Below are positions 1 through 64,000 of a stretch of DNA of 64,000 bases, one piece after another (the stretch's first letter is position 1; the number at the start of each line of letters is the position of its first letter). The DNA comes from Patescibacteria group bacterium (GTDB lineage Bacteria > Patescibacteriota > Minisyncoccia > Phycocordibacterales > UBA1550). The stretch covers positions 122,059 through 186,058 of the forward strand of contig JBBTWP010000001.1 in assembly GCA_038062675.1 (NCBI GenBank). The letters are read 5' to 3'. The position numbers and the translations under genes were made by a program. The notes beneath the pieces were generated by a model. That model was not told the DNA's origin, searched no databases, and saw only the letters and a list, made by a program, of their open reading frames with translations.

Positions 1-139
1 ACTTCTGTGGAAACAAAAAGAGAAAAGTGCCACAGAAGGCCGTAACCTTCGGTGGGAACGTGTCACAGAAGTATTCCCCAACACCCCACAACTCGTCTTC
101 TACTGTTCCAGTATATCTTTCGTTCACGCTACACCTCCG

Positions 140-601
140 CTACCAATGTTGACTGACAGGTTTTTGCTTAAGCCATTCTTGTATTCGACGTGTGGTGCCC
201 GGCGATGTTTTGTCTGGCAACATGCGAGGATTAAAGAAATTCCACATTTCTATTTCGAAATGTTTTTTCGGGGAAAGGGTAAATGAAGTGACGACAAAAA
301 CGGTAACGGTATCTTTTTTATACTCGTATGTGTTTTGATATTCTCCCAGCATTACGACTTGAAATATGTCCACAACTCCGAGCTCTTCCTTGAGTTCCCT
401 TCGTATTGTTTCTTCTTCAGACTCATTCCTTTTTGACTTGCCTCCGGGAAGAAACCACCCTTCGCCATATTTGTGTCGGACGAGAATGATGTCCCCAGCA
501 GGGTTTACAAGAATGGCCCGCGCACCTTTCGTGGTTGGGCGGACGAGCCACCAATAACACCTCCTTATTTTTAGAACAATTTGTAAAAGTAATTTCATCA
601 T
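140..601 (-). CDS. NUDIX hydrolase
   Basis: Nudix box GGKSKRNESEEETIRRELKEELGV (GX5EX7REUXEEXGU pattern) in a 153-aa ORF. Confidence 0.8.
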   Translation of the reverse strand: MMKLLLQIVLKIRRCYWWLVRPTTKGARAILVNPAGDIILVRHKYGEGWFLPGGKSKRNESEEETIRRELKEELGVVDIFQVVMLGEYQNTYEYKKDTVTVFVVTSFTLSPKKHFEIEMWNFFNPRMLPDKTSPGTTRRIQEWLKQKPVSQHW

Positions 602-705
602 AGTGTTTCCTTTTTGTTAAAGAACAAAAAACCCTGTTTGCATAATAACACAAAAAATAAAAAAGTACAGCTGTGGAGTCACCTGCCCAAAAAAACCTCG
701 TTCAA

Positions 706-1146
706 TCACCCCAAGTCAAGCACTTTCGGCATGGCGAATATAGCGCTCGGGTCTTTTTTCCACACATCTGACACGTCGGCATAGAGCTCGAGCTCATTGC
801 CATCAAGGTCGAGAATATAGATGCTGTGGGTGACGGTGTGGTCGGTCGTGCCAAGGATTTTCACCCCTTCTTTTTTGAGGTGTTGATATACCTCGCGAAG
901 CTCTTCGGTGCTGTTGCCGACTTTGAAACCAATGTGGTAGAGCCCGGGTTCGACGCCATGCGTGCGTGGGGTGCCACCTACCTCGATGAGGAGCATTTCA
1001 TGGTGTGTGCGCCCGGCAGAAAATATTGCCATCCCTGGCTGTCCTGCTTCAATCTCATGGAAGCCCAATGTGTCGCGATAAAACCCCGCCATCTTTTTAA
1101 TATCGGTCACATACAACACCACATGCCCCAGCTCATGAATTTTCAT
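706..1146 (-). CDS. VOC/glyoxalase-extradiol dioxygenase family protein
   Basis: MKIHELGHVVLYVTD...HIGFKV paired beta-alpha-beta-beta-beta module typical of glyoxalase/bleomycin-resistance fold. Start moved to the internal ATG at 1146-1144, which sits 6 nt downstream of a TGGTATAAT box on the minus strand (leaderless). Confidence 0.7.
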   Translation of the reverse strand: MKIHELGHVVLYVTDIKKMAGFYRDTLGFHEIEAGQPGMAIFSAGRTHHEMLLIEVGGTPRTHGVEPGLYHIGFKVGNSTEELREVYQHLKKEGVKILGTTDHTVTHSIYILDLDGNELELYADVSDVWKKDPSAIFAMPKVLDLG

Positions 1147-1457
1147 TCGACCATTATACCACTGCGACAAAACTCCGCACTTGTGTCGCATTTGCTTGTG
1201 AAGCTCAAGTGCGCACAAACGCACACCCGTTGCCTTGCTGGGTACAATTTGCTATACTTTTTGTATGAAAGATATCTATATTTCCAGCGGGCTTTTCGCA
1301 AGACCTTCTTTTGTCGAGGGGGTATCACGAGTAATGGATTTGGGCGCAACCCTCCAAGAGTACAATATTTCAGAGACAGAACAAGAAGCTGACATAAAAG
1401 CACTTAAAAATGACTGGCAAGTGGTCGGGGGGGATTTAAACTTTTCTATAAAAACCT

Positions 1458-1868
1458 ATGAACAAGGGCTTGCAAAATAATCTTAACCAAAATCAGTTAG
1501 TGATTCAGCAAAGCTCGGTTCAGTCGTTTTCTGGACCACTTCCGCATCCAGATATCCTGCGCAAATTTAATGAGGTGCTTCCTGGGGCTGCTGAAAGAAT
1601 TATAAAAATGGCCGAGGACCAATCTGCGCACAGAAAATGGCTTGAGAAAAAGGTGATTGATTCTGACATCTCTCGCTCAAAATGGGGGCAAATTCTCGGT
1701 TTTATCATGGGGATGACGGGGATTGTTGCTTCGGTTGTTATCGCAATTTTTGGGAGTCCAATCGCAGGCAGTATTATGGGTGTTGGTACTCTCGCCTCAC
1801 TTGTGGGAGTCTTTATGTATGGCTCAAAGACTCGAAGCAAAGAAAGAGAGAAGGGGAAGGAAGAGTAG
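1458..1868 (+). CDS. DUF2335-like membrane protein
   Basis: GPLPHPDILRKFNEVLPGAAERIIKMAEDQSAHRKWLE motif followed by two C-terminal TM helices. Confidence 0.55.
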   Translation: MNKGLQNNLNQNQLVIQQSSVQSFSGPLPHPDILRKFNEVLPGAAERIIKMAEDQSAHRKWLEKKVIDSDISRSKWGQILGFIMGMTGIVASVVIAIFGSPIAGSIMGVGTLASLVGVFMYGSKTRSKEREKGKEE

Positions 1869-1980
1869 GCATTCTTGGGAAAATTTACTAGAAAGACGGA
1901 ATTATTTTTGTGCAGAGGTTTAACTTTTTTTGGAAGAAGAAACGTGTTGATTATTTCACAAAAGGGAGTACTATGGAGGT

Positions 1981-3486
1981 ATGAAAAAGATATTAATCTC
2001 ACTAGTGTTTGTTGCTCTTGTTGCACCACAAATCGCTCTCGCGTCCTGGTGGAATCCGTTTACATGGAAGATTTTTACCAAACCAACGGAGGTGCCGATT
2101 GAAGAGCCAAAAAAACAAATCATAGAAGTTGAGGATCAAAAGGCAATCATAACCGCCACGAGTACTGTAAAGGTTGAGCAACCAAAAAGGGAAGTGGCCG
2201 AGTCAAAAAAAGAGTCAATTGATTCTCGCGCAAGTGAAATTGCAAAACTGAAAAAGGAAGTGGAGGAGTTGAAGAGGGTGCAAAGCACAATACAGGTTGT
2301 GGTAAAACAGCCAGTCCCACCTCCTGAAATTGCTAAAGTTACAAAACCAGTAGTCCTCATTGTTCCACAAGTGGAAGAAAAAAAGATGAACACCGTGTCT
2401 TTCCCAAATGGATCTGTTGCCGAAATAGATACAAGTGGGAATATTGTGCGATGGATAAAAGAGGTGCCTCAGCAAGCATACATTTCTCCCACATCAACAC
2501 AGGATCAAGTTTCAGTGACAGTTCAAATCTCATCAATTAATGTTGTTGCAACGGTTAATTCAGCCAGAATTGAATGGCAAACAAACACCCCAACAAACTC
2601 AAAAGTCTTCCTTTCTGGGTGGATGGTGGAAGGGGCGAAGGCGGATGAGAGAATGGTGCGACTACAAGAGGTTTATAACTCCGAATCTGGGTTATCTACT
2701 CGACACATGGTCAATGTATCAGGACTAAGTAGTGGTACAAATTACTCGTACGAGATTGAATCTATTAACGGGAACCAACAAGTTGCAAAAAAGGTTGGGT
2801 TATTCACAACGAATGCACCAAAACCAGACGAATATACTATCTCCGTACAACCTGATAAAATTTCAGTACCTGCCAGCGGTTGGCATAGTGTTTCTATTAA
2901 AGTTAGCACTCTCAAAAACGGACAGAGTCAGTCCAATCAAAATGTTTTAATAACCACCCCAGATTCCTCTCAAAACCGCTCCAGCAGCAATGGAAACAAT
3001 ACCTTCACCTATTATCCAAAGACAGTTGGAGCGCATAAGTTAGATTTTTCATGGAACGGAGTTACTAAGAGTGTTGATATTCAGGCAACTTCTTATCAAA
3101 AGGTAGAACAGATTACCCTTAATGTTTTAGATAGTAATGTGATTATTCCATTAGGAACTACAAATTATATTATTGGCAAGTTTACATTATCGGGGTCTGA
3201 TGAATTAACTCGCATCACGAAGGCTACTCTGGACTCTACTAGTCAGAAAAATTTAATTGGATTTTGGGATGGAAGCACGTCAATTGGTCAGAGTGGTGGT
3301 ACTGTCATATCATTTACCGGGGAACGAGCATCCGACTCATTAACAATTACGCTTAGGTCCAGCGAGGTTGTAGATGTTGGGAAACATACCATAACAATTA
3401 ACTCAATCGAGATGATTGGACAAAATTCTGGCACAACTCGCCAAGTTTCTGGTCTACCTATTACTTTTCACTACGAAGTTCAATAA
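1981..3486 (+). CDS. secreted surface protein (signal peptide, coiled-coil, FN3/Ig-like repeats)
   Basis: N-terminal signal peptide MKKILISLVFVALVAPQIALA. Charged coiled-coil segment, then beta-rich repeats (ARIEWQTNTPTNSKVFLSG...GTNYSYEIESI, resembling FN3). Confidence 0.65.
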   Translation: MKKILISLVFVALVAPQIALASWWNPFTWKIFTKPTEVPIEEPKKQIIEVEDQKAIITATSTVKVEQPKREVAESKKESIDSRASEIAKLKKEVEELKRVQSTIQVVVKQPVPPPEIAKVTKPVVLIVPQVEEKKMNTVSFPNGSVAEIDTSGNIVRWIKEVPQQAYISPTSTQDQVSVTVQISSINVVATVNSARIEWQTNTPTNSKVFLSGWMVEGAKADERMVRLQEVYNSESGLSTRHMVNVSGLSSGTNYSYEIESINGNQQVAKKVGLFTTNAPKPDEYTISVQPDKISVPASGWHSVSIKVSTLKNGQSQSNQNVLITTPDSSQNRSSSNGNNTFTYYPKTVGAHKLDFSWNGVTKSVDIQATSYQKVEQITLNVLDSNVIIPLGTTNYIIGKFTLSGSDELTRITKATLDSTSQKNLIGFWDGSTSIGQSGGTVISFTGERASDSLTITLRSSEVVDVGKHTITINSIEMIGQNSGTTRQVSGLPITFHYEVQ

Positions 3487-3492
3487 AAGAAT

Positions 3493-3747
3493 ATGAATAA
3501 AAATATAAAAATTATTTTAACTATTGCGATATTTATTATTGGTGTCTGGACTTACGGTCACTCAAAAGCAAAAGACAATTGTCGACAAAAAATATCATAT
3601 TACCCAGCAAGAGAAACACCTGATTTTATGGGTGGGATAAGTAAGGAGTCTGCTTATTTTCAATACTTTGACTCAAACATTAACAAATTTGAATCAAGAG
3701 AAGAAGCAATGGAGTATTGCATCTCAGGAAAAGGAAATAAAGAATAA
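3493..3747 (+). CDS. small membrane-anchored hypothetical protein
   Basis: 84-aa ORF with N-terminal TM helix, 6 nt after the previous stop, same strand. Confidence 0.4.
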   Translation: MNKNIKIILTIAIFIIGVWTYGHSKAKDNCRQKISYYPARETPDFMGGISKESAYFQYFDSNINKFESREEAMEYCISGKGNKE

Positions 3748-3753
3748 ATTTTT

Positions 3754-4176
3754 ATGCACCAACTAAAAGTTATTCAGGGGAAATCAGAGGAAATAAATAA
3801 GGATATTATTCGCGTTCATGAGTCCGAAAGAAAAACAAGCAGTGGCAAAAAAATTAAAACCGGCATGGTTTGCAAGGTTTTTGCGGGGGGAACCAACAAA
3901 AGTACTTACGCAATTTTAAGAGGTCACTTAAGTGAAAAGGAGGATAAACAGAACATCTGTATTGATGAAACCTTACGAGAAAAACTCACTGTAGCCGTAA
4001 GTAAATCCTATGAGTTTGAGTTTAGGGAAGCAAGTCGTTGGTGGGGTTGGTGGCGTTGGGCATGGGGTGCTAGTGATCCTGGCTACCAAATTAGCATAAG
4101 AATTGCAGTTGTCCTCGGATTTTTTTCTATAATACTAGGACTAGCTCCTTTTTTGCTTGCATACTTTAAATGTTAA
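3754..4176 (+). CDS. hypothetical protein with C-terminal TM anchor
   Basis: 140-aa ORF, tightly spaced after 3493..3747. Trp-rich segment then a C-terminal hydrophobic helix. Confidence 0.4.
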   Translation: MHQLKVIQGKSEEINKDIIRVHESERKTSSGKKIKTGMVCKVFAGGTNKSTYAILRGHLSEKEDKQNICIDETLREKLTVAVSKSYEFEFREASRWWGWWRWAWGASDPGYQISIRIAVVLGFFSIILGLAPFLLAYFKC

Positions 4177-4196
4177 TAAATCAAGGAGGGCAAGAG

Positions 4197-4272
4197 CGGC
4201 GTGGTATAATAACGATATGCTAAAAACAGGACAACAAGCGCCGCTTGATATCGTGGTCACAGATGGTGAAGG
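4197..4272. repeat. direct repeat copy A (duplicated bcp promoter + first 19 codons)
   Basis: 76 bp, about 68/76 identical to 4765..4840. Contains TGGTATAAT (4202-4210) and the ATG at 4217. Confidence 0.85.
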
Positions 4273-4300
4273 CGCGCCTGCTCGCTCGAAAAAATATTGA
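4217..4300 (+). pseudogene. truncated 5-prime remnant of bcp (27 codons)
   Basis: Encodes MLKTGQQAPLDIVVTDGEG, identical or near-identical to the Bcp N-terminus at 4785, then diverges and stops at 4298. Confidence 0.6.
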
Positions 4301-4303
4301 GTT

Positions 4304-4738
4304 ATGAATAAAAAGATTTACATTGGAGTATATGGAATTATTATTAATGATGGGAGGATCCTCCTCATTAAAAAGGCAAGGGGGCCGTACAAGGGGATGT
4401 ACGATCTTCCTGGTGGCGGAATAGAATATGGTGAGTCGTTTGAAAAAACACTTGAACGTGAATTCCTTGAAGAAACGGGGCTAAAGGTTAGATCGCTTAA
4501 GTTTATTCAAAACAATCAATTCACGGCGGAGTATAAGAATAGCAAAGGGGAAGAACATGGCCTACATCACATCGGTGTATATTACTCGGTAGAATCAGAA
4601 GCAGGCAGTAATATTAAAACTGATGCTGATGGTGAGGATTCTCTTGGTGCTGAATACATTGATATCAACAAGCTTCCGGATATAGAGATTTCGCCAATCG
4701 CACGACCTGTAGTAGAAAGATTTCTTAAATACATCTAG
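4304..4738 (+). CDS. NUDIX hydrolase
   Basis: Nudix box GGGIEYGESFEKTLEREFLEETGL. Lies between the two bcp-derived repeats. Confidence 0.8.
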   Translation: MNKKIYIGVYGIIINDGRILLIKKARGPYKGMYDLPGGGIEYGESFEKTLEREFLEETGLKVRSLKFIQNNQFTAEYKNSKGEEHGLHHIGVYYSVESEAGSNIKTDADGEDSLGAEYIDINKLPDIEISPIARPVVERFLKYI

Positions 4739-4764
4739 TCAATGTATCAAGCTGAGATTCGTAA

Positions 4765-4840
4765 CGGCGTGGTATAATCATAGTATGTTAAAAATAGGAC
4801 AACAAGCGCCGCTTGATATTGTGGTCACGGATGGTGAAGG
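4765..4840. repeat. direct repeat copy B (native bcp promoter/5-prime end)
   Basis: Partner of 4197..4272. Confidence 0.85.
4770..4787 (+). promoter_or_regulatory. extended -10 promoter with leaderless start (TGGTATAAT-N6-ATG)
   Basis: TGGTATAAT at 4770-4778, with the bcp ATG 6 nt downstream. The same architecture occurs at 4202-4219 and, on the minus strand, at 1161-1144. Confidence 0.5.
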
Positions 4841-5255
4841 GAAGGAGGTGTCGCTCAAAGACATGCTGGGGTCGTATGTGGTGTTGTACGCATACCCAAA
4901 AGACCAAACGCCAGGGTGCGTGAAGGAGGCGTGCAGTATTCGTGATGTGTATGGGGAGTTCAAGGAGCTTGGCGTGACGGTCGTTGGTATTAGTGCGGAC
5001 AGTGCGAGCTCGCATAAAAAGTTTACCGATGCGCACAAGCTTAATTTTCCTCTGTGGTCGGATGTGAACCACGAGCTTTTGACCGCACTCGGTGTCTGGG
5101 GTGAAAAGAAATTCATGGGCAAGACATATATGGGTATTGCGCGCACAACATTTTTAATCGACAAAGAGGGGATTGTGGCGCACGTCTGGGAGAAGGTAAA
5201 ACCCGAAGGTCACGGCGAGGAAGTGCTTGATTTCGTGAAGAAGATTGTTATGTAA
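4785..5255 (+). CDS. bcp: thiol peroxidase Bcp (peroxiredoxin)
   Basis: YPKDQTPGCVKEAC peroxidatic Cys motif, AhpC/TSA fold, 156 aa. Confidence 0.85.
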   Translation: MLKIGQQAPLDIVVTDGEGKEVSLKDMLGSYVVLYAYPKDQTPGCVKEACSIRDVYGEFKELGVTVVGISADSASSHKKFTDAHKLNFPLWSDVNHELLTALGVWGEKKFMGKTYMGIARTTFLIDKEGIVAHVWEKVKPEGHGEEVLDFVKKIVM

Positions 5256-5304
5256 TAAAAGCGCTTATTTCCTAGGCCTTTTCTTGTGCTAAAATGGGCA
5301 GATA

Positions 5305-6135
5305 ATGCCAAAAGAGCGCAAACTACGACGGGAGGAGATTGAGGCCTTTAGGGCGCAGATTTGGGCGTTTTATAGTGCTTGTGGGAGGCATGACCTGCCG
5401 TGGCGGGTGACGAAAGACCCCTATAAAATACTGGTCTCGGAGGTGATGCTTCAGCAGACGCAGGTGGCGCGGGTGGAGGAAAAATTCCCGAAATTTTTAT
5501 GGAAGTTTCCGACAGTGGGGGAGCTGGCAAAGGCGCCACTCAAAGAGGTGCTCGCGGTGTGGGCGGGGATGGGGTACAATCGTCGAGCACTTGCGCTCAA
5601 ACGTTGTGCAGAAAAAATTGTAGCCGAGCATAGAGGGAAAGTTCCAAGGGGGCGCGACGAGCTCGAAGCGCTACCCGGGATTGGTCCCTACACTGCTGGT
5701 GCGATTCGCGCATTTGCATTTGATGAACCGGAAGTTTTTATCGAGACGAATATTCGACGGGTGTTTATTCATCAGTTTTTTGGTAACCAAGAGGGGATAG
5801 GTGACAAAGAAATTTTGCCACTGGTGGAGGCGACGCTCGACCGTGGGCAACCACGTGAATGGTACTGGGCGCTCATGGACTATGGTGCAGAGTTGCCCAA
5901 AGTCGTGCGAAAAAATCCGAACGTGCAGAGCAGACACTATGTAAAACAAAGTACGTTCAAGGGGTCGCTACGGGAGGTGCGGGGGAAGATAGTTCGTGTG
6001 TTGAGTGAGGGGTCGGGGACGCTGGTGGCGATTCGCCGTGCGTGCGAGGGTGACGCACGTACGAAAGAAGCGCTCGATGCGCTCACAAAAGATGGCTTAG
6101 TATATTATGAAAAAAGAAAATACCAACTTGCCTAA
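5305..6135 (+). CDS. HhH-GPD DNA glycosylase, MutY-like N-terminal domain
   Basis: VSEVMLQQTQV, then GMGYNRRALALKRCA and LPGIGPYTAGAI (HhH-GPD). No obvious 4Cys cluster. Overlaps nth by 29 nt. Confidence 0.65.
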   Translation: MPKERKLRREEIEAFRAQIWAFYSACGRHDLPWRVTKDPYKILVSEVMLQQTQVARVEEKFPKFLWKFPTVGELAKAPLKEVLAVWAGMGYNRRALALKRCAEKIVAEHRGKVPRGRDELEALPGIGPYTAGAIRAFAFDEPEVFIETNIRRVFIHQFFGNQEGIGDKEILPLVEATLDRGQPREWYWALMDYGAELPKVVRKNPNVQSRHYVKQSTFKGSLREVRGKIVRVLSEGSGTLVAIRRACEGDARTKEALDALTKDGLVYYEKRKYQLA

Positions 6136-6730
6136 AATCATGCGTGTCCTCACGCGGCTTCTTCCTGACCCCAAGTGCGCCCTCAACTACAGCACGCCAT
6201 TTGAGCTTCTTGTTGCGGTCGTGTTGTCTGCGCAGTGCACTGACAAGAAGGTGAATGAGGTGACGGAGAAGCTTTTTAAAAAATACCGCACACTCAATGA
6301 CTATGTGAATGCAGACCCGCGCACGTTTGAGCAAGACATTTTCTCGACGGGATTTTATAAAAACAAAACAAAAAATATTCTTGCGGCGGCGGACGCAGTC
6401 AAAAAAGATTTTGCAGGAAAAATTCCAAAAACGATGGGGGAGATGGTCACGATTCCCGGCGTGGGGAGGAAGACGGCGAACGTGGTCTTGGGCGAGCATT
6501 ATGGATATGCAGAGGGGATTGCGGTTGATACGCACGTCATCCGGCTTACAAGACTTTTGGGGCTCACCAAACACCGCGACGCGGTGAAGATAGAACGCGA
6601 CCTGATGGAGATTGTCCCCAAAAAAGACTGGGTGCGATTTTCGCATCTGCTTATCTTGTACGGGCGCGCGTATTGTCCGGCGCATTGCAAGCACAAGGAC
6701 TGTCCGCTCGCGAAATTTTATAGCATCTGA
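6107..6730 (+). CDS. nth: endonuclease III
   Basis: LSAQCTDKKVN and IPGVGRKTANVVL HhH-GPD motifs, plus the C-terminal CPAHCKHKDCPLAKF 4Fe-4S Cys cluster. Confidence 0.85.
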   Translation: MKKENTNLPKIMRVLTRLLPDPKCALNYSTPFELLVAVVLSAQCTDKKVNEVTEKLFKKYRTLNDYVNADPRTFEQDIFSTGFYKNKTKNILAAADAVKKDFAGKIPKTMGEMVTIPGVGRKTANVVLGEHYGYAEGIAVDTHVIRLTRLLGLTKHRDAVKIERDLMEIVPKKDWVRFSHLLILYGRAYCPAHCKHKDCPLAKFYSI

Positions 6731-6742
6731 TAAAATACTTTT

Positions 6743-7060
6743 ATGGATAAACCAACTCAAGTTCCAGCAAATGGATTCTATTACCACTACAAACATAATC
6801 AAGCGGGTGAAATAAATAACTACGCGTATGAAGTGATAGGTCTCGGGCTTCATACCGAAGAAAGAAATTATACGGTTTTGTATCGTCCACTCTATAAAAA
6901 TACTTTTCTTGCTCCAGCAAATTATTGTGCTCGTCCATACGATATGTTTATAGGGACTGTTGAGAAAGATGGTAAAATAATTCCACGGTTTCAAAAAATT
7001 TTAGACCCAGACATAATTGGGAAGCTAAGGATCATAAAAGAGGGGATGTATGACAATTAA
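6743..7060 (+). CDS. DUF1653 family protein
   Basis: YYHYK...YEVIGLGLHTEE...VLYRPLY...RPYDMF pattern. Confidence 0.5.
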   Translation: MDKPTQVPANGFYYHYKHNQAGEINNYAYEVIGLGLHTEERNYTVLYRPLYKNTFLAPANYCARPYDMFIGTVEKDGKIIPRFQKILDPDIIGKLRIIKEGMYDN

Positions 7061-7144
7061 TTGAGCGCTTTATTTGTTGATGAAAAGGTAAGGGGAAGGG
7101 AAAGCCACGAGAGGGGCTCCGCGGGGGTATTCTAGGGGCATTGG

Positions 7145-7199
7145 TATTTTACGATAGTATGTCGCACAATATATCTTTTGCGACATACTATCGTAAAAT
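7145..7199. terminator. bidirectional hairpin, 19-bp perfect stem
   Basis: TTTTACGATAGTATGTCGC / GCGACATACTATCGTAAAA arms with T and A runs on either side, lying between convergent genes. Confidence 0.5.
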
Positions 7200-7274
7200 T
7201 ATGGTAGAGAAAGAGACATTTAAGAAAAAGGTGCGTCCGGTTGGGACGCACCAAGGCGGTGGTATTTATTTCGA

Positions 7275-7526
7275 CTATTTCTTTTCTCCTTCGTGCGCGA
7301 GGTGTTTGGTTGCTGCCTGTGCATGCTTCGTAAATTCGGCAAAGGTAATCTTGTCGGTGGGTTCTTTGCATCGGTCGCAGAGTACTAATTTTTCTACGGA
7401 GCCCGCTTCGTCGTAGTATGTATACAATTTGAGCCATGCTTGATATCCGGCACAGATGGTACAAACACCACGGTTTAGGTCGGGATTTGACGGCGTACGC
7501 CCCAGAAACTGCCAGTAGCTGAACAT
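7275..7526 (-). CDS. small zinc-ribbon protein (CxxC...CxxC)
   Basis: CTIC...CDRC pairs in an 83-aa ORF. Confidence 0.45.
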   Translation of the reverse strand: MFSYWQFLGRTPSNPDLNRGVCTICAGYQAWLKLYTYYDEAGSVEKLVLCDRCKEPTDKITFAEFTKHAQAATKHLAHEGEKK

Positions 7527-7651
7527 GATATACCCTCACTTGGCTGTGCGTGTGTAGGTTAGCAGAAACAAGACTCTCTTTCCCAAGGGTACCACAAATG
7601 ATTAAGAGCGCACAATAGAAAGAACTAAATCTCTGAGCTAAGGCGCTGAGC

Positions 7652-7879
7652 CTAGCTAAAAAGGCCTTCGAGATTTCCTTTAATGAACGTCCATATTGGC
7701 GCTAAGTATTCAAACCAAATATTTTTGAGAAATTCCCAAATTGTTTGAAATAGTGGCGATGTAAATATTTTTTCTAAAATTGCACGAAGATCGATATTGT
7801 AATACGCGAGCGCGCCAATGATAACTATGGCGATAAGAATCACTTTAGTAAAGCCTTTATTTGAGAGAGTTTTTTTCAT
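7652..7879 (-). CDS. small membrane protein
   Basis: 75-aa ORF with one TM helix. Confidence 0.35.
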   Translation of the reverse strand: MKKTLSNKGFTKVILIAIVIIGALAYYNIDLRAILEKIFTSPLFQTIWEFLKNIWFEYLAPIWTFIKGNLEGLFS

Positions 7880-7993
7880 ACCATTTTTAATTGCTTACCT
7901 ATTATTATATCCTACCTCTCCCCTTTTTGTAAGCACGAAGGGTAGGGCATGTCGCACAATATTAATCGCTATTTAGAAAATTAAAATAAATTA

Positions 7994-9274
7994 TTAAAAA
8001 ATAAAATAATCTAGGAGGTCGAGGTATGCGTTTGGTGCCGCCATGGGCAACGTGTACATTCTGCCATCGCACGACCTGCTGGGGAGGGTTTTTACGGTTA
8101 CTGCGCTCGAGGCATAGAGCGAGACATGGAGGTGTGGGCCTGTTGAATAACCGGTGTTACCACTGTAGGCAACCACGTCCCCTGCCGATACGGTCTGACC
8201 CTCAACACCTTTGACCAAAGAAAGATGTCCGTAGACGCTCGAGAGTCCGTTGTTGTAGCGAATCAAAATCCAGTTTCCGTAGGATGCTCCGCGACACGTG
8301 AGGTCGGTATTTCCGCTGCCTATCACCGTTCCGCTCGCCATCGCTTTTACAGGAGTTCCGAGTGGTGCGCGAAAATCAACGCCGTTATGGGACCCCGATA
8401 CGTAGAGCCTCCCCGACGCACTGGTCTTGCCAAAACGCTGGGTAATGTAGGGATTATCCAACGGACTACTAAACACGTTGACTCCGCGCGGAGGAATAAG
8501 TGATGGATCCAGAATAAATTTCAGTGTGGATTCGTATTCGTCGAGTTCTTTTTCGAATGCATCCTTGAGTGCAACTTTTTTGACTAATATTTTTTTATAA
8601 CTCGACTCTTGATTGCTCGTTTCGGTTAGAAGTTGAGCCTTATCATTTTTATTTACTTCAACAATTTTCTTTCGGTCACTCAACTCATCTTTAAAGTTGA
8701 GTAATTTTTTCTTTTCCACTTCACGCGCACCTTGCTTGTTTTGAAGGTCGGTTTTATATCCCTTGAGTAGTGCAACATTTTCTTGAACCGCCTCATTGAA
8801 TTGATTGAGTGATTCAATATTGTTCAAAAAGTCGGACAGTGAGTCGTGGGAAAGGACAATAGTAGGAAGTGACGACACGTCCCGCTCATGCACGAGGCGT
8901 ATCATCTCCCCCAAAGATTCACGACGAGAGCTAATTTCGCGCTCCTTGATAAATATTTGGGATCCGAGTTGGTCGATTTGAAGTGATGTTGCGTCTACGT
9001 TTACTTTGGTGATGCGAAGCTCTGTTTCCAATTTTTTTCGTGTGAGATCGAGTTCGGTTATGAGTTTTTTGAGAGTCACCTTCTCTGTTCCTAGTGTGCC
9101 GATTTGTTCTTGGTATTTTTTAATCTCCACTTCAAGCTGCTTAATCTCTTCTGCCTTACTCGTTATTTTTTGTTTAAGTTCTTCTGCTGTTTCTGCATGA
9201 CTTGTGGAAGACAAAGAGACGGCGAGCGTGCCCACTATTGCAAGTATGAAAAATAATTTAACGTTGGTTCTCAT
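7994..9274 (-). CDS. M23 peptidase with N-terminal coiled-coil (EnvC-like)
   Basis: Signal peptide and long coiled-coil, then a LytM domain with GVDF...HLHV metal ligands. The start overlaps the gltX stop (TAATG). Confidence 0.85.
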   Translation of the reverse strand: MRTNVKLFFILAIVGTLAVSLSSTSHAETAEELKQKITSKAEEIKQLEVEIKKYQEQIGTLGTEKVTLKKLITELDLTRKKLETELRITKVNVDATSLQIDQLGSQIFIKEREISSRRESLGEMIRLVHERDVSSLPTIVLSHDSLSDFLNNIESLNQFNEAVQENVALLKGYKTDLQNKQGAREVEKKKLLNFKDELSDRKKIVEVNKNDKAQLLTETSNQESSYKKILVKKVALKDAFEKELDEYESTLKFILDPSLIPPRGVNVFSSPLDNPYITQRFGKTSASGRLYVSGSHNGVDFRAPLGTPVKAMASGTVIGSGNTDLTCRGASYGNWILIRYNNGLSSVYGHLSLVKGVEGQTVSAGDVVAYSGNTGYSTGPHLHVSLYASSAVTVKTLPSRSCDGRMYTLPMAAPNAYLDLLDYFIF

Positions 9275-10635
9275 TATGAATTTTTTTCAAGCAGATTTTG
9301 TGCATATGCAATGCGACGAAGAGTTGTTTCCTTGCCAAGAATCATCGCAAGAGTAAACGGATCGGGTGATTTGTCGCGCCCAGAGAGTGCATAGCGAAGC
9401 GGCCACAAGACACTCCCCCGCCCAACTTCGGTCGCATATTCCCAGAGAGCTCCCTTGATGGTCTCTGTGTTAAAATTACCGTCCGACAATTCTTTGAGCA
9501 GGTCAGTAACCTTACTAAGCCGAGTTACGGCAAGTTTAGAGTCTTTCTCATCCTTCCATAAAAGTCCCTCGGCATCGTACACAGGGTCATTGAAAAAATA
9601 GCCGACCTCTCCCCCATCCGCCAAGAGGAGCACTTCGCCTAGCGTACTGATGCGGTCGAGGATAATCGGTACTATTTTAGCAAAAGTATCGGGGTTGTTT
9701 TCTGCAGAATGGCGTAAGTCTTCGGGGAGGCGAGAAGAAATTTCAGCGTGAAGTTTTTCTAAAGGAAGAAGCTTTAAATATTCTTTGTTCACCCATCGCA
9801 ATTTTTCTTCATTGAAGATTGCCCCGCCTTTTTGAGCTTTTGAAATGTCGAACTGACTGAGGAGATCGTCTTTGGTTAAGATTTCTTGCTCGGTTCCGGG
9901 GTTCCATCCCAAGAGTGCGAGATAATTGAGCACCGCTTCCGGTAAATATCCCCGCTCGCGATATTCTGTGATGGCGAGAGCACCCTTTCGTTTTGAAAGT
10001 TTTGTGCGGTCCGGTGCCAATATGAGCGGAAGGTGTGCGTAGACAGGTTCAGGTGCTCCCAAGGCTCGCTGGATGAGGATTTGGCGTGGGGTGTTCGAGA
10101 TGTGGTCTTCTCCACGAACGACGTGCGTGACACCCATATCAAAATCGTCGGCAACGACAGCAAGATGAAAAAGTGGCGTATCAAGGTCTTTAGCAATAAC
10201 AAAATCTTTGAGGTCGGTAGTGTCGACTTCGATGTCTCCTCGAATAAGGTCTTTAAACGAAACTTTTATGTTTGGATTTTTGAAACGGATGACTTCGCGC
10301 CGACGATCTTTTGCGCCCGAATCTGCTAAAGCCTCTTCTTGTGAGACATACGCAAAACCTTTGTCGATGAGATATTTAAGGTATTTTTTGTGCTCTGGTG
10401 CGCGTTCTGATTGTCGGTGAAATTCATCGTAGTTGAGTCCGAGCCATTTCAAACTGTCGAGAATATTATCTTCATATTCTTTTTTTGAGCGTTCTTTGTC
10501 GGTGTCTTCGATGCGCAAGATAAATTTGCCGTTGTTTTGACGAGCAAAGAGATAGCTAAAAACCGCAGTGCGGTAGTTGCCGGCATGCAGGAGTCCTGTT
10601 GGAGATGGCGCAAATCGAGTGACAATGTTGGTCAT
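9274..10635 (-). CDS. gltX: glutamate--tRNA ligase
   Basis: PSPTGLLHAGN (HIGH-like) and KLSKRKG (KMSKS) class I motifs, 453 aa. Confidence 0.9.
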   Translation of the reverse strand: MTNIVTRFAPSPTGLLHAGNYRTAVFSYLFARQNNGKFILRIEDTDKERSKKEYEDNILDSLKWLGLNYDEFHRQSERAPEHKKYLKYLIDKGFAYVSQEEALADSGAKDRRREVIRFKNPNIKVSFKDLIRGDIEVDTTDLKDFVIAKDLDTPLFHLAVVADDFDMGVTHVVRGEDHISNTPRQILIQRALGAPEPVYAHLPLILAPDRTKLSKRKGALAITEYRERGYLPEAVLNYLALLGWNPGTEQEILTKDDLLSQFDISKAQKGGAIFNEEKLRWVNKEYLKLLPLEKLHAEISSRLPEDLRHSAENNPDTFAKIVPIILDRISTLGEVLLLADGGEVGYFFNDPVYDAEGLLWKDEKDSKLAVTRLSKVTDLLKELSDGNFNTETIKGALWEYATEVGRGSVLWPLRYALSGRDKSPDPFTLAMILGKETTLRRIAYAQNLLEKNS

Positions 10636-10656
10636 GAAAATTGATTGAATGTTTAA

Positions 10657-11784
10657 TTATCCACGGTGTTGCAACAGCACAGCGACAATCTGATCGGCAA
10701 TTTTTTCTGCGGCGTCTGTTTTTGTAAAAGCGTGCGCGGCGTTACGCATAGCATCACGGGCAGCTGCATCATTCATGATACGGTCAGTTTCCGACAAAAG
10801 AATACTTGCGGTAAGGTTTGCTTCTTCAACAACAACCGCACCACCTGCGCGAGCATACGCAAACGCATTTTTGCGCTGATGATCGCCGTTTGAGTTGGTG
10901 ATAGGGATTAAAATTGCTGGAGTGCCCCATGCAGCGATTTCAAAAATAGCGGATCCGGCACGAGACACAATGAGCGTTGCCGCACGTCCAAGCATGTTCA
11001 TGGTTTCTGTGTTGAGATATCCGTACACACGATAGCGATTTGCATTTGGATTTCCTGAAACAAGTCCGCGCACAACACTCTCCACATCGACCGCGTTTGC
11101 TTCTCCCGCTTGGTGAACAACCTGATATTTCTCGATGAGTTTTTGGCAAAGACTCACAGCTTGGTCGTTGATTCTTTGCGCCCCTTGAGAACCTCCCAAA
11201 ATTAGTAGAAGAGGTATGTTTGGATCAAGTCCGAGTTCTTTCCATACATCTTTTGTGGCAGGCGCGAGAAGTTCTTGGCGGATTGGGTTGCCGGTGAGCG
11301 CTGTTCGGTCCGTGGGGAAATACTCAGCAGCTTCAGGATAGGAAATTGCAACTTTTTGTGCAAATTTTCCCGCCCATGCATTGACGCGTCCGGGGGAACT
11401 ATCGGACTCGTGAATAATGACTGGAATGCGAAAAAAACGCGCGGCAACAAGCACAGGAAAACTCCCCGCTCCTCCTTTGCCGAAAATAATGTCAGGGTAG
11501 AGTGTAAAAATTTGAAAGAATGCTTTAAGTACACCCCATGCTGTTTTGAATAAATCAAAAAAGTTCTGAATCGAAAAATACGTACGACGTTTACCAGTTG
11601 TTACTTTCTTGAACGTGATTTTGTTGTCGTAAAGAAGACGTTCGTCGTACGGCTCGGTCGACATGTAGAAAAACCTCACGTCCGCGATTTTTTCACGTTC
11701 GAGAATCTGATTGAGTTTTTGCGCCACGGCGATAATGGGATAAAAGTGTCCCCCACTGTCGCCTCCGGTAAAAAGAATTTTCAT
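10657..11784 (-). CDS. murG: MurG glycosyltransferase
   Basis: GGDSGGHFYPIIAVA G-loop, GT28 C-terminal domain. Confidence 0.9.
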   Translation of the reverse strand: MKILFTGGDSGGHFYPIIAVAQKLNQILEREKIADVRFFYMSTEPYDERLLYDNKITFKKVTTGKRRTYFSIQNFFDLFKTAWGVLKAFFQIFTLYPDIIFGKGGAGSFPVLVAARFFRIPVIIHESDSSPGRVNAWAGKFAQKVAISYPEAAEYFPTDRTALTGNPIRQELLAPATKDVWKELGLDPNIPLLLILGGSQGAQRINDQAVSLCQKLIEKYQVVHQAGEANAVDVESVVRGLVSGNPNANRYRVYGYLNTETMNMLGRAATLIVSRAGSAIFEIAAWGTPAILIPITNSNGDHQRKNAFAYARAGGAVVVEEANLTASILLSETDRIMNDAAARDAMRNAAHAFTKTDAAEKIADQIVAVLLQHRG

Positions 11785-12878
11785 ATGCGTCGTAATTTAG
11801 AGATATTGAGTAGAATGCCGATTTCGATAAATGCAAAGAGGAGCGCCGTCCCGCCATGGCTCACAAAGACTAAAGGAAGACCGGTTAGCGGAATAACACC
11901 CAACATTGCTGCGATGTTCGCAAATGATTGCGATACTATCAGTATAACAATTCCGACCGCCAAAAGTCCACTAAACATATCTGGTGCTGTGTGGGCTATT
12001 TGGAAGCCGCGAATAGCAAAAAGAAGGAACAAAAGAATGATGACCGAACCGCCGATAAAACCGAATTCTTCTCCGGCAACGGCAAAAATTGAATCCCCCG
12101 TCGGCTCAGGAAGTGAGCTGAATTTTTGAATGCTCTGTCCAAATCCACGCCCCGTAAGACCTCCTGAACCAATGGCGATGAGCGATTTTTGAATTTGATA
12201 GCTTGCTCCGCTCGGGTCGCGGGAAGGATCCATAAATGTGAGAATGCGTTCTTTGACATACGGGCGTGTAAGCGCCAAAACGCCGATGGCGAGCACTGCG
12301 CAGAGGCAAATAATACCAAAGTGGCGCAACCTTGCCCCTGCCGCCACAAGCATTGCGCATGCCGCAGTAAACACTACCGCAAATGTCCCCGTGTCTGGCT
12401 CCAAAAGAAGCAAGATTGCCGGAAATGCGAGCACTCCTGCTGTTATGAGAAAAACATACTTAAGTTCCTTGATGCGTCCTTTAACACTGGGGAGTAGTGC
12501 CGCAAAATACAAAACGGTTGCAAGCTTGAGAGCCTCCGAGGGCTGGAATGAAATTGAACCGATTGAGATCCAACGTTTTGCCCCACCGTGTTCAAAACCT
12601 ACATGAGGTACAAATACGAGCGCAGTGAGGAATATGGATGCGATGAAAATATGGAGCGCGTGCTTGCGCCAAAAATTGATGGGAATTTTTAGCATGACGA
12701 TCATTGCAATGATGCCCAAAAAAAGTCCGAGCACAATTTGGTCAAAGAAAATATCGGTAAATGAAAACCCTTTGCGTGCAAAAAGCCCAAACGAAGCAGA
12801 GGTAAAGACAAAAAGTCCCATTGAAGACAGGAGGACGGCAAGCGTGAGAAGAGGTCGGTCTATTTTTGGTGTCTTCAT
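11781..12878 (-). CDS. ftsW: SEDS-family peptidoglycan glycosyltransferase FtsW/RodA
   Basis: 10-TM SEDS topology. Overlaps murG by 4 nt. Confidence 0.8.
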   Translation of the reverse strand: MKTPKIDRPLLTLAVLLSSMGLFVFTSASFGLFARKGFSFTDIFFDQIVLGLFLGIIAMIVMLKIPINFWRKHALHIFIASIFLTALVFVPHVGFEHGGAKRWISIGSISFQPSEALKLATVLYFAALLPSVKGRIKELKYVFLITAGVLAFPAILLLLEPDTGTFAVVFTAACAMLVAAGARLRHFGIICLCAVLAIGVLALTRPYVKERILTFMDPSRDPSGASYQIQKSLIAIGSGGLTGRGFGQSIQKFSSLPEPTGDSIFAVAGEEFGFIGGSVIILLFLLFAIRGFQIAHTAPDMFSGLLAVGIVILIVSQSFANIAAMLGVIPLTGLPLVFVSHGGTALLFAFIEIGILLNISKLRRI

Positions 12879-12884
12879 AATGAA

Positions 12885-13940
12885 TTATCCAATAAGGGCA
12901 ACAATCATTCCAACGAGTGCGAATACTACGGAGAGTACCCAATACCTCATGGTAACTTTTGGCGCCGACCAACCCACTGCTTCAAAGTGATGATGCAGTG
13001 GTGCCACTAAAAAAACTTTTTTACCCTTGCGCGTTCTCTTTGAGATTATTTGAATGATGTTCGAAAGTGTCGTTGCAACAAGAGGAAATGCAATAATGGG
13101 TAAAACTAAAACCGCGCCCGTCAAAAATGCAACAACCGTGAGCGACGTCGTGAGTCCAAGCATGCCCGTCTCAGACATGTAAAAGCGTGCAGGCGGAATA
13201 TTAAACCACAAAAATGCGAGGGTTCCTCCGGCGACAACCGCACAAAATACCGCCAAGTCGATTTGAGTTTGAAAAAAAGCGATAACGGCATACGCGGAAA
13301 AGATAGCCGTCATAACTCCCCCCGCCAGTCCATCAATGCCGTCGATAACCCCACCGGAAAAGAGCGCGAGCATGGTAAGCATGAAAAGAGGCACAATCAC
13401 CCAGCCAAGGACGAGGTCGCCTGCAAAGGGAATATGAATACTTGAAACGCCGAGCTTCGCAAAAAACCACCATCCGCCGACGAGCCCAAGAAGAATTACA
13501 ACTCCAATGCGTTTCGTGAGCGCCATCCCTCCTGCAATATATCCCCCACGCTCAAGCACCTGCAAGATATCGTCAGCAAGCCCCACGAGTGCACCTACCA
13601 TGAGGGTAAAAAGTGGAAGCCACGTCTGTTTTCGACTCAAAAAGTTGAGTTTGTCAGTCGTGGTATTTTCAAACAGTCCCGCAATCACGGCAAAAAGTAA
13701 TGTTGTGAGAAGCACGCTCACCCAAATTATAATACCGCCCATGCGCGGAGTGCCAATTTCTTTGTGCTCGTGAAGTTTTGCAAAAATGGGAGTTCCTCCC
13801 CCGCCAAGAGCTTCGGTGCGAACTTTCTTTTTCCAGAGTTTGTGTTTATAGAGAAAGGAGGTCAAGATCGGTGCAAGCATGATGCCGACAAAAAACGCCG
13901 TGGCGGCAGGCAAGAAAACTTTTACAACATCAATAGGCAT
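12885..13940 (-). CDS. mraY: phospho-N-acetylmuramoyl-pentapeptide transferase
   Basis: Polytopic membrane protein with the MraY HHH motif (APLHHHFE). Confidence 0.9.
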   Translation of the reverse strand: MPIDVVKVFLPAATAFFVGIMLAPILTSFLYKHKLWKKKVRTEALGGGGTPIFAKLHEHKEIGTPRMGGIIIWVSVLLTTLLFAVIAGLFENTTTDKLNFLSRKQTWLPLFTLMVGALVGLADDILQVLERGGYIAGGMALTKRIGVVILLGLVGGWWFFAKLGVSSIHIPFAGDLVLGWVIVPLFMLTMLALFSGGVIDGIDGLAGGVMTAIFSAYAVIAFFQTQIDLAVFCAVVAGGTLAFLWFNIPPARFYMSETGMLGLTTSLTVVAFLTGAVLVLPIIAFPLVATTLSNIIQIISKRTRKGKKVFLVAPLHHHFEAVGWSAPKVTMRYWVLSVVFALVGMIVALIG

Positions 13941-14003
13941 AGATACTCTCAGTATAGCGGAAAAGCGGCAGGAGGCAAAACTGTGTCATGGGAAGTTTTT
14001 TGG

Positions 14004-14036
14004 TACAAAAAAGAGCATGGATGCATTCCATGCTCT
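14004..14036 (-). terminator. intrinsic terminator
   Basis: AGAGCATGG / CCATGCTCT 9-bp stem, followed on the minus strand by TTTTTT. Confidence 0.55.
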
Positions 14037-14068
14037 TTCACACACAATTTGTAAACAAAGGTAATTTT

Positions 14069-14305
14069 TTAGTCCTCGTAAGTTGATGGGCAAGTACTTG
14101 TATCTTTGAATGTAAACCAAGAATACGCGTTTGCTTTAAAAAAAGACTTATCGACATATTCACACTGTAGTGCGGTCCCCAAAAGACCGAAAAGTACTGA
14201 TTCTACGCGCGATTTCCCTGTCCATGACCATGTTGTCGCAAACGCCGGTGCTGGTAGTAAAATAGCGGATACGATGAGTGCCGCCAAAACCTTCTTCATA
14301 CCCAT
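14069..14305 (-). CDS. small secreted protein
   Basis: Signal peptide MKKVLAALIVSAILLPAPAFA. Start placed at the internal Met. Confidence 0.4.
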   Translation of the reverse strand: MGMKKVLAALIVSAILLPAPAFATTWSWTGKSRVESVLFGLLGTALQCEYVDKSFFKANAYSWFTFKDTSTCPSTYED

Positions 14306-14387
14306 AAGATATATCTCCTTAAGTATCAACTTGAAGTAGAATGAACCCAATGACCACACTACCGCATCAGCAAAATCTTGTCAACAG

Positions 14388-15368
14388 CTACAGTGTCCCG
14401 CGAACTGCATCCATGAGTGCGCGCATGTCCTCAAAGCGTCCTTTGTAGGTGGAGCCGAGCACTACTGCAACGAAAAAGTGTCCCAATCCCCCATCAAACA
14501 TTATGGCGAGGTTGCCACCAGCAATGGTGGTGTACCCTGTTTTTGAAGCGATAAGTCCGGGTAAATATGAAATAGCCTCATTGGTGTTTGGAAAAGCGTG
14601 CACTGTGCCCCCCTGTGACACAATGCGCGTATGTTTACGCGTCGTTACTTCGAGGGTTGAAGGAAAACCTTTGTGGAGCTTGGTGAAAAGCGCCGCAACT
14701 TCACGCGCAGAACCATAGCCTCCATTTTGTGCGGGGTTTACGTCGAGACCTGTTTCATTAAAGAATTCCGTCTGTGTAAAACCAAGAGTGCGTGACTCTT
14801 CGTTCATGAGGCGCACAAACCGCATGTCTCCCCCCTCAGAACTTTCGGCATTTGCACTCGGGACATTCGAGCCCACAAAAGAAGCAAGAGCATGCGCGGC
14901 GTCGTTGGAAGACATGATGAGCATCATATCCAAGAGATCGCCAACACGAAACTGTTGCCCAATGCGCAGACCGCTATCCCCGTCGGTCTCAAGGTCGTAG
15001 GGGGTGAGCGTGACGATACTGTTTTCTTTTGAATACTTGCGGACAACAAGCGCTGTCATAAGTTTGGTGAGCGACGCAAGGGGAAGTTTTTCGTCTGCAT
15101 TTTTAGCAAAAACAATATGGTCGTTTGTAAGATCAACAACAATCGCCGCACGAGCCTCAATCACGAGCGATGCAAAAGGGTCTGGCATTTCAGGGGTAGG
15201 CATCGCACGAAGAACTTCCGCTGTTTGTGCAGGAATTGTCTTTGCGTTGGTGAGCCCCGCAAAAGAAAGAAACCCTTGGGCAAGCAAGGATAGTAATGCG
15301 CCACCGGCGAGCACAAGGGCGATTGCTCTAAGCCTCGTCGCCGAAAGATTCGTCTTCTTCGTATTCAT
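14388..15368 (-). CDS. D-alanyl-D-alanine carboxypeptidase (S11, PBP5/6-like)
   Basis: ASLTK (SxxK), SSND (SxN) and KTGYT (KTG) motifs. Start trimmed to MNTKK because the long ORF overlaps the scpB 3-prime end. Confidence 0.8.
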   Translation of the reverse strand: MNTKKTNLSATRLRAIALVLAGGALLSLLAQGFLSFAGLTNAKTIPAQTAEVLRAMPTPEMPDPFASLVIEARAAIVVDLTNDHIVFAKNADEKLPLASLTKLMTALVVRKYSKENSIVTLTPYDLETDGDSGLRIGQQFRVGDLLDMMLIMSSNDAAHALASFVGSNVPSANAESSEGGDMRFVRLMNEESRTLGFTQTEFFNETGLDVNPAQNGGYGSAREVAALFTKLHKGFPSTLEVTTRKHTRIVSQGGTVHAFPNTNEAISYLPGLIASKTGYTTIAGGNLAIMFDGGLGHFFVAVVLGSTYKGRFEDMRALMDAVRGTL

Positions 15369-15939
15369 CTTTTTTATTGGTTTCATTAAACTCCTCGACC
15401 GACTTTTGGACACCCTCGTACTCAGGGAGATCTGCCACTTTGGTGACTCCCATGTACGACAGTAGTTCAAATGTTGGCTGATACGCAGTCCCCCGTGTTT
15501 TGTCCTCGACCTTTTCAATGAGCCCGCGCACGAGCAGACTGCGTAAGATATAATTTGAATTTACTCCACGAATGTAGTTTATGGAACTGCGCGAAATAGG
15601 CCCACGATACAGGACAAGCGAAAGTGTTTCAAGTCCGGCCTTGCCAAGCTCTTTTATTGCATCGCCCTTGGTGATTTTTTCAATAGTTGTACTCATGGAC
15701 GAAGTCGTCGCGAGCACTGCTTCATCGCCATTTTGCACCACAAGAACCCCCCGCTGTTGGTCTCTGCACGTTTGCGCGAGCGCCGACACGCCCTCACGAG
15801 CTTCGTCCTCGGAAACCTCAAGGGTTTCAGCGAGAAATTTCACAGAGACAGGCTCTCCTTTGAAAAAAAGAAGTGCCTCAATGCGTGCCGATAAGTTTAA
15901 AGGGTGTTCCATGTTCATTATCTTATCATATTGAACCAA
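15328..15939 (-). CDS. scpB: segregation and condensation protein B
   Basis: Two winged-helix repeats (LEALLFF...; LETLSLVLYRGPISRSSINYIRG). Confidence 0.8.
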   Translation of the reverse strand: MVQYDKIMNMEHPLNLSARIEALLFFKGEPVSVKFLAETLEVSEDEAREGVSALAQTCRDQQRGVLVVQNGDEAVLATTSSMSTTIEKITKGDAIKELGKAGLETLSLVLYRGPISRSSINYIRGVNSNYILRSLLVRGLIEKVEDKTRGTAYQPTFELLSYMGVTKVADLPEYEGVQKSVEEFNETNKKDEYEEDESFGDEA

Positions 15940-15965
15940 GTTTACGAGTAAGGAGTAAAAGAGCC

Positions 15966-16730
15966 CTATAATTCAAGGAATAAAGCTGCATGATCTGACA
16001 CTTCCTCAGGAAGCACCTTGAAATCCCTAACTTCTATCTCTTTTGTAACAAGTATATAATCAGCATATTTTTCATCCTTTGCATAATAAGATGTTCTTGT
16101 TGAAGTAATCCCATACTTCTTAATTAAATTTTTTAAGCCACTACTTTCGAGCATTTTCATACTCTCAGTCTCAGGAAGAAGGTTAAAATCGCCACAAAGC
16201 ACAAAATCACCGGTGATATTCTTGGTAAATTCTAGAATATTTTTTGACTGAGTTATTCTATCATCAGAATCAGTTTTTCCTTTCCCGTTCCATAAACCGT
16301 GAAAATTAATAATGGTTAATGATTTGCCATCTACTTCGAGACTAACATACTGAATATTACGAGCATGGTTTCCAAGATCACCATCAGGGACATATCCTTT
16401 ATGTTTGTGTACAAACTCTTCTCCTTCTTCCGTAATTACTAAATCTTTTTTTACAAACATTGCAAGGCCATAGTCGTCTAAAAAATGTGGCCGAAAATAT
16501 GAGATATGCTCAGACAACAGCTCTGAAATCTCCTGCATTCCGTACACCATAATTTGTCCGTGATCAATAACCTGACCACCCGCAACACGGCCAGCCAGAT
16601 TCTCGTAAGGTGCTGACCATAGCTCTTGAAGACAAAAAATATCAGTAGTATCTTTATATTTTTGAAAAAATGCAAGGAGTTTTTCCTTCCCTGCTCTTCC
16701 ACCCCAAGTATTAAGCGTAATTATTTTCAT
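15966..16730 (-). CDS. endonuclease/exonuclease/phosphatase (EEP) family protein
   Basis: ITLNTWGG...LQE N-terminus and DHAALF C-terminus, typical of the EEP fold. Confidence 0.7.
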   Translation of the reverse strand: MKIITLNTWGGRAGKEKLLAFFQKYKDTTDIFCLQELWSAPYENLAGRVAGGQVIDHGQIMVYGMQEISELLSEHISYFRPHFLDDYGLAMFVKKDLVITEEGEEFVHKHKGYVPDGDLGNHARNIQYVSLEVDGKSLTIINFHGLWNGKGKTDSDDRITQSKNILEFTKNITGDFVLCGDFNLLPETESMKMLESSGLKNLIKKYGITSTRTSYYAKDEKYADYILVTKEIEVRDFKVLPEEVSDHAALFLEL

Positions 16731-16746
16731 ATTTTATTTTAAAATA

Positions 16747-17487
16747 CTACCCCGACATCCCGTAGTGCGGGGTGTCGATTACATGCGTTTCCATGAGAAT
16801 ATCCCCACCATGATGCTCTTGGGTTACTGCGATCACGCCCTGCTTCACGAGCTCAAGCATGGCAAGAAAACTCACAATAATCGTCACCTTTTCTTCTCTC
16901 CCTTTGCCAGAAAAATCATGAAAATTAAGTTTCAAGTTGGAGGTAATGCGTTTGGTTAGGCGGTCCATCATCTCTTCCAGAGAAATAACTTTTCTTACTA
17001 CCACTTTTGGCAAAGATACTTTTTTGGGAAGGCTCATAAGCACGCTTTGTATGGCAGAAAAGATGCCCGACGGAGTGATTTCCCCGCTTGGCGTAAAACG
17101 AACTTCTCGCTTCCGTGATTGCCCTTGCGGGAAAAGTCGCATTGCACCAAACCGTTCACGAACATGCACTGAAAGCTCGCGCACACGCTGGTATTCGCGC
17201 AAACGGTCTTCCAGCTCTTTGATATCCCCTTTTTCCTCCGGAGTGAGCGAAAGTGAAGGAAGCAAAGATTTTGATTTGATAAGTATCAACGTCGAAGCGA
17301 CAATGAGGAAATTTGAAACAAAATCAACGGGAAGTTTTTCAAGCTCGCGCAATCGCGCAATGTAGTCATCGGCAATCTGCGCAAGAGAGATTTCATTGAT
17401 AAAAAGCTTGCGCTTTTCAATAAGGTCAAGTAGGAGCTCGAGCGGACCTTCAAACACCTGTGTTTTTACCTGATAATCAAGAGGCAT
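16747..17487 (-). CDS. scpA: segregation and condensation protein A
   Basis: FEGPLELLLDLIEKRKL kleisin N-terminus. Confidence 0.8.
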   Translation of the reverse strand: MPLDYQVKTQVFEGPLELLLDLIEKRKLFINEISLAQIADDYIARLRELEKLPVDFVSNFLIVASTLILIKSKSLLPSLSLTPEEKGDIKELEDRLREYQRVRELSVHVRERFGAMRLFPQGQSRKREVRFTPSGEITPSGIFSAIQSVLMSLPKKVSLPKVVVRKVISLEEMMDRLTKRITSNLKLNFHDFSGKGREEKVTIIVSFLAMLELVKQGVIAVTQEHHGGDILMETHVIDTPHYGMSG

Positions 17488-17602
17488 GATAGGTGCATGA
17501 TACCGCGTTTTTGGACTGCGTTCAAGGAAAGTTTTGCCTTGGCTATTTTTATTGGGTGTGGTAATCTGAAGATAGATAGTTAAACTGATTAAGGAGGGTG
17601 TC

Positions 17603-17860
17603 GTGAGACTTCAAAATATGTGCAGTGTCACTGGTGACGAAGACAAGTGTTTTCGTACTCCTTTGAGTGACGCATGCAAAAGTTCGCTAGACAAAGGAGA
17701 GTGTCCAGCGGGGTATAAGGAAGATTCCCCTGCATGCGTTTCATTTTTAGTAAATGAAAAAATCAATGGTGTTGGTCACGAGGAGAGAGCGCTGATAATT
17801 AAAAAAAGGAAGGCAATCATAATCGGTGTTTTTATAAAAAAGGTATTGGCTAAAACATAA
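17603..17860 (+). CDS. small Cys-rich protein (GTG start)
   Basis: Strong SD AAGGAGG 6 nt upstream of a GTG. 5 Cys in the first 45 residues, amphipathic basic tail. Confidence 0.4.
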   Translation: MRLQNMCSVTGDEDKCFRTPLSDACKSSLDKGECPAGYKEDSPACVSFLVNEKINGVGHEERALIIKKRKAIIIGVFIKKVLAKT

Positions 17861-17931
17861 GGGCAAAAATGAACATCAAAAAGGTCGCACACGGGCGACC
17901 TTTTCTTTTGCATGAAATTTGTAATACCGAG

Positions 17932-19257
17932 TTATTTTGAAAGCAAATTGTCTATGCGGTTCATGTCGCGGGGGAAGAGCGTTGCTTGTTTTACGTTTTC
18001 AAGACCAAGTAGTTTTGCGGTGAGGCGCTCAAGCCCAAGACCAAATCCGCCGTGCGGTGGCATCCCGTACTTAAAAGCCTGTAGGTAAAAGGCAAATTTT
18101 TCAGGATTTAACTTTTTGTTTTCCATTGCAGTTACCAGTTTGTCGTATTGATGAATGCGTTGTGCGAGTGTGGTGATCTCGATACCGCGAAAAAGCAGGT
18201 CCGCACCTTTTGTATAGCCGAGGTCAGCCTCATCCTCGTAGGTGTAAAATGGACGTTTTGATACGGGGAAATGAGTGACAAAGATAAAATCTGAATCCCA
18301 TTTCTTTTTTGCATATTCACACAGAAAGCGCTCATGTGCGGGTTCGAGGTCGGGTTCGCTTGAACAATCAATCCCCTGCTCTGCTTTAATGATTTGTTGC
18401 GCCTCGCGAAGTTTGAGTGCGGGAATTTTTTCAGGCACGCTGGGGATTTCTGCACCCATGAGCGCAAACTCTGCAGAGCATGTTGCTCTGAGTTCTTTCA
18501 TGATATGCGCAAGAATGTCGTTTTCCATCTGCATGATGTCTGTATGGTCCTTGATGAACCCCATTTCAATGTCGAGGCTCGTGTATTCGTTGACGTGTCG
18601 TGTGGTGCTGTGTTTTTCTGCACGGTACACATTGCCGGTAGAAAATACGCGCTCAAAAACACCGACCATGATTTGTTTGTAGAGTTGTGGGCTTTGTGCA
18701 AGGTGTGCGGTGTGTCCAAAATATTCAACATCGAAAGAATTGGCACCACCTTCTGCGTCTTCGCCAATGAGCTTCGGTGCTTGGAATTCAGTGAAACCCT
18801 TCCCTGTCAAAAATGTACGAAAGGCGTTGATGATGGTTGCTTGTACTTTGAAAACAGCACGAGCTTTTTCGTTTCTAAGTGTGAGGGGGAGATTGTCGAG
18901 GTAGGTGTCGAGATTGATATCAGCTGTTTTGTCGAACGGAAGTTCTACGGCTTCACTTAAAATACTTCCACCAAGCATTTCAATTTCAAGATCACCGTTC
19001 AACCCTTCCTTTACCATGCGGTCAGGGCGCTTGTTCACAACTCCTCGCACCTCAATCACCCATTCTGAGCGCACTTTGCTTGCAGTCTCCCCTGCTTCGG
19101 GGTGATTAGGGAGCGCAACCATTTGCACTTTGCCGGTGCGATCACGAAGGTCAAGGAAAATGAGTTTGCCGTGGTCGCGACGAATATCCACCCATCCAGC
19201 GATGGTTACTTCTTTTCCGATGTGGTCTTTCAAGTCTTTGATGTAAATACGTTCCAT
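17932..19257 (-). CDS. aspS: aspartate--tRNA ligase, archaeal/eukaryal-type (Asp/Asn ambiguous)
   Basis: N-terminal OB-fold (VTIAGWV...FLDLRDRTGKVQ), LAQSPQLYKQ, class II motifs 2 and 3 (GGFGLGLERL), 441 aa. Confidence 0.8.
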   Translation of the reverse strand: MERIYIKDLKDHIGKEVTIAGWVDIRRDHGKLIFLDLRDRTGKVQMVALPNHPEAGETASKVRSEWVIEVRGVVNKRPDRMVKEGLNGDLEIEMLGGSILSEAVELPFDKTADINLDTYLDNLPLTLRNEKARAVFKVQATIINAFRTFLTGKGFTEFQAPKLIGEDAEGGANSFDVEYFGHTAHLAQSPQLYKQIMVGVFERVFSTGNVYRAEKHSTTRHVNEYTSLDIEMGFIKDHTDIMQMENDILAHIMKELRATCSAEFALMGAEIPSVPEKIPALKLREAQQIIKAEQGIDCSSEPDLEPAHERFLCEYAKKKWDSDFIFVTHFPVSKRPFYTYEDEADLGYTKGADLLFRGIEITTLAQRIHQYDKLVTAMENKKLNPEKFAFYLQAFKYGMPPHGGFGLGLERLTAKLLGLENVKQATLFPRDMNRIDNLLSK

Positions 19258-19263
19258 AAGTTT

Positions 19264-19539
19264 TTAATGATATAGTTTTTGTTTAAGTTCTTCAAGTGCT
19301 GCTTCGTGGGTATCGCTATTTTCGAGACGGTCAAGGAGATGCGAATCAGGGTCCCGCACAAGTTTGTCGACGCGGTTCCCATTCGCATTTGCCCATTCGG
19401 CAATTTGCTGTTCATTCGAAAGTCCGAGGTTGGACATGATCTCTATTTGCGCAAGTTGCTTTGCGTTGAAGATTCTTTCTTCAAAAATCTTTTCTGCAGC
19501 GGTTATAAACGGCTCTTCTTTTTGTTGTTCCATTCCCAT
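19264..19539 (-). CDS. hypothetical protein
   Basis: ORF immediately downstream of trpS. Start trimmed to the internal Met to avoid overlap. Confidence 0.35.
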   Translation of the reverse strand: MGMEQQKEEPFITAAEKIFEERIFNAKQLAQIEIMSNLGLSNEQQIAEWANANGNRVDKLVRDPDSHLLDRLENSDTHEAALEELKQKLYH

Positions 19540-19552
19540 AAAAATAGTTTGA

Positions 19553-20521
19553 TTACATTGATAAGCCGACACGTTCACGGACCACGTTCATGGCTTTCTG
19601 TGCCTCGGCACGTGCTACTTCCCCACCCTCGCGCAATATCTTGATTACTTTTTCGGGGTCGCGCGCAATTTCCTCGCGTCGAGCACGAAACGGCGCAACA
19701 AATGCTCTCATGTTTTCAAAAAGAATATCTTTGGATTCTTTGTAGCCAAGCCCACCAGCAAGATAGCGCGCGCGAATATCCGCCAAATCTTTTGTGCTGA
19801 CGAGCTCATGTAGGGCAAATACTTTACATGTTGCGGGGTCTTTTGATTCAGCAACCCCTTTCGAGTCCGTAGGAATACCCATAACGGCTTTTTTGATTTC
19901 TTCATCTGATGCAAAGAGTCCAATAGTATTACCATAACTTTTGCTCATCTTGCGTCCATCGGTTCCCATGACAGTTTTTACTTCCTCGACAATGAGTGGT
20001 TCAGGCGTCTTGAATGTGTCACCGAAGGTACGGTTGAATTTCTGTGCGGTGTCGCGCGCAATTTCAATGTGTTGCTTTTGGTCGAGTCCCACGGGTACCA
20101 CATCTGCGCCATACATTAAAATATCTGCCGCCATAAGGATGGGGTAGTCAAAAAGTCCTACGTTCACCTCTTTGTTTTTTGCCTCGGCATCTTTGAATGC
20201 GTGTGCGCGAGAAAGGTAGGGAACGGTGGTAATGGTATTGAAAATCCAAGCAAGTTCGGTTACCTCGGGGACATCCGATTGCAGAAACATTGTCGTCTTT
20301 TTTGGATCAATGCCGATGGCGAGGTAATCCATTGCGAGATCGAGTGTGAGTTTCTTGAGGAGTGCGCCGTCTGAAACGCTCGTAAGTGCGTGGTAGTTGG
20401 CAATAAAAATAAACTGACGGTAGTCGTCTTGAAACTCAACAAACTGGCGCATAGCACCAAAATAGTTGCCCACGTGGACAGTTCCTGTTGGCTTCACTCC
20501 TGAAAGCAGTACTTTCTTCAT
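19553..20521 (-). CDS. trpS: tryptophan--tRNA ligase
   Basis: TGTVHVGNY (HIGH) and KMSKS motifs, 322 aa. Confidence 0.9.
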   Translation of the reverse strand: MKKVLLSGVKPTGTVHVGNYFGAMRQFVEFQDDYRQFIFIANYHALTSVSDGALLKKLTLDLAMDYLAIGIDPKKTTMFLQSDVPEVTELAWIFNTITTVPYLSRAHAFKDAEAKNKEVNVGLFDYPILMAADILMYGADVVPVGLDQKQHIEIARDTAQKFNRTFGDTFKTPEPLIVEEVKTVMGTDGRKMSKSYGNTIGLFASDEEIKKAVMGIPTDSKGVAESKDPATCKVFALHELVSTKDLADIRARYLAGGLGYKESKDILFENMRAFVAPFRARREEIARDPEKVIKILREGGEVARAEAQKAMNVVRERVGLSM

Positions 20522-20572
20522 TTCCTCATCTTAGCAGAAATTTAGACTCGTTCAAAGCACACACAAGAATAT

Positions 20573-21640
20573 TTACCCATGCTTCACTTCAAGCTCAAGA
20601 GAAAAGGTAGAACCCAGACCAACCCCTTTTGAAGTTGCCCAAATACGCCCTTCGTGTTTTTTGATCATTCGTTTTGCAATATAGAGCCCTAGTCCGGAGC
20701 CGTCAGTGTACACACGGCTCACTCCCTCGGCGCGACTGAATTTTTTGAAAATCTTTTGGAGCGTCTCTTTGCTCATACCAATACCGGTGTCGGAAATACT
20801 GAATAGGATATGTTTTTTGTCATGACTCTTGCGAAGAAGTATCGACACACCACCTTTGGGTGTGTATTTAATGGCATTGTCCACAAGATTGGTCACAACC
20901 TGTCGGAGCTTTCCCAAGTCACCAACCGTAATATAGTCTTCAGTTTTTTCTTTTTCAACAAGCACGTCAAACCAAAGATGTGCGCGTGTAGCAGCGGGCT
21001 CCATGTCATGCGCAATATTTAAAATCATCGCCTTAAAATCTACCTCGGCAAAATTGTACACCATGTCACCGCGCTCGATATGGGTCACGTCCATGAAATC
21101 CGAGACCATCACAATAAGTCGTTTGCTTGACTCTAAAATTTTTGAAACGGCACTCTGCATGCTTGAAGAAAGCTGCCCGTATGATCCGTCCATGAGAAGT
21201 GAAGTATATCCGGAAATAGCGGTGAGTGGACTCCGCAAATGATGAGATGCAATGGCAACAAACTCGGATTTTTTATGGTCAAGCATTTGCAAACGTGCAT
21301 GCGTATCATCGAGGTCGTGCAGAAGTTTGTCAATTTCTGCTTCCGTTTGAAGTTCTCGCTTAACGCTTCCCAGTAAGAAGAAACTGGCAAAAACGACAAG
21401 CCCTGCAATCCCCGCTTTGGCAACAAGGTCCCAGACGGAACGAGCGAAAAACACTTCTACAAAAAGAGTGAGGATGATGAGCGCAACAAAAAAGTCGATA
21501 AACACAATCTTCATCGTAAAACGAGGAACATTGTGCATAAATAAAAGTGTGACACCAAAGACGGCAACCGTGCCAAAAAAAATGACACCCCACACCAACA
21601 TGGGGACTACTTCTACAATGTGAGGAACTTCGGCAAACAT
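20573..21640 (-). CDS. sensor histidine kinase
   Basis: Two N-terminal TM helices, H-box HHLRSPLTAISGY, and HATPase motifs (NLVDNAIKYT, DTGIGM, GSGLGL). Confidence 0.8.
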   Translation of the reverse strand: MFAEVPHIVEVVPMLVWGVIFFGTVAVFGVTLLFMHNVPRFTMKIVFIDFFVALIILTLFVEVFFARSVWDLVAKAGIAGLVVFASFFLLGSVKRELQTEAEIDKLLHDLDDTHARLQMLDHKKSEFVAIASHHLRSPLTAISGYTSLLMDGSYGQLSSSMQSAVSKILESSKRLIVMVSDFMDVTHIERGDMVYNFAEVDFKAMILNIAHDMEPAATRAHLWFDVLVEKEKTEDYITVGDLGKLRQVVTNLVDNAIKYTPKGGVSILLRKSHDKKHILFSISDTGIGMSKETLQKIFKKFSRAEGVSRVYTDGSGLGLYIAKRMIKKHEGRIWATSKGVGLGSTFSLELEVKHG

Positions 21641-21724
21641 ACGTTACAGTATATCATGATATTTTTTCTGAAGTAAGAATACCGAGGTGCTTGCTCAACA
21701 CTTTGTGGGGAAAGCGGTGTTTGC

Positions 21725-21753
21725 TTGACTGTTGTACTTTACTTTGGTAAAGT
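21725..21753 (+). promoter_or_regulatory. promoter (TTGACT-17-TAAAGT) overlapped by the palindromic operator ACTTTA-N6-TAAAGT
   Basis: TTGACT 21725-21730, TAAAGT 21748-21753. Palindrome 21736-21753, 6 nt before the ATG of the TrpR-like gene. Confidence 0.5.
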
Positions 21754-21759
21754 GGTCAT

Positions 21760-22074
21760 ATGGATTGGAGCCACAAAGAAAATAAACGGCTAATTCAGGC
21801 GATTTTGATACTCAAGACGTCAAAAGAAACGAGTGATTTTTTGCGTGACATTTTAACTGAAAAGGAAATCAAAGAAATAGCGAGGCGACTACAAGCCGCG
21901 GAAATGCTTTCAAAAAACATTCTTTACTCGGAAATAGCGAGGGAAACCGGATTTAGTTCCACTACTATAGCTCGCGTTTCAAAATGGCTAAACAATGGCA
22001 AGGGGGGCTACAAAAACATCCTCGACAAACTCAGCCATCATGATTCCGTCCAAAAAAAGAGAGAGCTGTCTTGA
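21760..22074 (+). CDS. TrpR-like YerC/YecD family DNA-binding protein
   Basis: IARETGFSSTTIARVSKWLNNGKGGY helix-turn-helix typical of the Trp repressor/YerC family, 104 aa. Confidence 0.6.
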   Translation: MDWSHKENKRLIQAILILKTSKETSDFLRDILTEKEIKEIARRLQAAEMLSKNILYSEIARETGFSSTTIARVSKWLNNGKGGYKNILDKLSHHDSVQKKRELS

Positions 22075-22184
22075 TGTATTTTATTTCGCATAAAAACAAC
22101 TCTCTCCTTTGTTGGAGAAGGCTACTCATTGCCCGCCTAACAACAAAGTGGCAAATTACAGTTCTTTATTAAAAGGAGTAAGAA

Positions 22185-22859
22185 ATGGAAAATATCTCAT
22201 TGATTCGATATTCACCCGACAGTAATGATTACTTACTCACTGCGCAGCTTGTCGAATGCTACCGCGATGTATTCGCGGACACCCCATGGAATGAATGGCT
22301 TAAGTGCTCGAAATGTGGGAAGTATTGGGGAGTAAAAGATCAAGGCCTTCTCGCCTCACTCAATTTTCGTCACTGCGACATACCACTCGTGGACTTCTGG
22401 TCGAGAGAACAGGTTCTTTTTGACCTTCGTCACGAGATTATTTCAGGATCTTCTTGCTGGCTTGCAATGAGCAACAAAACAGTTGTTGGTTTTTGTTGGG
22501 GTTATCCTATAAATATCTCCGATCTTGAAACAAAGCTCGGTGTTTCGTTTAACACTGAGCTTGAATATAACTTTGGAACTTCTGGACTAGCTGCTTACCA
22601 AGACGAAGTTGGTGTCCTTTCTGCATACCGAGGTCGCAAGATCGCAAAAGCAATGATCATTCATCGCCTGAATGATTTTCTTACACAAGGTCTGCAGATT
22701 GGCATAGTGAGAACGAGGCAAAAACCTGAACCATCCGAAACGTTCATGTGGTATACACAGAAATTAGGTTACAAAATTCTCGCCAACTATCCAAACGATG
22801 ACGGTAGAGTGATTTTAGTCCGACAACTTTCTGGACTAAAAGAACTTCTCACCTCTTAG
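22185..22859 (+). CDS. GNAT-like acetyltransferase (putative)
   Basis: AYRGRKIAKAMI resembles GNAT motif A. One CxxC near the N-terminus. Confidence 0.4.
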   Translation: MENISLIRYSPDSNDYLLTAQLVECYRDVFADTPWNEWLKCSKCGKYWGVKDQGLLASLNFRHCDIPLVDFWSREQVLFDLRHEIISGSSCWLAMSNKTVVGFCWGYPINISDLETKLGVSFNTELEYNFGTSGLAAYQDEVGVLSAYRGRKIAKAMIIHRLNDFLTQGLQIGIVRTRQKPEPSETFMWYTQKLGYKILANYPNDDGRVILVRQLSGLKELLTS

Positions 22860-22879
22860 CACAACAGCCTTGCGTAATT

Positions 22880-23704
22880 TTACGCAAGGCTGTTTTTTTT
22901 CTCCCCCAACAAAAAAGCCTCACAGGCAATTTCTTTTCGGTTTCGAGCAAAAAGAATCACCCCATCTTTTTCAGTGTAGATTTCTTTTTTCCCATCAATT
23001 CCGATGATTTGCCCTGCCAATACTTCCTCAAAATCGTTAAAAGACTTAGCTAGTGTGAAACTGCTTGTTTTTGTAATATATATCTCATACATACGCAGAT
23101 AGGATTGCCTTTGAGGGGTCGTATCGTTCGCTATATGCCCACGAGATTTAAGGAACGCAAAAATGCTTTTCTCTGCCACTCGCGATGACTCAGGGTCGCC
23201 AAAATAACCACACTCAACACAAACCCCAATTTTCCCCAGGCTGTTCATGTAGTAGTCAGTTCCGCCTGGCTCTACTGTATCAAAACCGGACACAACAAGA
23301 CTGATTGGCAAATACTCTACAATTCCCTTTGCATTTGATTCACAAATAACGAATGGTGTACTATTTGGCGTACGGCTTGCATGTATATCCAAAAGTGCAT
23401 CAGATTGGTCAAGGTATTTTTTAATAAGTTGCGCACGCGCATATTCATAGCTCGTTTTTTCTTCTTCTGACAACATAAAATCGGGCTTAAACATTCTGTT
23501 TAAGTTAGTCTCAACAAATCGGGCATTGGATGCAATGGCCCGCGGATTACCATATCCAAAAAAAACTTGTCCTTTCTCTATTTGCAAAGTAGGCAAAATT
23601 TTTTTAAATGCCTCAATCCCTGCGCGCTCATCACCATGAACACCCGCAAGCACTACGCTTGTGGGACCCACGTCTTTTCCTTTCAATTGAATAAATTCTT
23701 CCAC
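22880..23704 (-). CDS. succinylglutamate desuccinylase/aspartoacylase (AstE/AspA) family zinc hydrolase
   Basis: VLAGVHGDERAGIEA N-terminal motif, second His cluster near DIHAS. Confidence 0.65.
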   Translation of the reverse strand: MEEFIQLKGKDVGPTSVVLAGVHGDERAGIEAFKKILPTLQIEKGQVFFGYGNPRAIASNARFVETNLNRMFKPDFMLSEEEKTSYEYARAQLIKKYLDQSDALLDIHASRTPNSTPFVICESNAKGIVEYLPISLVVSGFDTVEPGGTDYYMNSLGKIGVCVECGYFGDPESSRVAEKSIFAFLKSRGHIANDTTPQRQSYLRMYEIYITKTSSFTLAKSFNDFEEVLAGQIIGIDGKKEIYTEKDGVILFARNRKEIACEAFLLGEKKNSLA

Positions 23705-23710
23705 TGATCT

Positions 23711-23728
23711 ACTTTATCAAAGTAAAGT
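23711..23728. promoter_or_regulatory. second copy of the ACTTTA-N6-TAAAGT palindrome
   Basis: ACTTTATCAAAGTAAAGT, immediately upstream of the minus-strand AstE/AspA start. Confidence 0.45.
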
Positions 23729-23765
23729 ATGTTTAGCAAGCGGTAATACCCTGATTGCTCCAAAT

Positions 23766-23797
23766 AAAAAAGGCTCGCGCGGAGCGAGCCTTTAAAA
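23766..23797 (-). terminator. intrinsic terminator (bidirectional)
   Basis: GGCTCGC-GCGGA-GCGAGCC flanked by A6 and T3A6. Confidence 0.6.
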
Positions 23798-23808
23798 AAC
23801 TCATGAAA

Positions 23809-25185
23809 TTATCCTTTTAGGATAGATTTCACTTTTTGAACAAACATCGATACAGGGATCTTTTCTTGATCGCCCGTGCGTAAGTTTTTCACAACTACAG
23901 AGTCATCCAAAAACTCGACCTCTCCAGCAATAATAGCAATAGCAAATTTTTTACGATTTGCATATTTTAATTGATCGCCAATTCGTCTGTTTTCAAGATA
24001 AACCTCAGTATTTACACCTTCCTCACGCAACATACTTGCAAATCTCAAGTACTCCAACCGTCGAGATGGATCCATTGCAGTGACAAGCACAGGAGCAACG
24101 GTTGCCGAACCAGCAGAAAGAATTCCTGCCTTAAGGAGGCGCGAAAGGAGCCTTGTGACTCCAATTGAAATTCCCACACCTGGCAATTTTTTGGCAATGA
24201 AATGGCTTGCCAAATCATCATATCTCCCCCCAGAACATATACTTCCAATTCCCGGGTGTTGCACGAGTATCGTTTCATAAACCGTACCAGTGTAATAGTC
24301 GAGTCCTCGTGCAACCTTGAGATCAATACTGAAATTCTCATCTGGAACACCGAGAGCACGAACTCCACGCACCACCTCAATCAGCTCATCCACCCCAGTC
24401 TGGAACAACTCATTCACTTGCATATCCTTTAAATTATGCAACTCCTTGTCGGAATTGCTCTTAAATTCAACACTTATGAAAGAAAGTAGTTGCTGTGCTG
24501 ACTGAAAAGTAAGATTAAATTCCCCTGAGGCAAGCCTCGAGAGTACCTGCTCTGTGCCAACTTTTTCGAGGTCATCGACTGTGTTGATAACATCAACCCA
24601 ATTCTCTTTGGGAACACCAAGATACTCAAAATACCCTTGAAGAATCTTGCGATTATTAACCTTAATAACAAACGGGCCAATATTCATAGTCTTGAATATT
24701 TGATAAATAATACTTGGAATTTCCGCATCAGCAAGAAGAGTAAGCTCTCCGTCCCCAATAATATCAATATCAGCTTGGTAAAATTCACGAAAACGTCCCG
24801 ACTGAGGACGCTCCCCTCTCCAAACCTTTTGGATCTGATATCGACGAAAAGGGAAAGCAAGCTCGCCATAATGCTGAGCAACATATCTCGCAAGAGGAAC
24901 CGTCAAATCAAAATGGAGTGCAAGTTCCTTCACGTCCCCATCCTCAGCCCTTAAACGAGAGAGTGAATAAATTTCTTTCTCGTTCCCTCCTTTTGCAGTG
25001 AGAACTTCTTGACGCTCTACTGCCGGAGTCTCAATCGGAGAAAACCCGTACCGTTCATAGTACTGCCGTATAATATCGAGTAATCTATTTTCGAGTATTT
25101 TCTCCTCGGGGAGCCACTCGGGGAAACCGCTTACTGCTTTTGGGGTTATCACAACTTTCTTTTGGGAAATATTTTCCATAGCCAA
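23809..25185 (-). CDS. hisS: histidine--tRNA ligase
   Basis: GFPEWLPEE, motif 2 FRRYQIQKVWRGERPQSGRFREFYQADIDIIG, C-terminal anticodon-binding domain. Confidence 0.9.
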   Translation of the reverse strand: MAMENISQKKVVITPKAVSGFPEWLPEEKILENRLLDIIRQYYERYGFSPIETPAVERQEVLTAKGGNEKEIYSLSRLRAEDGDVKELALHFDLTVPLARYVAQHYGELAFPFRRYQIQKVWRGERPQSGRFREFYQADIDIIGDGELTLLADAEIPSIIYQIFKTMNIGPFVIKVNNRKILQGYFEYLGVPKENWVDVINTVDDLEKVGTEQVLSRLASGEFNLTFQSAQQLLSFISVEFKSNSDKELHNLKDMQVNELFQTGVDELIEVVRGVRALGVPDENFSIDLKVARGLDYYTGTVYETILVQHPGIGSICSGGRYDDLASHFIAKKLPGVGISIGVTRLLSRLLKAGILSAGSATVAPVLVTAMDPSRRLEYLRFASMLREEGVNTEVYLENRRIGDQLKYANRKKFAIAIIAGEVEFLDDSVVVKNLRTGDQEKIPVSMFVQKVKSILKG

Positions 25186-25197
25186 CTCCTTTGTTGA

Positions 25198-25902
25198 TTA
25201 AATTAAGTAGTCTTCAAGTTCTAGTTCCTCGCGCAGAATTTCAGCCGCGTGCAAACCACTGACAACTCTCTTGTTAGGCATGCACCGCGAACGTAAATCT
25301 GGATTTGAAGAAATAATTTGCAAGAAATCCGCCACACCACCCGTCCCCGCAATAGGAACAAGATATTTAAGTGGATTACCAGACTTCAACAGATGCTCAT
25401 TGATTTTAAGTATGTGCGCACACTCAGTCAACGTCCCTGCCCCTCCCGCACATACTATCACACCATCAAGCAAATTAGCAAAAATTGGGCTTTCATCACC
25501 CCAATTACTTTGCCCAACCAAAGGTCCGACACAAAATGAGAGATCGAGATGTTCTTCGCCGAGGGCATGCTTTTTACCGACAAGAGGATATACTCCTATT
25601 GTTTTCAAACCATACTCTTTAGCTTTCCTACTGGCAATAAAGGGCACGCCCCATTTTGTTCCACCAGTTAATACAGCAATACGATAATCTCGAAGCAAGC
25701 CAATGGCTTCGCCGATTATTTTTGTTTCAACATTTTGAACAATTTTCTCGTATTCGTTTTGAAGAGGGTCGTCTTTACTAATACCGCTTAAGCTGGTGCT
25801 TGCGCCTCCAGAAAAAGCAACAATTTTGTGAATTCCGTGTTTATGCTTAAACTCTTCAACAATCAACGAATAGTCTTCTTTTCCACAAATACTAATAACC
25901 AT
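25198..25902 (-). CDS. LOG/TIGR00725-like Rossmann-fold protein
   Basis: AGGAGTLTE (PGGxGTxxE-like) and an earlier GG-rich loop. Confidence 0.5.
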   Translation of the reverse strand: MVISICGKEDYSLIVEEFKHKHGIHKIVAFSGGASTSLSGISKDDPLQNEYEKIVQNVETKIIGEAIGLLRDYRIAVLTGGTKWGVPFIASRKAKEYGLKTIGVYPLVGKKHALGEEHLDLSFCVGPLVGQSNWGDESPIFANLLDGVIVCAGGAGTLTECAHILKINEHLLKSGNPLKYLVPIAGTGGVADFLQIISSNPDLRSRCMPNKRVVSGLHAAEILREELELEDYLI

Positions 25903-26260
25903 AGCTATACTCCTTTTGGTTTATGGTTCCTGAGATTCTCAAAGAACCTAAAATACTTTCTCCTGACCTTCGGTCATAGAGGATGGGTACTATTTGTATC
26001 CGTGATGAGAATAACTTATTTGAGAAAATATGTCAAGGTTTTCGAGGGGTATTGACAAACATATAGACATTTGTTAGGGTGGAACGTAGATAAGTCGTAG
26101 TTTGTTCTTGTGCCCAGCCTCGTGCGTTTTCGGCATTTTTTCTGGCAGCTCTGTTCTCAGCGCCGCAATGCCGTCTGCATGGGGCACTTTGGATCCCTCG
26201 TGGATCCCCTGGGAGTTTTGGTCCCCCGACCCTTCCCCTCTCAGGTTTTTTTATTTAGTA

Positions 26261-26299
26261 AAAAACAAAAACGCCCCTACAAAAGGGGCGTTGTTTTTT
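26261..26299 (-). terminator. intrinsic terminator (bidirectional)
   Basis: ACGCCCCT-ACAAAA-GGGGCGT with T7 and A runs on both sides, downstream of rmuC. Confidence 0.6.
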
Positions 26300-26307
26300 C
26301 GATTCTG

Positions 26308-26384
26308 CGGAATCGTGTCGCGTAAGTCCTTTAGACGCGACCAACCTGCGGGATCGTGTCGCGTAAGTCCTTTAGACGCGACCA
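26308..26384. repeat. two tandem 36-bp repeats, each an internal hairpin
   Basis: GGAATCGTGTCGCGTAAGTCCTTTAGACGCGACCAA x2 with 1 mismatch and a 5-bp gap. Each has a GTCGCGT/ACGCGAC 7-bp stem. Confidence 0.7.
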
Positions 26385-26418
26385 AAAGTCATACACTAAG
26401 AAAAGCTAGCATGCAAGG

Positions 26419-27540
26419 CTATTCATCCATAAGCGGTTTTTCGATAGCTATCGGGTCAATGCCCGCTGACTCGCCAGTGATCTTAACCACATCTTTGTCT
26501 ACTTTTTTGAGCTCTTTATATGCGGTAGAATAATGGTTCACCGTGGTACTGAGCGAGTTGCCGAGCTTCTTCATATAGTCCTCGTACGCAATGAGGTGCT
26601 TGCGTAAATCCTCCACGCGCCCAATAATAGCCTCGGCAGATTTCTCGATTTTAAATGCACGAAAACCATAAAGCACGGACTGAAGATATGCCGCAAAGGT
26701 GGTTGGCGACACGATCATCACCTTTTTTTCATTGAATGCGTAGTCGATAAGATTGCGCGTGTTCACTTTTACTGCCCCCACTTCATTTACCAATAGGTCG
26801 TAGTAGATTCCCTCTGCCGGAATGAACATAAACGCAAATGGCAATGTTCCCTCTTCTGGACGAACGTATTTCGCCGTCTCATCAATACGCTTTTTCAAAT
26901 CATTTCTGAAATCTTTTTCAAACTCGGCACGACGTGCGTCGTCGGTCTCGCTCACGATGCGGTTGTAGTTGTCGAGTGAAAACTTTGCATCAATAGGAAT
27001 GAGCCCCTCTGGTGTCATGATGACTGCATCCGCAGTGTCGCCGTTTTTGAATTGGTATTGAAGTTTGTACGCTGTGGGCGGCAGAATATTTGAAAGGATG
27101 AGATCGAGTACGGCTTCTCCCAAATTCCCGCGTTGTTTTTGGTGCTTCAAAACTTTTTCAAGACTGTGGAGCTGTTCTGCAATATTAAAAACTTGCTTGT
27201 TCGACTCGCGCACCGACGCTATTTGCTCTGTAACTTCGCGAATAAGCTTTTGTGACTCACCAAACTGCACATGCGTCGCCTGTTGCATTTCTTTGCTCGA
27301 CTCGCCAATACGCGTGTCTACCATTTTCATAAATTCCCCTATCTGTGACTGAAAATTGTTGATTTGATTTTGAATGAGCAAAAGTGAGTCGTTTTGAGGT
27401 GCAGGCACTTCGTCATCTACCCTTCTTTTATTAAAAACGTGCATCAAACCCAACGCAATGAGAGCGCCTAGGACAAGTCCGGCGAGAATGAGAAGAGCAA
27501 TAGACATAGGACTAAAGGATGCCAGCATAGGCGCCACCAA
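26419..27540 (-). CDS. rmuC: DNA recombination protein RmuC
   Basis: N-terminal TM, long coiled-coil, conserved C-terminal RmuC nuclease-like domain (KVMIVSPTTFAAYLQSV). Confidence 0.8.
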   Translation of the reverse strand: MVAPMLASFSPMSIALLILAGLVLGALIALGLMHVFNKRRVDDEVPAPQNDSLLLIQNQINNFQSQIGEFMKMVDTRIGESSKEMQQATHVQFGESQKLIREVTEQIASVRESNKQVFNIAEQLHSLEKVLKHQKQRGNLGEAVLDLILSNILPPTAYKLQYQFKNGDTADAVIMTPEGLIPIDAKFSLDNYNRIVSETDDARRAEFEKDFRNDLKKRIDETAKYVRPEEGTLPFAFMFIPAEGIYYDLLVNEVGAVKVNTRNLIDYAFNEKKVMIVSPTTFAAYLQSVLYGFRAFKIEKSAEAIIGRVEDLRKHLIAYEDYMKKLGNSLSTTVNHYSTAYKELKKVDKDVVKITGESAGIDPIAIEKPLMDE

Positions 27541-27715
27541 TTGCGCTCAAGAGCGCCGGTATGACAAACATTAAACCGACAAGAGGCAAAACGACAAAGG
27601 CGATGGTGATATAAAATGTCCACTTGAAATACGTGCGGGTTTTTTCAACCGACACGAAAATTTTTGCAGTGAGCTCTTCTTGCGCTTTGAGTCGGTTGAG
27701 AATTTCCTGTTCCAT
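27512..27715 (-). CDS. small membrane protein
   Basis: 67-aa ORF with two C-terminal TM helices. Overlaps the rmuC start. Confidence 0.3.
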   Translation of the reverse strand: MEQEILNRLKAQEELTAKIFVSVEKTRTYFKWTFYITIAFVVLPLVGLMFVIPALLSAIGGAYAGIL

Positions 27716-27788
27716 CTCATCATTGTACTCTGTATAAAGAAAAAAGAAAAGCGGGCGATGACTTCGTCATCGCCCGCCAGATATTTTG

Positions 27789-28415
27789 TTACGCAGTTTT
27801 TTTCACGAGAAGCAACTCCCGTGTTGCTTTTTTGTGAGTGTACATATTTTGGTCTGCTTGCTCGAAAAGAGTTTCGTAGGAAAGCAATCCTTCGCTTGTG
27901 GATGCGACTCCAATGGAAGCTCCCGAAAAATACACCATGGAATCTCTGAACTCATCAAACTTTTGAAGGAGGCGTTGCTTAACCAACTCAGCACCTTCTT
28001 TGCTTTCTCCGGGGAGAATGGCAGTGAACTCGTCACCACCAATGCGTGCAACCATGTCGTACTCACGCATAAGCTTCTTGAAAAGTTCTCCAAACTCTAT
28101 AATCATCCGATCTCCTTCGGAATGCCCATGCGTGTCATTGACCTTTTTCAAATCATTGAGATCAATAACAAAGATGGAAAAATGATGTTCGGGATGGTGA
28201 TGATGCTGCGAAAGCTCTTCTTTCACCCGATGCTCAAATTGGCGTCTCATCGGTAATCCTGTCAGAAAGTCCACAGAGGCTTCCCGAAGAAGCTCTCTGA
28301 GCTCCTCGTTTTGCCGTAATGCGATGGCCAACTGTGTTTCCAATGACTTGGACATACCTACCTCCAAAAGTTCAAGTTGTAAGGGGTCAAAATTCGATTG
28401 AATGTTGACTGACAA
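27789..28415 (-). CDS. GGDEF-domain diguanylate cyclase (stand-alone)
   Basis: GGDEF signature at RIGGDEFT. 208 aa, no sensor domain. Confidence 0.75.
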   Translation of the reverse strand: MSVNIQSNFDPLQLELLEVGMSKSLETQLAIALRQNEELRELLREASVDFLTGLPMRRQFEHRVKEELSQHHHHPEHHFSIFVIDLNDLKKVNDTHGHSEGDRMIIEFGELFKKLMREYDMVARIGGDEFTAILPGESKEGAELVKQRLLQKFDEFRDSMVYFSGASIGVASTSEGLLSYETLFEQADQNMYTHKKATRELLLVKKTA

Positions 28416-28515
28416 ACCTACTACTAGTATAGCACCTATCTATCTTTTTGTCAATATACCCAGACAGGCACAAAAACCGTATACTATATGGATTATTGGC
28501 GAATATAATAAAACT

Positions 28516-28971
28516 ATGACCTTACACGAACAAATCAAAAACGAAGTAAAAGACGCGATGCGTGCCAAAGACGCCATTCGCCTATCAGTAGTACGCGGAA
28601 TTCTTGCCGCTGCCACCAATGAGCTCGTTGCCATTGGCAAAATGCCTCAGGATATGCTCGATGACGTAGGCGTGCTCAAGGTCATAAAACGCCTCTCCAA
28701 CCAACGCAAAGATTCAATAAAGCAATTCACCGACGGTGGACGTCCTGAACTTGCCGAAAGCGAACAGGCTGAGCTCGCAATCCTTGATAAGTATCTCCCC
28801 GCCCTTATGCCGTGGGGTGAGATAAAGAAAATTGCAATCGCAAAAAAAGAAGCTCTCGGTATAACCGACAAGGCAAAAGCAGGTCAGCTCACCGGCGCCA
28901 TCATGAAAGACCTCGCGGGCAAGGCAGACGGCGGCGATGTGAAAGCAGTGGTAGACGAGCTTTTTGTGTAA
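28516..28971 (+). CDS. GatB/YqeY domain protein
   Basis: HEQIKNEVKDAMRAKD...VVRGILAA...AELAILDKYLP YqeY pattern. Start set at an internal Met. Confidence 0.7.
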   Translation: MTLHEQIKNEVKDAMRAKDAIRLSVVRGILAAATNELVAIGKMPQDMLDDVGVLKVIKRLSNQRKDSIKQFTDGGRPELAESEQAELAILDKYLPALMPWGEIKKIAIAKKEALGITDKAKAGQLTGAIMKDLAGKADGGDVKAVVDELFV

Positions 28972-28973
28972 GC
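28894..28973. repeat. direct repeat A (native yqeY 3-prime end)
   Basis: 80 bp, about 76/80 identical to 31488..31567. Confidence 0.85.
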
Positions 28974-28974
28974 T

Positions 28975-31458
28975 CTAGTCCCTCCGCAACTTTTCTTTGT
29001 AGAGATCCAGCCCTAGCAAAACCCAAGCCACTTCATAAAAACCTGCGTACTTGAAAGCATCGACCGACGCGATTTTTCTGTCAAAAATCTCACTCCCCAT
29101 AGTTTTGTTTACCAGACTCACGCCCGTCAACATGGCACCATAGCTTGCGAGCGATCCATACGGCACCTCAGATACTCCAGCCTGAGTGTAAACCGCAAAT
29201 ATTTCACCTTTTGCTACCCAGTCCCGTGCAAACACAGTGTTTTTATTCAAATGTGCAAGCCCGCGAGATTCGCCATACCAAAGGTAGTCCATAGCAACTC
29301 GATAGGGCACCCGCAGTGCATCATAAGAGTACCTCGAGCTCTCTGTTCCATTGAGCTTAAAATCCGCGATCAAGTTCCCTTGGGCGTCAAGGCTACACCA
29401 ATCCATCGCCAGCCCAAGAGCACCAGTACACATAGCAAGCACTTTGTACGAAGAGTCGACAAGCGACATCCACGCATGCTCAGTGTCAAAAGTAGCAAAC
29501 GCTCGGTACTGATAGGGAGCAAGGTAGGATGGGTTGACGACAATACCCGGATAGTAGAGCACTGCCCAGTTCCCTGCCCCCACATAACGCGTACCTGCAA
29601 CTTCTTTTGTTTCTACATTCCAAATATCCCGAACAATTTCTTTTGCCTGATTAAGGTATGCCACATCCCCCCATTTTTTGTATGCCAAATAAAGTGCATA
29701 AGCGATATCCTGATCCGCGTCAGTCGCTGGATTTTTGTCGGGAATAGCACCATTTTCCCACACCCAAGAAAAGAGTTTGTCTGTGGGACGAGTTTGCAGT
29801 GTGCTTCGCGTCCAGTTCCAGACGTTGTCAAACGTGCTCCGGTCGTTCGCAAGAATGGCAATGAGCATGCCGTATGACTGGCTTTCGGATGTCGTTCTAT
29901 TGGTACCACTTTCAACTCTTCCATTTGCAAGGAAATATTTTTCTTTGGTGGTTGTTAAAGTTTTCTGAACGACGGCTTCAATGCCTGAGAGATCGAGGCT
30001 CGTAGGAGTGGGTGCGGGTGCCGTCACAGGGGTTGGTGTTGGTGCGGGCGGAGGAGGGAGCGTGGAAAGCGCAAGAGTTGAACGAATCACATCCAGAAAT
30101 TTCTGTGCGATCTTTGCATGTGCTACTTCTGTCGGATGAATGCCGTCGTACAAGTCAGCGGTTGTTAATACTGAATTTACGTCCACAAAACGAACATTTT
30201 GACCGAGCGCAACACGCGCATCCACATTTTGGCGTATGACGGTGTTAAACTGCTGGACCAAGAGCGAGCGGTCAATATTGTTGGGCTTAACAAGAGCAGA
30301 AGACTGGGGCGGAATAGATGCAACAAAAATCCACGCCGTAGGACGCGCTACGCGTAGTTGGTCAATGAGTGCATTGTGACGAGCCCCAATTTGATTTGCG
30401 TTTTCAGCAGTCCACCACGCAATGTCGTTGGTGCCCGCCATAAGAAGAATGATGTTTGGTTGCGTAGATGTAAGCCAAGGGTTTACATCGCGGGCAATGC
30501 CACCAATCGTAAATCCTGAGTGTCCCTCGTGGTCCTTGTCGGCAACGCGCGTCCATTGGTCGGATTGCGTTCCCACGTAACTCACTCCGCAATTATTCTT
30601 TTGAAGCTCTGTGTATAGATTATTGCGATACCCGCCATTCACACCAAGAGTAATTGAGTCCCCTAAAGGTAGTATGTTGGCACAACTTTGCAATTGGGTG
30701 CTTGTGGATGGCGATGTAACTGGTGGCGGGATTGGAGCCACGGGTGGAGGTGTGGCAACAACAGGTGGTGGGGCAACAACTGGTGGTGGAGTTGGAACCA
30801 CGGGTGGTGGTGTGACTTGGGCTGGTATTGAAACAACAACGGGCGGTGGTGTGACTTGGGCTGGTATTGAAACAACAACGGGCGGTGGTGTGACAACAAC
30901 AGGTGGCGGGATTGGAACCACGGGCGGTGGTGTGACAATAACAGGTGATGGAGTTGGTGGCGGAATAACGACCGGAGGGGTCACAGCAGAAGCTACTGGC
31001 GGCAAAGGAGCCCTCGATGGTGTGCTTGGTGCCGGAACATCTTTTCCTCCCCCATTTGTTGTGGTAATACTTACGGTGACCACCTTATTTGAAGCAGGAG
31101 AAATTGCCGGCGAGGATTTTGTTGAAGGAGCAAGCGGAGCCAGCTCTTTCTTTGCTAGCGTAGAGTTGCGAGTGGCAGAGACTGTTCCCTGTGGAGCCAC
31201 AGAGCGAACATCCTTCGCCACCAAAGAAACAGGTGCCGTAACTCCTGTTTCTTTTTTCACAACGGGAAGAGGAGTATTCGCCACTTTGGTGACTACAGAA
31301 GAAGTAGTGTCAGTGAAATCTGAAAATGGAGGTGTACGAGGAGTCGGAGTCGCCTCCAAAGTCAGGACACCAAGAACAATAACAATTCCTGAGGAAATCA
31401 CCAAAAAAAACCGTATCCAATTTTTATAAAGAAACCACACGTGCTTGAATTGTAGCAC
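28975..31458 (-). CDS. secreted bifunctional SGNH esterase + GH8 glycoside hydrolase with Pro-rich linker
   Basis: N-terminal TM/signal. PPPVV repeat linker. SGNH blocks GDSITLG, GTND, DGIHPT. GH8 signature ATDADQDIAYALYLAYKKW and SQSYGMLIAIL. Confidence 0.8.
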   Translation of the reverse strand: MLQFKHVWFLYKNWIRFFLVISSGIVIVLGVLTLEATPTPRTPPFSDFTDTTSSVVTKVANTPLPVVKKETGVTAPVSLVAKDVRSVAPQGTVSATRNSTLAKKELAPLAPSTKSSPAISPASNKVVTVSITTTNGGGKDVPAPSTPSRAPLPPVASAVTPPVVIPPPTPSPVIVTPPPVVPIPPPVVVTPPPVVVSIPAQVTPPPVVVSIPAQVTPPPVVPTPPPVVAPPPVVATPPPVAPIPPPVTSPSTSTQLQSCANILPLGDSITLGVNGGYRNNLYTELQKNNCGVSYVGTQSDQWTRVADKDHEGHSGFTIGGIARDVNPWLTSTQPNIILLMAGTNDIAWWTAENANQIGARHNALIDQLRVARPTAWIFVASIPPQSSALVKPNNIDRSLLVQQFNTVIRQNVDARVALGQNVRFVDVNSVLTTADLYDGIHPTEVAHAKIAQKFLDVIRSTLALSTLPPPPAPTPTPVTAPAPTPTSLDLSGIEAVVQKTLTTTKEKYFLANGRVESGTNRTTSESQSYGMLIAILANDRSTFDNVWNWTRSTLQTRPTDKLFSWVWENGAIPDKNPATDADQDIAYALYLAYKKWGDVAYLNQAKEIVRDIWNVETKEVAGTRYVGAGNWAVLYYPGIVVNPSYLAPYQYRAFATFDTEHAWMSLVDSSYKVLAMCTGALGLAMDWCSLDAQGNLIADFKLNGTESSRYSYDALRVPYRVAMDYLWYGESRGLAHLNKNTVFARDWVAKGEIFAVYTQAGVSEVPYGSLASYGAMLTGVSLVNKTMGSEIFDRKIASVDAFKYAGFYEVAWVLLGLDLYKEKLRRD
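30802..30879. repeat. in-frame 39-bp tandem duplication inside the Pro-rich linker
   Basis: GGGYGGTGGTGTGACTTGGGCTGGTATTGAAACAACAAC x2, encoding VTPPPVVVSIPAQ x2. Confidence 0.8.
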
Positions 31459-31487
31459 AAAGTGCCATCAGTAAACCAACCCACACG

Positions 31488-31567
31488 GGCGCCATCATGG
31501 AAGACCTCGCGGGCAAGGCAGACGGCGGCGATGTGAAAGCAGTGGTAGACGAGCTCTTTGCATAAGC
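31488..31567. repeat. direct repeat B (orphan copy of the yqeY 3-prime end)
   Basis: Would encode ...GAIMEDLAGKADGGDVKAVVDELFA*. It is detached from any 5-prime part of yqeY. Confidence 0.85.
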
Positions 31568-31595
31568 AAGATCAATAAAAGACCGCCATCGCTTT

Positions 31596-31889
31596 TCAGC
31601 TAAATTGCCTTGTGAATTTTTCAGAAAAAGGCTTGCCGAAAGAAAGGAGTACTTGTCGAGAAAAAGGATCAAGCTTGTCGAATCCCAATACGAGATTTTG
31701 AACAACGAACCATTCCTCGCGCCCTGCGGGACTTATTTCACGAAGCGAAAGTATTTTCGACACCATATCAAGTGTGCGAGTTTTGAATTTAAGCGCAGAG
31801 TCAGTATTTCCTTGATCGTAAGCTTTGAACATTCGAGCAATTTCAGGCTCGACATTTGCGGCATAAAAAAGTGTATTTTTTTCAAACAT
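31596..31889 (-). CDS. hypothetical protein
   Basis: 97-aa ORF. Confidence 0.3.
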   Translation of the reverse strand: MFEKNTLFYAANVEPEIARMFKAYDQGNTDSALKFKTRTLDMVSKILSLREISPAGREEWFVVQNLVLGFDKLDPFSRQVLLSFGKPFSEKFTRQFS

Positions 31890-31892
31890 ATA

Positions 31893-32246
31893 TTATTGTT
31901 TAAACTGAATCCAAGCGTGAATGATCTCTGTAGCTTTCTTTGCAACCTCCTGGTCCTCAACCGAGCGACTTTTATTGCCAAGCGATGGCTTAATATTCAC
32001 CAAAGAATCAAATTCCAAAAGAGCATCCTGACCTTCATCAAATCGAATATTGAACCCCCATACGTTCACATGGTTTGACCCATCTTCAACAAGAAGTTCA
32101 CAGGTCTCCATATGATAATCCCCGCCAATCGCAACTTTGTTCTCAAGAATATCCACCGTCCCTTTAATCATGGTTCCATACCACTCTGTGGCAATTGTGC
32201 GCACCTCTTGCATGGAAGTTGGTTTTTTGAGAATATGTATTGCCAT
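31893..32246 (-). CDS. hypothetical protein
   Basis: 117-aa ORF, 3 nt upstream of the previous ORF. Confidence 0.35.
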   Translation of the reverse strand: MAIHILKKPTSMQEVRTIATEWYGTMIKGTVDILENKVAIGGDYHMETCELLVEDGSNHVNVWGFNIRFDEGQDALLEFDSLVNIKPSLGNKSRSVEDQEVAKKATEIIHAWIQFKQ

Positions 32247-32395
32247 AGAACCATGTTAGCACATAGGCAACCATTTAGGCAAAATACCGTATCCGTCCAC
32301 AACATATGAAAGTTCCCAACCCCCCTTGCCAACTCCCTCATTCCCTGCTAGAGTATGGGCTGGCACATTTTACCCAGCAAATAGGAGTTACTTTA

Positions 32396-32676
32396 TGAGT
32401 AGACCGTCAGTGTATTCAAGCAATCGGCACGTTGTTCAAAAAACAAATGACCCATTGCCTGTCCCCGCCCCTATAGTAGGTGTGGAGCTTGCTATGCTTT
32501 TGCTATCGAAAAATACCCCTATCGAAGCGGCTCAAAGAGCAGTTTCTGAGACAGGTTATACTGCCGCAATCAATAGAGCACAAAGGTTGCCTCAATTGTG
32601 CGTAGCGCGTAATCCCAGAGATAAAATCATTGGACGCGGGTGCAACCAAGACACCATCTGTATTCCTTGGAAATAA
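32396..32676 (+). CDS. small Cys-containing protein, paralog A
   Basis: Preceded by CTGCTAGAGT (extended -10-like) at about 32358. Shares ...VSETGY... with B and C. Start set to the ATG after TTACTTT. Confidence 0.4.
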
Positions 32677-32756
32677 AAAGAGTCAATCAATAACCATAAA
32701 TAGAGTACGGACCGGTACATTTCATCCACGAATACATAACCTCGAAGGAGTGGTCT

Positions 32757-33056
32757 ATGGAAAAACAGCCATTGTATTACCCAGTCGCCCCTCTTCAAAG
32801 ACACGACAAGCCTGAGCTACTCAAAGAAAAAGCTCCTTCATTCAAACAAATGACAGGAGAAGAACATGCGAGAGTCCTCCTTCGCGAAGGTTTCAAGGTC
32901 ATGAAGGCGAAGGAGACACTTGAAACCATGGGCTACTTTGTGAGAATTAATAGTATCAATCCGCCCGAGCTCCATGTGTCACTTGCAACACAGAGAACGG
33001 TTACAAATACAAATCTAGAGCCACCCACCAAGTGCGTCCGTTGGGAAATCACATAA
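32757..33056 (+). CDS. small protein, paralog B (PPELxVS...KCVRW family)
   Basis: SD AAGGAG. PPELHVSLA...KCVRWEIT, similar to paralog C. Confidence 0.5.
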   Translation: MEKQPLYYPVAPLQRHDKPELLKEKAPSFKQMTGEEHARVLLREGFKVMKAKETLETMGYFVRINSINPPELHVSLATQRTVTNTNLEPPTKCVRWEIT

Positions 33057-33078
33057 AAAGGAACGGGAGAAACCCCAA

Positions 33079-33107
33079 CCCCCGAGCAGGACTGCTCGGG
33101 GGTTTTC
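33079..33107 (+). terminator. intrinsic terminator
   Basis: CCCCCGAGCAG / CTGCTCGGGGG stem followed by TTTTCT. Confidence 0.6.
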
Positions 33108-33206
33108 TACGCCACAGTTTTAAAAAATACAGGCGATTGACCCATATTACATTCCCTGCTAAAGTACGGGCTGGATATAGTTCACAAGCAAAGGAGGCGT
33201 TTCGCA

Positions 33207-33482
33207 ATGCAAGCACCTAGAGTTGCCCAACCCACACTAGCACCAACCGAGAAAAACGAGTCAGAAGGAGTCGCACTCGCGTATGCACTACTGAAGGGTG
33301 GCGTTGATATCAAAACCGCAAAAAAAGTAGTAGAGGCGTCTGGATATGGAACAGACATAAAGGGAACCCACCCGCCAGAACTGTGGGTGTCGGAGGCGCA
33401 CAGCACAACAATCCACACACAGGGAAGCAACACCCACCTCACTACGCCGATTAAAAAGTGTGTTCGCTGGGACACCGCATAA
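33207..33482 (+). CDS. small protein, paralog C
   Basis: SD AAGGAGG. PPELWVSEA...KKCVRWDTA. Preceded by CTGCTAAAGT at about 33166. Confidence 0.5.
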   Translation: MQAPRVAQPTLAPTEKNESEGVALAYALLKGGVDIKTAKKVVEASGYGTDIKGTHPPELWVSEAHSTTIHTQGSNTHLTTPIKKCVRWDTA

Positions 33483-33505
33483 AAAGCAACAAGCAAACAA
33501 TCACA

Positions 33506-33536
33506 AAGCCCCGGCATCCGCCTGGGCTTTTCTTTT
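33506..33536 (+). terminator. intrinsic terminator
   Basis: AAGCCC...GGGCTT stem followed by TTCTTTTG. Confidence 0.45.
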
Positions 33537-33544
33537 GCATGACA

Positions 33545-33763
33545 CTACCTTTTCTCTCGTATCATCATATACACAAAGAGCGAAACAATAGACACCCCAA
33601 AACAAACAATTCCAAACGTATCTTCACGAGGCCATGGCAAAAGATGCGTCAGTGGAAGCGCGAGCGTTTGCGGATGAAATACCGCATTTTCCGCAATATA
33701 AAACCACCCAGCAAAACTATGCACAAATAACGTAAACGTGGCAGCTCGTAAAAATCTTTTCAT
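33545..33763 (-). CDS. small membrane protein
   Basis: 72 aa with 2 TM helices. ATGA overlap with the upstream kinase-like gene. Confidence 0.35.
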   Translation of the reverse strand: MKRFLRAATFTLFVHSFAGWFYIAENAVFHPQTLALPLTHLLPWPREDTFGIVCFGVSIVSLFVYMMIREKR

Positions 33764-34380
33764 AATATAGTTTCAATTGTATCAGATTTTTTATAAAAAG
33801 CTTTGTCCATTTCATTCACAAAATAATCGCGCAGATTTGCAGGCAGAGAATTTACCACATCAAATGTTGCCCATGGTCGTTTTGCTAAATGATGACGAAT
33901 AGTTTTTGCATCAGTGCACAATTCGCCCAAATCCATTAAGATAATGTTCCCATCCGCATTCATTCCAAAATTGTCGGTAATAAGAAAGTTGCGGTCAATA
34001 AGGGAATGTTCGATGAGAACTTTGTTAAATTCAACAAAACTATCCACAATCCGCTCCCCCTCCTCTCGTCCCCCTTGCTCCAATTTTTTGCGCAATGAAA
34101 CAACAAAATCTTGTTCGTAATCAAGGGTACCTACTACTCGCGGATTGCCCAACATCCAACTTTGAATGGTTGTATGCAAAATTTCCTGCATTGAATAAAC
34201 CGCTTCCATTCTACACCTTTCGTAATATGCAGGAAATTTCCAAAGGGGGTGTTCAAAATAAGGAAAGCAATCACGCAATAGTATAAGATACGCAAGAAAC
34301 CGAGAGTTGTATTTTTTAAACACTCTCCCCTTTCCTATGTCATAAACACTGTACTGCCATCCCCGACCGATTGCTTTCAT
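33760..34380 (-). CDS. protein-kinase-like fold protein (Kdo/LPS-kinase-like)
   Basis: EHSLIDRNFLITDNFG resembles the HxDxxxxN catalytic loop, and ILMDLGEL resembles DFG. Confidence 0.4.
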   Translation of the reverse strand: MKAIGRGWQYSVYDIGKGRVFKKYNSRFLAYLILLRDCFPYFEHPLWKFPAYYERCRMEAVYSMQEILHTTIQSWMLGNPRVVGTLDYEQDFVVSLRKKLEQGGREEGERIVDSFVEFNKVLIEHSLIDRNFLITDNFGMNADGNIILMDLGELCTDAKTIRHHLAKRPWATFDVVNSLPANLRDYFVNEMDKAFYKKSDTIETIL

Positions 34381-34389
34381 ATAAACATC

Positions 34390-35691
34390 CTACTCTTTTG
34401 CCGTACTTGAGGCAATCATGTTTTTAAATACCTCATACGCTGGCTTCTTGCTTCCGTCATACCGTACAAGACCAAAAAAGTTTTCGTTGGTATTTTTTGA
34501 AACACCAAGATCTTTATACGTGTACCAAAAAAGTGGGCCCACCCAATCATATTTCTCATATTGCAGGACTGCATCTTTAAAAATACCAACTTGCAATTCT
34601 TCGCTCACATGGTCGGGGTGTTGACTGTAATTAAAATCATCGAGCGTTGCCATTGCACCCGGTCCCCCCGTTGGCGCCCCTACTTCAGTAATCCATATTT
34701 TTTTTCCAGCATCACCATTTTCTTGCATAATGCTTCGTAAACTTGGATTCGTATCGATCATTTGGGACCATCCGCTCCATGACTCTACTGTCAAAGCAGT
34801 AACAGGAAAAGAATATGGATGATACCCCACCACATCAAAATACGGTCGAGCTCCCTGCTCATAGAGTTGCTTCAAGAAATCTCTGGGGGCGATACTTCCC
34901 CCCTTTGTGTCCGAGGGTCCCATTCCTCCAGTCATTACTATTGCGGAAGAATCTAAGCTTTTTATCGAAACATAACTCTCCTTGAGAAGTTCGGCGTATA
35001 GGGAAACATTTGCCTCGGGCCTCCAAAAAGCTTTTAAGTTTGGTTCGTTCCATATTTCCCACACATGTACGCCTTGCGACGAATATCTTTTTGCAGCTTC
35101 TCGCGCAAAGATACCAAACTGAGTAATATTCGCGGGTGCACATTTGTCGCTATTTACACATTCAGGAAGTCGCGCCCATTTTGGTGTATATCCCAAAATA
35201 GGGAGTGGTCTCAAATTGTGTGCGTCCAATGCTTTAATAACACGATCAACGCGACTCCATTCAAAATGCAAACTATCTTTGGGCTGGACTTCCTCCCATT
35301 GCATATCAAAGCGCACCCATCCGACTCCCAATGTAGTCAATTCGGAGAGTTTCTTATCTAACTCTTTGGCGTTCATCGAGTACAAACCGCCAATGGAAAT
35401 GCCAAAGTTATAATTTAAGATTTTTGCAGTTACCGGAGGCGGAACTATGGGACTGGGAGATGGTTTCGGAATCACCGGAGCAACAACCACAGGCGACACC
35501 TCTTGCTTCGCTGGTAGGACTATAACCACAGAGGGGGTTGGCGCTGGCACCACTGCCGTAACCTCAATTTCTCGATTGTAGTAAACTCTTACCACAACCA
35601 TCACAACCAACGACAAGCTAAGGAGAGAGATCCAAAATCGTTTGCGTTTTCTCGTAAAATAAGGCATAATAAGACATCTTCTCGCTACCAC
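34390..35691 (-). CDS. secreted GH5-like glycoside hydrolase with Pro-rich linker
   Basis: N-terminal TM, then a Pro-rich spacer. VHVWEIWNEPN (acid/base Glu) and IWITEVG (nucleophile Glu). Start uncertain (GTG at 35691 or ATG at 35667). Confidence 0.65.
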   Translation of the reverse strand: MVARRCLIMPYFTRKRKRFWISLLSLSLVVMVVVRVYYNREIEVTAVVPAPTPSVVIVLPAKQEVSPVVVAPVIPKPSPSPIVPPPVTAKILNYNFGISIGGLYSMNAKELDKKLSELTTLGVGWVRFDMQWEEVQPKDSLHFEWSRVDRVIKALDAHNLRPLPILGYTPKWARLPECVNSDKCAPANITQFGIFAREAAKRYSSQGVHVWEIWNEPNLKAFWRPEANVSLYAELLKESYVSIKSLDSSAIVMTGGMGPSDTKGGSIAPRDFLKQLYEQGARPYFDVVGYHPYSFPVTALTVESWSGWSQMIDTNPSLRSIMQENGDAGKKIWITEVGAPTGGPGAMATLDDFNYSQHPDHVSEELQVGIFKDAVLQYEKYDWVGPLFWYTYKDLGVSKNTNENFFGLVRYDGSKKPAYEVFKNMIASSTAKE

Positions 35692-35745
35692 AGTGTAGCT
35701 ATTTTAGTGCCTTTTTACAAGCTCAGATTTCCCGACAACCACCCC

Positions 35746-36984
35746 ATGAAAGAAAAGTTATATTCCCTCTTCCAAGACAGCCTCTTCCGCAACTCTTTTT
35801 ACCTTATGCTCGCTACTGGCGTCATGGCAGGTTTTGGTTTTTTCTTTTGGCTCATCAGTGCCCGTCTGTTTTCCACCGAGGATATTGGTCTTGCCACTAC
35901 CCTTATTTCTGTGATGAATATAATTGCCTTGCTAAGCCTCATTGGTTTTGACTCTGCATTCGTGCGATTTCTTCCCAACTCTGACAAAAGGAACGACCAT
36001 CTTAACACCGGACTCATCCTCGTAGGGGCAACGGCACTTGTTTTAGCATTCCTCTTTATAGTATTTGTTCCTGAAATTTCCCCTCGTATTAGTTTTATAG
36101 GAGAGAATCTACCTATTGCATTAGCATTCATTTTTTTCTGTGTCATGTCGGCCTTAAATATTCTTACTGATTCAGTATTTCTTGCCGACCGACAAACAAA
36201 ATTTACCCTCATCATCAATACTGCCTTTAGTGTCCTTAAAATGGTGCTCCCTTTTGCATTCATTGGTTGGGGAGCTTTGGGTGTTTTTACGGCCGCAGCA
36301 ATAGCACAAACTGTAGGTTTCGTACTAAGTATTGTAGTAATGATGCGCAAGTTTGACTACCGCCCTCAATTTATCATTAGTAACAATATTCTTAAACTCG
36401 TACGACAATATTGTTTGGGCAATTATATTGCTGTAATTTTAAACCTATTGCCCATTGCTCTGTTGCCCATCATCATAACCAATAATCTTGGTCCAGAGCA
36501 GGCAGCCTATTATTATATTGTGATGATGATTGCAAACCTGTTGTACGTTATCCCCCAAGCTACCACCAAGTCGCTCTTTGCGGAGGGTTCCAACAATGAA
36601 GGAACGCTCCGCACGAATGTGGGGAAATCAGTACGAAATATTAGCATCCTTTTGATTCCAGCTATCGCCGTACTTATCTTAGGTGGTAAATACATTTTGG
36701 GAATTTTTGGAGAAGATTATTCAACAGGAGGTCTTACGCTCCTCTATTTTATTGCCATTGCGGCTATTCCAGTAAGTGGTTACTCTATTTTTTATGCTTT
36801 GCTCAGAATTAAGAAGGGGCTCAATGGACTTATCATAACTAATATTTTTTATGCGGGGTCGATTATTGGGCTAAGTTACGCACTGCTTCCCATGGGACTA
36901 GTCGGGATTGGCATCGCATGGCTTTTTGGGAACGTAGTCGCAAGTGTGGTAAGCTGCTTAATGACCACACAAGGAAAGCGTTAA
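35746..36984 (+). CDS. oligosaccharide flippase (Wzx/MOP family)
   Basis: About 12 TM helices in the polysaccharide-biosynthesis-protein pattern. Start set at MKEKLY. Confidence 0.7.
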   Translation: MKEKLYSLFQDSLFRNSFYLMLATGVMAGFGFFFWLISARLFSTEDIGLATTLISVMNIIALLSLIGFDSAFVRFLPNSDKRNDHLNTGLILVGATALVLAFLFIVFVPEISPRISFIGENLPIALAFIFFCVMSALNILTDSVFLADRQTKFTLIINTAFSVLKMVLPFAFIGWGALGVFTAAAIAQTVGFVLSIVVMMRKFDYRPQFIISNNILKLVRQYCLGNYIAVILNLLPIALLPIIITNNLGPEQAAYYYIVMMIANLLYVIPQATTKSLFAEGSNNEGTLRTNVGKSVRNISILLIPAIAVLILGGKYILGIFGEDYSTGGLTLLYFIAIAAIPVSGYSIFYALLRIKKGLNGLIITNIFYAGSIIGLSYALLPMGLVGIGIAWLFGNVVASVVSCLMTTQGKR

Positions 36985-36994
36985 TTTAACATTC

Positions 36995-37873
36995 ATGATT
37001 AAAATTCTCAAAAAAATTACTCCTCAATTTGTTTTTACTTTTGTTGGAAGATATCATGTTATTAAAAACACAGAATCGTTTCTCCAACAACCCCTGTATA
37101 GCATCTTGAAATTAGTGCGGTGGACAATTTTTGAATTATTGGGTCTGGATATATCATTTACCACTCCTGACGGAACTCGTTTTACTTCAATGACGCGCAA
37201 CTACAGTTCCTTTATTGTCTATTTTACAGACTATCGAGACCCATCAATTCAATTATTTTTAAACAAACACCTCACCAAAGACTCAATATTTGTAGATGCA
37301 GGGGCAAATATTGGTACGTACACAATACGCGCAGGACAACAGGTTGGCTCACAAGGGAAAGTAATCGCTGTGGAAGCCCATCCATCTATTTATAAGTACT
37401 TACTAAAAAATATTGAGTTGAATAATTTAAACAACATAACTCCCGTTAACGTTGCTCTTGGATCCGAACGCGGTACTACAGAAATATCTTACAATGACTC
37501 AAATCCTGGCGAAACTCACGTAGCAATTAATGGGGAGAAAAGCATTGTTGTACCAATACAGACACTCGACGAAGTCCTGGAAAAACTTGGAGTCGATCAT
37601 GTGGATTACCTCAAAATTGATGTTGAAGGTTTTGAACTTCCATTGCTCTTAGGTTCACAGGAAACGATTAAAAATAATCCTGAGATTGTTATTCAAACGG
37701 AGCTTGTCGAAAAACACTCAAAAAGATACGGACGTTCTGTAACACAAATTACCGATTTACTTTCTAGTTTTGGACTAATCCCTCATGAGCTCGACTTTGA
37801 GGGAAATCCAGCAAAAATAGAAAAATTTGATTTGGCAAGAAAAGAATACGATGTTCTTTGGTGGAGAGAGTAA
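36995..37873 (+). CDS. FkbM-family methyltransferase
   Basis: VDAGANIGTYT SAM-binding motif. Confidence 0.65.
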   Translation: MIKILKKITPQFVFTFVGRYHVIKNTESFLQQPLYSILKLVRWTIFELLGLDISFTTPDGTRFTSMTRNYSSFIVYFTDYRDPSIQLFLNKHLTKDSIFVDAGANIGTYTIRAGQQVGSQGKVIAVEAHPSIYKYLLKNIELNNLNNITPVNVALGSERGTTEISYNDSNPGETHVAINGEKSIVVPIQTLDEVLEKLGVDHVDYLKIDVEGFELPLLLGSQETIKNNPEIVIQTELVEKHSKRYGRSVTQITDLLSSFGLIPHELDFEGNPAKIEKFDLARKEYDVLWWRE

Positions 37874-37882
37874 CTAAAAATT

Positions 37883-39067
37883 TTATTGCTTATTCTTTTC
37901 AGCTACATCATTATATAATTTGACTATTATCTGTGCATGTTGTTCAATGTCAAAATCAAGCGCCCTGCTACGAGCATTCAGAGACATTTCTTGGAGCATT
38001 CCTGGAGTGGATAAAATCCTTATGACCTTATCCGCAATCGCAGAAGAATTTTCTGGAGGAACTAAATAGCCGGTTTCACCATCAACTAACCACTCACTCA
38101 TCCCACCAGCATCGCTTGCTATTACGGGACGACCAAGGCTCATCGCCTCAATCCCGACCTTGCCAAAAGGCTCAGGCCAAACTGAAGGGACAATTAAGAT
38201 TTTTAAACGTCGATAAAGATCATGGAGCTGTCCTCGATTTAAGTGTCCAAGAAAATTGACATGACTTTCAATACCTAGCTCCTTTGTGAGTAATTTCAAT
38301 TGATTTTCATAAGGGCCAGTGCCAGCAATATCTAATCTTATATCAGAATATCTTTTAATTATGTTCGGCATGGACTCAATCAAATACTGTACTCCTTTGA
38401 ATTTTTCTATTCGACCAACGTATGCAATAAGATTACTTTGTAAGTCAATTGGTTCGTACTCGAATAATTTTGTTGCGTTGGGCACACAAACACTTTCAAT
38501 GTGGTCGACCTTCATCAAATTTTTCATGTACTGGCTAAAAACAATAAAAAGATCTACATTTCTAAAACCAAAGCGATAAATAGCACCATTAATATAGCGA
38601 TGATATACATAATGTAGCCACCCTGAGAAGTTCAGTCCACTAAGTTTATATTGATCATCCTTGAAACAAGTTTTAGGAAAACTCCACAACAATAAACTTG
38701 GAGTGAAATCCTCTGCTCCATGAATCGTCATAACTGTGGGGTATTTTTTTAACAAAAAAAGAACTGATGGCGAAACTTGACTCATTGTATGTAGTTGCAC
38801 AATGTCAGGTTGGTATTCTTTGAGAACTTTTCGAAGTGCGAAATATGAATTCGGATAGAATGATCGATAGAATAATTTAAGAACATGGGGCTGGTAATCA
38901 AGTGCCTTAAATTCAAAATCGCTGAAGTGGGGTAAATCGGAGCGAAGATTGCTCGTTAAGATTTTCACGGTGTGTCCCATGCGTCTCAATACTTTATCAA
39001 CAAGGATAATCCCATTGTCTGAGCCACCCCCTTCAAAACCAATACTTGTAATTCTTAAAATTTTCAT
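37883..39067 (-). CDS. GT4 glycosyltransferase
   Basis: EPFGKVGIEAMSLGRPVIASDAGG retaining GT-B motif. Confidence 0.8.
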   Translation of the reverse strand: MKILRITSIGFEGGGSDNGIILVDKVLRRMGHTVKILTSNLRSDLPHFSDFEFKALDYQPHVLKLFYRSFYPNSYFALRKVLKEYQPDIVQLHTMSQVSPSVLFLLKKYPTVMTIHGAEDFTPSLLLWSFPKTCFKDDQYKLSGLNFSGWLHYVYHRYINGAIYRFGFRNVDLFIVFSQYMKNLMKVDHIESVCVPNATKLFEYEPIDLQSNLIAYVGRIEKFKGVQYLIESMPNIIKRYSDIRLDIAGTGPYENQLKLLTKELGIESHVNFLGHLNRGQLHDLYRRLKILIVPSVWPEPFGKVGIEAMSLGRPVIASDAGGMSEWLVDGETGYLVPPENSSAIADKVIRILSTPGMLQEMSLNARSRALDFDIEQHAQIIVKLYNDVAEKNKQ

Positions 39068-39070
39068 AAT

Positions 39071-41491
39071 TTATTTGTATATTTTTGCTCCCCCGTTATT
39101 GTAAATAAGATTTTTATTATCGTCCAGAAATTGCATAGGATACATATAAGTTATTTGGTCTCCACCGTAGACTACTGTAGCCCTTTGTTTTCTGGTTGTT
39201 GCCTCACCCAAAAATACATATGCATCTTTTCGTACTACCGCGGGAAAAATTTCATTTGTTACATCTAAAGGGGTTAAAGATGTAATCTTTCTCTGAGAAT
39301 ACCTATCCGTTTGAATTTTAATCTTAACCCCATGAGTATCACTGTGAGGGATAGCGTCAAGCCATGTAACCCCCAACACCTCAGGAGCTTTAATGAGATA
39401 GTTGTCATAATATCTTCCCGTATTGTTCAAATGAAGCATTCCTGAAGTTTTACCGAAGATTTGGGGCAAAAATGACGTAGAATACATAAAAAACAATAAT
39501 GTTAAAATTACGGGGAATACGATATTTTCGTCGTTTTTTTGTGTTAGTATTGAGGTTACCTGTTTTTTAGATTTAAAACGAGATAATAATTTTTTAATCC
39601 AACTACCGATCCACAAGCTCGCAATCAGTATGGGAAGCGCTAATACAAACATAGATTGCTGCATGGCTCTATATATTCCGTATTCGGTAGAAAGAACAGG
39701 GATTACTAGGATCAAGAATATAAAGGTGAGAGCAGACACCGCTATTATATAAAATTCGCTATCAAGATATCTTACGGCAGACCTTCGCAACAAGAAATAC
39801 AAGAGCCCTAACGGTACCAAGACTTCCATGAGCTTTACAAGTATTCGTCCAAAAGCAGAGATTTTTGAAGTAATATTAAATCCTGATTTTTCTACAAAGT
39901 TGCCAAAATTGGTTAAAGGTATTCGCTCATCAGGTAAGGCAAGAAAGTTATATTTCGCATATGTCGATGCATCAAAATACACCCCCGGTGTCGCGGTATT
40001 TCTAATTGGGTTAAGAACTTTTTCAATGTAATCTTGCAGTTGTTCTTGCTGGCTTGGTTTTTTTAAACTGAATAAGTTTAAGGCATCAGTAGATCGATTG
40101 TTTTCATTAAACCCGTTTCCAATCGCAGATAGTGTCTTTTTTAAAACGGTGGTTATGCTTCCCCCTGTGTTGGTAACAACTGACGTCCACAGGAAACTCA
40201 CTAGCATCAGAATGACAATCATGGAAACCGTGATATTCGCTTTTTTCTCAGTCCCGCTGGTTGTAAGTGGAATATGCAGTGATGAATCCTTGAGTATGTT
40301 TGTTTTCTGATTAAAAAATTTAAACAACCAAATAAATATCGGTCTCAATACTATTGTCAATGCAAAAATTAAAAGTATAGTATACGTTGTTGAATAGTGG
40401 GAAAGTATCACTCCAATTCCCATTACAACAAACAATATTCTACGAACTTTAATATCCAGCTTTAATTCAAAGATGAGGTAAATCATCAACCCATAAAAAA
40501 GAAAGGCGATCTCCTGTCGAACAAGAAATGCCATATCCGCAAAAAAAGTTGGAAAGGACAAAAAATAAAATCCGGCAAGAAATGATATACGACGATCTGC
40601 CCAATGTCGGCTAATTAAATACGTAATTCCTGCGCAAAGTGCAAAGAATAACTGAAACAAAAATTTATAGATATACGGATCCGATACCTTTAGCAAATTG
40701 AAAAAAATGGTGGGAAGTATGGTAATGCTTAAGCATGCATTGTATGCATCACGATAAAAGTCCATATTCCAGAGACCAGCATTTTTTGTAAGTTCAAAAA
40801 CTTTATATTCTTGTTGTATGTCGTGCCCGGTAATATACCATCCGCGCAAACTTGTCATCAAGAGGAGTGATAAACTAATGAAAAAAAGTGCCGTTGGTAC
40901 CGTGTTTTCACCAATTTTTTTAGCATAAATATACAAGACTAGCGCAAAGACAGCTATTTCGCCCAACATCGCCAGTGTCCACAACCCAGTACCTCCATTA
41001 TTGAGACTTAGCGCCCCAATGATGCTTTGCACAACAAACAACATAGAGATTAGAGACAACCATGTATCCAACTTGGATGGAAAAAGCAAATAAAATATTT
41101 TACCGATGCTTACTTCCCAGTCAGGCAATTTTTTCCAAGCGACAAAAGATAGCGCAAATACTAAAATACTCATCTCCACAATAAGTACATTTTGAGCAAG
41201 TGGTTGAATAATGCCAAGCTTGGGAAGGAAGAAGTTTCCAATTAACACCATAACCATCAACTCTAAAAGACTAAAAGCCACACTTATCGATACATTCGCC
41301 CAAAAAGGAAGTTGTTTCAGCCTCAAAATGAGCAATGTGAGTACCCCAGGAACAAATGTTAAAAAAAGAAAGCCGACAATATTAAGTACCTGAAAATTGT
41401 TGAAATGCGCAAGAGAGAGCGCAATAAAAACCAGCCACCATAGAGCGACCCCTCCGATTAGAAAATTACGCTTTATTGTTAGTTCTTTCAT
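39071..41491 (-). CDS. large polytopic membrane protein (putative polymerase/GT-C-like)
   Basis: 806 aa with more than 14 predicted TM helices and a C-terminal soluble domain, inside the glycosyltransferase operon. Confidence 0.55.
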   Translation of the reverse strand: MKELTIKRNFLIGGVALWWLVFIALSLAHFNNFQVLNIVGFLFLTFVPGVLTLLILRLKQLPFWANVSISVAFSLLELMVMVLIGNFFLPKLGIIQPLAQNVLIVEMSILVFALSFVAWKKLPDWEVSIGKIFYLLFPSKLDTWLSLISMLFVVQSIIGALSLNNGGTGLWTLAMLGEIAVFALVLYIYAKKIGENTVPTALFFISLSLLLMTSLRGWYITGHDIQQEYKVFELTKNAGLWNMDFYRDAYNACLSITILPTIFFNLLKVSDPYIYKFLFQLFFALCAGITYLISRHWADRRISFLAGFYFLSFPTFFADMAFLVRQEIAFLFYGLMIYLIFELKLDIKVRRILFVVMGIGVILSHYSTTYTILLIFALTIVLRPIFIWLFKFFNQKTNILKDSSLHIPLTTSGTEKKANITVSMIVILMLVSFLWTSVVTNTGGSITTVLKKTLSAIGNGFNENNRSTDALNLFSLKKPSQQEQLQDYIEKVLNPIRNTATPGVYFDASTYAKYNFLALPDERIPLTNFGNFVEKSGFNITSKISAFGRILVKLMEVLVPLGLLYFLLRRSAVRYLDSEFYIIAVSALTFIFLILVIPVLSTEYGIYRAMQQSMFVLALPILIASLWIGSWIKKLLSRFKSKKQVTSILTQKNDENIVFPVILTLLFFMYSTSFLPQIFGKTSGMLHLNNTGRYYDNYLIKAPEVLGVTWLDAIPHSDTHGVKIKIQTDRYSQRKITSLTPLDVTNEIFPAVVRKDAYVFLGEATTRKQRATVVYGGDQITYMYPMQFLDDNKNLIYNNGGAKIYK

Positions 41492-42606
41492 AAAGATATG
41501 CTCCCATAAACTTCTTCAAGCTGGTCGATGAATCGCGACCACTTATATTGCTTGGCTTTTTCAGAACTTTTCTTCGATAGCGCAATCAATTTTTCTGGCG
41601 CACGCCAGAGTTGCTCAATCGTTCGAGCAAAATTTTCTGCGTATGGTTCGTTTACGAGCACCCCCGTGTCATTCAAAAGCTCCCTGACACCAGAAACATT
41701 TGTTCCCAAAATTGGCAATCCTCCCGCCATGGCTTCCAGTACGACAAGTGGAGTGCCGCCCTCTTTGTCGGAAGCTATGAGAAACGCATCGTGACTGCGA
41801 TGGTACTCCTGCATTTCTTTGTCATTTTTTCTTCCCTCAAATGAAACATTGGAAAGTTTTAGTTTTTTTACCAATGCTTCCAATTTTGAACGATCTTCAC
41901 CGTCGCCAACAATCGTCAAATGAGCTGGAATAGAAAGTTTTGATACTGCTTCTATGAGTCGCTCAACTCGCTTTTGTAGTGCAAGTCGCCCAACATACAG
42001 GAGACGGATTTGTTTTGTTGATGGAGCATAAACTTTGTTGGTGAAAAAATCTTCACTAACAGCATTTGCAATAACAACAATATTTTCTTTTTTAACTCCA
42101 AATTTGCGTTCCACTACCATTGCTTGATCCTGCGAACAAGCAATGACCCGACGTGCATTTCGAAGTACTGGTCCCCATACTATTTTTTTATATAATACAA
42201 ATATGGGTCCAAAAAAACCTGATGGTTCTACGTCAAGATGAAAATGTGCGATATAGGGAATGCGTCGCAACTTTGAGGCAAGTAAAACAAGTTCTGGCCA
42301 ATATGCATGCGCGAGGTGCAAATGAATAATGGAATTACGTGGCAACATAAGCAAATGCCATAATAGTGTTGGCGCGAAAGGAGTATGAGCAAACTCAAAA
42401 CTCCATAGAGCACTGACACAAAGATTATCTTTTGTCTCAGTCCCCCTCTGTATGCCACTGATGGCAGAAGTAAGCACGTGCACAAAATTCCCTTTTTTTG
42501 CCAACTCTTCTGCAGATATTTTTGCAACACGCTCCAATCCGCCAGTATGTGGGGGGTAATAGGCGGCAATGTGGGTTATCTGTGTTATTTTTTGTGTAGT
42601 TTTCAT
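41488..42606 (-). CDS. GT4 glycosyltransferase
   Basis: GGTPLVVLEAMAGGLPILGTNVSG. Confidence 0.8.
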   Translation of the reverse strand: MKTTQKITQITHIAAYYPPHTGGLERVAKISAEELAKKGNFVHVLTSAISGIQRGTETKDNLCVSALWSFEFAHTPFAPTLLWHLLMLPRNSIIHLHLAHAYWPELVLLASKLRRIPYIAHFHLDVEPSGFFGPIFVLYKKIVWGPVLRNARRVIACSQDQAMVVERKFGVKKENIVVIANAVSEDFFTNKVYAPSTKQIRLLYVGRLALQKRVERLIEAVSKLSIPAHLTIVGDGEDRSKLEALVKKLKLSNVSFEGRKNDKEMQEYHRSHDAFLIASDKEGGTPLVVLEAMAGGLPILGTNVSGVRELLNDTGVLVNEPYAENFARTIEQLWRAPEKLIALSKKSSEKAKQYKWSRFIDQLEEVYGSISL

Positions 42607-44894
42607 GGTAATAGTTCATTAAAAATTTTCGATATTTTTTTTGCTATCATACCCCAACCATATCTTTCCTCAATCAATTTGCGCCCACGAGCTCCCATTC
42701 TTCTCTGATCGTCTACATTTTCTAAAATTGCAATAATTACATCGGCTAGCTCCTTCGAGTTTGCCTTCGCTACCACCATACCTGTTTTATGTTGACTAAT
42801 CTCTGGAGCAACTCCAGCAACGTCCGTAGTGACGACAGGTATCCCACTTGCCATTGCTTCAAGTAAAACAATGCCAAATCCTTCAATTTCGATAGATGGA
42901 AGAACAAAGACGTTGGACCGTTGGTAGTATTGTATCAATTCTTCTTGCGTTTTTTTTCCGTGAAATTCAATCACATCTTCTACTCCCATTTTTTTAGATT
43001 CTTCTCGGTATTCATCAACAAGAGCGCCTTCTCCAACAACAATCAATTTTACATTTGGAATTTTTTCTTTTATTTTTGGTATTGCGTGAATTAGGTAATT
43101 AAAACCTTTAAAACGATGGTGTTCATCCAAGATAGAGACAAAAAGAATTGTAGGGTGCTTACTCTTGTTGGTTGATGGTTGAAACATTTCTGTATCAACG
43201 CCATTTGGTAGTGTGGTAATTTTTGACGAAAAACGTTCAAATATATTCCTTGTCTTTTTGAAAGCTGTTTTCCAGTGAGGATTAACTATAATAATTTTAT
43301 CTACAAAATACAAAGTGACCTGAAAGAAGGTATGAAGATAAATCCAAGTGATTATTTTACCAAATAAATCAGGTTTATCCATGTCATTGTGCACCGTCAA
43401 GATTGACCGTTTTCCTTTCAATTTTGCAACAAGAACAGTAATGTCAGATGTCCAAGGAGTTGGCATGTGCGTGTGAGCAATATCAAAATTAGTACGCCAC
43501 AGCACCCAAGGAAGACCTAGGGCGATATTCGTGTTTGCCACTTTAAAACTATAATTGAGCCGTTTTATTTTTGCTCCATTTACGATGCTTTCTTTCTCAA
43601 CAATAGGTTCATTTGCGCAAATGACTGTTACTTCGTGCCCAAGTTTTATAAGTTCTTTAGACAAATAGTACACGTGATTTTCTACTCCGCCGATGTATGG
43701 ATAAAAACGTATAGGAGTTTCCAATATCTTAATTTTATGTGATGTATGCCTATCTATCATTGACAAGAAAAACTCATGACAAACTTTCGCACGAATTCCC
43801 CAACTAAAATCTTTAGTAACTTTAATCACTCCTGCATTGCCAAAACTATGTGCGAGAGCGGGATTTGCTAATAATTCAGAAAGTTTTTGAGCGAGAGCTC
43901 TCCCATCGCAGGGTTCTACCAAAAACCCTGTTTCATTATCAGAAACAAGGTCGGGAACACTACCTACTTTAGTTGAAACAACTGGCAAACCTGACGCCAT
44001 AGCTTCCAAGATTGCCATACTAAAACTATCGTTTGATGTGGGGAGCGCAAAAATATGCGCTTGTTGATATTGTTCCGCAAGTTTTCCACCAAGCAGACGA
44101 CCGGTAAACATCACTACCTTCCCCAACCCAAGCTTTTGCACTCGCTCCTCATATTCACTTTTCATATTTCCGTCACCAACAACAGTAAGGCGTAAATCGG
44201 GAATATTTTTCTGTAGCTTAGCTACCACTTCAATAAGAGTTTGCAGACCTTTGTGCTGTTCCGCCTTGGCAAGTCCCGCAACAAACAAAATACTCGGGTA
44301 CTTTGTTTTTTTCTCGGAGACTGGCTTGAAAAGGTTGGTATCAACTGCAGGAGTAATAGTTACGCTTTTGTGTGCATATTTTTGTAAAAAAATAAGACGT
44401 ACAAAATCGGATGAACAAATAATCTGATCTGCGCGTTTCAAAAGCCATCGCATCGGTCCATGTTCATAAATCCATACCAAAATATCAAATAGAGTTTCCC
44501 CTTTGTGCATACTTCCTGTGTGATACGTGACAACAATAGGGGTCTTTTTTGCGAACATTGCCACAAGGTCGCCAATACCAGGCACTGGTGTGTGTATGTT
44601 TATAATATCAGGATTTTCCGTTTTCAAAATATGACGAATCTTTTTTGTCCACTTGAAACTAAATGGTGTGTTTGAGACTTTTAGTCCGTAAGAAAGTCGG
44701 TACATGGTCAGTCCTTCCACCTCCTCTTTAGCATCTGCGCCATGTCGTTCTCCAGAAGTAACCACTACCACATTCCATTGGTATTCGCGAGAAAGCCGAT
44801 GAGAGATCTCATACGCATAGCGTTCCAGCCCGCCACCATAAGGCGGGAAATATGGAGCAACAACAAGCACTGTTTTCTTTAGTGAGTTACTCAT
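42603..44894 (-). CDS. fused double GT4 glycosyltransferase
   Basis: Two complete GT4 units (FSMAILEAMASGLPVVSTKVG and EGFGIVLLEAMASGIPVVTTDVAG), 763 aa. Confidence 0.8.
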   Translation of the reverse strand: MSNSLKKTVLVVAPYFPPYGGGLERYAYEISHRLSREYQWNVVVVTSGERHGADAKEEVEGLTMYRLSYGLKVSNTPFSFKWTKKIRHILKTENPDIINIHTPVPGIGDLVAMFAKKTPIVVTYHTGSMHKGETLFDILVWIYEHGPMRWLLKRADQIICSSDFVRLIFLQKYAHKSVTITPAVDTNLFKPVSEKKTKYPSILFVAGLAKAEQHKGLQTLIEVVAKLQKNIPDLRLTVVGDGNMKSEYEERVQKLGLGKVVMFTGRLLGGKLAEQYQQAHIFALPTSNDSFSMAILEAMASGLPVVSTKVGSVPDLVSDNETGFLVEPCDGRALAQKLSELLANPALAHSFGNAGVIKVTKDFSWGIRAKVCHEFFLSMIDRHTSHKIKILETPIRFYPYIGGVENHVYYLSKELIKLGHEVTVICANEPIVEKESIVNGAKIKRLNYSFKVANTNIALGLPWVLWRTNFDIAHTHMPTPWTSDITVLVAKLKGKRSILTVHNDMDKPDLFGKIITWIYLHTFFQVTLYFVDKIIIVNPHWKTAFKKTRNIFERFSSKITTLPNGVDTEMFQPSTNKSKHPTILFVSILDEHHRFKGFNYLIHAIPKIKEKIPNVKLIVVGEGALVDEYREESKKMGVEDVIEFHGKKTQEELIQYYQRSNVFVLPSIEIEGFGIVLLEAMASGIPVVTTDVAGVAPEISQHKTGMVVAKANSKELADVIIAILENVDDQRRMGARGRKLIEERYGWGMIAKKISKIFNELLP

Positions 44895-45595
44895 ACAAGT
44901 TTTCCATTAGTGAGATATTCTACACCGGCTTTATTGGCAATATGTTGAAACACACGTTCTAAGCGATTCCAATCTTTTAGTTTTTCAATTTCCCAACTAT
45001 GTCCCCAAATATGAAAAACTCCTCCGTTTTCAGAGACACGCTCAAACATAGCAATGGCAAGATTATCCCAATGGCGATAGTATTGGAAAAATTTAAATGG
45101 ATTGAATCGCACAAAGAGTGCAATCTGCCATGCATCCAGCCAGTGGTCGTAAGTGTGTATGCTGGTCGGCATTTCGTAGAGGTCTTTTATAAAACCAAAA
45201 GAGAATCTGCGCACAGTGCGCGCGAGGACAAACCCTGCTTCCCGTACCACTTGCTTCTGCTTCAAAAGGTATTTTCCGCTCGGGTAACAGAAACTTTTCA
45301 CAGAACCACCCGTCCACTTTTCAAGAAGCTTTTTTGAATCAGAAATTTCGCGCTCAATTTGTTCATCAGTTAACAAGCGCATATCGGGATGCGTCATGGT
45401 GTGTGCGCCTATCTCAAAATCTTTTGACAAGGCCAGGACTTGCACTTGAGAAAGTCTATCTTGAGGGAGAATTTCGTGGCATTCAGGAGCAATATAAAAA
45501 GTGCCCTTGAGATTGTACTTTTTAAGAAGTTGCGCAAGTTTTAGGTCGAGCACGTGTCCATCATCCCAACTGGTTGTTACGATTACTTTTTTCAT
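44891..45595 (-). CDS. polysaccharide deacetylase (NodB-like)
   Basis: TSWDDG...GTFYI and HTMTHP motifs. Confidence 0.6.
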   Translation of the reverse strand: MKKVIVTTSWDDGHVLDLKLAQLLKKYNLKGTFYIAPECHEILPQDRLSQVQVLALSKDFEIGAHTMTHPDMRLLTDEQIEREISDSKKLLEKWTGGSVKSFCYPSGKYLLKQKQVVREAGFVLARTVRRFSFGFIKDLYEMPTSIHTYDHWLDAWQIALFVRFNPFKFFQYYRHWDNLAIAMFERVSENGGVFHIWGHSWEIEKLKDWNRLERVFQHIANKAGVEYLTNGKLV

Positions 45596-45599
45596 AATA

Positions 45600-46730
45600 T
45601 TATTCTAACGCACGTTTATAATTCTGCGCCACGCTTGCCCAATCATACTCCCCAATCCCCTGTTTTGGGTTTAAGGTGTCTATGGTTTTGAATATTTGCA
45701 GGATTTTTTCAGCGACACTTTCTGAGTTTAGTTCTGCAAGCAAACCATTTACTCCCTCGTGTATTAGGTCTTTTGCAGCGTTTCGTTCATGATTGATAGT
45801 CAAGACGGGAAGCCCGCACGCGTTTGCCTCAATCACGATAATACCAAATCCTTCCCGAGTTGAAGGCAATACTAAAATTTTTGAGGATTTCATAAGTCCA
45901 TAGAGTTCGCTTGGATCTTGCAAAAAGCCAAAAAATGAAACATTATTTTCAAGCTCTAGTTCATGGGTAAGTTTCTGAAGTTTTTCTTTTTCTGGTCCCT
46001 CCCCTACCACAAAAAGCGACAAGTTTATATTTTTTTGCACCAGAATCCCTACTGCACGAATCAAAACATCTACATTTTTATTTTGTAACAATCTTCCTGC
46101 AAATATTATATCAGATGCACGAGATGAGGGCGCGCTGTTTTGTATTGCATCAATATCCACCCCATTTGGTACAGTAACAACATTTTTACTTCTTCCAAGA
46201 GTCTCGCGAAGTCCAATCGTGGTGTGGTTTGAAACTGAAATGATAACATCAGGGAGCGTTACTGTTATTTTTTCAACCCAATAACCAACTAGTCCTAATT
46301 TTCCCAAATATTCTCTCCAATACTCTTTTCCCCATACTTCATGCCATGTAGTATACAGGGGTTTTCGTTTTACCCAAGTTACCAAACGGCATGAAAAAAG
46401 TGAGAAATAAGGAAAACCACAACAATCAATGATGTCGAACTTTTCAGACCATAATTTAAGGCAGTTAACACCAAACCATACCGCTTGAAGCATAGAACGG
46501 CGCCCTGAGTCTGTATAAAGTGGCATCGCCTTGCATATGCCATGCAACGTCATCCCCTCAAATTTCATGATTGTGGGACCGTCCCAACACTTCATCCCAT
46601 ACAGGTGTACATCATGTCCTTCTTTTGCAAGCCGTCGACCAATTTCATAAAATCGCTTTTCTGCGCCCCCCTTAATAAAGGGAAAGACCGCATCATAAAC
46701 TAAAGCAATTTTTTTAGATTGGACTGACAT
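45600..46730 (-). CDS. GT4 glycosyltransferase
   Basis: EGFGIIVIEANACGLPVLTINHERNAA. Confidence 0.8.
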   Translation of the reverse strand: MSVQSKKIALVYDAVFPFIKGGAEKRFYEIGRRLAKEGHDVHLYGMKCWDGPTIMKFEGMTLHGICKAMPLYTDSGRRSMLQAVWFGVNCLKLWSEKFDIIDCCGFPYFSLFSCRLVTWVKRKPLYTTWHEVWGKEYWREYLGKLGLVGYWVEKITVTLPDVIISVSNHTTIGLRETLGRSKNVVTVPNGVDIDAIQNSAPSSRASDIIFAGRLLQNKNVDVLIRAVGILVQKNINLSLFVVGEGPEKEKLQKLTHELELENNVSFFGFLQDPSELYGLMKSSKILVLPSTREGFGIIVIEANACGLPVLTINHERNAAKDLIHEGVNGLLAELNSESVAEKILQIFKTIDTLNPKQGIGEYDWASVAQNYKRALE

Positions 46731-46755
46731 GATTCATGAGGGCAAACCGACAGAG

Positions 46756-47457
46756 CTACTGAGTGAGTGTTCCCCTTCGCAAGACAACTCGCTTCATAAA
46801 AAGCTGTGACATATTGCGCACACCATCCCTTACTGTGTTGAGCTTCACTTCGCCAACACGTGGGCGGTATTCGATTGGTGTTTCAGCACATTTGAATCCC
46901 TTTGCATAAGCCTCCACCTTCAATTCCTGAGAAAATGGCATTCCTCCCGATACTACGTCAAGATGCTCCCAGATTGAACGCTTGAAAATCCACATGCCTG
47001 ATTGTGAATCTTTAAACGGCCACCGAAAAAGTGTACGGGTTGTCATACTCAACAACCAATTACCAAAAACATGACTGAAGGTCATTGCTTCAGGATTAAG
47101 ATTGCTCAAGCGGTCAGTGTTAAGAAAATCTAAATTTTTCTCACGGAGCGTCGTGAGAAGTTCTGGTAATGAATCAAATGGGTACGTCATGTCAGCATCC
47201 CCCGTTGCAATAATGTCACCAGTAGCAGCGGCAAAGCCAGCTTTGTAAGCATTTCCATATCCACGCAAAGGTGCGGGAACCACTCTCGCTCCGTGGGCAG
47301 TAGCGATTTCCGCTGTTTTGTCGGTCGAACCATTATCGGCAACAATGATCTCGACCTCGTAGCCCATACTGTTCAATTTTGCAACAGGGACTTGTTTGAT
47401 AACGTCTGCTACCCCCCCTTCCTCGTTTAATGCTGGTATAACAACTGATAATTTCAT
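46756..47457 (-). CDS. GT2 glycosyltransferase (DPM1/GtrB-like)
   Basis: LSVVIPALNEE...VADNGSTD...GDADMTYP. Confidence 0.8.
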   Translation of the reverse strand: MKLSVVIPALNEEGGVADVIKQVPVAKLNSMGYEVEIIVADNGSTDKTAEIATAHGARVVPAPLRGYGNAYKAGFAAATGDIIATGDADMTYPFDSLPELLTTLREKNLDFLNTDRLSNLNPEAMTFSHVFGNWLLSMTTRTLFRWPFKDSQSGMWIFKRSIWEHLDVVSGGMPFSQELKVEAYAKGFKCAETPIEYRPRVGEVKLNTVRDGVRNMSQLFMKRVVLRRGTLTQ

Positions 47458-47466
47458 ATATTTTAT

Positions 47467-47946
47467 TTATTTTTTAATAATCGGCTTCTCGCCTCGTAGT
47501 GCAAAGTGCAATTCTTGCTTTTTGTCGGTGAGCTCTACGTAAAGTGTTTCTTTTTCGGAGGCTGATTTGAATGTATACGACTCGGTGATGGTTTTGTATT
47601 CGTTGTTTTTCACAAATGCGGTACTCTGCGAGACAGTTGTGGTGCCGTAGTCATTTTTAAAATACACAACATACGGATATTCCCTGTCTTTACCTTCCAG
47701 ATTGTGAATGGTGAAAGAAAATGAAATCGTCTCCCCTTTTACAATTTGTTTAGGAAGATCGGTGTGATTTTCGAAGTATAATTCTGTAAATAGCTCGGGT
47801 CTGGGTATGAGCTTGAGTGCGTCCATTTGTCGATAGAGGGCGTCTCGATACACATACGTGGCGTATAGTGTAGCCACAATCAAACAAACGACGAAAATTG
47901 AGATATATTTCTTCATTTCACGCAAAAAACCCGCAACGGGTCTCAT
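47467..47946 (-). CDS. membrane-anchored hypothetical protein
   Basis: N-terminal TM helix plus beta-rich domain. First gene of the minus-strand glycan operon. Confidence 0.4.
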   Translation of the reverse strand: MRPVAGFLREMKKYISIFVVCLIVATLYATYVYRDALYRQMDALKLIPRPELFTELYFENHTDLPKQIVKGETISFSFTIHNLEGKDREYPYVVYFKNDYGTTTVSQSTAFVKNNEYKTITESYTFKSASEKETLYVELTDKKQELHFALRGEKPIIKK

Positions 47947-48230
47947 CTATCTATATATCATATTTTTGCCCAAAAAGCAAGGGCTGGCATGGGGAAAACT
48001 TTGAGAATAGGCACGAAATGCTGGATTTTGTTGGAAAGTCGGTGGTGCAGGGGTGTCATGGTGCCGGAATACAACTTATTGACTTCGCAAAGGGTTTGCA
48101 CTGTATGCCCGATTATGATAAAATGCAAATAGGAGTATGCAATAATAACTTACGTGGTGCTCTGGTGTTCCCACAGAGGATCTGTGACTTAAGCTAGAGA
48201 CTGACACTGCGTGAGACCGCTACTTCTAAC

Positions 48231-48260
48231 AAAAACCCGCATTTTAGGATGCGGTTTTTT
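48231..48260 (-). terminator. intrinsic terminator (bidirectional)
   Basis: A5-CCGCAT-TTTAGG-ATGCGG-T6. Confidence 0.55.
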
Positions 48261-48265
48261 GTTGC

Positions 48266-48910
48266 CTACTTGAAGAATTCTTTGGTACTAAGAATGTTAT
48301 TTTGAATAATTTTATAGCATTCTTCCCCGAGTGGTTTTTTCTCAAGATACCAAGCAAGTGCACCAGAAACCCAATCTGCAATTTGAATATTAGCATTTGC
48401 AGTAGAATCGATCATCTGAATATCAACAAACGTTCCAGGTGAGCAAACAGGGAGAAGCTGGGCTTTCACTGATTCCCTAAAACTATTCCTTGTAAGTCCT
48501 TTAAGGTGTCTATTGTCACAAAAAATATAGAATTCTTTTTCATCTGTTGGTAAATATGTTTTTATAATTTCTGCAATGATTGCCGCGTAGAGCAATCCGC
48601 TTTCCAGCTTGCCTGCATTGTTTCTAAAGTCACTCGGAATGTTTTCCCGTTGTAGATACCCATAACGAATCCTTACATCAAGCTCTGCGATATGCTTAAG
48701 TGTCCGCAATCGTAATGAGTCATCCACGCTCGTAGATGACCACTTTATCTCATTCTGTGTTCGCATTTTTCTTGGAAATCTAGACTGACGCCAAGATTTG
48801 AATGCTTTCTCTGTGCGCCTTTGGTCACCCACAGTGAATGAACCTATTACAAAATATTCTTCATTGTTATGTTTGGTGAATTGACCGCTTTCGTCTAAAA
48901 ATATATACAT
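48266..48910 (-). CDS. DUF3800 family protein
   Basis: MYIFLDESGQF N-terminus and IQIADWVSGAL C-terminal motif. Confidence 0.55.
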   Translation of the reverse strand: MYIFLDESGQFTKHNNEEYFVIGSFTVGDQRRTEKAFKSWRQSRFPRKMRTQNEIKWSSTSVDDSLRLRTLKHIAELDVRIRYGYLQRENIPSDFRNNAGKLESGLLYAAIIAEIIKTYLPTDEKEFYIFCDNRHLKGLTRNSFRESVKAQLLPVCSPGTFVDIQMIDSTANANIQIADWVSGALAWYLEKKPLGEECYKIIQNNILSTKEFFK

Positions 48911-49062
48911 GCCTGACTATTATAACATGCGAACAAGCAATGTCTTTCGCAGCTGAGCCACTGGATGTTCATAGTAAAAAGAAAACCCGTGTATGGATAT
49001 GCTGATATTCTGCCGTATATGACAACAGAAAGTGAGTAGCCTGTATCCCAAGCATGTGCTGA

Positions 49063-49536
49063 ATGTCGCTCAGCCTGAGCCCAAAACAATCAAGGGGCGT
49101 ACTTACTCACATAAAACAACACCGTGGTATTGAACCATTACGAACCATTGACTTATTGCCTCCGGGGTGGTATTTTTCATACAGGTACATTCTGAAGAGG
49201 GGTGACGTCATGGCACACGGTGGCAGACCTGCGGGGTTGAGTAGTGTTGCGGACAAGATACGACGACTTTTAAAAAGTGGCGAAAGCATTTACTACATTA
49301 CCAGCTCTCTCTCACGAAAAGAGGGTTATGGTGCAAATTGCATTGAGCAACACATGCGGGAGTTTGGATTTGAGACGTTGCTCATTAAACCTGCGCCCGT
49401 GAAGCCGTTTTTTGAACTTTACATAACCGATAACCCGGTTTGTTTTGTATCAAAGGACGGAAAGAAGAAGGAGTGCAATGAGTTGTCTGATTTTCTTGAG
49501 CAGGAATCGGATAGGATCAGAATCTTTAAGAAATAA
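49063..49536 (+). CDS. hypothetical protein
   Basis: 157-aa ORF (or 108 aa from the internal Met at about 49210). Confidence 0.3.
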   Translation: MSLSLSPKQSRGVLTHIKQHRGIEPLRTIDLLPPGWYFSYRYILKRGDVMAHGGRPAGLSSVADKIRRLLKSGESIYYITSSLSRKEGYGANCIEQHMREFGFETLLIKPAPVKPFFELYITDNPVCFVSKDGKKKECNELSDFLEQESDRIRIFKK

Positions 49537-49630
49537 AAGGGATTTTTGTGTCACACAACTGGATAGCTACCATAGATACCTGAGCGCTTTGCTATGCGCC
49601 CGGGTATTTTTGTTGGACCCCTGATTCTAG

Positions 49631-49688
49631 TTGACAAGTTTACTTAATTGGTGTATTATATTAGGCAGAGTGTTACATTCTGTAACAC
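49631..49688 (+). promoter_or_regulatory. sigma70-like promoter (TTGACA-17-TATTAT) followed by an 8-bp perfect inverted repeat
   Basis: TTGACA 49631-49636, TATTAT 49654-49659. GTGTTACAttcTGTAACAC at 49670-49688. Confidence 0.5.
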
Positions 49689-49707
49689 AGTAAACAAGAG
49701 GTGTTCT

Positions 49708-50157
49708 ATGAAAAAAACGGCTTTCTTTTTTATGCTCCTGACGTGCTTGGCCATTTTGGCGAGCCACTCCCAAGGTGCGCAGGCAGCTGATGAGCAGAAA
49801 AATGGCGGTGCGGGTGTTGAGTACCCAGTCTGCAATTTGCTAGATACCCCATCCGTTGCAAAACAGCTTGCTCGTGGGGAGCGACCCAATCCCTATTCGC
49901 CATTTTTGATCGAAGGTGGCATCGGAAGCGAGAGGATTGTGTTTTGTATCCACACAAAAGGGGGTGTCGAGATGCACACATCGGTTGCATTTAATGATGC
50001 GGAGTTCATTACGGACGAAACAAAGGCCGTGCCCATGATTGTTTTTTTGTACAAAGGGGAAACAAAAGGCGGAGACCTTCTTGAAAATATCAGAGACCCC
50101 AATGCGATCATTGTGCGGCTTTCCCAAAAGGACCGGAAGTTGGTTCTAAACCCCTAA
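49708..50157 (+). CDS. secreted protein, paralog 1
   Basis: SD AAGAGG. Signal peptide MKKTAFFFMLLTCLAILASHSQGAQA. Family motifs FC, IVF..KG. Confidence 0.5.
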   Translation: MKKTAFFFMLLTCLAILASHSQGAQAADEQKNGGAGVEYPVCNLLDTPSVAKQLARGERPNPYSPFLIEGGIGSERIVFCIHTKGGVEMHTSVAFNDAEFITDETKAVPMIVFLYKGETKGGDLLENIRDPNAIIVRLSQKDRKLVLNP

Positions 50158-50176
50158 TATTGGGGCGTCACAACTC

Positions 50177-50210
50177 AGCCGCTGGATCAGTATGATCTAG
50201 CGGCTTTTTT
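50177..50210 (+). terminator. intrinsic terminator
   Basis: AGCCGCT-GGATCAGTATGATCT-AGCGGCT-T6. Confidence 0.6.
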
Positions 50211-50289
50211 ATGGAAACATGGCAGCGCATCCTACATTTGGTATACTGTATATGGGTTAGTCCACAAGTGTCAGAGAGGAGTAACGTCC

Positions 50290-50733
50290 ATGAAAAATCT
50301 CTTGATCAGCGTGGTTGTCAGTTTTTTGATATTAGTTGCACGAAGCGCACACGGAGGAGCGTCTCCCCCCAAAAGCATGGACGAAATGTTTGTCTTCACG
50401 GAAAGCTACTTGATCTGCGAACGACAGGAACACCACGAAGACGGGACCATTGGGCCATCGGAAGCGTTCATTTGGCTAAGCGAGGGGGTTATTGCCTTTT
50501 GCTGGGGGAAAAATGATAGCGAGGAAGTATCTGTTGTTACCACACCTCTTGTGCACGTAAAGATATTACTCGACAACTGGATTATCGACCCAACAGTCAC
50601 CCTTATCTTTGGTGGTAAAAAAGAAATTCCGTTGCAATGGCTTCAGGGATCGTACCCTTTTCATGCTCCGTTGTCGGGTATCGAGCTCCGCGTACCTATC
50701 GAGTATTTTAATGCACTGCATCGTGCAAAATAG
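50290..50733 (+). CDS. secreted protein, paralog 2
   Basis: Signal peptide, VIAFCWGKND...TLIFGGKKEIPLQWL. Confidence 0.5.
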   Translation: MKNLLISVVVSFLILVARSAHGGASPPKSMDEMFVFTESYLICERQEHHEDGTIGPSEAFIWLSEGVIAFCWGKNDSEEVSVVTTPLVHVKILLDNWIIDPTVTLIFGGKKEIPLQWLQGSYPFHAPLSGIELRVPIEYFNALHRAK

Positions 50734-50749
50734 TTATGTATTGTAAGCC

Positions 50750-50780
50750 CCGCCGGACCAGTATGATCCGGCGGATTTTT
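50750..50780 (+). terminator. intrinsic terminator
   Basis: CCGCCGG-ACCAGTATGATC-CGGCGG-ATTTTTG. Confidence 0.55.
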
Positions 50781-50888
50781 GATTATACGCGGAAAAAAAG
50801 TAGACAAGAAAACATAGTTGCGGTATTATTTCACATAGAATATTGCAGATGCAATAAACAAGAACCTTACGATACGAGGACTTTGATC

Positions 50889-51296
50889 ATGAAAAAGGTG
50901 TTGATGGCAACAGGCATATTGCTAACTGTTTTGGTAGGAGGCGTCAGTGGTGCAGGCATGGAAACAAATGCACTCATTTCTGGGATTCAAGAATACTCAA
51001 TCTGCTCATGGAAGGATTCATCTCCTTTCATTACAGTACAGGGCGAAGAAGTCTCATTTTGCTGGGAGCGACCAGATCTTACCCCTCCGCGATCAATTGT
51101 CACGGCTTCCGCCAAAGACGTAAACTTTGTAATTGATAAAACAAAGGTCATACCAATCGTTAAATTCATATTTGGAGGGAGTCCAGATATTCAACTACTT
51201 TGGGTTACTCGGAAAAATAAGTTTGAAACCTCACCATCAGGAATACAAATCAATATCTCTCCAGAAGATATGGCAGGGATTCAGAGAAAAAAATAG
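50889..51296 (+). CDS. secreted protein, paralog 3
   Basis: Signal peptide MKKVLMATGILLTVLVGGVSGAG, EVSFCWERPD...KFIFGGSPDIQLLWV. Confidence 0.5.
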   Translation: MKKVLMATGILLTVLVGGVSGAGMETNALISGIQEYSICSWKDSSPFITVQGEEVSFCWERPDLTPPRSIVTASAKDVNFVIDKTKVIPIVKFIFGGSPDIQLLWVTRKNKFETSPSGIQINISPEDMAGIQRKK

Positions 51297-51308
51297 TGTT
51301 TACACGAA

Positions 51309-51338
51309 CGCCGAGTCGCAAGACTCGGCGGTTTTTTT
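51309..51338. terminator. bidirectional intrinsic terminator
   Basis: CGCCGAGTC-GCAA-GACTCGGCG-GT7. Serves paralog 3 (+) and uvrC (-). Confidence 0.6.
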
Positions 51339-51341
51339 GTA

Positions 51342-52550
51342 CTAGAGCTTCAGCGGTTTTCGGCGAAGTGTGCGGTGGTAGGCAATGGCAAAACGGTGGG
51401 CTTCGCTGTTGGCGAGGAGGATGGCGCGTTCGTGGGCGACGCGTATTTTGGCGTCGCCCAAAATCTCGCGTGCGCGGTGGTGTTCGTCTTTGACCACACC
51501 CACCACAGGAATGACATTTCCCCACTCTTTGAGGGCGCGTTCTGCGGTGGCGACTTGCGCTTTTCCTCCGTCGACAACAATCAGCGACGGAAGTAACCAT
51601 TCGGGGTGCCCGAAACGGCGTTCGAGTATTTCATGAAGGGAAGCGTTGTCGTCGTTGGTACTGGTGCGTATTTTAAATTTGCGATATGCGTTTTTGTTGG
51701 GCTCGCCGTCTTCAAGAACAACCATCACTCCTACGGTGTTGGTTCCCGAAATGTGTGCGACATCGTACGCCTCGATGCGCATTGTTTTTTCGCTGGTGAT
51801 CTTCTGCTCAAGATTGTGTTTGAGGAGTGCAATGTCTTGGATGTGGGTCAGCGCAAAGATTGTTCGCTTGAGGCGCGCAGCTTCTTCGAATTTGAGCGCT
51901 TTTGCAGAACGTGTCATGTCGCGCTCGAGACTGCGCACGAGTGTTTTCTTTTTACCTTCAAAAAAGAGTTTGATGCGCGTTATTGTTTGTGCGTATTCGG
52001 CAGGAGTGAGTTTGCCTGCACACACAGCAGGGCAAAGGCCAATTTGTGCATTGAAGCAGGGCTTTCCTTGATTCGGCGTGCATTTGTCACGAAAGGGAAA
52101 AATCTTGCGTACGAGGGTGAGTGCTTCGCGGAGCACCGAGCCTTGAGGAAATGGTCCAAACGCATATTTTATTTCCCCATGCTTTGTTTCGAGCTCCCTC
52201 CCTCGCATGGTGATCACGCGCGGAAATGTTTCTTTGGTGATCACGACAAAGTTGAAACTTTTATTATCTTTTTCTTTGGTGTTGTAGGGTGGCTGATGTT
52301 TCTTGATGAGGTGCGCTTCGAGGATGAGCGCTTCAAGGACAGAGTCGGTAATAATAGTTTCAATACTCGTCGCTCCCTCCACCATGCCAACAATGATGGG
52401 CCCGCGCGTGCTCATGAGGTCACGACGAAAATAGCTCGAGACGCGCGAGTGGAGTGAGGTTGCTTTACCAATATACAAAATAGCGCGTTTGGATCCGCGG
52501 AAAATATAAATACCGGGTGCTGCAGGAAGTTTTTTTTCGAGTTTCTTCAT
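51342..52550 (-). CDS. uvrC: excinuclease ABC subunit C, short form lacking the C-terminal (HhH)2 domain
   Basis: GIY-YIG (GIYIFRGSKRAILYIGKA), UVR domain, RNase H-like nuclease domain (EAYDVAHISG). Only 402 aa. Confidence 0.75.
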   Translation of the reverse strand: MKKLEKKLPAAPGIYIFRGSKRAILYIGKATSLHSRVSSYFRRDLMSTRGPIIVGMVEGATSIETIITDSVLEALILEAHLIKKHQPPYNTKEKDNKSFNFVVITKETFPRVITMRGRELETKHGEIKYAFGPFPQGSVLREALTLVRKIFPFRDKCTPNQGKPCFNAQIGLCPAVCAGKLTPAEYAQTITRIKLFFEGKKKTLVRSLERDMTRSAKALKFEEAARLKRTIFALTHIQDIALLKHNLEQKITSEKTMRIEAYDVAHISGTNTVGVMVVLEDGEPNKNAYRKFKIRTSTNDDNASLHEILERRFGHPEWLLPSLIVVDGGKAQVATAERALKEWGNVIPVVGVVKDEHHRAREILGDAKIRVAHERAILLANSEAHRFAIAYHRTLRRKPLKL

Positions 52551-52614
52551 AGGAAATTATCAAGCACAGTTTCCAAGGGTAACCCTTGGAAAAAATGAGG
52601 CTTGTGGCGTAAGG

Positions 52615-55260
52615 CTATTTTCGTTTGAGGACTTTTTTGAGGTATTTGCCAGTGTAGGAAGCGGGGTTGGCAGCGATTTGTTCAGGGGTACCACGGGCAA
52701 CAATATCTCCCCCACCCTTGCCACCTTCGGGTCCAATATCAAGCACGTAGTCGGCGCTCTTGATAACATCCATGTTGTGTTCAATGAGAAGCACGCTATT
52801 GCCTTTGTCGACGAGTTTGGACAAAATCTCGATGAGCTTGCGCACGTCTTCATAGTGAAGTCCTACGGTAGGTTCATCGAGGAGGTACATGGTGCGTTCG
52901 ACATGGGGACGGTACAACTCAGAAGAAATTTTTACACGTTGTGCTTCCCCGCCAGAGAGTGTGGTTGCAGATTGCCCCAGCTTGAGGTAATGCAGACCCA
53001 CTTCATTCAAAGTTTTCAATCGGTCGTAGATTGCAGGAATGTCCTCAAAAAATGCGAGCGCCTCTTCGACGGTCATCTCGAGTACGTCGTAAATATTTTT
53101 CTTTTTGTAGACAATTTCAAGCGTGTCTTTTTCAAAACGTTTACCCCGACATACGTCGCAGGTTACATACACCGTTGGAAGAAAGTGCATCTCGACGGCA
53201 ATAGTACCGTTGCCTTGGCAAGTCTCACAACGCCCACCTTTTACGTTGAACGAAAAACGGCCCGGTCCCCACCCGCGCAAACGTGCTTCGGCAGTCTCGG
53301 CAAAAATGTCACGAATGAACGTAAACGAGCCGGTGTAGGTCGCTGGGTTTGAACGTGGTGTGCGGCCGATGGGCGACTGGTCGATGAGAACCGTGCGTGA
53401 GAGATACTCGGTGCCGGTGAAGCTCTCACAGTTGAAAATGTCGTTGGTGCGATAGCGATGCTCGAGGCGTGCTTGGAGGTTCTTGTAAATGATTTCGTAC
53501 ATGAGTGTACTTTTTCCCGAGCCTGATACGCCAGTGATGGCAACAAGTTTCCCTAGAGGGATTTCTGCGTTTAGATGTTTGATATTGAATGCAACGCCCT
53601 CTTTGATGCGTAAGTGTCCACGGTCTTCGTCACGGCGTTTCTTGGGAATTTCCACTGCTTTGTCGCCACGTAAATAGTCGAGGGTGAGGGATTTGTATTT
53701 TTTTGGATTGGTGATGAGCTCGTCCAAGTATCCAACGGCAACAACATTGCCCCCGTGCACGCCGGCGCCGGGTCCAATGTCTACAAGGTAGTCTGAGGCA
53801 AAAATAGTGTCTTCGTCGTGCTCGACAATAATAATGGTGTTGCCAAGGTCGCGGAGGTCTTTGAGGGTTTTGATAAGGCGGTCATTGTCGCGTTGATGGA
53901 GGCCGATGGTAGGCTCGTCGAGAACATAAAGTGCTCCCACAAGGCGTGAACCGAGCTGAGACGCAAGGCGAATACGCTGTGCCTCGCCACCCGAGAGTGT
54001 GTTGGCACGGCGGTCGAGAGTGAGGTAGTCGATACCCACGTCGAGCATGAATGACAAACGATTTTGGATTTCTTTCACAACCGGAAGTGAGATGTCCTTG
54101 TCGCGCGGAGAGATTTTGAGTTCGGCAAAAAACTCCGATGCCTGCGCAATCGACATGCGGGAAATATCTACAATGTTCTTGCCGTGTACATACACACTCA
54201 TTGCCTCTTTGCGGAGGCGTGCACCCTCACAGTCGGGACATGGTTCGCTCCCAAAAAAATGTTTACTGCCGAGCCCATTGCAGGCAGGGCATGCACCGTA
54301 GGGCGAGTTGAACGAGAAAAGGCGTGGCTCGATTTCAGGGTAAGAAAAGCCGTCGTTGGGGCAGGCAAAGCGGTTGGACATAATGAAGTCCTTGGTCTCG
54401 ACACCGTCTTTCATGAACACAATGCGCACCAAACTTTCAGATTCGAGGAGTGCGCGCTCAAGGCCCTCCGAGAGGCGTTCACGTCCTTTTGTTTGTGGCG
54501 CCTCGTCTTCGGCAACATCTTTACTCGCAGGAATATTTTTGTCGCGCCCAACGGACTTGCGCGACACGATTCCGCTGAATCGAAAATCCGCAATATTGAT
54601 TTCATCTACCAAAACATCAATCTCATGTTTCTTCGTTTTAGAGAGAACGATTTGTTCACGCAAGTTTTTAATTTCACCGTCGACGCGCACCATGAGATAC
54701 CCTTTGCCGAGGAGGTCGTAGAGGAGCTGGTAGTACTCCCCCTTTCGTCCGCGCACGAGTGGTGCAAAAATACGCACGGTTGTTGCACTCTTTCCTTCGC
54801 CGTTTTTGATCTCTGACAAAATGAAATTCAGAATTTCTTCGTTGCCGAGACGTTTTATTTCTTCACCACACAAGAGACAGTGGGGTTTGCCGATACGCGC
54901 AAACATGACGCGGAGATAGTCGTAGATTTCGGTAATAGTCGCAACCGTTGAGCGCGGATTGGACGAGTGTGATTTTTGGTCGATTGAAATGGCAGGCGAA
55001 AGCCCCGTGATTTCATCCACGTCCGGCTTTTGCATCTGGTTTAGGAATTGACGTGCGTACGCTGAAAGTGACTCAACGTAGCGACGTTGACCCTCGGCAA
55101 AAATGGTGTCGAAGGCAAGCGAAGACTTCCCTGAGCCCGAGAGCCCCGTAAAGACCACCATCTTGTCGCGCGGCATTTCCACACTGATGTTCTTTAGGTT
55201 GTGGGTGCGCGCTCCGCGTACAGTGATGGTGTCGATTCCCTTTTTCTTTGGATTGGTCAT
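52615..55260 (-). CDS. uvrA: excinuclease ABC subunit A
   Basis: Two ABC ATPase modules ([22 protein letters not shown]) and zinc-finger Cys clusters, 881 aa. Confidence 0.9.
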
Positions 55261-55367
55261 GATGTAATATGGCCCTCAATTTGACAAAAAGTCATAGAAG
55301 TTCCTTTATACTAGCAGGTTTTTGGATTTCGGCAACCGTGCTCGAAGTTCTCGTTGTGCCTTGAAAA

Positions 55368-55400
55368 GCCCCTACATGACAAACTGAGTCATGTAGGGGC
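55368..55400 (-). terminator. strong hairpin (13-bp stem)
   Basis: GCCCCTACATGAC-aaactga-GTCATGTAGGGGC, followed on the minus strand by TTTTC. Confidence 0.5.
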
Positions 55401-55403
55401 ATG

Positions 55404-55577
55404 TTACCGCTTTTGTCGCATCCGCCTGCGAAGAAAACGATTGTTTACGTGTTGATAGTACGGCGATATTTTATATTGTCGTAAAGGAAGAGCAAGAGGT
55501 AAAGGAACAGCGACTATGATCGATGCTGAAATAACAACAGAAAGTAAGGCAGGCATACGATCTTTTGTTGATTTCAT
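55404..55577 (-). CDS. small membrane protein (57 aa)
   Basis: SD GGGAGG 5 nt upstream of the ATG, one TM helix, followed by the 13-bp hairpin. Confidence 0.3.
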   Translation of the reverse strand: MKSTKDRMPALLSVVISASIIVAVPLPLALPLRQYKISPYYQHVNNRFLRRRMRQKR

Positions 55578-55763
55578 GAAAACCTCCCAATGTAGTAATG
55601 CTACGGAGATGTTTTGTTGACACAACGATTTGCTTCTGGTGATTAGGATACGAGAATCGCTGATATTTGTCAATCTTCCGCATGGTATCTTATGAAAGAA
55701 GAGCGTGCTATCATTATCTCTAGCGCTGAATAATAGCATCAGAGTTCCTTACGAGGAGGTATT

Positions 55764-56483
55764 ATGCGAAGCAAAAAAAGCTTGTGGTGGTTTACCATTA
55801 GTCTTATTGTTCTTTGGGTCACAAATGTCCAAGCCAAAGAATCCACCTGTTCACTCGGTCTTGGTGCTGGATATGTAAAAATATCAACGTCAGTCCTCAA
55901 ACTCACCAACCTTGAAAAGAAATTGGCAAAGAGTGATGATGTGAACTATTCACGGAGTGTCGACAACGAAAGCACGGCGCATGAGTTGTCGATCGACTGT
56001 CTGCTTGGCAACAACTTTGGTATACGGGGATCGTATATCGATGGACTGGAATTTTCAGCGACCAACACCATCACTTCCCCAAAGTTTTTTCTTGAATCAC
56101 CAATCGATGAGATTGACGGAATTACAATCCAATCACTCAAAGCGAAAGTCACAAGAAAAATTAGCGGATCCGCGACCGGAGTGTTTGTTTACTATCGTTT
56201 CGATGTCGTTCCTTCGTTTGCTACAGTTTCTGTGGAAGGAGGTTCGTACTATGTTCGAGCCGAAAGTTACTGGAAAGCGAGTCTGGAAAATGTTGATGGT
56301 GAAAAATATTTCACACTCTTGGGTGAAACTGAATATCAACGAGAATATTTCCCCAGCATTGCATTTAGTGGAAACTTAAATTTCACACCGAGTATGGGGC
56401 TATCCGCACACTATATGCCAGTGCCGGGAAAAACAACGAGGATGCTCTTTTTGACTTTCACGTGGAGATTGTGGAGATTGTGA
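55764..56483 (+). CDS. secreted beta-barrel-like protein (OMP_b-brl-like)
   Basis: Signal peptide, LGLGAGYVK start of beta-strand alternation, aromatic-rich C-terminus. Confidence 0.45.
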   Translation: MRSKKSLWWFTISLIVLWVTNVQAKESTCSLGLGAGYVKISTSVLKLTNLEKKLAKSDDVNYSRSVDNESTAHELSIDCLLGNNFGIRGSYIDGLEFSATNTITSPKFFLESPIDEIDGITIQSLKAKVTRKISGSATGVFVYYRFDVVPSFATVSVEGGSYYVRAESYWKASLENVDGEKYFTLLGETEYQREYFPSIAFSGNLNFTPSMGLSAHYMPVPGKTTRMLFLTFTWRLWRL

Positions 56484-56530
56484 GTACAACAAAAAACCAC
56501 CTCGCATGCTTGTGCGCGGTGGTTTTTCTA

Positions 56531-57058
56531 TTATAACGTCTCCCCTTGTTTTTTATCGCGTAGATCAATCGCCTTTTTCATGAAGTATGGCATCATCAAG
56601 GATAATCCCATCACTACAACAACCATGGTAGAAAAAATGCCGAATGACATTGGTGGAGGGGTATCTCCTAAAGGCATAGGTAGGACACCTAGAATAAGTA
56701 AGATGATATTTATAAATACAAAAATAATTATTGCCAAAAAAGCAACCACGGTAAGCGGTATGTCGAGGCAAATAAAATATTTTATATATTCTCGGAATGA
56801 CATTTTCTTCCACGCGAGCATCGCTGGCGCTAAGAAATATACAGCAATTGAAACAAGGGACAATGTCGCATATGCCGTATCGCCTCCTGAAAACGCAAAC
56901 ATCTCAGAAGAATCCGTAACTAAATCTGTATAGGTCATGTACACACCTAGCAGAGCAGAGAGCACAAAGATAACAGCGTACACAATAAATGAAGTATTCC
57001 CCACTTCCCCGCGCACAACCGCCCGCACCATTTCCATTGGATTGATCAATCTTTTCAT
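56531..57058 (-). CDS. polytopic membrane protein (Yip1-like?)
   Basis: 175 aa with 4-5 TM helices. Confidence 0.35.
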   Translation of the reverse strand: MKRLINPMEMVRAVVRGEVGNTSFIVYAVIFVLSALLGVYMTYTDLVTDSSEMFAFSGGDTAYATLSLVSIAVYFLAPAMLAWKKMSFREYIKYFICLDIPLTVVAFLAIIIFVFINIILLILGVLPMPLGDTPPPMSFGIFSTMVVVVMGLSLMMPYFMKKAIDLRDKKQGETL

Positions 57059-57095
57059 CTGGATAATTTTAATAAAATTTAATTTTAATAATTTT

Positions 57096-57623
57096 CTAAC
57101 TCTCCCGAGGTGAGACCTCGGGAGCTCTGAAATGTTTTAAGACATAAAGATATTTGAAAGTGTAAAATGTGGAAATAGAGCAAAAAACAAGTAAAAGTGA
57201 TGCAAAAAATATTTTGTATATGGTTGACAATATTAAAAATAATTCTTCTTGCCCTAAAACAGTCAAGATTGGAAGGAAAGGAAATGGAATCCAATAAACA
57301 ATTTGATATATAAAAATTAATCCAAAAAACAATTCAATAAAGGTAACTATATTCTTGTTCATAGTAAAATAAAAATTAAACGCATATAAAACTGGTGCTG
57401 TAATCAGAAATAAAAAAATTACAATAAATGCCGTAAAATCAAAAGACCATTGTAGGGGAATTGCCACAAGGAAAAGAACCGTGGACAAAAATAGCAAGTT
57501 TGCAATAGAAAATATTTTTAGAAAAGACGTATTTTTAAATAGATTCATATTTTTAAATCCTAGTACTAATTTTAATATAAAAATTGGCAGGAGACAAGCT
57601 CCTGCCAAAAAGTTAACCACCAA
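57096..57623 (-). CDS. polytopic membrane protein
   Basis: 175 aa with 5-6 TM helices. Overlaps the upstream gene by 11 nt. Confidence 0.35.
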   Translation of the reverse strand: MVVNFLAGACLLPIFILKLVLGFKNMNLFKNTSFLKIFSIANLLFLSTVLFLVAIPLQWSFDFTAFIVIFLFLITAPVLYAFNFYFTMNKNIVTFIELFFGLIFIYQIVYWIPFPFLPILTVLGQEELFLILSTIYKIFFASLLLVFCSISTFYTFKYLYVLKHFRAPEVSPRES

Positions 57624-57954
57624 AAACTGCTACCCATAATCCTGCGGCAGTAACCAGGCTGTTTGGCCAACCTGGACTACTCAGTATTCTAACTACAAGA
57701 GAGGAAACCGGAATGCCGTAAAGAACTGCCGCTGCATACAATACTGGCAAAAACTCCCCCCGCATTTCCCCCGCCATTTCATCCGACATCGGAAGACCGA
57801 TTTTCTCGATTTCGGCGATGGGATTGCTGGCAAGCTCGGTGTTGATGGTGCTTGCGGAAGCAATGGTGGGGACAATTGTCGCGGACAACAGGAACGCGAC
57901 AGCTAAAAACAGTGGTGCAGTAATCTTTCGAACACTCTTCATGCTGACCTCCAA
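57613..57954 (-). CDS. small secreted hydrophobic two-helix protein
   Basis: Signal peptide ...TIVPTIASA, then two hydrophobic helices and a C-terminal GG. Confidence 0.35.
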   Translation of the reverse strand: MEVSMKSVRKITAPLFLAVAFLLSATIVPTIASASTINTELASNPIAEIEKIGLPMSDEMAGEMRGEFLPVLYAAAVLYGIPVSSLVVRILSSPGWPNSLVTAAGLWVAVFGG

Positions 57955-58043
57955 GGTCGTTTGTTGTAATACAAAGAACTACTAGCAACTACGAATCTAT
58001 AGTTACTTGAAGAGTATACACGGAGCAGGTCTCAAAATCAATA

Positions 58044-58120
58044 TTGACAGGGGGGGGTAAAGTAAGGTATGATGGCGGAAGTCTTATGAACCACATCTGT
58101 GGTTCATTTTTGCTCTTTGT
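58044..58120 (+). promoter_or_regulatory. promoter (TTGACA-18-TATGAT) plus a leader hairpin with U-tract (candidate attenuator)
   Basis: TTGACA 58044-58049, TATGAT 58068-58073. ATGAACCACA-tct-GTGGTTCAT at 58086-58107, then TTTTGCTCTTTG, about 20 nt before the ATG at 58139. Confidence 0.45.
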
Positions 58121-58138
58121 TAATCAAAAGGAAAAAAC

Positions 58139-58969
58139 ATGAAAGCAATGTTTGTGGCAATGGGTATGTTGTTTGCGGTGAATTTTGCGTATGCGGAGGA
58201 AGTGGCGAAAGAGGGCGAGGCCGAAGGCCTCGCCCTCGAACAAAAACTTGCTCGTGTGTATGACCTCTATCGTAGAGAAGCCACCGTGTCACTCAAGCCG
58301 AGCGAGATGCAAGCGGGGGTGGGAGTCGTGTACACAACCGGAACTCAAGAAACATTTGGGCTACGGCAAAGTGTGCGTGCGCTTACCACGCAAGTATTTG
58401 CAAGTCGTGGGGTTGGGCATGGGATGGAAATTTCAGTCGCACTCCCCTACTCTGCAACTTCGCGAAGAGTGGAAACGTCAGAGGCAACACTCGCAAAGAG
58501 TTCAGCGTTTGGTGGTGGAGACACAACCATACGCCTGTTGGGTACGCTTCCCACAAAAGAAGTCAGCACAACAGCAATACTTTCTGCAACCCTTCCCACG
58601 GGAAAACATGAGCTCTCACACAACGAGGCACACACTTCTCTGGGAGCAAGCTGGAGTAAAGTTCTACGTCCAGCATTTGTTTCTGGGGGCGCTTCATGGG
58701 AACGAGACTGGCAGAGTGATGTAAATGGTCTGGGCTACAATCTCGGTATGGGATTCTTTCTCAACCACGCACTGTCACTTGGTGGAGAAATAGCGGGTGT
58801 CCTCGTGCTTAATCCTGAAATGGGGGCAGTGCAAGACACGCAAAGCATGGGGCTCAAAGTTGCGTACCAAACCACACCAGATTTTGGTGTGGTGGTATCT
58901 ACTAACATTGGCATAGGAACCAGTGCACCACAATCATCTCTTGGTATGACAACCTATTGGAGGTTTTGA
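58139..58969 (+). CDS. secreted beta-barrel-like protein with OMP-type C-terminus
   Basis: Signal peptide MKAMFVAMGMLFAVNFAYA. Amphipathic beta-strand pattern, C-terminal ...TTYWRF ending in Phe. Confidence 0.5.
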   Translation: MKAMFVAMGMLFAVNFAYAEEVAKEGEAEGLALEQKLARVYDLYRREATVSLKPSEMQAGVGVVYTTGTQETFGLRQSVRALTTQVFASRGVGHGMEISVALPYSATSRRVETSEATLAKSSAFGGGDTTIRLLGTLPTKEVSTTAILSATLPTGKHELSHNEAHTSLGASWSKVLRPAFVSGGASWERDWQSDVNGLGYNLGMGFFLNHALSLGGEIAGVLVLNPEMGAVQDTQSMGLKVAYQTTPDFGVVVSTNIGIGTSAPQSSLGMTTYWRF

Positions 58970-59628
58970 TGAAGAATACTTTGCCACACGTTTTGCTTTT
59001 TGTGTTTTCTTTTCTTTTTTCCATACCCACATACGCGTCTTCGGACGAACCGTGGACATGGGACGAGGTACGCTTCGGCGGCATTGTAGAGCAAGGGCTC
59101 GACAATTCATGTGGAATCGCATCGCTCCTCACCATTATGCGCATGCATTTTGGTGATGAACGATATGATGAAGCATCGCTTCTTAAAAAGTACATGGAAA
59201 CTGCAAGTGAGGAATCAATTGCAGAGTCTATGAAAAATGGCTTTTCACTACTTGAGATGGAGAAGTTCAGCACATCGCTAGGGTACACCACCTCAAAGAA
59301 AATACTGTCCTTTGAGGAACTGGAGCGATTGGTGGCATTTGTGCCTGTCCTTGTTTACCTTGAGGTTGGGAAATTTCGACATTTTGCGGTTGTGAGAGGG
59401 ATACAAAAAGACGTTGTCCTTTTGGGTGACCCATCACGAGGAAATGTGGAATACACACGCGAAGAGTTTTTATCCGAATGGGGAAAACTCAAAGGGGTAT
59501 CTCAAGAAAAAGGTGCGGGGCTTATGTTGGTACGAAGTGGCGTGATACCAACACAAACACTTTTAACCGGGCCGAGCACAGAAGAACCTTCCTCTTTTGT
59601 CGAAATGCAAAGGCAGTTGGTAAGATGA
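58969..59628 (+). CDS. secreted stand-alone C39-like cysteine peptidase
   Basis: EQGLDNSCGIASLLTIMRMHFG (Gln-x5-Cys-Gly) and RHFAVVRGIQKDVVLLGDP (His...Asp-Pro) catalytic motifs. Own signal peptide. SD GGAGG. TGATG stop/start overlap with the upstream gene. Confidence 0.6.
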   Translation: MKNTLPHVLLFVFSFLFSIPTYASSDEPWTWDEVRFGGIVEQGLDNSCGIASLLTIMRMHFGDERYDEASLLKKYMETASEESIAESMKNGFSLLEMEKFSTSLGYTTSKKILSFEELERLVAFVPVLVYLEVGKFRHFAVVRGIQKDVVLLGDPSRGNVEYTREEFLSEWGKLKGVSQEKGAGLMLVRSGVIPTQTLLTGPSTEEPSSFVEMQRQLVR

Positions 59629-59693
59629 GCAAACATTAAATCCTTACGGAAAACCAAAAGCGGATCAGGAAAACTTGATCCGCTTTTTATTTT

Positions 59694-61730
59694 TTATTCC
59701 CCTGCTTCGTTGCGTGCTTTGAGTGCAGCGATTTCGTCGCGGATGATGGCGGCGGTTTCAAAGTCGAGTTCTTTGACGGCGCGGTTCATTTCTTTTTCTT
59801 TAAGCTTGAGGAGTTTTGCAAAATCTTTTCCAAAGACTTGTCCGTCGACGTCGAGGTTGAACTTCACCGCTTTCATGTGTGCGGTTTCGAGATGTTCGGT
59901 GATGTCTTTGATACTCTTGATGATGGTCTTAGGTGTAATGCCGTGTTCTTTGTTGTATGCGACTTGAATGGCGCGACGACGATTGGTTTCGCCAACAGCG
60001 CGCTCGATGGAGCCCGTGATAACATCGGCATAGAGAATTACGCGCCCTAGCACATTGCGAGCTGCGCGCCCAATGGTCTGGATGAGTGCTGTTTCAGAGC
60101 GCAAAAATCCCTCTTTGTCGGCGTCGAGGATGCCAATGAGCGCAACTTCAGGAAGATCGAGTCCTTCGCGGAGCAGGTTCACGCCAACAATACAATCAAA
60201 CGTACCCTTGCGAAACTCGGTGAGTATCTGAATCCGTTCGATGGTCTTGATGTCACTGTGAAGGTACTCAGCTTTTACACCTTCCCCTTTTAAATATTCT
60301 GACAAATCTTCTGCCATTTTTTTGGTGAGGGTGGTGGCAATGACGCGGTGACCACCTGCGACCACTTTCTTTGTCTCGGCGATGAAATCTTGGATTTGCC
60401 CGCCATAGCTACCTTTCTCGCCAATTGGTCGTAAAATAATTTCGGGGTCGATGAGGCCCGTGGGGCGAATGATTTGCTCCACTACTTGCTTGCTCGTCTC
60501 GCGCTCGTGAGTTGCAGGAGTTGCGGAGGTGTAAATGACTTGCCCGACGCGTTCATTGAACTCTTCGAAGCGAAGAGGACGGTTGTCTTGGGCGCTTGGC
60601 AGACGAAAACCGAATTCGACGAGGGTTTTTTTGCGTGACTGGTCACCGGCATACATGCCACCAATTTGCGGAATGGTCACGTGCGATTCGTCGATGATGG
60701 TGAGAAAGTCGGGCTTGCCGTCTTTGGTGCGAGGGAAATATGAAAGGAGTGTGTCTGGGGGTGAACCAGCCGCGCGCCCTGACATGTGGCGTGAATAGTT
60801 TTCGATACCATTGCAATACCCCATCTCGCGAATCATAGCGAGGTCGTAGGTAGTGCGGCGTTTGATGCGCTCGGCTTCGAGGAGTTTACCCTCCTTTTCA
60901 AATTTTTTAAGTTGTGTGGCAAGTTCGGCTTTGATGACTTTGAGTGCCTTGGTCTTTGCCGCTTCGTTGGTGATGAAGTGTTTTGCAGGGAAGATGAAAA
61001 TGGCGGGTTCGGTTCCCACAATTTTTTGTGAGACGGGGTCAACTTTTTGGATGGATGCAATCCCCTGCATGTCGAGCGTAAGACTCCAAATCATTTTTTC
61101 TGAGACGGGCATGATTTCAAGCAGTGAGCCAATAGAGCGAAAGGTTCCCGGAGTGAGGTCGGCGTTGGTGCGCTCAAAGTGAATGGCGATGAGTTTTTTC
61201 ATGAGCTCTTTGCGATCCATTTTTTGTCCAACGGCAAGTTTCAAATTTTCTTTTTCATATTCCGCTGGCGAACCGAGACCGTAGATACAGGACACCGATG
61301 CAACAATAATCACGTCGCGACGCGTCAGGAGTGCCTGTGTCGAGGCATGGCGGAGGCGGTCAATTTCTTCGTTGATCTGAGCGTCTTTCTCAATGTACGT
61401 GTCGGTGACCGGCATGTACGCCTCTGGCTGATAATAGTCATAGTACGACACAAAGTAGTGCACTGCGTTGTTGGGGAAAAATTCTTTGTACTCTTGCGCA
61501 AGCTGTGCGGCGAGAGTTTTGTTGTGTGCGATAACGAGTGTCGGCTTCCCTATTTCCGCAATAACGTTTGCGGCGGTGAATGTTTTCCCGGAGCCAGTCA
61601 CACCCAAAAGCGTCTGGCGGTCAAAGCCTTTTTTGAGTCCAGAAACGAGCTTTTTGATCGCTTCGGGCTGGTCGCCAGCGGGAGGCCAGTCGGATGTGAG
61701 GTTAAATGTGGACATTGGTTGTGTTGACAA
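59694..61730 (-). CDS. uvrB: excinuclease ABC subunit B
   Basis: GVTGSGKTFT Walker A, helicase motifs, C-terminal UVR domain (AAIIRDEIAALK). Confidence 0.9.
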   Translation of the reverse strand: MSTQPMSTFNLTSDWPPAGDQPEAIKKLVSGLKKGFDRQTLLGVTGSGKTFTAANVIAEIGKPTLVIAHNKTLAAQLAQEYKEFFPNNAVHYFVSYYDYYQPEAYMPVTDTYIEKDAQINEEIDRLRHASTQALLTRRDVIIVASVSCIYGLGSPAEYEKENLKLAVGQKMDRKELMKKLIAIHFERTNADLTPGTFRSIGSLLEIMPVSEKMIWSLTLDMQGIASIQKVDPVSQKIVGTEPAIFIFPAKHFITNEAAKTKALKVIKAELATQLKKFEKEGKLLEAERIKRRTTYDLAMIREMGYCNGIENYSRHMSGRAAGSPPDTLLSYFPRTKDGKPDFLTIIDESHVTIPQIGGMYAGDQSRKKTLVEFGFRLPSAQDNRPLRFEEFNERVGQVIYTSATPATHERETSKQVVEQIIRPTGLIDPEIILRPIGEKGSYGGQIQDFIAETKKVVAGGHRVIATTLTKKMAEDLSEYLKGEGVKAEYLHSDIKTIERIQILTEFRKGTFDCIVGVNLLREGLDLPEVALIGILDADKEGFLRSETALIQTIGRAARNVLGRVILYADVITGSIERAVGETNRRRAIQVAYNKEHGITPKTIIKSIKDITEHLETAHMKAVKFNLDVDGQVFGKDFAKLLKLKEKEMNRAVKELDFETAAIIRDEIAALKARNEAGE

Positions 61731-61818
61731 TATAGCACAAAGAAGCGTACTATGGTAAGAGTTACTGTAAATTGTTTCCCAACTGTTTCCTGCTCTTTTT
61801 TATGAAAGGTGAGATTCC

Positions 61819-61968
61819 ATGAACATGATCAAACGCGATCCTTGGTACTGTTTTCTTGTGAATTTTATTGCCATCATGGGCGTCATCTTCCTGTTCAACT
61901 TTATACTCAAGAATGGCGCACTGCAATTTATTTTTCTCTCTGCGTCGTTCCCCTCAGTTTTTCTGTAA
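61819..61968 (+). CDS. small membrane protein (49 aa)
   Basis: SD AAAGGTGAG, one TM helix, followed by the hairpin terminator at 61997. Confidence 0.3.
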   Translation: MNMIKRDPWYCFLVNFIAIMGVIFLFNFILKNGALQFIFLSASFPSVFL

Positions 61969-61993
61969 TACTCCCCTAAGAGAGATTCCTTTC

Positions 61994-63325
<1,332 letters not shown>

Positions 63326-63357
63326 TCACCCCGCCCACAGCCAAAGGAGTAAAGCCC

Positions 63358-63870
63358 ATGAGCATTAAAATGATTGCGGCAGTCGCACTGAATGGCGTAA
63401 TTGGAAACAAAAACACCATGCCGTGGCATTTGCCCCGAGATTTACAGTACTTTAAAAGTGTAACGCGAGGTCATATCATTGCAATGGGGATGAAGACATT
63501 CACCTCTATTGGATGTCGAGCACTTCCTGAACGAGAAACGTATGTTTTGACCAGAGACACCAGCAAGATGGCGAACCGCTATCCAAAGGTCACGTTTGTT
63601 GCAAGTATAGATGACATTCTACGTCTTGCAAAAACTCCACAGCAAATCTTTATTTGCGGAGGAGGAGAGCTTTACGAACAATTCCTTCCCTACGCCGACA
63701 CACTCTACATCACCAATATCGAGGTGGAGGTTGACGGAGATACTATCTTTCCAAAAATCGGAGAAGGTGAATGGGACTTATTCTCAACAACTCCGTTTCC
63801 TCCCGACAAAGAAAATGCGCACACAATGACGTTCAACGTGTATTCGCGCAAACAGCCGATAAAAAATTGA
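63358..63870 (+). CDS. folA: dihydrofolate reductase
   Basis: MIAAVALNGVIGNKNTMPWHLPRDLQYFK, 171 aa, SD AAAGGAG. Confidence 0.85.
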   Translation: MSIKMIAAVALNGVIGNKNTMPWHLPRDLQYFKSVTRGHIIAMGMKTFTSIGCRALPERETYVLTRDTSKMANRYPKVTFVASIDDILRLAKTPQQIFICGGGELYEQFLPYADTLYITNIEVEVDGDTIFPKIGEGEWDLFSTTPFPPDKENAHTMTFNVYSRKQPIKN

Positions 63871-63901
63871 ACATTTAATAGTTCAAATAATAAAAAGAGT
63901 A

Positions 63902-63933
63902 AAGCCGGCATGCAACATGCCGGCTTTTTATTG
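63902..63933 (+). terminator. intrinsic terminator
   Basis: AAGCCGGCATG-caa-CATGCCGGCTT-TTTATT. Confidence 0.6.
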
Positions 63934-64000
63934 ATGTCTAGAATTCAGGCGCGACAAATTGACAAAACGGGAGAAAGCAGGTATTCTTTCCACAGAAACG

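Follow-up and report, generated by a model that had tools for sequence, protein, structure and literature searches.

A NUDIX hydrolase gene between two diverged copies of the bcp 5′ end: a possible recombination scar in a Patescibacteria genome

A NUDIX hydrolase gene of a Patescibacteria group bacterium lies between two copies of the promoter and first codons of bcp, of which the upstream copy is an orphan fragment and the downstream copy belongs to the functional gene. We put the probability at about one half that this locus is the scar of a homology-anchored, integrase-free integration of related DNA, by one-sided homologous recombination or by single crossover of a circle, and that the orphan bcp promoter now probably drives the NUDIX gene. 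This reading is built on the repeat in the window (the whole stretch of 64,000 nt that was analysed), an empty site in a relative, an allele-like divergence of the copies, the absence of a local recombinase gene and the recurrence of the pattern at other loci. From these we infer candidate recombination routes, two possible directions of transfer and a probable expression of the NUDIX gene.

Structure and neighbourhood of the repeat

The two copies form a direct repeat of one 76-nt family (4197-4272 and 4765-4840) with start points 568 nt apart. The pair was found by a repeat search and re-found in a whole-window scan as family D3, and re-alignment gave an identity of exactly 68/76 (89%), which is the value that the original prediction had read approximately. 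By our own binomial estimate, ~5e-23 such pairs would be expected by chance in 64 kb, and a BLAST comparison of copy A with the orthologous sequence of the closest bcp relative, L009, gave E = 6e-25. Each copy consists of TGGTATAAT, a 6-nt spacer, the ATG, 18 full bcp codons and 2 nt of codon 19. Copy A (4197..4272, plus strand), the orphan bcp 5′ fragment, carries the extended -10 box TGGTATAAT at 4202-4210, the spacer AACGAT and the ATG at 4217, followed by its 18 codons and 2 nt. Copy B (4765..4840, plus strand), with TGGTATAAT at 4770-4778 and the spacer CATAGT, is the promoter and 5′ end of the functional bcp and continues into the full 156-aa thioredoxin-dependent thiol peroxidase (4785..5255, plus strand; AhpC-TSA 3e-40; NCBIfam NF006960 162.5 bits, cut-off 140). 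Copy A runs into the 27-codon dead end that had been described earlier, an ORF (4217..4300, plus strand; peptide MLKTGQQAPLDIVVTDGEGAPARSKKY) of 19 bcp codons and then 8 out-of-context codons, with its TGA 3 nt before the NUDIX ATG. Between the copies, the longest stretch of identity is a core of 24 nt, AGGACAACAAGCGCCGCTTGATAT, which contains the 13-nt palindrome CAAGCG-C-CGCTTG.

The NUDIX ORF (4304..4738, plus strand) lies between the copies as stated originally; it is separated by 31 nt from copy A and by 26 nt from copy B, and encodes a hydrolase of 144 aa (Pfam PF00293, E = 5.6e-20, 72.2 bits against a cut-off of 21.1); no NCBIfam subfamily or equivalog model for NUDIX, MutT included, reached its cut-off. 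The 31-nt linker from the orphan to the NUDIX gene (4273..4303, plus strand) has no homology to the NUDIX upstream flank in any relative, and its junction with the orphan forms the palindrome AGGCGCGCCT (4270-4279). A second linker, of 26 nt (4739..4764, plus strand), joins the NUDIX stop codon to copy B. Two conserved neighbours lie downstream of bcp, a MutY-like glycosylase that lacks the C-terminal NUDIX-like domain (5305-6135, plus strand) and endonuclease III (ORF 6107-6730, plus strand; start called at window 6140 in L001), and they occur in the same order in the relative L010. The source environment is groundwater (Hainich well H41), and metatranscriptomes of the same wells are described in PMC12960796.

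The DNA comes from the metagenome of a groundwater community rich in strains, and the copies are allele-like, so that an assembly might have fused the bcp upstream regions of two strains that occur together. Against this, the 750 nt from 4151 to 4900 are letter-identical in five contigs (two ENA and three Logan assemblies) that come from different samples and two pipelines, and the orphan-NUDIX junction is unique sequence that must be present in the reads. Moreover, an assembly-graph artefact is very unlikely because the longest identical run between the copies is only 24 nt, below the assumed assembly k-mer sizes of ~31 or more. We therefore give such an artefact almost no weight.

The closest bcp relative, L009 (94% aa and 91% nt identity in bcp), has the glyoxalase and bcp promoters back-to-back, and its homology to the window covers 708-1159 and then resumes at 4769-5242; therefore ~3.6 kb (1162-4768) is absent from L009. 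This does not agree with an insert of just the 568-bp unit, because the extra DNA relative to this empty site comprises a 3.0-kb low-GC block in addition to copy A and the NUDIX gene. The left edge of the L009 homology is a leaderless-type glyoxalase promoter on the minus strand (1147..1161; TGGTATAAT at 1153-1161, a 6-nt spacer and the ATG at 1146). Next to it begins the strain-specific 3.0-kb block (1162..4196, plus strand), which is not in L009 and holds a 71-aa ORF, a DUF2335 gene (136 aa), a 501-aa secreted FN3-like gene and ORFs of 84 aa and 140 aa. No repeat was found to flank this block, and its presence calls for one or more additional events or for another history. A third, degraded bcp 5′ copy at ~1162-1225, at which a MAFFT alignment had hinted, was rejected because its local alignment score was no better than that of background windows.

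At other bcp loci, the upstream gene varies. In L010 and L011 (bcp 88%), bcp is preceded by a Mur ligase gene and followed by the same mutY-like and nth genes as in the window; in L183 and L187 (bcp 71-73%), a small GIY-YIG gene precedes it. An apparent presence/absence polymorphism of the GIY-YIG gene between L187 and L188, which would have hinted at homing, proved to be a difference of gene calls only, with the loci collinear at 99.3% identity. The search for bcp loci without the NUDIX insert, which had been suggested as a check, was thus successful, the gene being absent upstream of bcp in L009, L010, L011, L183 and L187. Among the relatives retrieved, no genome had the NUDIX gene directly upstream of bcp without the orphan, and a search for close bcp loci in genome and metagenome contig collections with the bcp protein as query returned only relatives of ≤59% aa identity.

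The relatives of the NUDIX gene at 78-85% aa identity are found in other contexts, namely after a 210-aa ORF, after a 140-aa ORF or beside other NUDIX genes, and none of them adjoins bcp or bears these repeats. Their DNA homology to the NUDIX gene of the window begins 2 nt 5′ of the ATG and goes no further than the stop codon. Hence the idea of a bounded mobile cassette finds no support here, because homology ends at the ORF ends and no relative is found at bcp or with the repeats. The 140-aa gene upstream of copy A was also compared with the 140-aa gene upstream of the NUDIX gene of L179, and the two are not homologous.

Predicted expression of the NUDIX gene

The 9-mer TGGTATAAT occurs three times in the 64-kb window compared with 0.36 expected, the third occurrence being that of the divergent glyoxalase promoter. 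The layout TGnTAnAAT, 6-9 nt and ATG is also present 5′ of the glyoxalase, mutY-like and DUF1653 genes and of a 214-aa gene. Because this layout is found at other genes of the window, a leaderless-promoter reading is reasonable, and the leaderless bcp promoter that was originally assumed is plausible.

That the upstream copy drives the NUDIX gene, as was also proposed, appears plausible on sequence grounds. No terminator-like site was found between 4217 and 4304, no TGnTAnAAT box belongs to the gene itself, and its counterparts in relatives overlap or closely trail an upstream ORF and are without their own promoter. With its extended -10 box unbroken and a leaderless ATG still in place, the orphan is most likely what transcribes the NUDIX gene, which would otherwise lack a promoter. 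The 104-nt putative transcript from copy A to the NUDIX start (4217-4320) showed no significant fold (z = -0.09), and a search of this leader for a structured RNA or a known RNA family found none.

We suggest that the orphan promoter probably serves the NUDIX gene and that its translation probably depends on reinitiation, in that transcripts would start at the leaderless ATG of the orphan, and ribosomes would terminate at the end of the 27-codon remnant ORF and reinitiate at the NUDIX start codon. By analogy with the 4-8-nt stop/start overlaps at the NUDIX gene in relatives, the 27-codon ORF is probably a leaderless upstream ORF through which translation is coupled to that of the NUDIX gene. 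The position of its stop codon, 3 nt before the NUDIX ATG, mimics the stop/start overlaps with upstream ORFs in these relatives. An orphan with a complete leaderless promoter and start codon would be a simple route to the immediate expression of a promoterless incoming gene. The NUDIX gene now stands in front of an oxidative-damage cluster of bcp, the MutY-like glycosylase and endonuclease III, and this position suggests a putative role in nucleotide-pool sanitation.

Other orphan gene ends and the origin of the copies

The original prediction took the bcp locus to be one case of a recurrent pattern, and this was borne out by a yqeY repeat in the same window and by three further loci, L012, L016 and L059. 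The yqeY repeat is the second gene-terminus repeat of the window and has a length of 84 nt at 94% identity. Its first copy is the 3′ end of the intact yqeY gene (28890..28973, plus strand), and its second is an orphan yqeY 3′ fragment (31484..31567, plus strand) that keeps the frame and stop codon and ends in ...ELFA. The cargo between them is a single gene on the minus strand (28975..31458) for an 827-aa GDSL lipase / glycoside hydrolase family 8 protein. At L012, a repeat of an ABC2 permease 3′ end (58 nt, 91%) brackets a Ham1 fragment, a Y1 transposase and two NUDIX genes; at L016, a NUDIX 3′ end repeat (47 nt, 89%) brackets a 242-aa gene; and at L059, which belongs to Gaiellaceae, a bcp 5′ end repeat (85 nt, 95%) brackets two unrelated genes. 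The combination of one truncated terminus with one intact gene is also present at the yqeY, L012 and L016 pairs. Across the five pairs the orphans are 47-85 nt long and come from four different target termini, the bcp 5′ end and the 3′ ends of yqeY, the ABC2 permease gene and a NUDIX gene. The yqeY relatives carry the label Candidatus Yonathbacteria.

An unplanned control was provided by 160 bcp loci of other phyla (1.25 Mb; relatives of ≤59% aa identity). Apart from L059, the repeats of similar size found there were internal repeats of giant genes, paralogues or intergenic palindromic repeats. The rate of orphans was 2 per 124 kb in Patescibacteria loci with the window excluded, compared with 1 per 1,251 kb elsewhere (Fisher p = 0.023, or p = 0.0013 with the window included), in a crude test on loci that were sampled non-independently. 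Orphans thus look enriched in Patescibacteria, in a small sample. If this enrichment holds, they could be used to score recent gene gain easily in metagenome-assembled genomes.

The divergence of the copies bears on whether they arose from one sequence or from two alleles. In the bcp coding part, copies A and B differ by three synonymous changes and one non-synonymous change (4/54). When the five repeat pairs were pooled, 13 synonymous and 10 non-synonymous differences gave a pN/pS of 0.24, with a binomial p = 7e-4 against the neutral expectation and, by our own estimate, p ~0.03-0.04 against a model with one copy constrained, in a test that comprises 23 substitutions in total and only 4 coding differences at the bcp locus. 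The L016 orphan has the C-terminal extension that is seen in the 162-aa allele of L179, and not the end of the adjacent intact 144-aa gene. In the yqeY orphan, the ending ...ELFA is the commonest among 120 relatives, and one site that has changed from K to E is K in 115 of the 117 relatives scored and R in the other two, which fits another allele plus slight decay. Copy A matches L009 at 66/72 positions and copy B at 63/72, and the spacer AACGAT is common to copy A and L009.

The synonymous bias and the allele mismatch at L016 indicate that the copies are better read as termini of two alleles joined by recombination, and they speak against the earlier view that the duplication was made by the insertion event. 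The evidence for a two-allele origin is supportive, judged from these comparisons, but with such small numbers it falls short of proof for the bcp locus itself. The mismatch profile of bcp against L009 was roughly flat and had no clear step that would mark a recombination breakpoint inside the gene; no crossover was resolved because L009 is too diverged (9%).

Alternatively, the duplication might have been made in situ, either as a long target-site duplication from staggered breaks or by a template switch during replication, in which foreign DNA was copied before re-entry upstream, and the copies diverged afterwards. Copies A and B differ at 4/54 coding positions while either differs from L009 at 5-6/54, they have two derived synonymous states in common, the insert is tight with just 31 + 26 nt of non-ORF sequence around the NUDIX gene, and there is a palindrome at the junction, all of which would suit such an origin. 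However, the differences are synonymous-biased, including those private to the non-functional copy A; the copies have diverged from each other (11%) as far as from the insert-free L009; and an in situ copy cannot yield an orphan of another allele type than its intact neighbour, as is found at L016. We consider an in situ duplication distinctly unlikely.

Returning to integration from a related lineage, DNA of a diverged Patescibacteria relative would have been integrated next to bcp in a homology-anchored and integrase-independent manner. In one route, a linear fragment would have entered by homology-facilitated illegitimate recombination, one end being joined by a homologous crossover and the other by an illegitimate joint at bcp codon 19; in the second, a circularised fragment bearing a bcp 5′ piece would have undergone a single crossover. 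Both routes would place the 5′ termini of two bcp alleles in tandem, leaving copy B functional and copy A as a 76-nt orphan. The NUDIX gene would already have been directly upstream of bcp in one of the two parents, and the incomer may have been either the NUDIX gene with copy B, from the right, or the 3.0-kb block with copy A, from the left. That the repeat is a gene terminus would be expected, because only junctions that spare one intact bcp survive selection. Duplications of the lacZ end of 109-950 bp arose in E. coli from the single crossover of circles with a gene-end fragment (PMC3240628), and homology-facilitated illegitimate recombination is known in naturally competent bacteria according to work cited in PMC5361080; integrase-free routes are thus experimentally documented, or proposed for similar scars. 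Integration from a related lineage is favoured because natural competence is known in Patescibacteria, whose gene exchange is mostly with one another (PMC10633639, PMC12455944).

Neither Pfam scans nor precomputed Pfam labels showed a recombinase or integrase gene in the five inserts, in the yqeY region or in ~6 kb on either side of bcp. The only transposase seen among the inserts was the Y1 transposase of L012, whose family is not known to make target duplications. Beyond -10-box words, a search for a motif or palindrome common to the five repeat families found nothing. The narrow range of orphan lengths is not predicted by random illegitimate joints and in this respect runs against a recombination scar; a fixed homology or att segment would predict it. 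Also against a scar are the lack of a donor arrangement among the relatives retrieved, the flat mismatch profile of bcp, the small number of substitutions and the missing repeat around the 3.0-kb block.

A different explanation is that the NUDIX gene has been moved, as a cassette without an integrase, by a site-specific recombinase whose gene lies elsewhere, and that the 76-bp repeats are attL and attR, with a mimic of the bcp 5′ end and promoter that keeps the target intact. Known elements of such logic, which it would resemble, are the islands in the 5′ end of dusA (PMC4482086) and cis-mobilizable elements (PMC5704250). The repeats directly flank a compact insert, their core holds the 13-nt palindrome, the five repeats fall in the narrow size range of 47-85 nt, and a second bcp 5′ repeat is found in an unrelated phylum at L059. 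Moreover, copy A in its left half and copy B in its right half resemble L009 and L010, as would follow from a reciprocal crossover in the 24-nt core; however, this chimeric pattern comprises ~8 sites (Fisher p ~0.1 by our estimate) and is explained equally well by private changes in one allele. Besides the absence of a recombinase gene from the five inserts and the flanks examined, this explanation has against it that the repeats have no common motif and concern four different target genes, and that no bcp-like site was found at the NUDIX relatives, in which homology ends at the ORF. None of the bcp relatives compared has the NUDIX gene at bcp, and the bcp 5′ repeat of L059, in another phylum, has an unrelated cargo. 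A virus- or plasmid-like carrier was also looked for, and neither the NUDIX protein nor the repeat core had a match in viral contigs. We regard a cassette moved by a recombinase in trans as unlikely.

The original proposal of a cassette inserted by short terminal homology is probably too simple a picture. A further reading is that Patescibacteria may have a recombinase-independent mechanism of single-gene addition at gene termini, which uses ~50-85 bp of terminal homology as a natural analogue of recombineering and could act during natural transformation or through a single-strand annealing protein. We think this slightly more doubtful still than a recombinase in trans. If true, it would explain the narrow repeat lengths, the apparent phylum enrichment and the very tight cargo, and it would mean that leftover leaderless promoter fragments are routinely reused to express new genes.

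With integration anchored by homology as the preferred reading, the locus offers a sequence-level view of the gain of a single gene in streamlined, naturally competent Patescibacteria. These bacteria appear to gain single genes through recombination with diverged relatives, without a mobile-element recombinase in the insert, and short orphan ends are left behind.

Comparison with known systems

A close likeness is to homology-facilitated illegitimate recombination and Campbell-type integration, which need no integrase and for which one homologous anchor is enough, and which leave foreign DNA beside a partial duplicate of the end of the anchor gene, as at the bcp locus. Compared with the lacZ case of E. 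coli and its duplications of 109-950 bp, the event here is deduced from natural genomes and the repeats are shorter (47-85 nt); moreover, the copies look like diverged alleles, and the orphan keeps a promoter that has apparently been co-opted. In the T6SS effector-immunity, Rhs and CDI arrays, under the sequential displacement model, the 3′ end of the resident gene is pushed aside by an incoming module and likewise persists as an orphan fragment downstream. These arrays, however, are toxin-immunity systems with a conserved 5′ part, variable 3′ cassettes and diversifying selection, whereas the genes concerned here are housekeeping genes (bcp, yqeY, an ABC permease gene and a NUDIX gene) with unrelated cargo, and one of the duplicated ends is a 5′ end with its promoter.

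The islands at the 5′ end of dusA resemble the bcp locus in that they insert at a gene terminus and are flanked by direct repeats of that terminus, and the target remains whole because the element brings a substitute 5′ end and promoter (PMC4482086). The integrase-less cis-mobilizable elements (CIMEs) lie between att sites and have no recombinase gene (PMC5704250). Both come from element families that have their own integrase, one fixed target and an att core that is conserved, whereas at the loci studied here no integrase, common core or fixed target was found, and the insert at bcp is a single gene of 435 bp. Integron cassettes also consist of a single promoterless gene that depends on an upstream promoter and is bracketed by similar short repeats. 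However, no IntI gene or attI was seen near the bcp locus, and its repeats lack imperfect inverted repeats of the attC type; the repeat is a part of a core gene (bcp coding sequence with its promoter) that is conserved in insert-free relatives, and not an attC hairpin. The structure is of a known kind, that of recombination scars with orphan gene termini, met here in a little-studied phylum and with a neat case of probable promoter capture.

Palindromes and neighbouring genes at the bcp locus

The 76-nt direct repeat of the bcp (thiol peroxidase gene) 5′ end holds, within its 24-nt identical core, a 13-nt palindrome, CAAGCG-C-CGCTTG, at positions 4235-4247, and a perfect 10-nt palindrome, AGGCGCGCCT, lies at 4270-4279, where the orphan, that is the leftover terminal fragment of bcp, joins the insert. 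The stop codon of the NUDIX gene is flanked by a 14-nt inverted repeat (4649-4662 and 4739-4752) whose arms are 86% complementary and 76 nt apart, and no T-run follows this inverted repeat.

Downstream of bcp, positions 5305-6135 encode a MutY-like glycosylase of 276 aa, which lacks the C-terminal NUDIX-like domain and scores under the TIGR01084 cut-off. The stand-alone NUDIX gene now sits two genes 5′ of this glycosylase gene. A functional link between the stand-alone NUDIX protein and a glycosylase without the NUDIX-like domain is speculative. Immediately 5′ of bcp, relatives at 70-73% identity carry a small gene of 83-84 aa with a GIY-YIG nuclease domain (L183, 2902-3153; L188, 4627-4881); this gene is conserved among them, not polymorphic.

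Further repeats and RNA features in the window

The second gene-terminus repeat of the window is that of the yqeY 3′ end, where the last 27 codons, the stop codon and 2 further nt are present twice (28890-28973 and 31484-31567, 94% identity), and a single minus-strand gene, encoding an 827-aa GDSL/GH8 protein, lies between the copies. The yqeY orphan has kept its frame and stop codon, with the C-terminal end ...ELFA, and carries a K-to-E change at a site that is K in 115 of the 117 relatives scored.

Two tandem 40-nt units (26305-26385), 98% identical and each with an internal hairpin GTCGCG...CGCGAC, adjoin the minus-strand rmuC gene on its downstream side. Rfam matched a DUF3800-V RNA on the plus strand at 48131-48227 (72.3 bits against a gathering score of 37.4). 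ARAGORN called a 96-nt plus-strand tRNA-Thr(GGT) at 60933-61028, inside a 678-aa minus-strand ORF; this call is probably a false positive, because Rfam found no tRNA there at gathering score.

Orphan termini in other genomes

Among the control loci (1.25 Mb), a gene-terminus orphan was found only in L059, a Gaiellaceae MAG (DATAMX010000170.1). This actinobacterial orphan is a bcp 5′ fragment lying 1.7 kb 5′ of bcp; the repeat (4300-4384 and 6010-6094) is 85 nt long and 95% identical with an identical core of 77 nt, and the cargo is unrelated, consisting of an ORF of 258 aa together with a NIPSNAP-like gene.

Sequence comparison of NUDIX 3′ ends (L016, 1129-1175 and 1949-2018; L179, 5386-5454) showed that the orphan fragment of L016 bears the C-terminal extension seen in L179, whose allele is 162 aa long, and not the end of the adjacent intact gene. 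Finally, a 3′-end repeat of an ABC2 permease gene in L012 (3653-3710 and 5514-5571; 58 nt, 91%), in which four of five differences are synonymous, brackets a 1.8-kb insert comprising a Ham1 fragment, an IS200-like Y1 transposase and two NUDIX genes.

Follow-up and report, generated by a model that had tools for sequence, protein, structure and literature searches.

HisR, also known as YerC, is a histidine-dependent repressor with a published operator consensus, cacTTTAnnnnnnTAAAgtg (cacTTTA-N6-TAAAgtg; PMC9413887). HisR regulons have been described in Firmicutes, Actinobacteria and Synergistetes in a survey of 492 genomes, Patescibacteria not being among them (Ashniev et al. 2022, PMC9413887). 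Nearly every described HisR regulon targets genes for histidine biosynthesis or transport, an exception being the tdcP-tdcA-tyrT regulon, without his genes, in four Lactobacillales genomes. The HisR protein of Ruminococcus gnavus binds its operator in a histidine-dependent manner, autoregulation of hisR is frequent, candidate His attenuators are known in the Bacillus cereus group, and the structure of the effector pocket of HisR has not yet been defined (all PMC9413887).

In this article, we analyze a hisR locus in a 64-kb stretch of Patescibacteria DNA; "the window" refers to this whole stretch. The locus resembles the described HisR regulons (PMC9413887) in having a repressor of the TIGR02531 family, an operator with the core ACTTTA-N6-TAAAGT situated in the promoter, and predicted autoregulation of hisR. 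It differs from them in the phylum, in the targets (a GNAT-like gene and an AstE/AspA-family gene as opposed to the his operon, hisXYZ and yuiF), in that the operator doubles as the -10 element of predicted leaderless promoters, and in that about 40% of the species have two abutting operators placed on the -35 and -10 elements. A more distant relative is E. coli TrpR, which has the same TrpR fold, autoregulation, and a corepressor-dependent dimer on a promoter-overlapping palindrome, whereas its operator is of the type TGTACTnGTnnACnAGTACA and the window protein fails the TrpR equivalog model. The target genes recall the pairs AstA/AstE, ArgA/ArgE and NAT8L/aspartoacylase, where an acyltransferase-fold enzyme likewise has as its partner a deacylase of the AstE/AspA family or of equivalent function; in contrast to these systems, there are no intermediate-processing enzymes here, the GNAT is swapped for other proteins in other species, and neither window protein comes close to the cutoff of any equivalog model.

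Patescibacteria (the candidate phyla radiation) have tiny genomes and obtain amino acids from their hosts, and to our knowledge almost nothing is known about how they control transcription. We consider it highly probable that two 18-bp palindromes in the window are HisR operators, predicted to repress the hisR-GNAT operon and the AstE/AspA-like gene. The assignment is based on sequence analysis and comparative genomics, namely on the sites themselves, their placement in promoters, the match to the consensus, conservation, and co-occurrence with hisR. It is one of the few confident assignments of a regulator to operators and targets that can be made in Patescibacteria, and it would extend the HisR regulon beyond his genes. 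The regulator is already known; the novelty lies in its phylum and in its targets, which are not his genes but those of a GNAT and an AstE/AspA-family deacylase. Two widespread Patescibacteria families, the Cys-rich GNAT and the AstE/AspA-like deacylase (over 600 homologues), would thereby be tied to histidine supply, which narrows the search for the substrates of both.

Predicted operators and promoters in the window

Exact matches to ACTTTA-N6-TAAAGT occur twice in the 64-kb window, with an expected number of 0 and none in 100 dinucleotide-preserving shuffles. They are the two perfect palindromes that a sequence-only reading of this DNA had picked out, ACTTTACTTTGGTAAAGT and ACTTTATCAAAGTAAAGT, and they lie where it had placed them (Table 1). 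When up to two mismatches are allowed, there are 3 copies in the window compared to 3.9 expected, that is, no enrichment; the signal consequently depends on the pair of perfect copies and on where they lie, and only exact or near-exact sites at promoter positions were used further. A weight matrix derived from 105 sites of related genomes found no third operator above 6 bits in the window, and the HisR regulon may include targets beyond it. Read towards the AstE/AspA-like gene, operator 2 is ACTTTACTTTGATAAAGT, identical with operator 1 at 17 of 18 positions, spacer included, and the flanks of the two operators align as well (GCTTG...T-ACTTTACTTTGrTAAAGT-6 nt-start). The near-identity of the two sites in promoter orientation had not been noted in the earlier reading.

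The right half of operator 1 (TAAAGT, 21748-21753) is also the -10 hexamer, which the promoter scan identified as an extended -10 with TGn in front of it, and the TTGACT-17-TAAAGT promoter ends 6 nt before the hisR ATG at 21760, exactly as the sequence-only reading had described. The promoter at operator 2, on the minus strand, has its -10 at 23716-23711 and its -35 (TTGCTA) at 23739-23734; 6 nt separate the operator from the GTG (23704) with which the AstE/AspA-like ORF starts. Both promoters are of the sigma-70 type, with 17 nt between the hexamers and a TGn before the -10. A start codon 6 nt after the -10 in both promoters implies leaderless mRNAs, and we infer from the sequence that both units are transcribed in this way; the AstE-like gene starts with GTG, a codon poorly suited to a leaderless mRNA, and this counts against the reading. 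The hisS terminator lies upstream of the AstE-like promoter, which makes the AstE-like gene a separate transcription unit.

Table 1. Positions of the features of the hisR locus in the window
Feature	Position	Strand	Basis
-35 hexamer TTGACT of the hisR promoter	21725..21730	+	sequence, promoter scan
Operator 1 (predicted), ACTTTA-CTTTGG-TAAAGT	21736..21753	.	HisR consensus match, conservation upstream of hisR
hisR, 104-aa YerC/YecD-type TrpR-family repressor, probably on a leaderless mRNA	21760..22074	+	Pfam, NCBIfam and PDB matches
Two His codons (CAT CAT), 10 codons before the hisR stop	22036..22041	+	sequence
Antiterminator-like helix, 5' strand (final 8 codons of hisR plus its stop; core GAGAGAG 22059-22065)	22051..22077	+	fold, covariation, codon bias
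Antiterminator-like helix, 3' strand (core CTCTCTC 22100-22106)	22088..22114	+	fold, covariation
Remnant of terminator 3' arm, GGAGAAGG, two mismatches, no U-run	22114..22121	+	fold
Second-gene leader: hairpin ATTGCC...GGCAAAT 22128-22156; GTTCTTTA 22161-22168; Shine-Dalgarno AAGGAG 22173-22178	22128..22178	+	
GNAT-fold acyltransferase-like gene, second in the hisR operon	22185..22859	+	Pfam, AlphaFold, Foldseek
Intrinsic terminator ending the hisR-GNAT transcript, 14-bp stem and T-run	22863..22894	+	scan; overlaps 3' end of convergent gene
AstE/AspA-family zinc deacylase-like gene, 274 aa, GTG start, convergent	22880..23704	-	Pfam
Operator 2 (predicted), minus-strand reading ACTTTA-CTTTGA-TAAAGT	23711..23728	.	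conserved upstream of AstE-like orthologues
hisS terminator	23769..23793	-	promoter/terminator scan

A HisR dimer bound to such an operator, with the left half in the promoter spacer and the right half coinciding with the -10, would block RNA polymerase. Repression would then act on the hisR-GNAT operon, as autoregulation, and on the gene of the convergent AstE/AspA-family deacylase. Judging from the HisR of Ruminococcus gnavus, which has been tested, L-histidine is probably the corepressor; if binding depends on L-histidine, a shortage of histidine would turn on both units. We infer HisR binding at both operators, histidine as the effector, and the direction of regulation; no gene for histidine biosynthesis or transport is among the targets, which makes histidine as the effector an extrapolation.

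The repressor and its predicted targets

The 104-aa protein matches the Pfam Trp_repressor family with 77 bits and passes the NCBIfam model TIGR02531 (yecD_yerC; 74.1 bits, cutoff 42.2). TrpR proper was rejected on the basis of TIGR01321 (31.9 bits, cutoff 67.25) and of an operator unlike the trpO type. The best match in the PDB is 3G1C, the HisR of E. eligens, the HisR-type structures 3FRW and 3KOR being matched as well; HisR proteins that have been tested or solved are about 40% identical to the window protein, the N-terminal helices included. A protein 100% identical to the window HisR comes from a Patescibacteria MAG. The motif in the window equals the published consensus cacTTTAnnnnnnTAAAgtg, with all 12 core positions perfect in both sites. 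The recognition helix is SSTTIARVSKWL here compared to STATISRVNRSL in Firmicutes HisR, a difference that counts against reading the palindromes as HisR operators.

The protein encoded by the second gene of the operon has weak Pfam GNAT matches, and its homologues carry PF00583. Its AlphaFold model (pLDDT 94.7) matches many GNAT enzymes in Foldseek with probability 1.0 at 10-15% identity; these are generic GNATs, and no substrate could be read from the fold. In the alignment its acyl-CoA motif deviates, being RGRKIA in place of R/Q-x-x-G-x-G/A. The promoter/terminator scan found neither a promoter-like nor a terminator-like site in the 110-nt gap between hisR and the GNAT gene, so one transcript from the operator-controlled promoter should cover both genes, which strengthens what the sequence-only reading had suggested as a possibility. 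The GNAT gene comes after hisR in 28 of 80 Patescibacteria species; elsewhere the gene 3' of hisR varies among unrelated families, and unrelated proteins take its place. Two of these families, of 295 and 317 aa, have no Pfam, NCBIfam or PDB-profile matches; by eye the proteins may resemble YbdK-type and ATP-grasp ligases.

The AstE/AspA-like protein matches Pfam AstE_AspA_cat (PF24827) with 75.2 bits (cutoff 25) and stays far under the cutoffs of the AstE, aspartoacylase and DoeB equivalog models (44-57 bits compared to 170-403); the nearest solved structures match weakly (E = 2e-6 to 1e-2). Its named homologues, from a total of 640, all belong to Patescibacteria or unclassified MAGs. In 25 homologues H23, E26, H108, R62, N69, R70 and E164 are invariant, corresponding to the alignment columns H-x-x-E, R, N-R, H and E, which we take to be zinc- and substrate-binding by analogy with aspartoacylase. 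Our working guess is that the deacylase liberates histidine that is N-acylated or peptide-linked, as salvage in a biosynthesis-poor organism.

The window targets are hisR, the GNAT gene and the AstE/AspA-like gene, with no histidine biosynthesis or uptake gene among them. The links to histidine are of an indirect kind: hisS adjoins the unit in the window, and the gene after hisR is hisG in 4 species and tRNA-His in 5. A histidine kinase gene is divergent from hisR in the window and is found in 6 of 80 loci.

Conservation of the predicted operator and alternative explanations

The comparative set consisted of hisR loci from 80 Patescibacteria species, with flanks of at most 10 kb and totalling 800 kb, and a site with at most two mismatches was scored as an operator upstream of hisR. 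Such a site is present in 74 of 78 species, exactly 6 nt from the start codon in 60, and 69 of the 74 site-bearing loci have a TTGACA-like -35 hexamer at a distance of 16-18 nt from TAAAGT. The left half-site ACTTTA, located inside the promoter spacer, is 96-99% conserved, and 31 species have a second full palindrome over the -35. At one mismatch or fewer the 800 kb contain 107 sites, all but four of them at hisR or an AstE-like gene. Where an AstE-like gene adjoins hisR, the operator is found in 25 of 31 loci; in two of those without it (L072 and L073) the AstE-like gene comes after hisR in the same orientation and is apparently part of the hisR operon. In an independent metagenome sample the operator precedes the AstE-like gene in 52 of 74 loci, and among the loci with at least 2.5 kb of flanking sequence it is present in 28 of 30 with an adjacent hisR versus 0 of 8 without hisR, the two lacking it despite an adjacent hisR being L090 and L163.

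The sequence-only reading had proposed that the YerC-like protein represses its own gene and controls the AstE/AspA gene, and comparative genomics supports both proposals: the motif is conserved upstream of orthologues of both genes, and it is nearly absent from other places in the 800 kb instead of occurring at many random sites. The same reading spoke of a small uncharacterised regulon; conservation of the operator bears out the regulon, whereas the regulator is not uncharacterised, YerC being HisR, with its consensus in print (PMC9413887).

The shared 18-mer might be nothing but promoter architecture, that is, a duplicated cassette or a lineage-typical -10 and spacer with no repressor involved. 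The right half-site does coincide with the -10 hexamer, and the TGn of an extended -10 partly accounts for the similarity of the spacers (TTTGr). However, ACTTTA falls in the promoter spacer, which carries no information for the promoter itself, and is nevertheless almost invariant; AstE-like genes lose the motif where hisR is not adjacent, the motif, with its four exceptions, is confined to hisR and AstE-like genes, it equals one validated for HisR in another phylum, and a second full palindrome covers the -35 in many species. We therefore consider this explanation very improbable. A general promoter motif was likewise rejected, as the full palindrome is nearly confined to these genes in the 800 kb and has no further copy in the window. 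That a different transcription factor binds the palindromes, with hisR nearby by coincidence, is hardly credible; the histidine kinase encoded divergently from hisR could be cited for it, if not as direct evidence, but the kinase is present in very few of the loci, the site tracks adjacency to hisR, and the motif matches the HisR consensus exactly.

The remaining alternative accepts a HisR homologue on its own operators and questions the signal, which could be a ligand other than free histidine, such as an N-acyl amino acid or a substrate or product of the GNAT or AstE-like enzyme, or a ligand that releases the repressor from DNA, the regulated genes forming a catabolic or detoxification module. 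In its favour are the nature of the targets (a GNAT and a deacylase, without his genes), the variation among unrelated families after hisR, the undefined effector pocket and the Lactobacillales regulon lacking his genes (the last two from PMC9413887). Against it, hisG, hisS and tRNA-His recur beside hisR, the similarity to tested and solved HisR proteins extends to the N-terminal helices, and a run of His codons in a protein whose body is nearly free of histidine points to histidine supply as the signal. We regard this alternative as unlikely, and prefer HisR repression with histidine as corepressor.

A candidate histidine attenuator at the 3' end of hisR

A His run of at least 2 (HH or HHH) occurs within the last 20 hisR codons in 76 of 84 loci and ends 10-11 codons before the stop in 61, while His makes up 0.17% of the remaining HisR sequence. 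The run belongs to a C-terminal extension with the consensus K-L-H-H-H-N-S-I-Q-S-R-R-G-L-S, which is absent from the solved Firmicutes HisR proteins. Downstream, the segment 22051-22135 folds with -20.5 kcal/mol into an antiterminator-like helix, and the last five hisR codons exhibit codon bias. In relatives the 3' strand of this helix doubles as the 5' arm of an intrinsic terminator (hairpin CCCCCTCC/GGAGGGGG followed by a U-run), which is present in most of them; in L004 and L083, for example, terminator hairpins of -24 to -25 kcal/mol precede T-runs. For the antiterminator-like helix, compared across 54 sequences, 92.3% of the cells are paired and 9 of 15 pairs are changed on both sides (0 of 500 shuffles); for the terminator the values are 93.1% and 6 of 10 pairs (0 of 500 shuffles), compared to 37-74% pairing in slid controls. 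Covariation thus supports both of two mutually exclusive helices. In the window itself a fold without the hisR tail yields no terminator hairpin, and the terminator appears to be eroded in this genome, with the antiterminator helix kept.

On these grounds we lean towards the view that hisR of Patescibacteria carries its own histidine attenuator, with the C-terminal extension as a built-in leader peptide, which together with the HisR operators would constitute a two-layer control. A ribosome stalled at the His codons would leave the last codons, GGAGAGGGTTGTCTT, free to pair with the terminator 5' arm, AAGCTAACCCCCTCC, and this pairing would allow read-through into the second gene, be it the GNAT gene, another enzyme, hisG or tRNA-His; a ribosome that reaches the stop codon would cover the last codons and let the terminator form. 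The repressor would sense free histidine and the ribosome charged tRNA-His, and the controlled genes would make up a histidine-related acylation and deacylation module. As in his attenuation by the hisL leader, His codons in the window's relatives are followed by exclusive antiterminator and terminator helices before the regulated gene; unlike there, the leader peptide would be the tail of a full-length 104-aa repressor and not a dedicated mini-ORF, there are 2-4 His codons only, and the terminator arm is eroded in the window. If the attenuator is real, its design is compact, one gene serving as both repressor and attenuator leader peptide.

Several other candidates in the hisR-GNAT spacer were discarded. 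A small ORF has its ATG replaced by ATA in many species, Rfam yielded sub-threshold matches to miRNA-like hairpins only and none in 14 related loci, and the motif GTTCTTTAAAAA before the second gene fits neither a HisR half-site nor a promoter. The conserved leader of the second gene is present whichever gene family comes after hisR.

Predicted operators and promoters of hisR and the AstE-like gene

The two palindromes to which a sequence-only reading had drawn attention are both present in the window, each ending 6 nt ahead of a start codon: site 1 lies within a TTGACT-17-TAAAGT promoter before the ATG of hisR (21760), and site 2 precedes the GTG (23704) of the 274-aa minus-strand AstE-like ORF. 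A promoter scan also picks up the hisR promoter, with a TG extended -10. Exact matches to ACTTTA-N6-TAAAGT are limited to these two in the 64 kb and are absent from 100 shuffles; with two mismatches permitted, no enrichment was found in the 64-kb window. In gene-ward reading site 2 (ACTTTACTTTGATAAAGT) shares 17 of 18 positions with site 1, and the upstream regions of both genes can be aligned as GCTTG(-35)...T-ACTTTACTTTGrTAAAGT-6 nt-start, so that the entire promoter-operator design, beyond the palindrome, is common to hisR and the AstE-like gene. The constant 6-nt distance from the -10 to the start codon suggests that transcription starts at or beside the start codon and that both mRNAs would be leaderless. 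The AstE-like promoter is set apart by the hisS terminator.

Features of the window and of related loci (L numbers), with positions in the respective sequence
Feature	Position	Strand	Remarks
Upstream operator copy	21718-21735		TGTTTGCTTGACTGTTGT, degenerate
Site 1	21736-21753		ACTTTACTTTGGTAAAGT
hisR	21760-22074	+	104 aa
Candidate attenuator	22027-22121		in relatives (L001-L083, L084-L163), hisR 3' end plus ~70 nt
His codons	22036-22041		present in window
Antiterminator helix	22051-22077 with 22088-22114		present in window, -20.5 kcal/mol
Second-gene leader	22128-22178		~55 related loci
GNAT gene	22185-22859	+	second gene after hisR
Terminator, hisR-GNAT unit	22863-22894
AstE-like gene	22880-23704	-	convergent with hisR-GNAT unit
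Site 2	23711-23728		ACTTTATCAAAGTAAAGT
hisS terminator	23793-23769
SLOG/LDcluster4-family gene	25198-25902	-	directly upstream of hisS
DUF3800-V RNA	48131-48227	+	72.3 bits
hisG after hisR	L023:2990-3931, L044:6402-7391, L029, L069		four species
tRNA-His (GTG)	L017:6508-6580, L030:1026-1098, L052:6498-6570, L053:6392-6463, L059:6496-6568		downstream of hisR, five species
295-aa family, example	L004:6423-7310		after hisR
317-aa family, example	L016:3690-4643		after hisR

A scan with one genome per species yielded 80 Patescibacteria loci with HisR identity of 54-67%. Of 78 usable loci, 74 have the site upstream of hisR at no more than two mismatches; its distance to the start codon is exactly 6 nt in 60 of these 74, and a TTGACA-like -35 at 16-18 nt accompanies it in 69. 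In 31 of the 74 species a second full palindrome, ACTTTAcTTGACtAAAGT, abuts the first operator and lies over the -35, being followed directly by ACTTTActttGaTAAAGT with the two centres 18 bp apart (e.g., L018, L025, L026, L034, L039 and L073). AstE-like genes adjoining hisR carry the site in 25 of 31 cases, mostly in the same arrangement of -35, -10 and 6-nt gap; in L072 and L073 the AstE-like gene is without a site, on the same strand and downstream of hisR, and apparently belongs to the hisR operon. In an independent sample of 80 metagenome loci, retrieved by AstE-like alignment, the site occurs at 52 of 74 usable AstE-like genes, and among loci with at least 2.5 kb of flank it is present in 28 of 30 with an adjacent hisR compared with 0 of 8 without hisR. 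The sequence-only reading had proposed that the TrpR/YerC-like protein represses its own gene and controls the AstE/AspA gene as a small regulon. Operator conservation in relatives supports this regulon: beyond being retained upstream of orthologues of both genes, the sites are not randomly scattered, since all but four of the 107 found at no more than one mismatch in 800 kb of loci (59 of them exact) lie upstream of hisR or of the convergent ~275-aa AstE-like gene.

The regulator and its proposed action

The 104-aa regulator matches Pfam Trp_repressor and scores above the cutoff of the NCBIfam YerC/YecD model (74.1 bits vs 42.2). Assignment to TrpR proper was rejected (31.9 bits vs a cutoff of 67.25 in the NCBIfam TrpR model). 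A Patescibacteria MAG has an annotated protein identical to it, and among the matches listed all 120 source-named homologues come from Patescibacteria-type or unclassified MAGs. The nearest solved structure is E. eligens HisR (3G1C). In B. subtilis, yerC encodes the TrpR-family histidine repressor HisR; R. gnavus HisR in purified form requires histidine to bind its site, and autoregulation applies to roughly half of hisR genes (PMC9413887). The window palindromes match the HisR operator core of that study perfectly. The phyla analysed there do not include Patescibacteria, and our literature search found no paper linking HisR with Patescibacteria. The regulator-operator pair is already known; the phylum, the targets and the promoter layout are new here.

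Most probably, a HisR dimer would occupy both operators with histidine as corepressor. Bound HisR would occlude the -10 and the spacer, and with plentiful histidine both the hisR-GNAT operon and the AstE-like gene would be repressed.

A candidate attenuator at the 3' end of hisR

The spacer of ~110 nt after hisR is conserved in sequence regardless of the gene that follows, and in relatives an intrinsic terminator lies within it, made up of a GC hairpin (AACCCCCTCC / GGAGGGGGTT) and a T-run after it. Conservation of the final hisR codons extends to the nucleotide sequence (CGG AGA GGG TTG TCT TGA), which shows complementarity to both the 5' arm and the loop of this terminator. Covariation was assessed on a 54-sequence alignment with 500 shuffles and slid controls. 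The antiterminator, formed by the hisR tail and the terminator 5' arm, has 92.3% of cells paired (37-61% in slid controls) and 9 of 15 pairs changed on both sides; the terminator has 93.1% (53-74%) and 6 of 10, and for neither structure did any of the 500 shuffles reach the observed covariation score. The tail residues change along with the stem variants (RRG/CCCCCTCC, GKG/CCCCTTCC, EKG/CCCCTTCTC), and codon usage over the last five codons departs strongly from that of the rest of hisR (Gly GGG 77% vs 11%, Leu TTG 85% vs 19%, Ser TCT 81% vs 27%). Most loci have two to four consecutive His codons 10-11 codons ahead of the stop, while His makes up 0.17% of the remaining HisR. When folded, the free hisR tail gives the antiterminator, and masking the footprint of a terminating ribosome gives the terminator. 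Independent metagenome sequences show the pattern in 35 of 43 cases. This anatomy is that of a his-type ribosome-mediated attenuator, except that the leader peptide here is the repressor's own C-terminal tail; from anatomy to function, we infer that the hisR 3' end is a candidate attenuator of this type, and its attachment to hisR is a probably new design.

In the window the terminator is eroded, with two mismatches in the 3' arm and the T-run lost, and the closest relatives (70-72% identity) retain a strong terminator. Transcription from hisR probably just runs on into the window GNAT gene.

Target enzymes and genes linked to hisR

The GNAT gene gives weak Pfam GNAT matches and has homologues with PF00583; the protein model (pLDDT 94.7) matches generic GNAT folds. 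A Cys/His cluster is conserved at residues 25-64: Cys41 and Cys44 (C-x2-C) and Cys64 never vary, Cys25 and His63 hardly ever. The stretch from Cys41 to Cys64 falls within an insert that ordinary GNATs do not have and is suggestive of a zinc-binding knuckle. The acyl-CoA motif departs from R/Q-x-x-G-x-G/A.

The AstE-like protein has an AstE/AspA catalytic domain and falls far under all equivalog cutoffs. AstE/AspA-type enzymes (AstE, aspartoacylase, DoeB) deacylate N-acyl amino acids whose carboxylate is free; that the AstE-like protein frees histidine from an acyl derivative would follow as a reasonable guess, and only a guess. The public gene call (P0241, 263 aa) begins 11 codons downstream of the GTG, which aligns with the ATG of orthologues and was probably overlooked because the predicted leaderless mRNA has no Shine-Dalgarno sequence.

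Several neighbours are related to histidine. In the window, hisS immediately precedes the AstE-like gene and probably shares an operon with the SLOG/LDcluster4-family gene; three further loci have hisS close to hisR. L034 has a SLOG gene as well, in the position after hisR. The hisG genes immediately after hisR encode the long-form ATP phosphoribosyltransferase (HisG plus HisG_C), and are unexpected since Patescibacteria are thought to be without amino-acid biosynthesis. Ahead of tRNA-His, four of the five loci (L017, L030, L052, L059) have a small conserved ORF (...SLGGxGxH...) and an extra hairpin, which may be another regulatory leader.

The second gene after hisR is GNAT-like in 28 loci and belongs to a 295-aa family in 14 and a 317-aa family in nine, with others too. 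The latter two families have no match in Pfam, NCBIfam or PDB profiles; to the eye they look like YbdK-type carboxylate-amine ligases and ATP-grasp enzymes. If this likeness is true, each of the three alternatives would make amide bonds, the reverse of what the AstE-like hydrolase would do. Ahead of the second gene, whatever its family, is a conserved leader consisting of a short hairpin, with covarying stems (TTTGCC...GGCAAA) and a loop (TACCnnnnACAAAA), then GTTCTTTAAAAA and a Shine-Dalgarno sequence; it has no Rfam match. GTTCYTT[ATG]A occurs 110 times in 752 kb, 38 times no more than 200 nt after hisR. In the whole window, DUF3800-V RNA alone exceeds its Rfam gathering score.

Follow-up and report, generated by a model that had tools for sequence, protein, structure and literature searches.

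Displaced gene 3' ends that lie behind newer inserts in the T6SS arrays of V. cholerae and in Rhs loci have been ascribed to homology-facilitated illegitimate recombination (PMC5361080), the process of de Vries and Wackernagel (2002) and Prudhomme et al. (2002), as cited in that paper. Furthermore, transformable bacteria commonly have hot spots that lack mobile elements and turn over through recombination in the core genes on either side (Oliveira et al. 2017, PMC5635113). Here we analyze a locus in a 64-kb stretch of patescibacterial DNA (the window) in which an orphan 3' end of the gene yqeY follows the intact gene and a gene for a predicted secreted esterase/glucanase, within an interval between yqeY and uvrC whose content changes from lineage to lineage.

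Two copies of the yqeY 3' end

The two copies of the yqeY end and the segment between them comprise the following features:

28516-28971, plus strand: yqeY, encoding an intact GatB/YqeY-domain protein of 151 aa (Pfam YqeY, 4e-35); its 3' end is copy 1
28890-28973, plus strand: repeat copy 1, the last 82 nt of yqeY including the stop codon, and the next 2 nt (ending in ...TAAGC)
28907-28961 and 31501-31555, plus strand: 55-nt core, mismatch-free between the copies by direct comparison
28975-31458, minus strand: gene for an SGNH esterase and GH8 endoglucanase-like protein, predicted to be secreted or membrane-anchored (Pfam); hereafter the GH8 gene
30718-30951, minus strand: tandem repeats of 18, 21 and 39 nt, corresponding to the Pro/Val/Thr-rich linker of the GH8 protein (repeat search)
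31484-31567, plus strand: repeat copy 2, an orphan, displaced yqeY 3' end without the gene body

The repeat search delineated a direct repeat of 84 nt, with 79 of the 84 positions identical and 2594 nt from start to start. The initial annotation had described a repeat of 80 bp with 76/80 identity and a single SGNH/GH8 gene between the copies; the duplication and the gene content stand, whereas the true extent and identity of the repeat are slightly greater. The five mismatches between the copies, at repeat positions 4, 17, 73, 78 and 79, cluster at both ends of the repeat, and a mismatch-free run of at least 55 nt has a probability of ~0.02 given five random mismatches. A 68-nt repeat pattern had exactly two matches in the window, versus 0.00 expected (100 shuffles), and no third copy was detected by low-stringency blastn and tblastn. 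A dispersed repeat, or a duplication that relatives carry without the GH8 gene, would have spoken against the reading in the initial annotation; the repeat is not dispersed, with only two copies in the window, and no relative carries such a duplication. No third copy of the yqeY end lies at the right-hand boundary of the 22-kb island described below, and att-like repeats therefore do not flank this island on both sides. The repeat search found no inverted repeats at the ends of the segment between the copies.

The YqeY protein of the window is identical to NCBI MEK7538381.1, and a 189-aa start-codon call of this protein (P0087) was matched in the exact-protein look-up, where the 151-aa form, the longest-ORF GH8 protein and the GGDEF protein were not, the database containing other start-codon calls. 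Relative to the sister strains L034 and L035, copy 1 has two derived C-to-T changes near its 3' end. Copy 2 has the attributes of a displaced 3' end: it lies on the same strand as yqeY, is in frame with a stop codon (in-frame translation TGAIMEDLAGKADGGDVKAVVDELFA*, a pseudo-C-terminus and stop) and has no gene body, the homology to the upstream part of yqeY breaking off sharply at 31484. It carries a K-to-E change at a lysine that is conserved in the 16 nearest of the 17 relatives' loci compared, and has no evident function. The orphan copy is located between the stop codon of orf97 (see below) and the start of the GH8 gene.

The GH8 gene is the sole long ORF between the copies, with 827 aa for the longest ORF and 808 aa in the ENA call, which starts at 31401. 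The encoded protein has a hydrophobic anchor at the N-terminus and Pro-rich linkers, and matches Lipase_GDSL_2 (PF13472; 5.5e-15, 56.7 bits versus a cut-off of 32.9) and Glyco_hydro_8 (PF01270; 3.1e-44, 151.9 bits versus a cut-off of 24); the match to the NCBIfam BcsZ-like model is partial and under the curated cut-off of that model. Among structures in the PDB, endoglucanases were matched (6vc5, 5e-27; 1cem, 8e-26), with the SE(S/G)Q.YGM and ATD.D motifs aligned (SESQSYGM with SEGQGYGM, and ATDADQDIA with ATDGDLLIA, in the comparison with 6vc5). By its Pfam scores and catalytic-motif regions, the protein is a predicted member of the GH8 family with an SGNH esterase module. The search for homologues of this protein was saturated by SGNH-domain matches, which share 80% identity with the SGNH modules of GH5-SGNH proteins, and GH8-domain relatives are therefore poorly sampled. 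Three short-read contigs (L027, L028 and L032) stop in the tandem repeats of the linker.

The codon usage of the GH8 gene is native: GC3 is 0.435 and the codon-usage distance is the lowest in the window. The comparison of GC content and codon usage that the initial annotation had proposed thus indicates a native gene, not a foreign one. Just inside the segment, at ~31449-31457 on the minus strand, an extended -10-like sequence, TGCTACAAT, can be seen by eye; it is absent from the consensus promoter scan, and promoter matches around 31449-31457 were not above the shuffle expectation.

The yqeY-uvrC interval in the window and in relatives

The synteny RmuC-sm67-GGDEF-yqeY is conserved in relatives. 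In 10 related genomes (L001, L002, L004-L008, L010, L012 and L013), a uvrC homologue directly abuts yqeY, at a distance of 4-530 nt, and the lineage-specific DNA in the window therefore amounts to 22.4 kb and not to the 2.5 kb that was initially taken as the inserted unit:

28972-51341, no strand assigned: lineage-specific yqeY-uvrC interval, 22.4 kb (synteny and domain annotation)
31596-32246, minus strand: pair of genes, orf97 and a DUF5674 gene, at the left edge of the glycan island (Pfam DUF5674, 6e-24)
51342-52550, minus strand: uvrC (Pfam UvrC_RNaseH_dom, GIY-YIG and UVR; synteny)

An empty site in which yqeY would continue directly into the sequence from 31568 onward, as envisaged for the smaller unit, was found in no relative; the 10 genomes join yqeY to the homologue of uvrC, which lies at 51342-52550 in the window.

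Apart from the GH8 gene and the orphan yqeY end, the interval contains three small paralogous ORFs, a GH5-like gene, a flippase gene, an FkbM methyltransferase gene, four GT4 genes (one of which consists of two tandem GT4 modules), a GT2 gene, a polysaccharide deacetylase gene, a DUF2206 gene, a DUF3800 gene with a DUF3800-V RNA, and four unknown ORFs. A surface-glycan cluster makes up most of the 22.4 kb, and the GC3 of the cluster at 36995-46730 is 0.30-0.40 (0.30-0.36 in most genes), versus ~0.45-0.56 in the flanking core genes. A bidirectional hairpin terminator (~51303-51340) precedes uvrC. The orf97-DUF5674 pair is convergent to the orphan yqeY end, from which it is separated by a 24-nt spacer. 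In relatives, the DUF5674-orf97 pair is found at other loci, beside a gene for a membrane protein of 646-675 aa (Wzy_C by Pfam in L046) and/or sugar-nucleotide genes, which we read as GDP-mannose dehydratase-like.

In L015, 7.5 kb of unrelated genes, including beta-lactamase-like, VanY and AAA genes, lie between yqeY and uvrC, and in L036 yet another sequence follows yqeY. No recombinase was found in the yqeY-uvrC interval of the window or of L015. The yqeY-uvrC interval is a variable spot, that is, a hot spot of gene exchange.

Relative age of the GH8 adjacency and the duplication

The GH8 gene follows yqeY in L034, where yqeY is 98.2% and GH8 97.9% identical to the window, and likewise adjoins yqeY in the sister strain L035. 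In L045, a GH8 homologue is convergent to yqeY, with 73.7% nucleotide identity across the locus and 65% amino acid identity at the GH8 C-terminus. The contigs of L034, L035 and L045 end inside the GH8 gene, the sequence upstream of GH8 lying beyond them, and a further sister-strain contig (L044) stops 22 nt before copy 2 and is uninformative on this copy. Copy 2 differs from copy 1 at 5 of 84 positions, from L034 at 3, from L036 at 11, and from L045 at 15 of 81.

Because the orphan copy is only 5 bases away from the live yqeY end, the adjacency of GH8 to yqeY appears to predate the duplication. The earlier proposal that the event that formed the repeat also delivered the enzyme is probably incorrect, given that GH8 is already convergent to yqeY in the 74%-identical L045. 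In the sister strains, the yqeY end has what looks like the ancestral sequence, from which copy 1 departs by two changes and copy 2 by three; with so few changes, the copies were probably near-identical at their origin, which would point to a conspecific partner. The sister strains show no step in divergence at 28890, and no second copy of the yqeY end was found at the loci of about 30 relatives.

Origin of the orphan copy

We propose that copy 2 is a recombination scar, left when homology-anchored recombination joined two alternative yqeY-uvrC arrangements and displaced one yqeY 3' end, and assign to this interpretation a probability of about 0.5. Under this scenario, yqeY would have been followed in arrangement A by the convergent GH8 gene, and in arrangement B by the orf97-DUF5674 pair, likewise convergent, and the glycan island. 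The two arrangements would have existed in closely related genomes, and the DNA of one would have recombined into the chromosome of the other, with one crossover located within the shared sequence and an illegitimate join at 31483/31484 as the other. Two pathways would be possible, homology-facilitated illegitimate recombination and a single crossover of a circularized fragment, and the product would read yqeY-GH8-(yqeY 3' end)-orf97..., the older or the incoming yqeY end having been pushed behind GH8. Three elements of this scenario are inferred: the existence of arrangement B, the direction in which the DNA was transferred, and how the recombination took place.

The homology between the copies stops 2 nt past the yqeY stop codon, where the alternative downstream sequences start: after TAAGC, the GH8 haplotypes continue with TCTAG, copy 2 with AAGATC, and L036 with AACACG. 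Judging from the sequence, copy 2 together with the 24-nt spacer and the convergent orf97 looks like a genuine former end of a yqeY gene, and an endpoint of a random duplication would be expected at the gene end only rarely. A full-length yqeY abutting orf97, that is, arrangement B itself, was found in no assembly in the GTDB YqeY scan, the metagenome DUF5674 scan and the contexts of YqeY and orf97 homologues. Displacement of a yqeY end does not predict a perfect core with mismatches at both ends, a pattern seen more typically in att sites or after gene conversion.

Among spontaneous rearrangements in bacteria, tandem duplications are the most frequent, and a purely local rearrangement, without foreign DNA, could have begun with a tandem duplication of 28890-31483, after which the second GH8 copy was deleted; alternatively, a template switch during replication could have copied 84 nt of yqeY upstream of GH8. 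Either route would be compatible with copies that probably started out nearly identical, each resembling the yqeY of the species itself, and with a GH8 gene that is resident and compositionally native. We nevertheless consider a local origin rather unlikely, because two events are needed, the second of which would have to end, purely by coincidence, no more than 2 nt from the yqeY stop codon (~10 in 2594 for a random deletion endpoint). Moreover, tandem copies of 2.6 kb would normally be reduced to one by homologous recombination and not be trimmed, and no further trace of a second GH8 copy is present.

The initial annotation had offered two routes of integration, of which insertion mediated by homologous recombination is close to the explanation favored here, whereas site-specific integration fares poorly. 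Under the latter, the copies would be attL and attR of an integrative element or cassette that targets the 3' end of yqeY, with the integrase lost or acting in trans. The duplicated gene 3' end restores the reading frame and the stop codon, the mismatches are confined to the flanks of an identical 55-nt core, and the segment consists of one gene, all of which would fit an integrated element. However, as had been noted from the outset, there is no integrase: no tyrosine or serine recombinase and no transposase was found in ~64 scanned ORFs of the window by searches of Pfam, PHROGs and NCBIfam, in agreement with precomputed Pfam annotation of the independent assembly L031. PHROG matches in the window were limited to DUF3800, the segment has no similarity to phages, plasmids or IMG/VR sequences, and the literature searched contained nothing on yqeY as an integration site. 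Furthermore, the duplication is absent from the loci of ~30 relatives, and GH8 is compositionally native and old at the site. The flank differences of copy 1 post-date the split from L034 and L035, both of which have the same GH8, and thus are not element-specific arms. Site-specific integration therefore appears improbable as the source of the repeat.

It is very improbable that the duplication dates to the first arrival of GH8 beside yqeY, in the ancestor of the window species and L045, with gene conversion from the live gene keeping the copies alike. The perfect 55-nt core with diverged ends fits a conversion tract and the GH8 adjacency is common to L045, but a functionless 84-nt fragment would have to persist over ~26% nucleotide divergence in a streamlined genome, conversion is unlikely to be efficient over just 84 nt of homology, and the K-to-E change in copy 2 was left uncorrected. 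Highly doubtful, too, is the possibility that the 2.6-kb unit, consisting of GH8 and an 84-nt att-like end with the 55-nt core, is an integrase-less, single-gene mobile cassette with the yqeY 3' end as its recurrent target in Yonathbacteria-like Patescibacteria and with a recombinase, encoded at another locus, acting in trans; the adjacency in L045 would then have arisen independently, from a related cassette that inserted there.

A chimeric assembly, in which two strain variants were joined at a common k-mer, can be practically dismissed: several short-read contigs do terminate within the repeat, those of three other assemblies breaking within the identical core as a true repeat predicts, but the repeat is shorter than one sequencing read, and a k-mer chimera would account neither for the unique flank bases of copy 2 nor for the non-yqeY sequence to its left. 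In addition, L031, an independent ENA assembly from another sample with a contig of 265 kb, extends across both copies and is 99.98% identical; four other similar places have been reported. Because the L031 contig spans both copies, the repeat structure is not an assembly artefact. Insertion of a transposon or IS was rejected, the duplication being 84 nt versus the 2-15 bp expected, with no terminal inverted repeats and no transposase.

Implications and comparison with known systems

To our knowledge, natural competence within the Patescibacteria (CPR) has been shown for Saccharibacteria only, and the mechanisms of gene flow in this group are poorly documented. The demonstration in Saccharibacteria (PMC10633639) provides one precedent. 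If copy 2 is indeed a displaced yqeY end, the locus would show, as a clean footprint in the sequence, that recombination without mobile-element genes has driven the turnover of an island in a groundwater patescibacterial (CPR) genome. The yqeY-uvrC interval would be marked as a variable slot, filled here by a surface-glycan cluster and a predicted secreted esterase/glucanase, which are plausible determinants of host or phage interaction. Neither the element nor the mechanism is of a new kind.

Among the known systems, Campbell-type insertion-duplication, in which a circular molecule integrates through a single crossover at a short homology, would leave exactly the structure seen here, an insert between direct repeats of the homologous segment, with 2594 nt added in total; unlike in that process, no replicon or circular form is known here, and we count it as a variant of the displacement of a yqeY end. 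The att duplications formed by islands and prophages that use tyrosine recombinases to enter the 3' ends of tRNA, tmRNA and protein-coding genes share with the locus a direct repeat of the target 3' end that flanks the insert, an intact target gene, and an identical core with imperfect flanks. In contrast to these, the locus has no recombinase, no recurrence of the site in relatives and no foreign composition, and GH8 appears to be older at the site than the repeat.

The orphan ends of the T6SS effector-immunity arrays of V. cholerae and of Rhs/CDI loci resemble the yqeY locus in several respects: a conserved upstream gene that provides the homology is directly followed by newer DNA, downstream of which a piece of the earlier 3' end remains with its orientation unchanged, and there is no recombinase gene. 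Unlike in those loci, the anchor here is the housekeeping gene yqeY and not a toxin gene, there is one displaced end and not an array, the displaced piece comes without a functional module such as an immunity gene, and the parental arrangements were not observed. Finally, whereas the hot spots of Oliveira et al. (2017, PMC5635113) were defined in multi-genome pangenomes of species, the one described here is deduced from ~30 metagenome fragments of a patescibacterial family; as in those hot spots, the flanking genes, yqeY and uvrC, lie next to each other in most relatives and are separated by 0.2-22 kb of genes that differ by lineage, an integrase is absent, and the island is partly of low GC, its cargo in this case being a surface-polysaccharide cluster.

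The duplicated yqeY end

The 3' end of yqeY is present twice in the window, as a direct repeat of 84 nt with 79 identical positions and a start-to-start spacing of 2594 nt, which confirms the duplication described in the initial annotation. The features concerned are the following:

28516-28971: yqeY (Pfam YqeY, 4e-35)
28890-28973: copy 1, the genuine yqeY 3' end plus 2 nt past the stop codon
28975-31458, minus strand: GH8 gene, the only gene in the 2510 nt between the copies, as initially described
31484-31567: copy 2, without a gene body

The window YqeY corresponds to NCBI MEK7538381.1, and the source MAG was obtained from Hainich groundwater (well H41). In frame, copy 2 would be translated as ...TGAIMEDLAGKADGGDVKAVVDELFA*, and its similarity to yqeY breaks off abruptly at 31484. 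The five mismatches between the copies fall at repeat positions 4, 17, 73, 78, and 79 and leave a perfectly identical core of 55 nt, a mismatch-free run with P ~0.02 given five randomly placed mismatches. Of the 17 relatives' loci compared, the 16 nearest keep a lysine that is replaced in copy 2 (K-to-E), a change that fits a remnant without function. A 68-nt pattern derived from the repeat matched the window only at the two copies (0.00 matches expected from shuffles), and no third copy of the yqeY end came up when the entire yqeY gene was used as query in blastn and tblastn at low stringency, so that within the 64 kb the repeat is confined to two places.

The yqeY-uvrC interval

Among GTDB genomes, those nearest to the window belong to Yonathbacteria-like Parcubacteria, whose YqeY proteins are 77-80% identical to that of the window, and the synteny upstream of yqeY (RmuC, a 67-aa ORF, GGDEF, and yqeY) is kept in these relatives. 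In 10 relatives, yqeY is directly followed, at a distance of 4-530 nt, by a convergent uvrC, the homolog of window 51342-52550, beyond which uvrA, uvrB, and tgt follow in the gene order of window 52.6-63.3 kb. Because yqeY abuts uvrC in these genomes, the lineage-specific DNA is the whole 22.4 kb (28972-51341) rather than the 2.5-kb insert originally proposed. In addition to GH8 and the orphan yqeY end, these 22.4 kb contain:

orf97-DUF5674 pair (31596-32246)
three small paralogous ORFs (32395-32676, 32757-33056, and 33207-33482, plus strand)
GH5-like gene, flippase, and FkbM methyltransferase
four GT4 glycosyltransferase genes (one with two tandem GT4 modules), GT2, polysaccharide deacetylase, and DUF2206 membrane protein
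DUF3800 gene (48266-48910, minus strand) and DUF3800-V RNA (48131-48227, plus strand)
four unknown ORFs

The glycan cluster (36995-46730) has a GC3 of 0.30-0.40 (0.30-0.36 in most genes) vs ~0.45-0.56 in the flanking core genes. As had been noted for the integrase, no integrase, recombinase, or transposase was found among the ~64 ORFs scanned across the window. In the related locus L015, the unrelated genes that fill the same interval (7.5 kb) encode beta-lactamase-like, VanY, and AAA proteins, with no recombinase among them, and in another, L036, the interval is occupied by a terminator-like hairpin, read from the sequence, and an unrelated gene. Hot spots of horizontal transfer between core genes that lack mobile-element genes have been described by Oliveira et al. 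(PMC5635113), and the yqeY-uvrC interval is alike in its lineage-specific content and absence of such genes.

The orf97-DUF5674 pair (a 97-aa ORF and DUF5674) is a conserved two-gene module, with 80-85% aa identity in three related loci (L037, L038, and L046). Its neighbors in other Parcubacteria include a 646-675-aa membrane protein (Wzy_C by Pfam in L046, of the same length class in L038); sugar-nucleotide genes, GDP-mannose dehydratase/fucose-synthase-like judging by their N-termini, and/or the membrane protein lie beside the module in L038 and L046, and a helicase-like gene is located downstream in L037 instead. These neighborhoods hint at a role of DUF5674, a family of unknown function, in surface-glycan biology. 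The three tandem small ORFs (93, 99, and 91 aa) are 24-42% identical, share a C-terminal ...KCVRW motif, and have no Pfam or PHROG family. Each is preceded by a Shine-Dalgarno-like motif and a putative -10 box picked out by eye, a consensus scan yielding a promoter-like site for the first only; a 25-nt repeat is common to the first and third (32339-32363 and 33150-33174), and the sister strain L044 lacks ~33065-33458, that is, one small-ORF copy. The DUF3800-V RNA (Rfam RF02964, 72 bits) adjoins the DUF3800 gene inside the island; this RNA is usually associated with such a gene.

The uvrA-uvrB interval (55261-59693), ~4.4 kb in the window vs ~0.4-1.9 kb in relatives, is a second variable slot, holding unknown ORFs, a low-GC ORF (57096-57623, GC 0.29), and a Peptidase_C39 gene. 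A 96-nt tRNA-Thr predicted by ARAGORN (60933-61028) falls inside uvrB (59694-61730), a conserved coding sequence that shares 81-87% aa identity with relatives, and is almost certainly a false positive.

The GH8 gene and the age of its adjacency to yqeY

At its N terminus, the GH8 gene product has a hydrophobic anchor; it further contains linkers of Pro/Val/Thr-rich tandem repeats, an SGNH/GDSL esterase domain, and a GH8 domain. The last of these aligns to endoglucanases of known structure (CelA and BcsZ-like types), with the predicted catalytic-motif regions present. Comparison of GC and codon usage with the flanking genes spoke against a foreign origin: the gene is compositionally native, with a GC3 of 0.435 and the lowest codon-usage distance in the window, its slightly raised total GC being due to the Pro-rich linker. 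Tandem 18/21/39-nt repeats at 30718-30951 encode this PPPVV(T/S)-type linker, and several short-read assemblies break there. Many GH5-SGNH proteins encoded in other metagenomes have SGNH modules that are 75-82% identical to the SGNH domain of the GH8 gene product (residues ~262-453). The window species was the only one in which GH8 was found combined with SGNH, which suggests that secreted glycan-active enzymes have shuffled domains.

Close strains were retrieved via the YqeY protein cluster; the sister-strain contigs terminate within GH8 or shortly before reaching the repeat. L034, from a different sample, is 98.2% identical to the window in yqeY and 97.9% in GH8, and L035 likewise has the GH8 3' end. 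In both, yqeY ends in ...CTCTTTGCGTAAGC, directly followed by the GH8 stop region. This end is intermediate between the window copies, two changes from copy 1 and three from copy 2; thus, the most plausible source of the five differences is mutation following a near-perfect duplication, and those in the 3' flank of copy 1 are apparently not element-specific arms. In a more distant species (L045; YqeY 87% aa and locus 73.7% nt identical to the window), a GH8 homolog lies convergent to yqeY, 61 nt downstream, with 65% aa identity over the last 120 residues. Copy 2 differs by 5 bases from copy 1, 3 from L034, 11 from L036, and 15 from L045. Together, these distances and the L045 adjacency indicate that the GH8-yqeY adjacency is old (clade level) and the duplication young (species level), and hence GH8 probably first reached yqeY in an event other than the one that made the repeat.

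Just upstream of yqeY, the GGDEF diguanylate-cyclase gene (27789-28415, minus strand) is hypervariable among strains, being 79.6% nt identical to L034 while RmuC, the 67-aa ORF, yqeY, and GH8 are 96.5-98.5% identical, with the same pattern in L035. This suggests allele replacement or diversifying selection.

Origin of the repeat

In the best-supported reading, to which we assign a probability of roughly 0.5, recombination anchored in homologous sequence took place between two alternative versions of the yqeY-uvrC hot spot, arrangement A with yqeY followed by convergent GH8 and arrangement B with yqeY followed by convergent orf97-DUF5674 and the glycan island; the feature would then be a recombination scar in the variable slot between yqeY and uvrC. 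One crossover would have occurred within shared sequence and the other as an illegitimate join at 31483/31484. The route may have been homology-facilitated illegitimate recombination or, alternatively, Campbell-type insertion of a circularised fragment by a single crossover; one yqeY 3' end would be displaced in both cases. Copy 2, with its 24-nt spacer and convergent orf97, looks like a former genuine gene end. Arrangement B itself was not found, the DUF5674-orf97 pair lying at other loci in relatives.

Homology of the copies stops 2 nt past the yqeY stop codon, precisely where the downstream arrangements diverge (after TAAGC, TCTAG in GH8 haplotypes, AAGATC in copy 2, and AACACG in L036), a position that a random endpoint would reach in well under 1% of cases. 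This endpoint argues against a local rearrangement, whether a duplication confined to the locus and later trimmed by deletion or a patch copied by template switching, an explanation that is conceivable but unlikely. The clustering of mismatches at the repeat flanks would fit att sites or gene conversion better than the recombination model. An integrase-less att remnant or cassette at the yqeY 3' end is improbable given the lack of a recombinase among the scanned ORFs, the absence of a yqeY-end duplication in the loci of ~30 relatives, the absence of phage, plasmid, or IMG/VR similarity in the segment, and no literature found tying yqeY to an att site. An ancient duplication kept alike by gene conversion, which the same clustering would fit, appears quite improbable. 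An assembly artefact is hardly credible, as both copies are also present in L031, a 265-kb ENA contig assembled independently from a different sample, which spans window 18402-38971 at 99.98% identity. Short-read contigs from four further assemblies (two Logan runs and two ENA assemblies) are 99.9-100% identical to the window; four of them, from three assemblies, terminate within the identical core (at 28932, 31526, or 31501), the behavior of a genuine repeat exceeding the k-mer size, and the remaining two pass through copy 1.

Of the initial interpretation as an integration or recombination remnant that delivered a secreted enzyme, homology-based recombination is thus retained, and site-specific integration and enzyme delivery by the repeat-making event, which the GH8 adjacency appears to predate, are not. 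Recombination of the preferred kind usually needs natural competence. Competence has been shown in Saccharibacteria (PMC10633639), but not in the window lineage. The logic of the recombination model has been invoked for the displaced 3' ends of effectors and the orphan modules of Vibrio cholerae T6SS arrays and Rhs loci (PMC5361080), to which the orphan yqeY end can be likened. The yqeY scar would accordingly add one more case to processes already known, from a group in which footprints of this kind have seldom been documented.

Follow-up and report, generated by a model that had tools for sequence, protein, structure and literature searches.

Orphan paralogues in a tandem array of expression cassettes, remodelled between close strains, in a Patescibacteria genome

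CPR/Patescibacteria genomes are small yet rich in unannotated genes, orphan families are common in them, and the basis of strain-level specificity in these episymbionts is largely unknown. Three consecutive small open reading frames (ORFs), here A, B and C, were singled out by a sequence-only reading of a 64,000-nucleotide stretch of one such genome (hereafter the window), and they raise the questions of whether they are genuine genes, how they are expressed and altered between strains, and what their products might do (Table 1).

Table 1. Features of the A–B–C array and of a distant candidate paralogue (positions within the window).
Feature	Position	Strand	Details
Promoter of A	32326..32369	+	-35 TTGCCA at 32326-32331, 17-nt spacer, extended -10 TGCTAGAGT at 32346-32354
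Second -10-like element of A	32361-32369	+	TGGCACATT, at the expected start site
Gene A	32395..32676	+	93 aa; A-type (LCV, GRG loop, CIPW-K end)
A-B spacer	32677..32756	+	residual B promoter: TAGAGT at 32701-32706, CGGTACATT at 32713-32721; no terminator
Gene B	32757..33056	+	99 aa; NCBI hypothetical protein AAB552_00950
3' homology block of B	33030..33064	+	AAGTGCGTCCGTTGGGA..CATAAAAAG; 80% identical to 33456-33490; repeat D6
Intrinsic terminator of B	33077..33110	+	12-bp GC-rich stem, then UUUUCU; dG -27.9 kcal/mol, z -4.0
Promoter of C	33137..33181	+	-35 TTGACC at 33137-33142, extended -10 TGCTAAAGT at 33157-33165
Second -10-like element of C	33172-33181	+	TGGATATAGT
Gene C	33207..33482	+	91 aa; NCBI AAB552_00955
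3' homology block of C	33456..33490	+	partner of 33030-33064
Intrinsic terminator of C	33505..33540	+	dG -19.0, z -3.9
D, candidate distant paralogue	49149..49536	+	promoter TTGACT-17-TGGTATTTT; likely start ATG at 49210, stop at 49536

A, B and C are genuine protein-coding genes, paralogous to one another and belonging to an orphan family, given their mutual BLASTP matches (B vs. C, 5e-14, 42% over 65 aa; A vs. C, 7e-7; A vs. B, 5e-5), the intact ORFs of about 12 distinct homologues (78–99 aa), the dN/dS values reported below, and confident AlphaFold cores. The tandem triplet of small paralogues is thus upheld, and alignment places a common module, G.E.A..LL..G..I..A...L...GY...I...PPEL.VS...C[VI].W, in register in all three. 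An earlier start proposed for A, at 32326, is not retained: this position is the TTG of the -35 hexamer, and the ATG at 32395 is best supported, by NCBI/ENA gene calls and by the N-termini of the family. No signal peptide or transmembrane segment is evident in A, B or C, the N-termini of which are hydrophilic and Pro-rich, and GRAVY values for the family proteins range from -0.24 to -0.73. The reported lack of a signal peptide therefore holds, and the description of the proteins as cytoplasmic has the absence of export signals as its sole basis. "Cys-containing" is accurate for A, B and C, but it is not a family trait, as Cys is absent from three homologues (P0012, P0013, and P0016).

The sequence-only reading had allowed that homology searches might expose the three ORFs as degraded fragments of one larger ancestral gene. 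No evidence in support was found, and this explanation is refuted: A, B and C are homologous to one another over their full lengths rather than to successive parts of a larger protein; each gene has a Shine–Dalgarno (SD) sequence and, in two cases, also a promoter and terminator of its own; single-copy stand-alone homologues, such as those at loci L017 and L018, are of equal size (stand-alone homologues span 78–99 aa); and an exhaustive HMMER search of 1.84 billion representatives recovered no genuine longer protein with the domain. Matches to the long proteins P0005, P0010, P0015, P0011, and P0014, which are Ig-like, SLH or Big_12 repeat proteins, were treated as spurious, because their scores are summed over 4–23 weak stretches and because these proteins are all-beta, as opposed to the helical family.

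In 15 billion proteins, the family is represented by about a dozen distinct sequences, almost all of them from one Patescibacteria/Saccharibacteria lineage in Hainich groundwater. Among curated families, no Pfam, NCBIfam, PHROG or PADLOC match was obtained for A, B or C (E <= 0.1–1), and a scan of all 11 members at E <= 10 gave no family with matches to more than one of them. PDB sequences likewise gave no match, a PDB profile search returned only ankyrin (E 1.4), and Foldseek with the AlphaFold models found nothing; the initial impression that the proteins belong to no recognisable family is therefore borne out by profile searches and structure comparison alike. A phage or plasmid origin was rejected, since tblastn against phages and plasmids was empty, and no paper on the family, or on comparable patescibacterial arrays, was found in the literature. 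The genes are both real and new, their novelty consisting in the fact that every comparison run came back empty.

Judged from its sequence layout, each family gene originated as an autonomous expression cassette. In the cassette, a consensus-like -35 hexamer, (C)TTGAC, is separated by 17 nt from an extended -10 (TGYTARAGT), and 15–16 nt further along, at the expected start site, is the second -10-like element, either TGGYACATT or TGRTATAGT. An unstructured leader of 35–45 nt and an SD sequence GGAG(G) follow, ahead of an ORF roughly 90 codons long and, after it, an intrinsic terminator. At L013 and L001, too, there are tandem cassettes that each carry a promoter and a terminator of their own. 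The -10-plus-20-nt block has a mean identity of 67% between cassettes, compared with 48% for the coding sequences. The 25-mer CATTCCCTGCTARAGTAYGGGCTGG is present in exactly two copies in the window (32339-32363 and 33150-33174), a non-random recurrence given that none is expected (100 shuffles, even with three mismatches allowed), and the specific promoter block is absent from the window's other promoters. The duplicated promoter that had been noticed before A and C is thus confirmed, with sigma-70-type TTGMC-17-TGCTARAGT at both sites; before B, the block survives only as its 3' half (TAGAGTACGGACCGGTACATT at 32701-32721), the -35 and TG having been lost. Strong SD sequences, correctly ascribed to B (GAAGGAG) and C (AAGGAGG), are joined by a good one before A (AGGAG, ~32384-32388, 7 nt before the ATG). 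B and C do possess their own terminators, as had been claimed, and no terminator follows A (z +0.5). The terminator of C is also found after B at L001 and L002, and after the single-copy homologue at L017. In L001, the A–B spacer carries an extra 52 bp with a terminator and a -35 TTGACG, both missing from the window; because the spacer terminator and the -35 of B have been lost relative to L001, A and B are probably read as one bicistronic transcript, and C as a second.

Other readings of the conserved upstream DNA were rejected. A structured 5' leader or riboswitch is not indicated, as the predicted folding of the leaders is no more stable than that of shuffled sequences (z -0.7 to +0.5) and the region has no Rfam match. 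As to a sigma-54 promoter (TGGCAC-N5-TTGC, with GG at -24 and GC at -12, 10 nt apart), TGGCAC is present in some copies of the block, but the -12 element reads TTCC, ACCC or ATCC, never TTGC, and a complete sigma-70 extended -10 promoter lies immediately upstream. Nor does the block encode an N-terminal extension of the proteins: the "RVWAGTF" frame is open in A and L011, but before B and C the same block is not in frame with the gene. The conserved block AYGGGCTGGYACATT forms an inverted repeat only in copy A (CTGG-N10-CCAG), with no dyad in its other copies. In public collections, the exact 21-nt promoter block gave only chance matches plus L002 among the matches listed, which include L014 (inside a UvrD-like helicase coding sequence) and L015 (Saprospiraceae).

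The locus evolves as a mosaic, and the array is remodelled between close strains. Between the window and L001, the flanks share 92.5–93.8% nucleotide identity and the A proteins only 40% amino acid identity, the A cassette having been replaced from just past the -35 to just past the stop codon. C is absent from L001 and L002, where B is fused to the terminator of C, and the junction of this presence or absence is a homology block of 35 nt in which the 3' ends of B and C correspond. At L011, YqeY is 86% identical to its counterpart in the window, and the adjacent family member is 22–30% identical to A, B, and C. In B, amino acid changes are about as frequent as silent ones: its dN/dS is 0.91 between the window and L001, against 0.11 for the neighbouring DUF5674 gene and 0.07 for the 97-aa gene (Fisher p = 6e-4), and between close strains it is 0.6–0.9, against 0.07–0.11 for neighbours, comparisons of 13–25 substitutions in which relaxed and diversifying selection are not separable. 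Values are 0.29 for P0012 vs. P0016 and 0.19–0.38 among A-type alleles. A diversity-generating retroelement was rejected as the source of this variation, as no part of 32300-33560 has a second copy elsewhere within the 64-kb window, and the between-strain differences involve all four bases rather than following the adenine-specific pattern of such elements.

The dN/dS of B between close strains, the dispensability of C in two strains, and the extremely narrow distribution of the family would also fit functionless lineage-specific duplicates, or young de novo genes, that are drifting to loss with a promoter inherited by recent duplication. Against this, in all of the ~12 homologues the ORF is intact and the conserved core positions are kept, even where identity is as low as 22%; dN/dS falls to 0.19–0.38 in deeper comparisons; the promoter block is better conserved than silent sites (for P0012 vs. 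P0016, pS of 0.33 vs. 4–15% promoter divergence); the family persists in a distant GC-rich organism as a single copy complete with promoter and terminator; and the AlphaFold cores are confident. Drift of functionless genes is therefore highly unlikely.

Mycoplasma vlp/vsp loci consist of variable tandem genes with conserved promoter/5' cassettes, and recombination between shared blocks alters their repertoire. The array resembles them in having a conserved promoter block shared by tandem genes with diverging coding regions, but it lacks a signal peptide, lipobox, internal coding repeats, and a homopolymeric or invertible promoter switch. It is conceivable, if doubtful, that the array is a promoter-anchored cassette system, in which the ~45-nt conserved promoter block and the conserved 3' end would act as recombination handles, so that highly diverged alleles of a small binder with a new fold could be swapped, gained or lost in a CPR lineage as strain-specific specificity factors directed at hosts, phages or competitors; all cassettes would then have a common control point in the second -10-like element at +1.

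The neighbourhood includes genes for an SGNH+GH8 hydrolase, a DUF5674 protein, the 97-aa protein, a 72-aa membrane protein, a 206-aa protein, a GH5-like protein, and PMT_2, as well as yqeY and rplU. The view that the hydrolase gene was recently inserted is corroborated, as it is bracketed by an 84-nt copy of the yqeY 3' end (94% identical), and in relatives yqeY directly adjoins the family. The "kinase-like" label found no confirmation, the 206-aa neighbour having no match in Pfam, NCBIfam or PADLOC, and the co-occurrence of SGNH/GH8 or of the 206-aa gene with the family, raised in the same reading, did not materialise at L002, L011, L013, or L017. A functional link to either gene was rejected, as neither is consistently beside the family in other genomes. 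A GH5-type glycosidase does travel with the family in syntenic loci (L004, L005, and probably L017); at L005, the product at the GH5 position is a 425-residue protein with a weak Cellulase match, and the unannotated 409-residue protein at the same position of L017 is probably a GH5-type glycosidase. As a functional partner it was rejected, being convergently transcribed and within a variable glycan island. No toxin gene or toxin domain was found among the neighbours of the family, nor does it have a conserved neighbouring gene for a toxin, for modification or export, or for a partner.

D, which lies 15.5 kb from the array, across a glycan-biosynthesis island, is tentatively regarded as a fourth, distant member of the family. 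Its promoter has GGTACATT exactly 7 nt past the hexamer (49184-49191), hhalign relates it to the family at E 0.005–0.013 (real score reached by 0 of 200 column shuffles), and the D orthologue at L010 is located immediately downstream of an A-type gene.

Only hydrophobic, Gly and Pro positions are conserved across the family (L36, A46, G54, L68, and W92 are invariant, in A numbering), and the family alignment contains no invariant polar or catalytic residue. AlphaFold models, built on alignments of 11 sequences only, predict, with confidence, an alpha-alpha-beta-beta-loop-beta core of ~65 residues, preceded by an N-terminal tail that is disordered and rich in Pro. The model of A has a pLDDT of 75, with the core above 90 over residues 30–70, and the model of C has the same topology. 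Because the conserved positions are only hydrophobic, Gly or Pro, the proteins may be non-enzymatic binders, and their rapid mosaic evolution, together with copy-number variation at a hot spot beside a variable surface-glycan island, suggests a strain-specific interaction. To the combined reading, of orphan paralogues in cassettes, within a remodelled array, the products of which are non-enzymatic soluble binders in a strain-specific interaction, we assign a probability of roughly 0.45. The disordered tail and compact domain would form a soluble, putatively abundant protein that binds a macromolecular partner, in an interaction that would be immunity/antidote-like or specificity-factor-like rather than housekeeping. 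Confidence in the binding role itself is low, and the functional argument is indirect, drawing on the pattern of evolution and on the lack of catalytic residues, homologues, and partner genes.

Arrays of orphan immunity genes in polymorphic toxin and bacteriocin systems are similar in several respects: they contain small soluble non-enzymatic tandem paralogues (a putative property here) in a variable region, and close strains differ sharply in the number of copies and in their sequence. As in toxin–immunity modules, the locus varies in copy number from strain to strain, and its small proteins diverge rapidly. The family differs from such arrays in having no toxin gene or domain nearby and no match to known immunity families or PADLOC, and in that its cassettes each have a strong promoter and a terminator of their own rather than lying within a toxin operon.

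The proteins could instead be small winged-helix-like DNA-binding proteins of Cro or excisionase size, which would bind the start-site block of their own and each other's promoters and thereby autoregulate the array. The predicted topology, basic pI and start-site block fit this as well as they fit a binder. As in lambda Cro and in excisionase/MerR-N proteins (60–100 aa, mostly basic), two helices and a short loop lead directly into a beta-hairpin, and the sheet gains a third strand (a likeness of topology only, from the secondary-structure string); most members have a pI of 8–10; a conserved A-[KQR] opens helix 2; and the -10/+1 region of every cassette overlaps a conserved non-coding block, which has no further copy in the window and occurs once only in a related MAG, at the A promoter. 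A D-type relative also has a weak, sub-threshold TetR_N match (E 0.22). However, no helix-turn-helix (HTH) family matches any member even at E <= 10, and neither sequence profiles nor Foldseek give a Cro, Xis, MerR or winged-helix match. The inter-helix loop, at 4–5 residues, is longer than the classical HTH turn, and the third strand comes from the C-terminus and not, as in winged-helix proteins, from the N-terminus. The block is neither a dyad nor a direct repeat in most copies and is more simply explained as a second -10-like hexamer, its two variants both keeping YAYAKT; moreover, fast-diverging protein surfaces facing a constant DNA block are unexpected for a cognate protein–operator pair. 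DNA-binding autoregulation is thus unlikely, but it retains some weight.

The invariant Trp, 2–5 residues from the C-terminus, invites a further explanation, in which the proteins are precursors of exported strain-specific peptides (a ComX-like pheromone, leaderless bacteriocin or RiPP), with the variable C-terminal part ending in C-x-x-W as the active moiety. ComX-type pheromone precursors at comQXP loci have an invariant Trp near the C-terminus and divergent alleles between conserved flanks, and the family shares both features with these pherotype loci; in addition, the segment preceding the Trp is the most variable part of the family proteins and has the lowest model confidence, and each gene has its own strong predicted promoter. 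Yet neither a ComQ-like prenyltransferase nor a sensor kinase adjoins the family, and across nine independent contexts it has no conserved neighbour encoding a prenyltransferase, protease, ABC exporter or RiPP enzyme. The proteins exceed such precursors in length (about twice that of ComX), no GG or other cleavage motif is present, and Cys is not conserved; furthermore, in the models the sheet of the folded core incorporates the C-terminal strand and its Trp (pLDDT about 90 in A, 79 in C). A peptide-precursor function is accordingly very unlikely.

The locus is a compact, well-delimited case of a family with no detectable relative in sequence or fold, in strongly built cassettes, which diverges many times faster than its neighbours and varies in copy number among co-occurring strains of one aquifer. 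If the proteins are dispensable products of young genes, the locus documents the birth and turnover of orphan families in reduced genomes. If they are specificity or immunity factors, or represent a new small DNA-binding fold, they would offer a route into strain-level interactions in an uncultured phylum, and the locus would also be a natural marker of strain diversity.

The MAG that contains the window, on a contig of 265 kb, belongs to the Patescibacteria (CPR) and was obtained from groundwater at Hainich (sample Hain_H41; the Hainich MAG collections are described in PMC8672522), and a closely related MAG carries the label Candidatus Saccharibacteria. The three tandem genes A, B, and C are real paralogues, as had been proposed from the sequence alone, with homology extending over their full length in alignment (BLASTP 5e-14 for B–C, 7e-7 for A–C, and 5e-5 for A–B). 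The mechanical ORF start for A (32326) lies inside a -35 hexamer; the start was placed at ATG 32395 because public gene calls and family N-termini agree with that position.

Features of the paralogue array and its surroundings (window coordinates)
Feature	Position	Strand	Remarks
Gene A	32395-32676	+	93 aa
Gene B	32757-33056	+	99 aa; NCBI hypothetical protein AAB552_00950
Gene C	33207-33482	+	91 aa; NCBI hypothetical protein AAB552_00955
D (tentative paralogue)	called 49063-49536 (157 aa); start most likely ATG 49210	+	orthologue in locus L010 (114 aa) aligns from internal Met
SGNH+GH8 hydrolase gene	28975-31458	-	bracketed by repeats 28890-28973 and 31484-31567
Apparent variable island	about 33545-49000		surface-glycan genes; apparently absent between array and homologues of 49.6-50.3 kb in loci L010 and L012

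The proteins constitute an orphan family, new by every comparison made here, in agreement with the sequence-only reading, which had recognized no family. A, B, and C matched nothing in Pfam, PHROGs, NCBIfam, or PADLOC; 11 aligned members scanned at E <= 10 had no family in common; the family matched no PDB sequence; and tblastn against phages and plasmids found nothing. Three sequence searches (word-indexed, 5.8 billion clusters; exhaustive HMMER, 1.84 billion representatives; and an 11-sequence profile) yielded, apart from the window proteins and close variants, just seven small proteins (78–96 aa; P0006, P0007, P0008, P0009, P0012, P0013, and P0016). Long proteins from the HMMER search (Ig-like, SLH, or Big_12 repeat proteins) were discounted because each score adds up many weak repeats. 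The most distant member, P0013 (78 aa, no Cys), is encoded at 820-1056 of L018, a contig that is rich in GC and belongs to another sample, downstream of an FtsX-like C-terminus and a DUF5666 gene; the family is thus not strictly limited to the Hainich lineage. This single gene has its own terminator and an ordinary, unrelated GATATAAT promoter.

AlphaFold2 models of C and A, built with the family alignment, share one topology (pLDDT 70.8 and 75, respectively; about 90 for residues 30–70 and the C-terminal strand of A). A disordered, Pro-rich N-terminal tail of 17–28 residues is predicted to precede a core of helix, 4–5-residue loop, and helix, followed by a G-Y/F turn, a beta-hairpin bearing NPPEL.V, a variable loop (GRG(G) in A-type members), and a C-terminal strand bearing an invariant Trp. 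Positions conserved in all or nearly all members (G29, A33, L36, A46, G54, (Y55), I59, L68, V70, and W92, numbered as in A) are all hydrophobic or turn residues, and no conserved polar residue occurs in the family alignment, which argues against an enzymatic role. The description of the proteins as Cys-containing holds for A, B, and C; it does not extend to the family, three members of which lack cysteines. With no catalytic residues, a small domain, and a disordered tail, we infer that the family proteins act as soluble binders and not as enzymes. A precursor of ComX or RiPP type is an unlikely alternative identity for these products.

The duplicated promoter reported before A and C was confirmed: the 25-mer CATTCCCTGCTARAGTAYGGGCTGG occurs at 32339-32363 and 33150-33174 (0 expected by chance), and at each site a consensus scan found a TG-extended sigma-70 promoter (TTGCCA-17-TAGAGT and TTGACC-17-TAAAGT). 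The 3' half of the block is retained at B, so that TARAGTAYGGRCYGG matches perfectly at exactly three places in the 64 kb, one for each gene. B and C do each end in a strong terminator, as had been described (dG -27.9 kcal/mol for B and -19.0 kcal/mol for C; z about -4 each); folding against shuffles revealed no terminator in the A–B spacer, and the cassette leaders are unstructured. In L001, a compared locus, this spacer retains a terminator and the -35 of B, both lost from the window through a 52-bp deletion; A and B are therefore probably bicistronic in the window. Eleven cassettes from seven contigs share an ancestral layout: (C)TTGMC, a 17-nt spacer, TGYTARAGT, AYGGGCTG, a -10-like element in two sequence variants (TGG[CT]ACATT or TG[GA](A)TATAGT / TGACATAGT), and an ATG 40–52 nt past the first hexamer. 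The cassettes are strongly built, autonomous units; in L013, for example, two lie behind yqeY, and each carries a promoter and a terminator of its own. Mean identity between cassettes is 67% in the -10-plus-20-nt block vs. 48% in coding sequence. Generic TTGAC-N15-TGNTARAGT promoters elsewhere in the window all lack the downstream block, and the window's only three occurrences of GGYACATT are all exactly 7 nt past a -10-like hexamer. We read the promoter as strong and of the extended -10 type, with a further -10-like element at the start site; this element could represent a second promoter in tandem, a site of sigma-dependent pausing, or an operator. An exact 21-nt promoter block in L014 (4361-4381) is a chance match inside UvrD-like helicase coding sequence (encoding ..KVWAGTFHS..), illustrating that pattern scans of huge collections yield coding look-alikes; a second match lies in a Saprospiraceae MAG (L015 4528-4548).

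The main rival to a soluble binder is a DNA-binding autoregulator, similar in size to Cro or excisionase, that would act on the conserved +1 block; the block itself, the predicted topology, and the pI fit such a protein, but there is no HTH or fold match, the block has no dyad symmetry, and the protein changes fast while the site stays constant.

The array diverges fast and in mosaic fashion, and its copy number differs between strains. Between the window and L001, identity is 93.8% over 792 nt upstream (the 97-aa gene, the DUF5674 gene, and the A -35) and 92.5% in B, whereas the A cassette, from just past the -35 to just past the stop codon, cannot be aligned by blastn, and the A proteins are 40% identical. 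In the same comparison dN/dS is 0.91 for B vs. 0.11 for DUF5674 and 0.07 for the 97-aa gene (Fisher p = 6e-4 on nonsynonymous:synonymous counts). Relative to L002, one site differs in A, 13 in B, and 10% of the hydrolase 5' end; the divergence of the locus is thus mosaic. C is missing from L001 and L002. In both, the last codons of B lead into the terminator found after C in the window, and a 35-nt homology block (33030-33064 / 33456-33490) forms the junction. The YqeY proteins of the window and L011 share 86% identity, whereas P0016, encoded next to yqeY in L011, is only 22–30% identical to A, B, or C. Deeper comparisons (dN/dS 0.29 for P0012 vs. P0016; 0.19–0.38 among A-type alleles) show purifying selection; the genes are coding, with a constrained core and rapid change elsewhere. 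All family ORFs are intact; neutral decay is unlikely, as is the possibility that the triplet represents fragments of one larger gene. A diversity-generating retroelement (DGR) is not indicated, the window having no template repeat or second copy elsewhere.

The array is located at a plastic junction, an insertion/deletion hot spot. In L011 and L013 the family directly adjoins yqeY; in the window the hydrolase, 97-aa, and DUF5674 genes intervene. An 84-nt direct repeat of the yqeY 3' end (94% identical) brackets the hydrolase gene, supporting its proposed insertion. L002 lacks the block 31492-32320 (97-aa and DUF5674 genes) and has a PMT_2 gene downstream, and L017 has a single copy between rplU and a 72-aa / GH5-like / Polysacc_synt cluster. 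Because downstream neighbours in L010 and L012 are homologous to the window at about 49.6 and 50.3 kb, the ~15.5-kb glycan segment (33.5–49.0 kb) appears to be a variable genomic island; it encodes a 72-aa membrane protein, a 206-aa protein, GH5-like, Polysacc_synt, a methyltransferase, several GT4/GT2, DUF2206, a polysaccharide deacetylase, and DUF3800. A GH5-type glycosidase gene lies beside the family in syntenic loci L004, L005, and probably L017; among the loci compared no other neighbour consistently accompanies the family, including the SGNH/GH8 gene and the 206-aa gene (called kinase-like from the sequence alone), for which a co-occurrence test had been proposed.

Other features were recorded nearby. 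A GGDEF diguanylate cyclase domain protein (27789-28415, minus strand; Pfam E 2e-38) adjoins yqeY. Within the hydrolase gene, 30718-30984 contains 21-nt periodic repeats, which probably code, on the minus strand, for a linker of low complexity, and has the highest GC of the neighbourhood (0.51–0.55 vs. about 0.45). A DUF3800-V RNA (Rfam RF02964, 72 bits, E 2e-14; 48131-48227, plus strand) lies near the DUF3800 gene (48266-48910), on the opposite strand and past its 3' end. A 96-nt tRNA-Thr(GGT) called by ARAGORN (60933-61028, plus strand) is almost certainly a false positive because the Rfam tRNA model has no match there; the call falls inside uvrB (59694-61730, minus strand).

D may be a distant fourth family member, on modest sequence statistics. 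Its called ORF is probably over-extended; a promoter (TTGACT-17-TGGTATTTT) and the signature GGTACATT lie at 49149-49191, within that ORF. The L010 orthologue, P0017, is encoded directly downstream of the A-type gene P0009, and both D and P0017 show the G.E.A..LL / GF / PP.LYV pattern. Against the family, hhalign gave E 0.005–0.013 at low probability and hmmsearch E 0.33, and 0 of 200 column shuffles attained the real score.

Both the observation and the core interpretation of the sequence-only reading stand. From the evolutionary pattern and location, we infer a strain-specific, conflict- or specificity-related role for the soluble binders rather than a housekeeping one. Small proteins of orphan families are frequent in CPR; what is unusual here is that a conserved promoter with a double -10, the replacement of cassettes, and differences in copy number among co-occurring strains come together, a combination that can be tested with existing metatranscriptomes.
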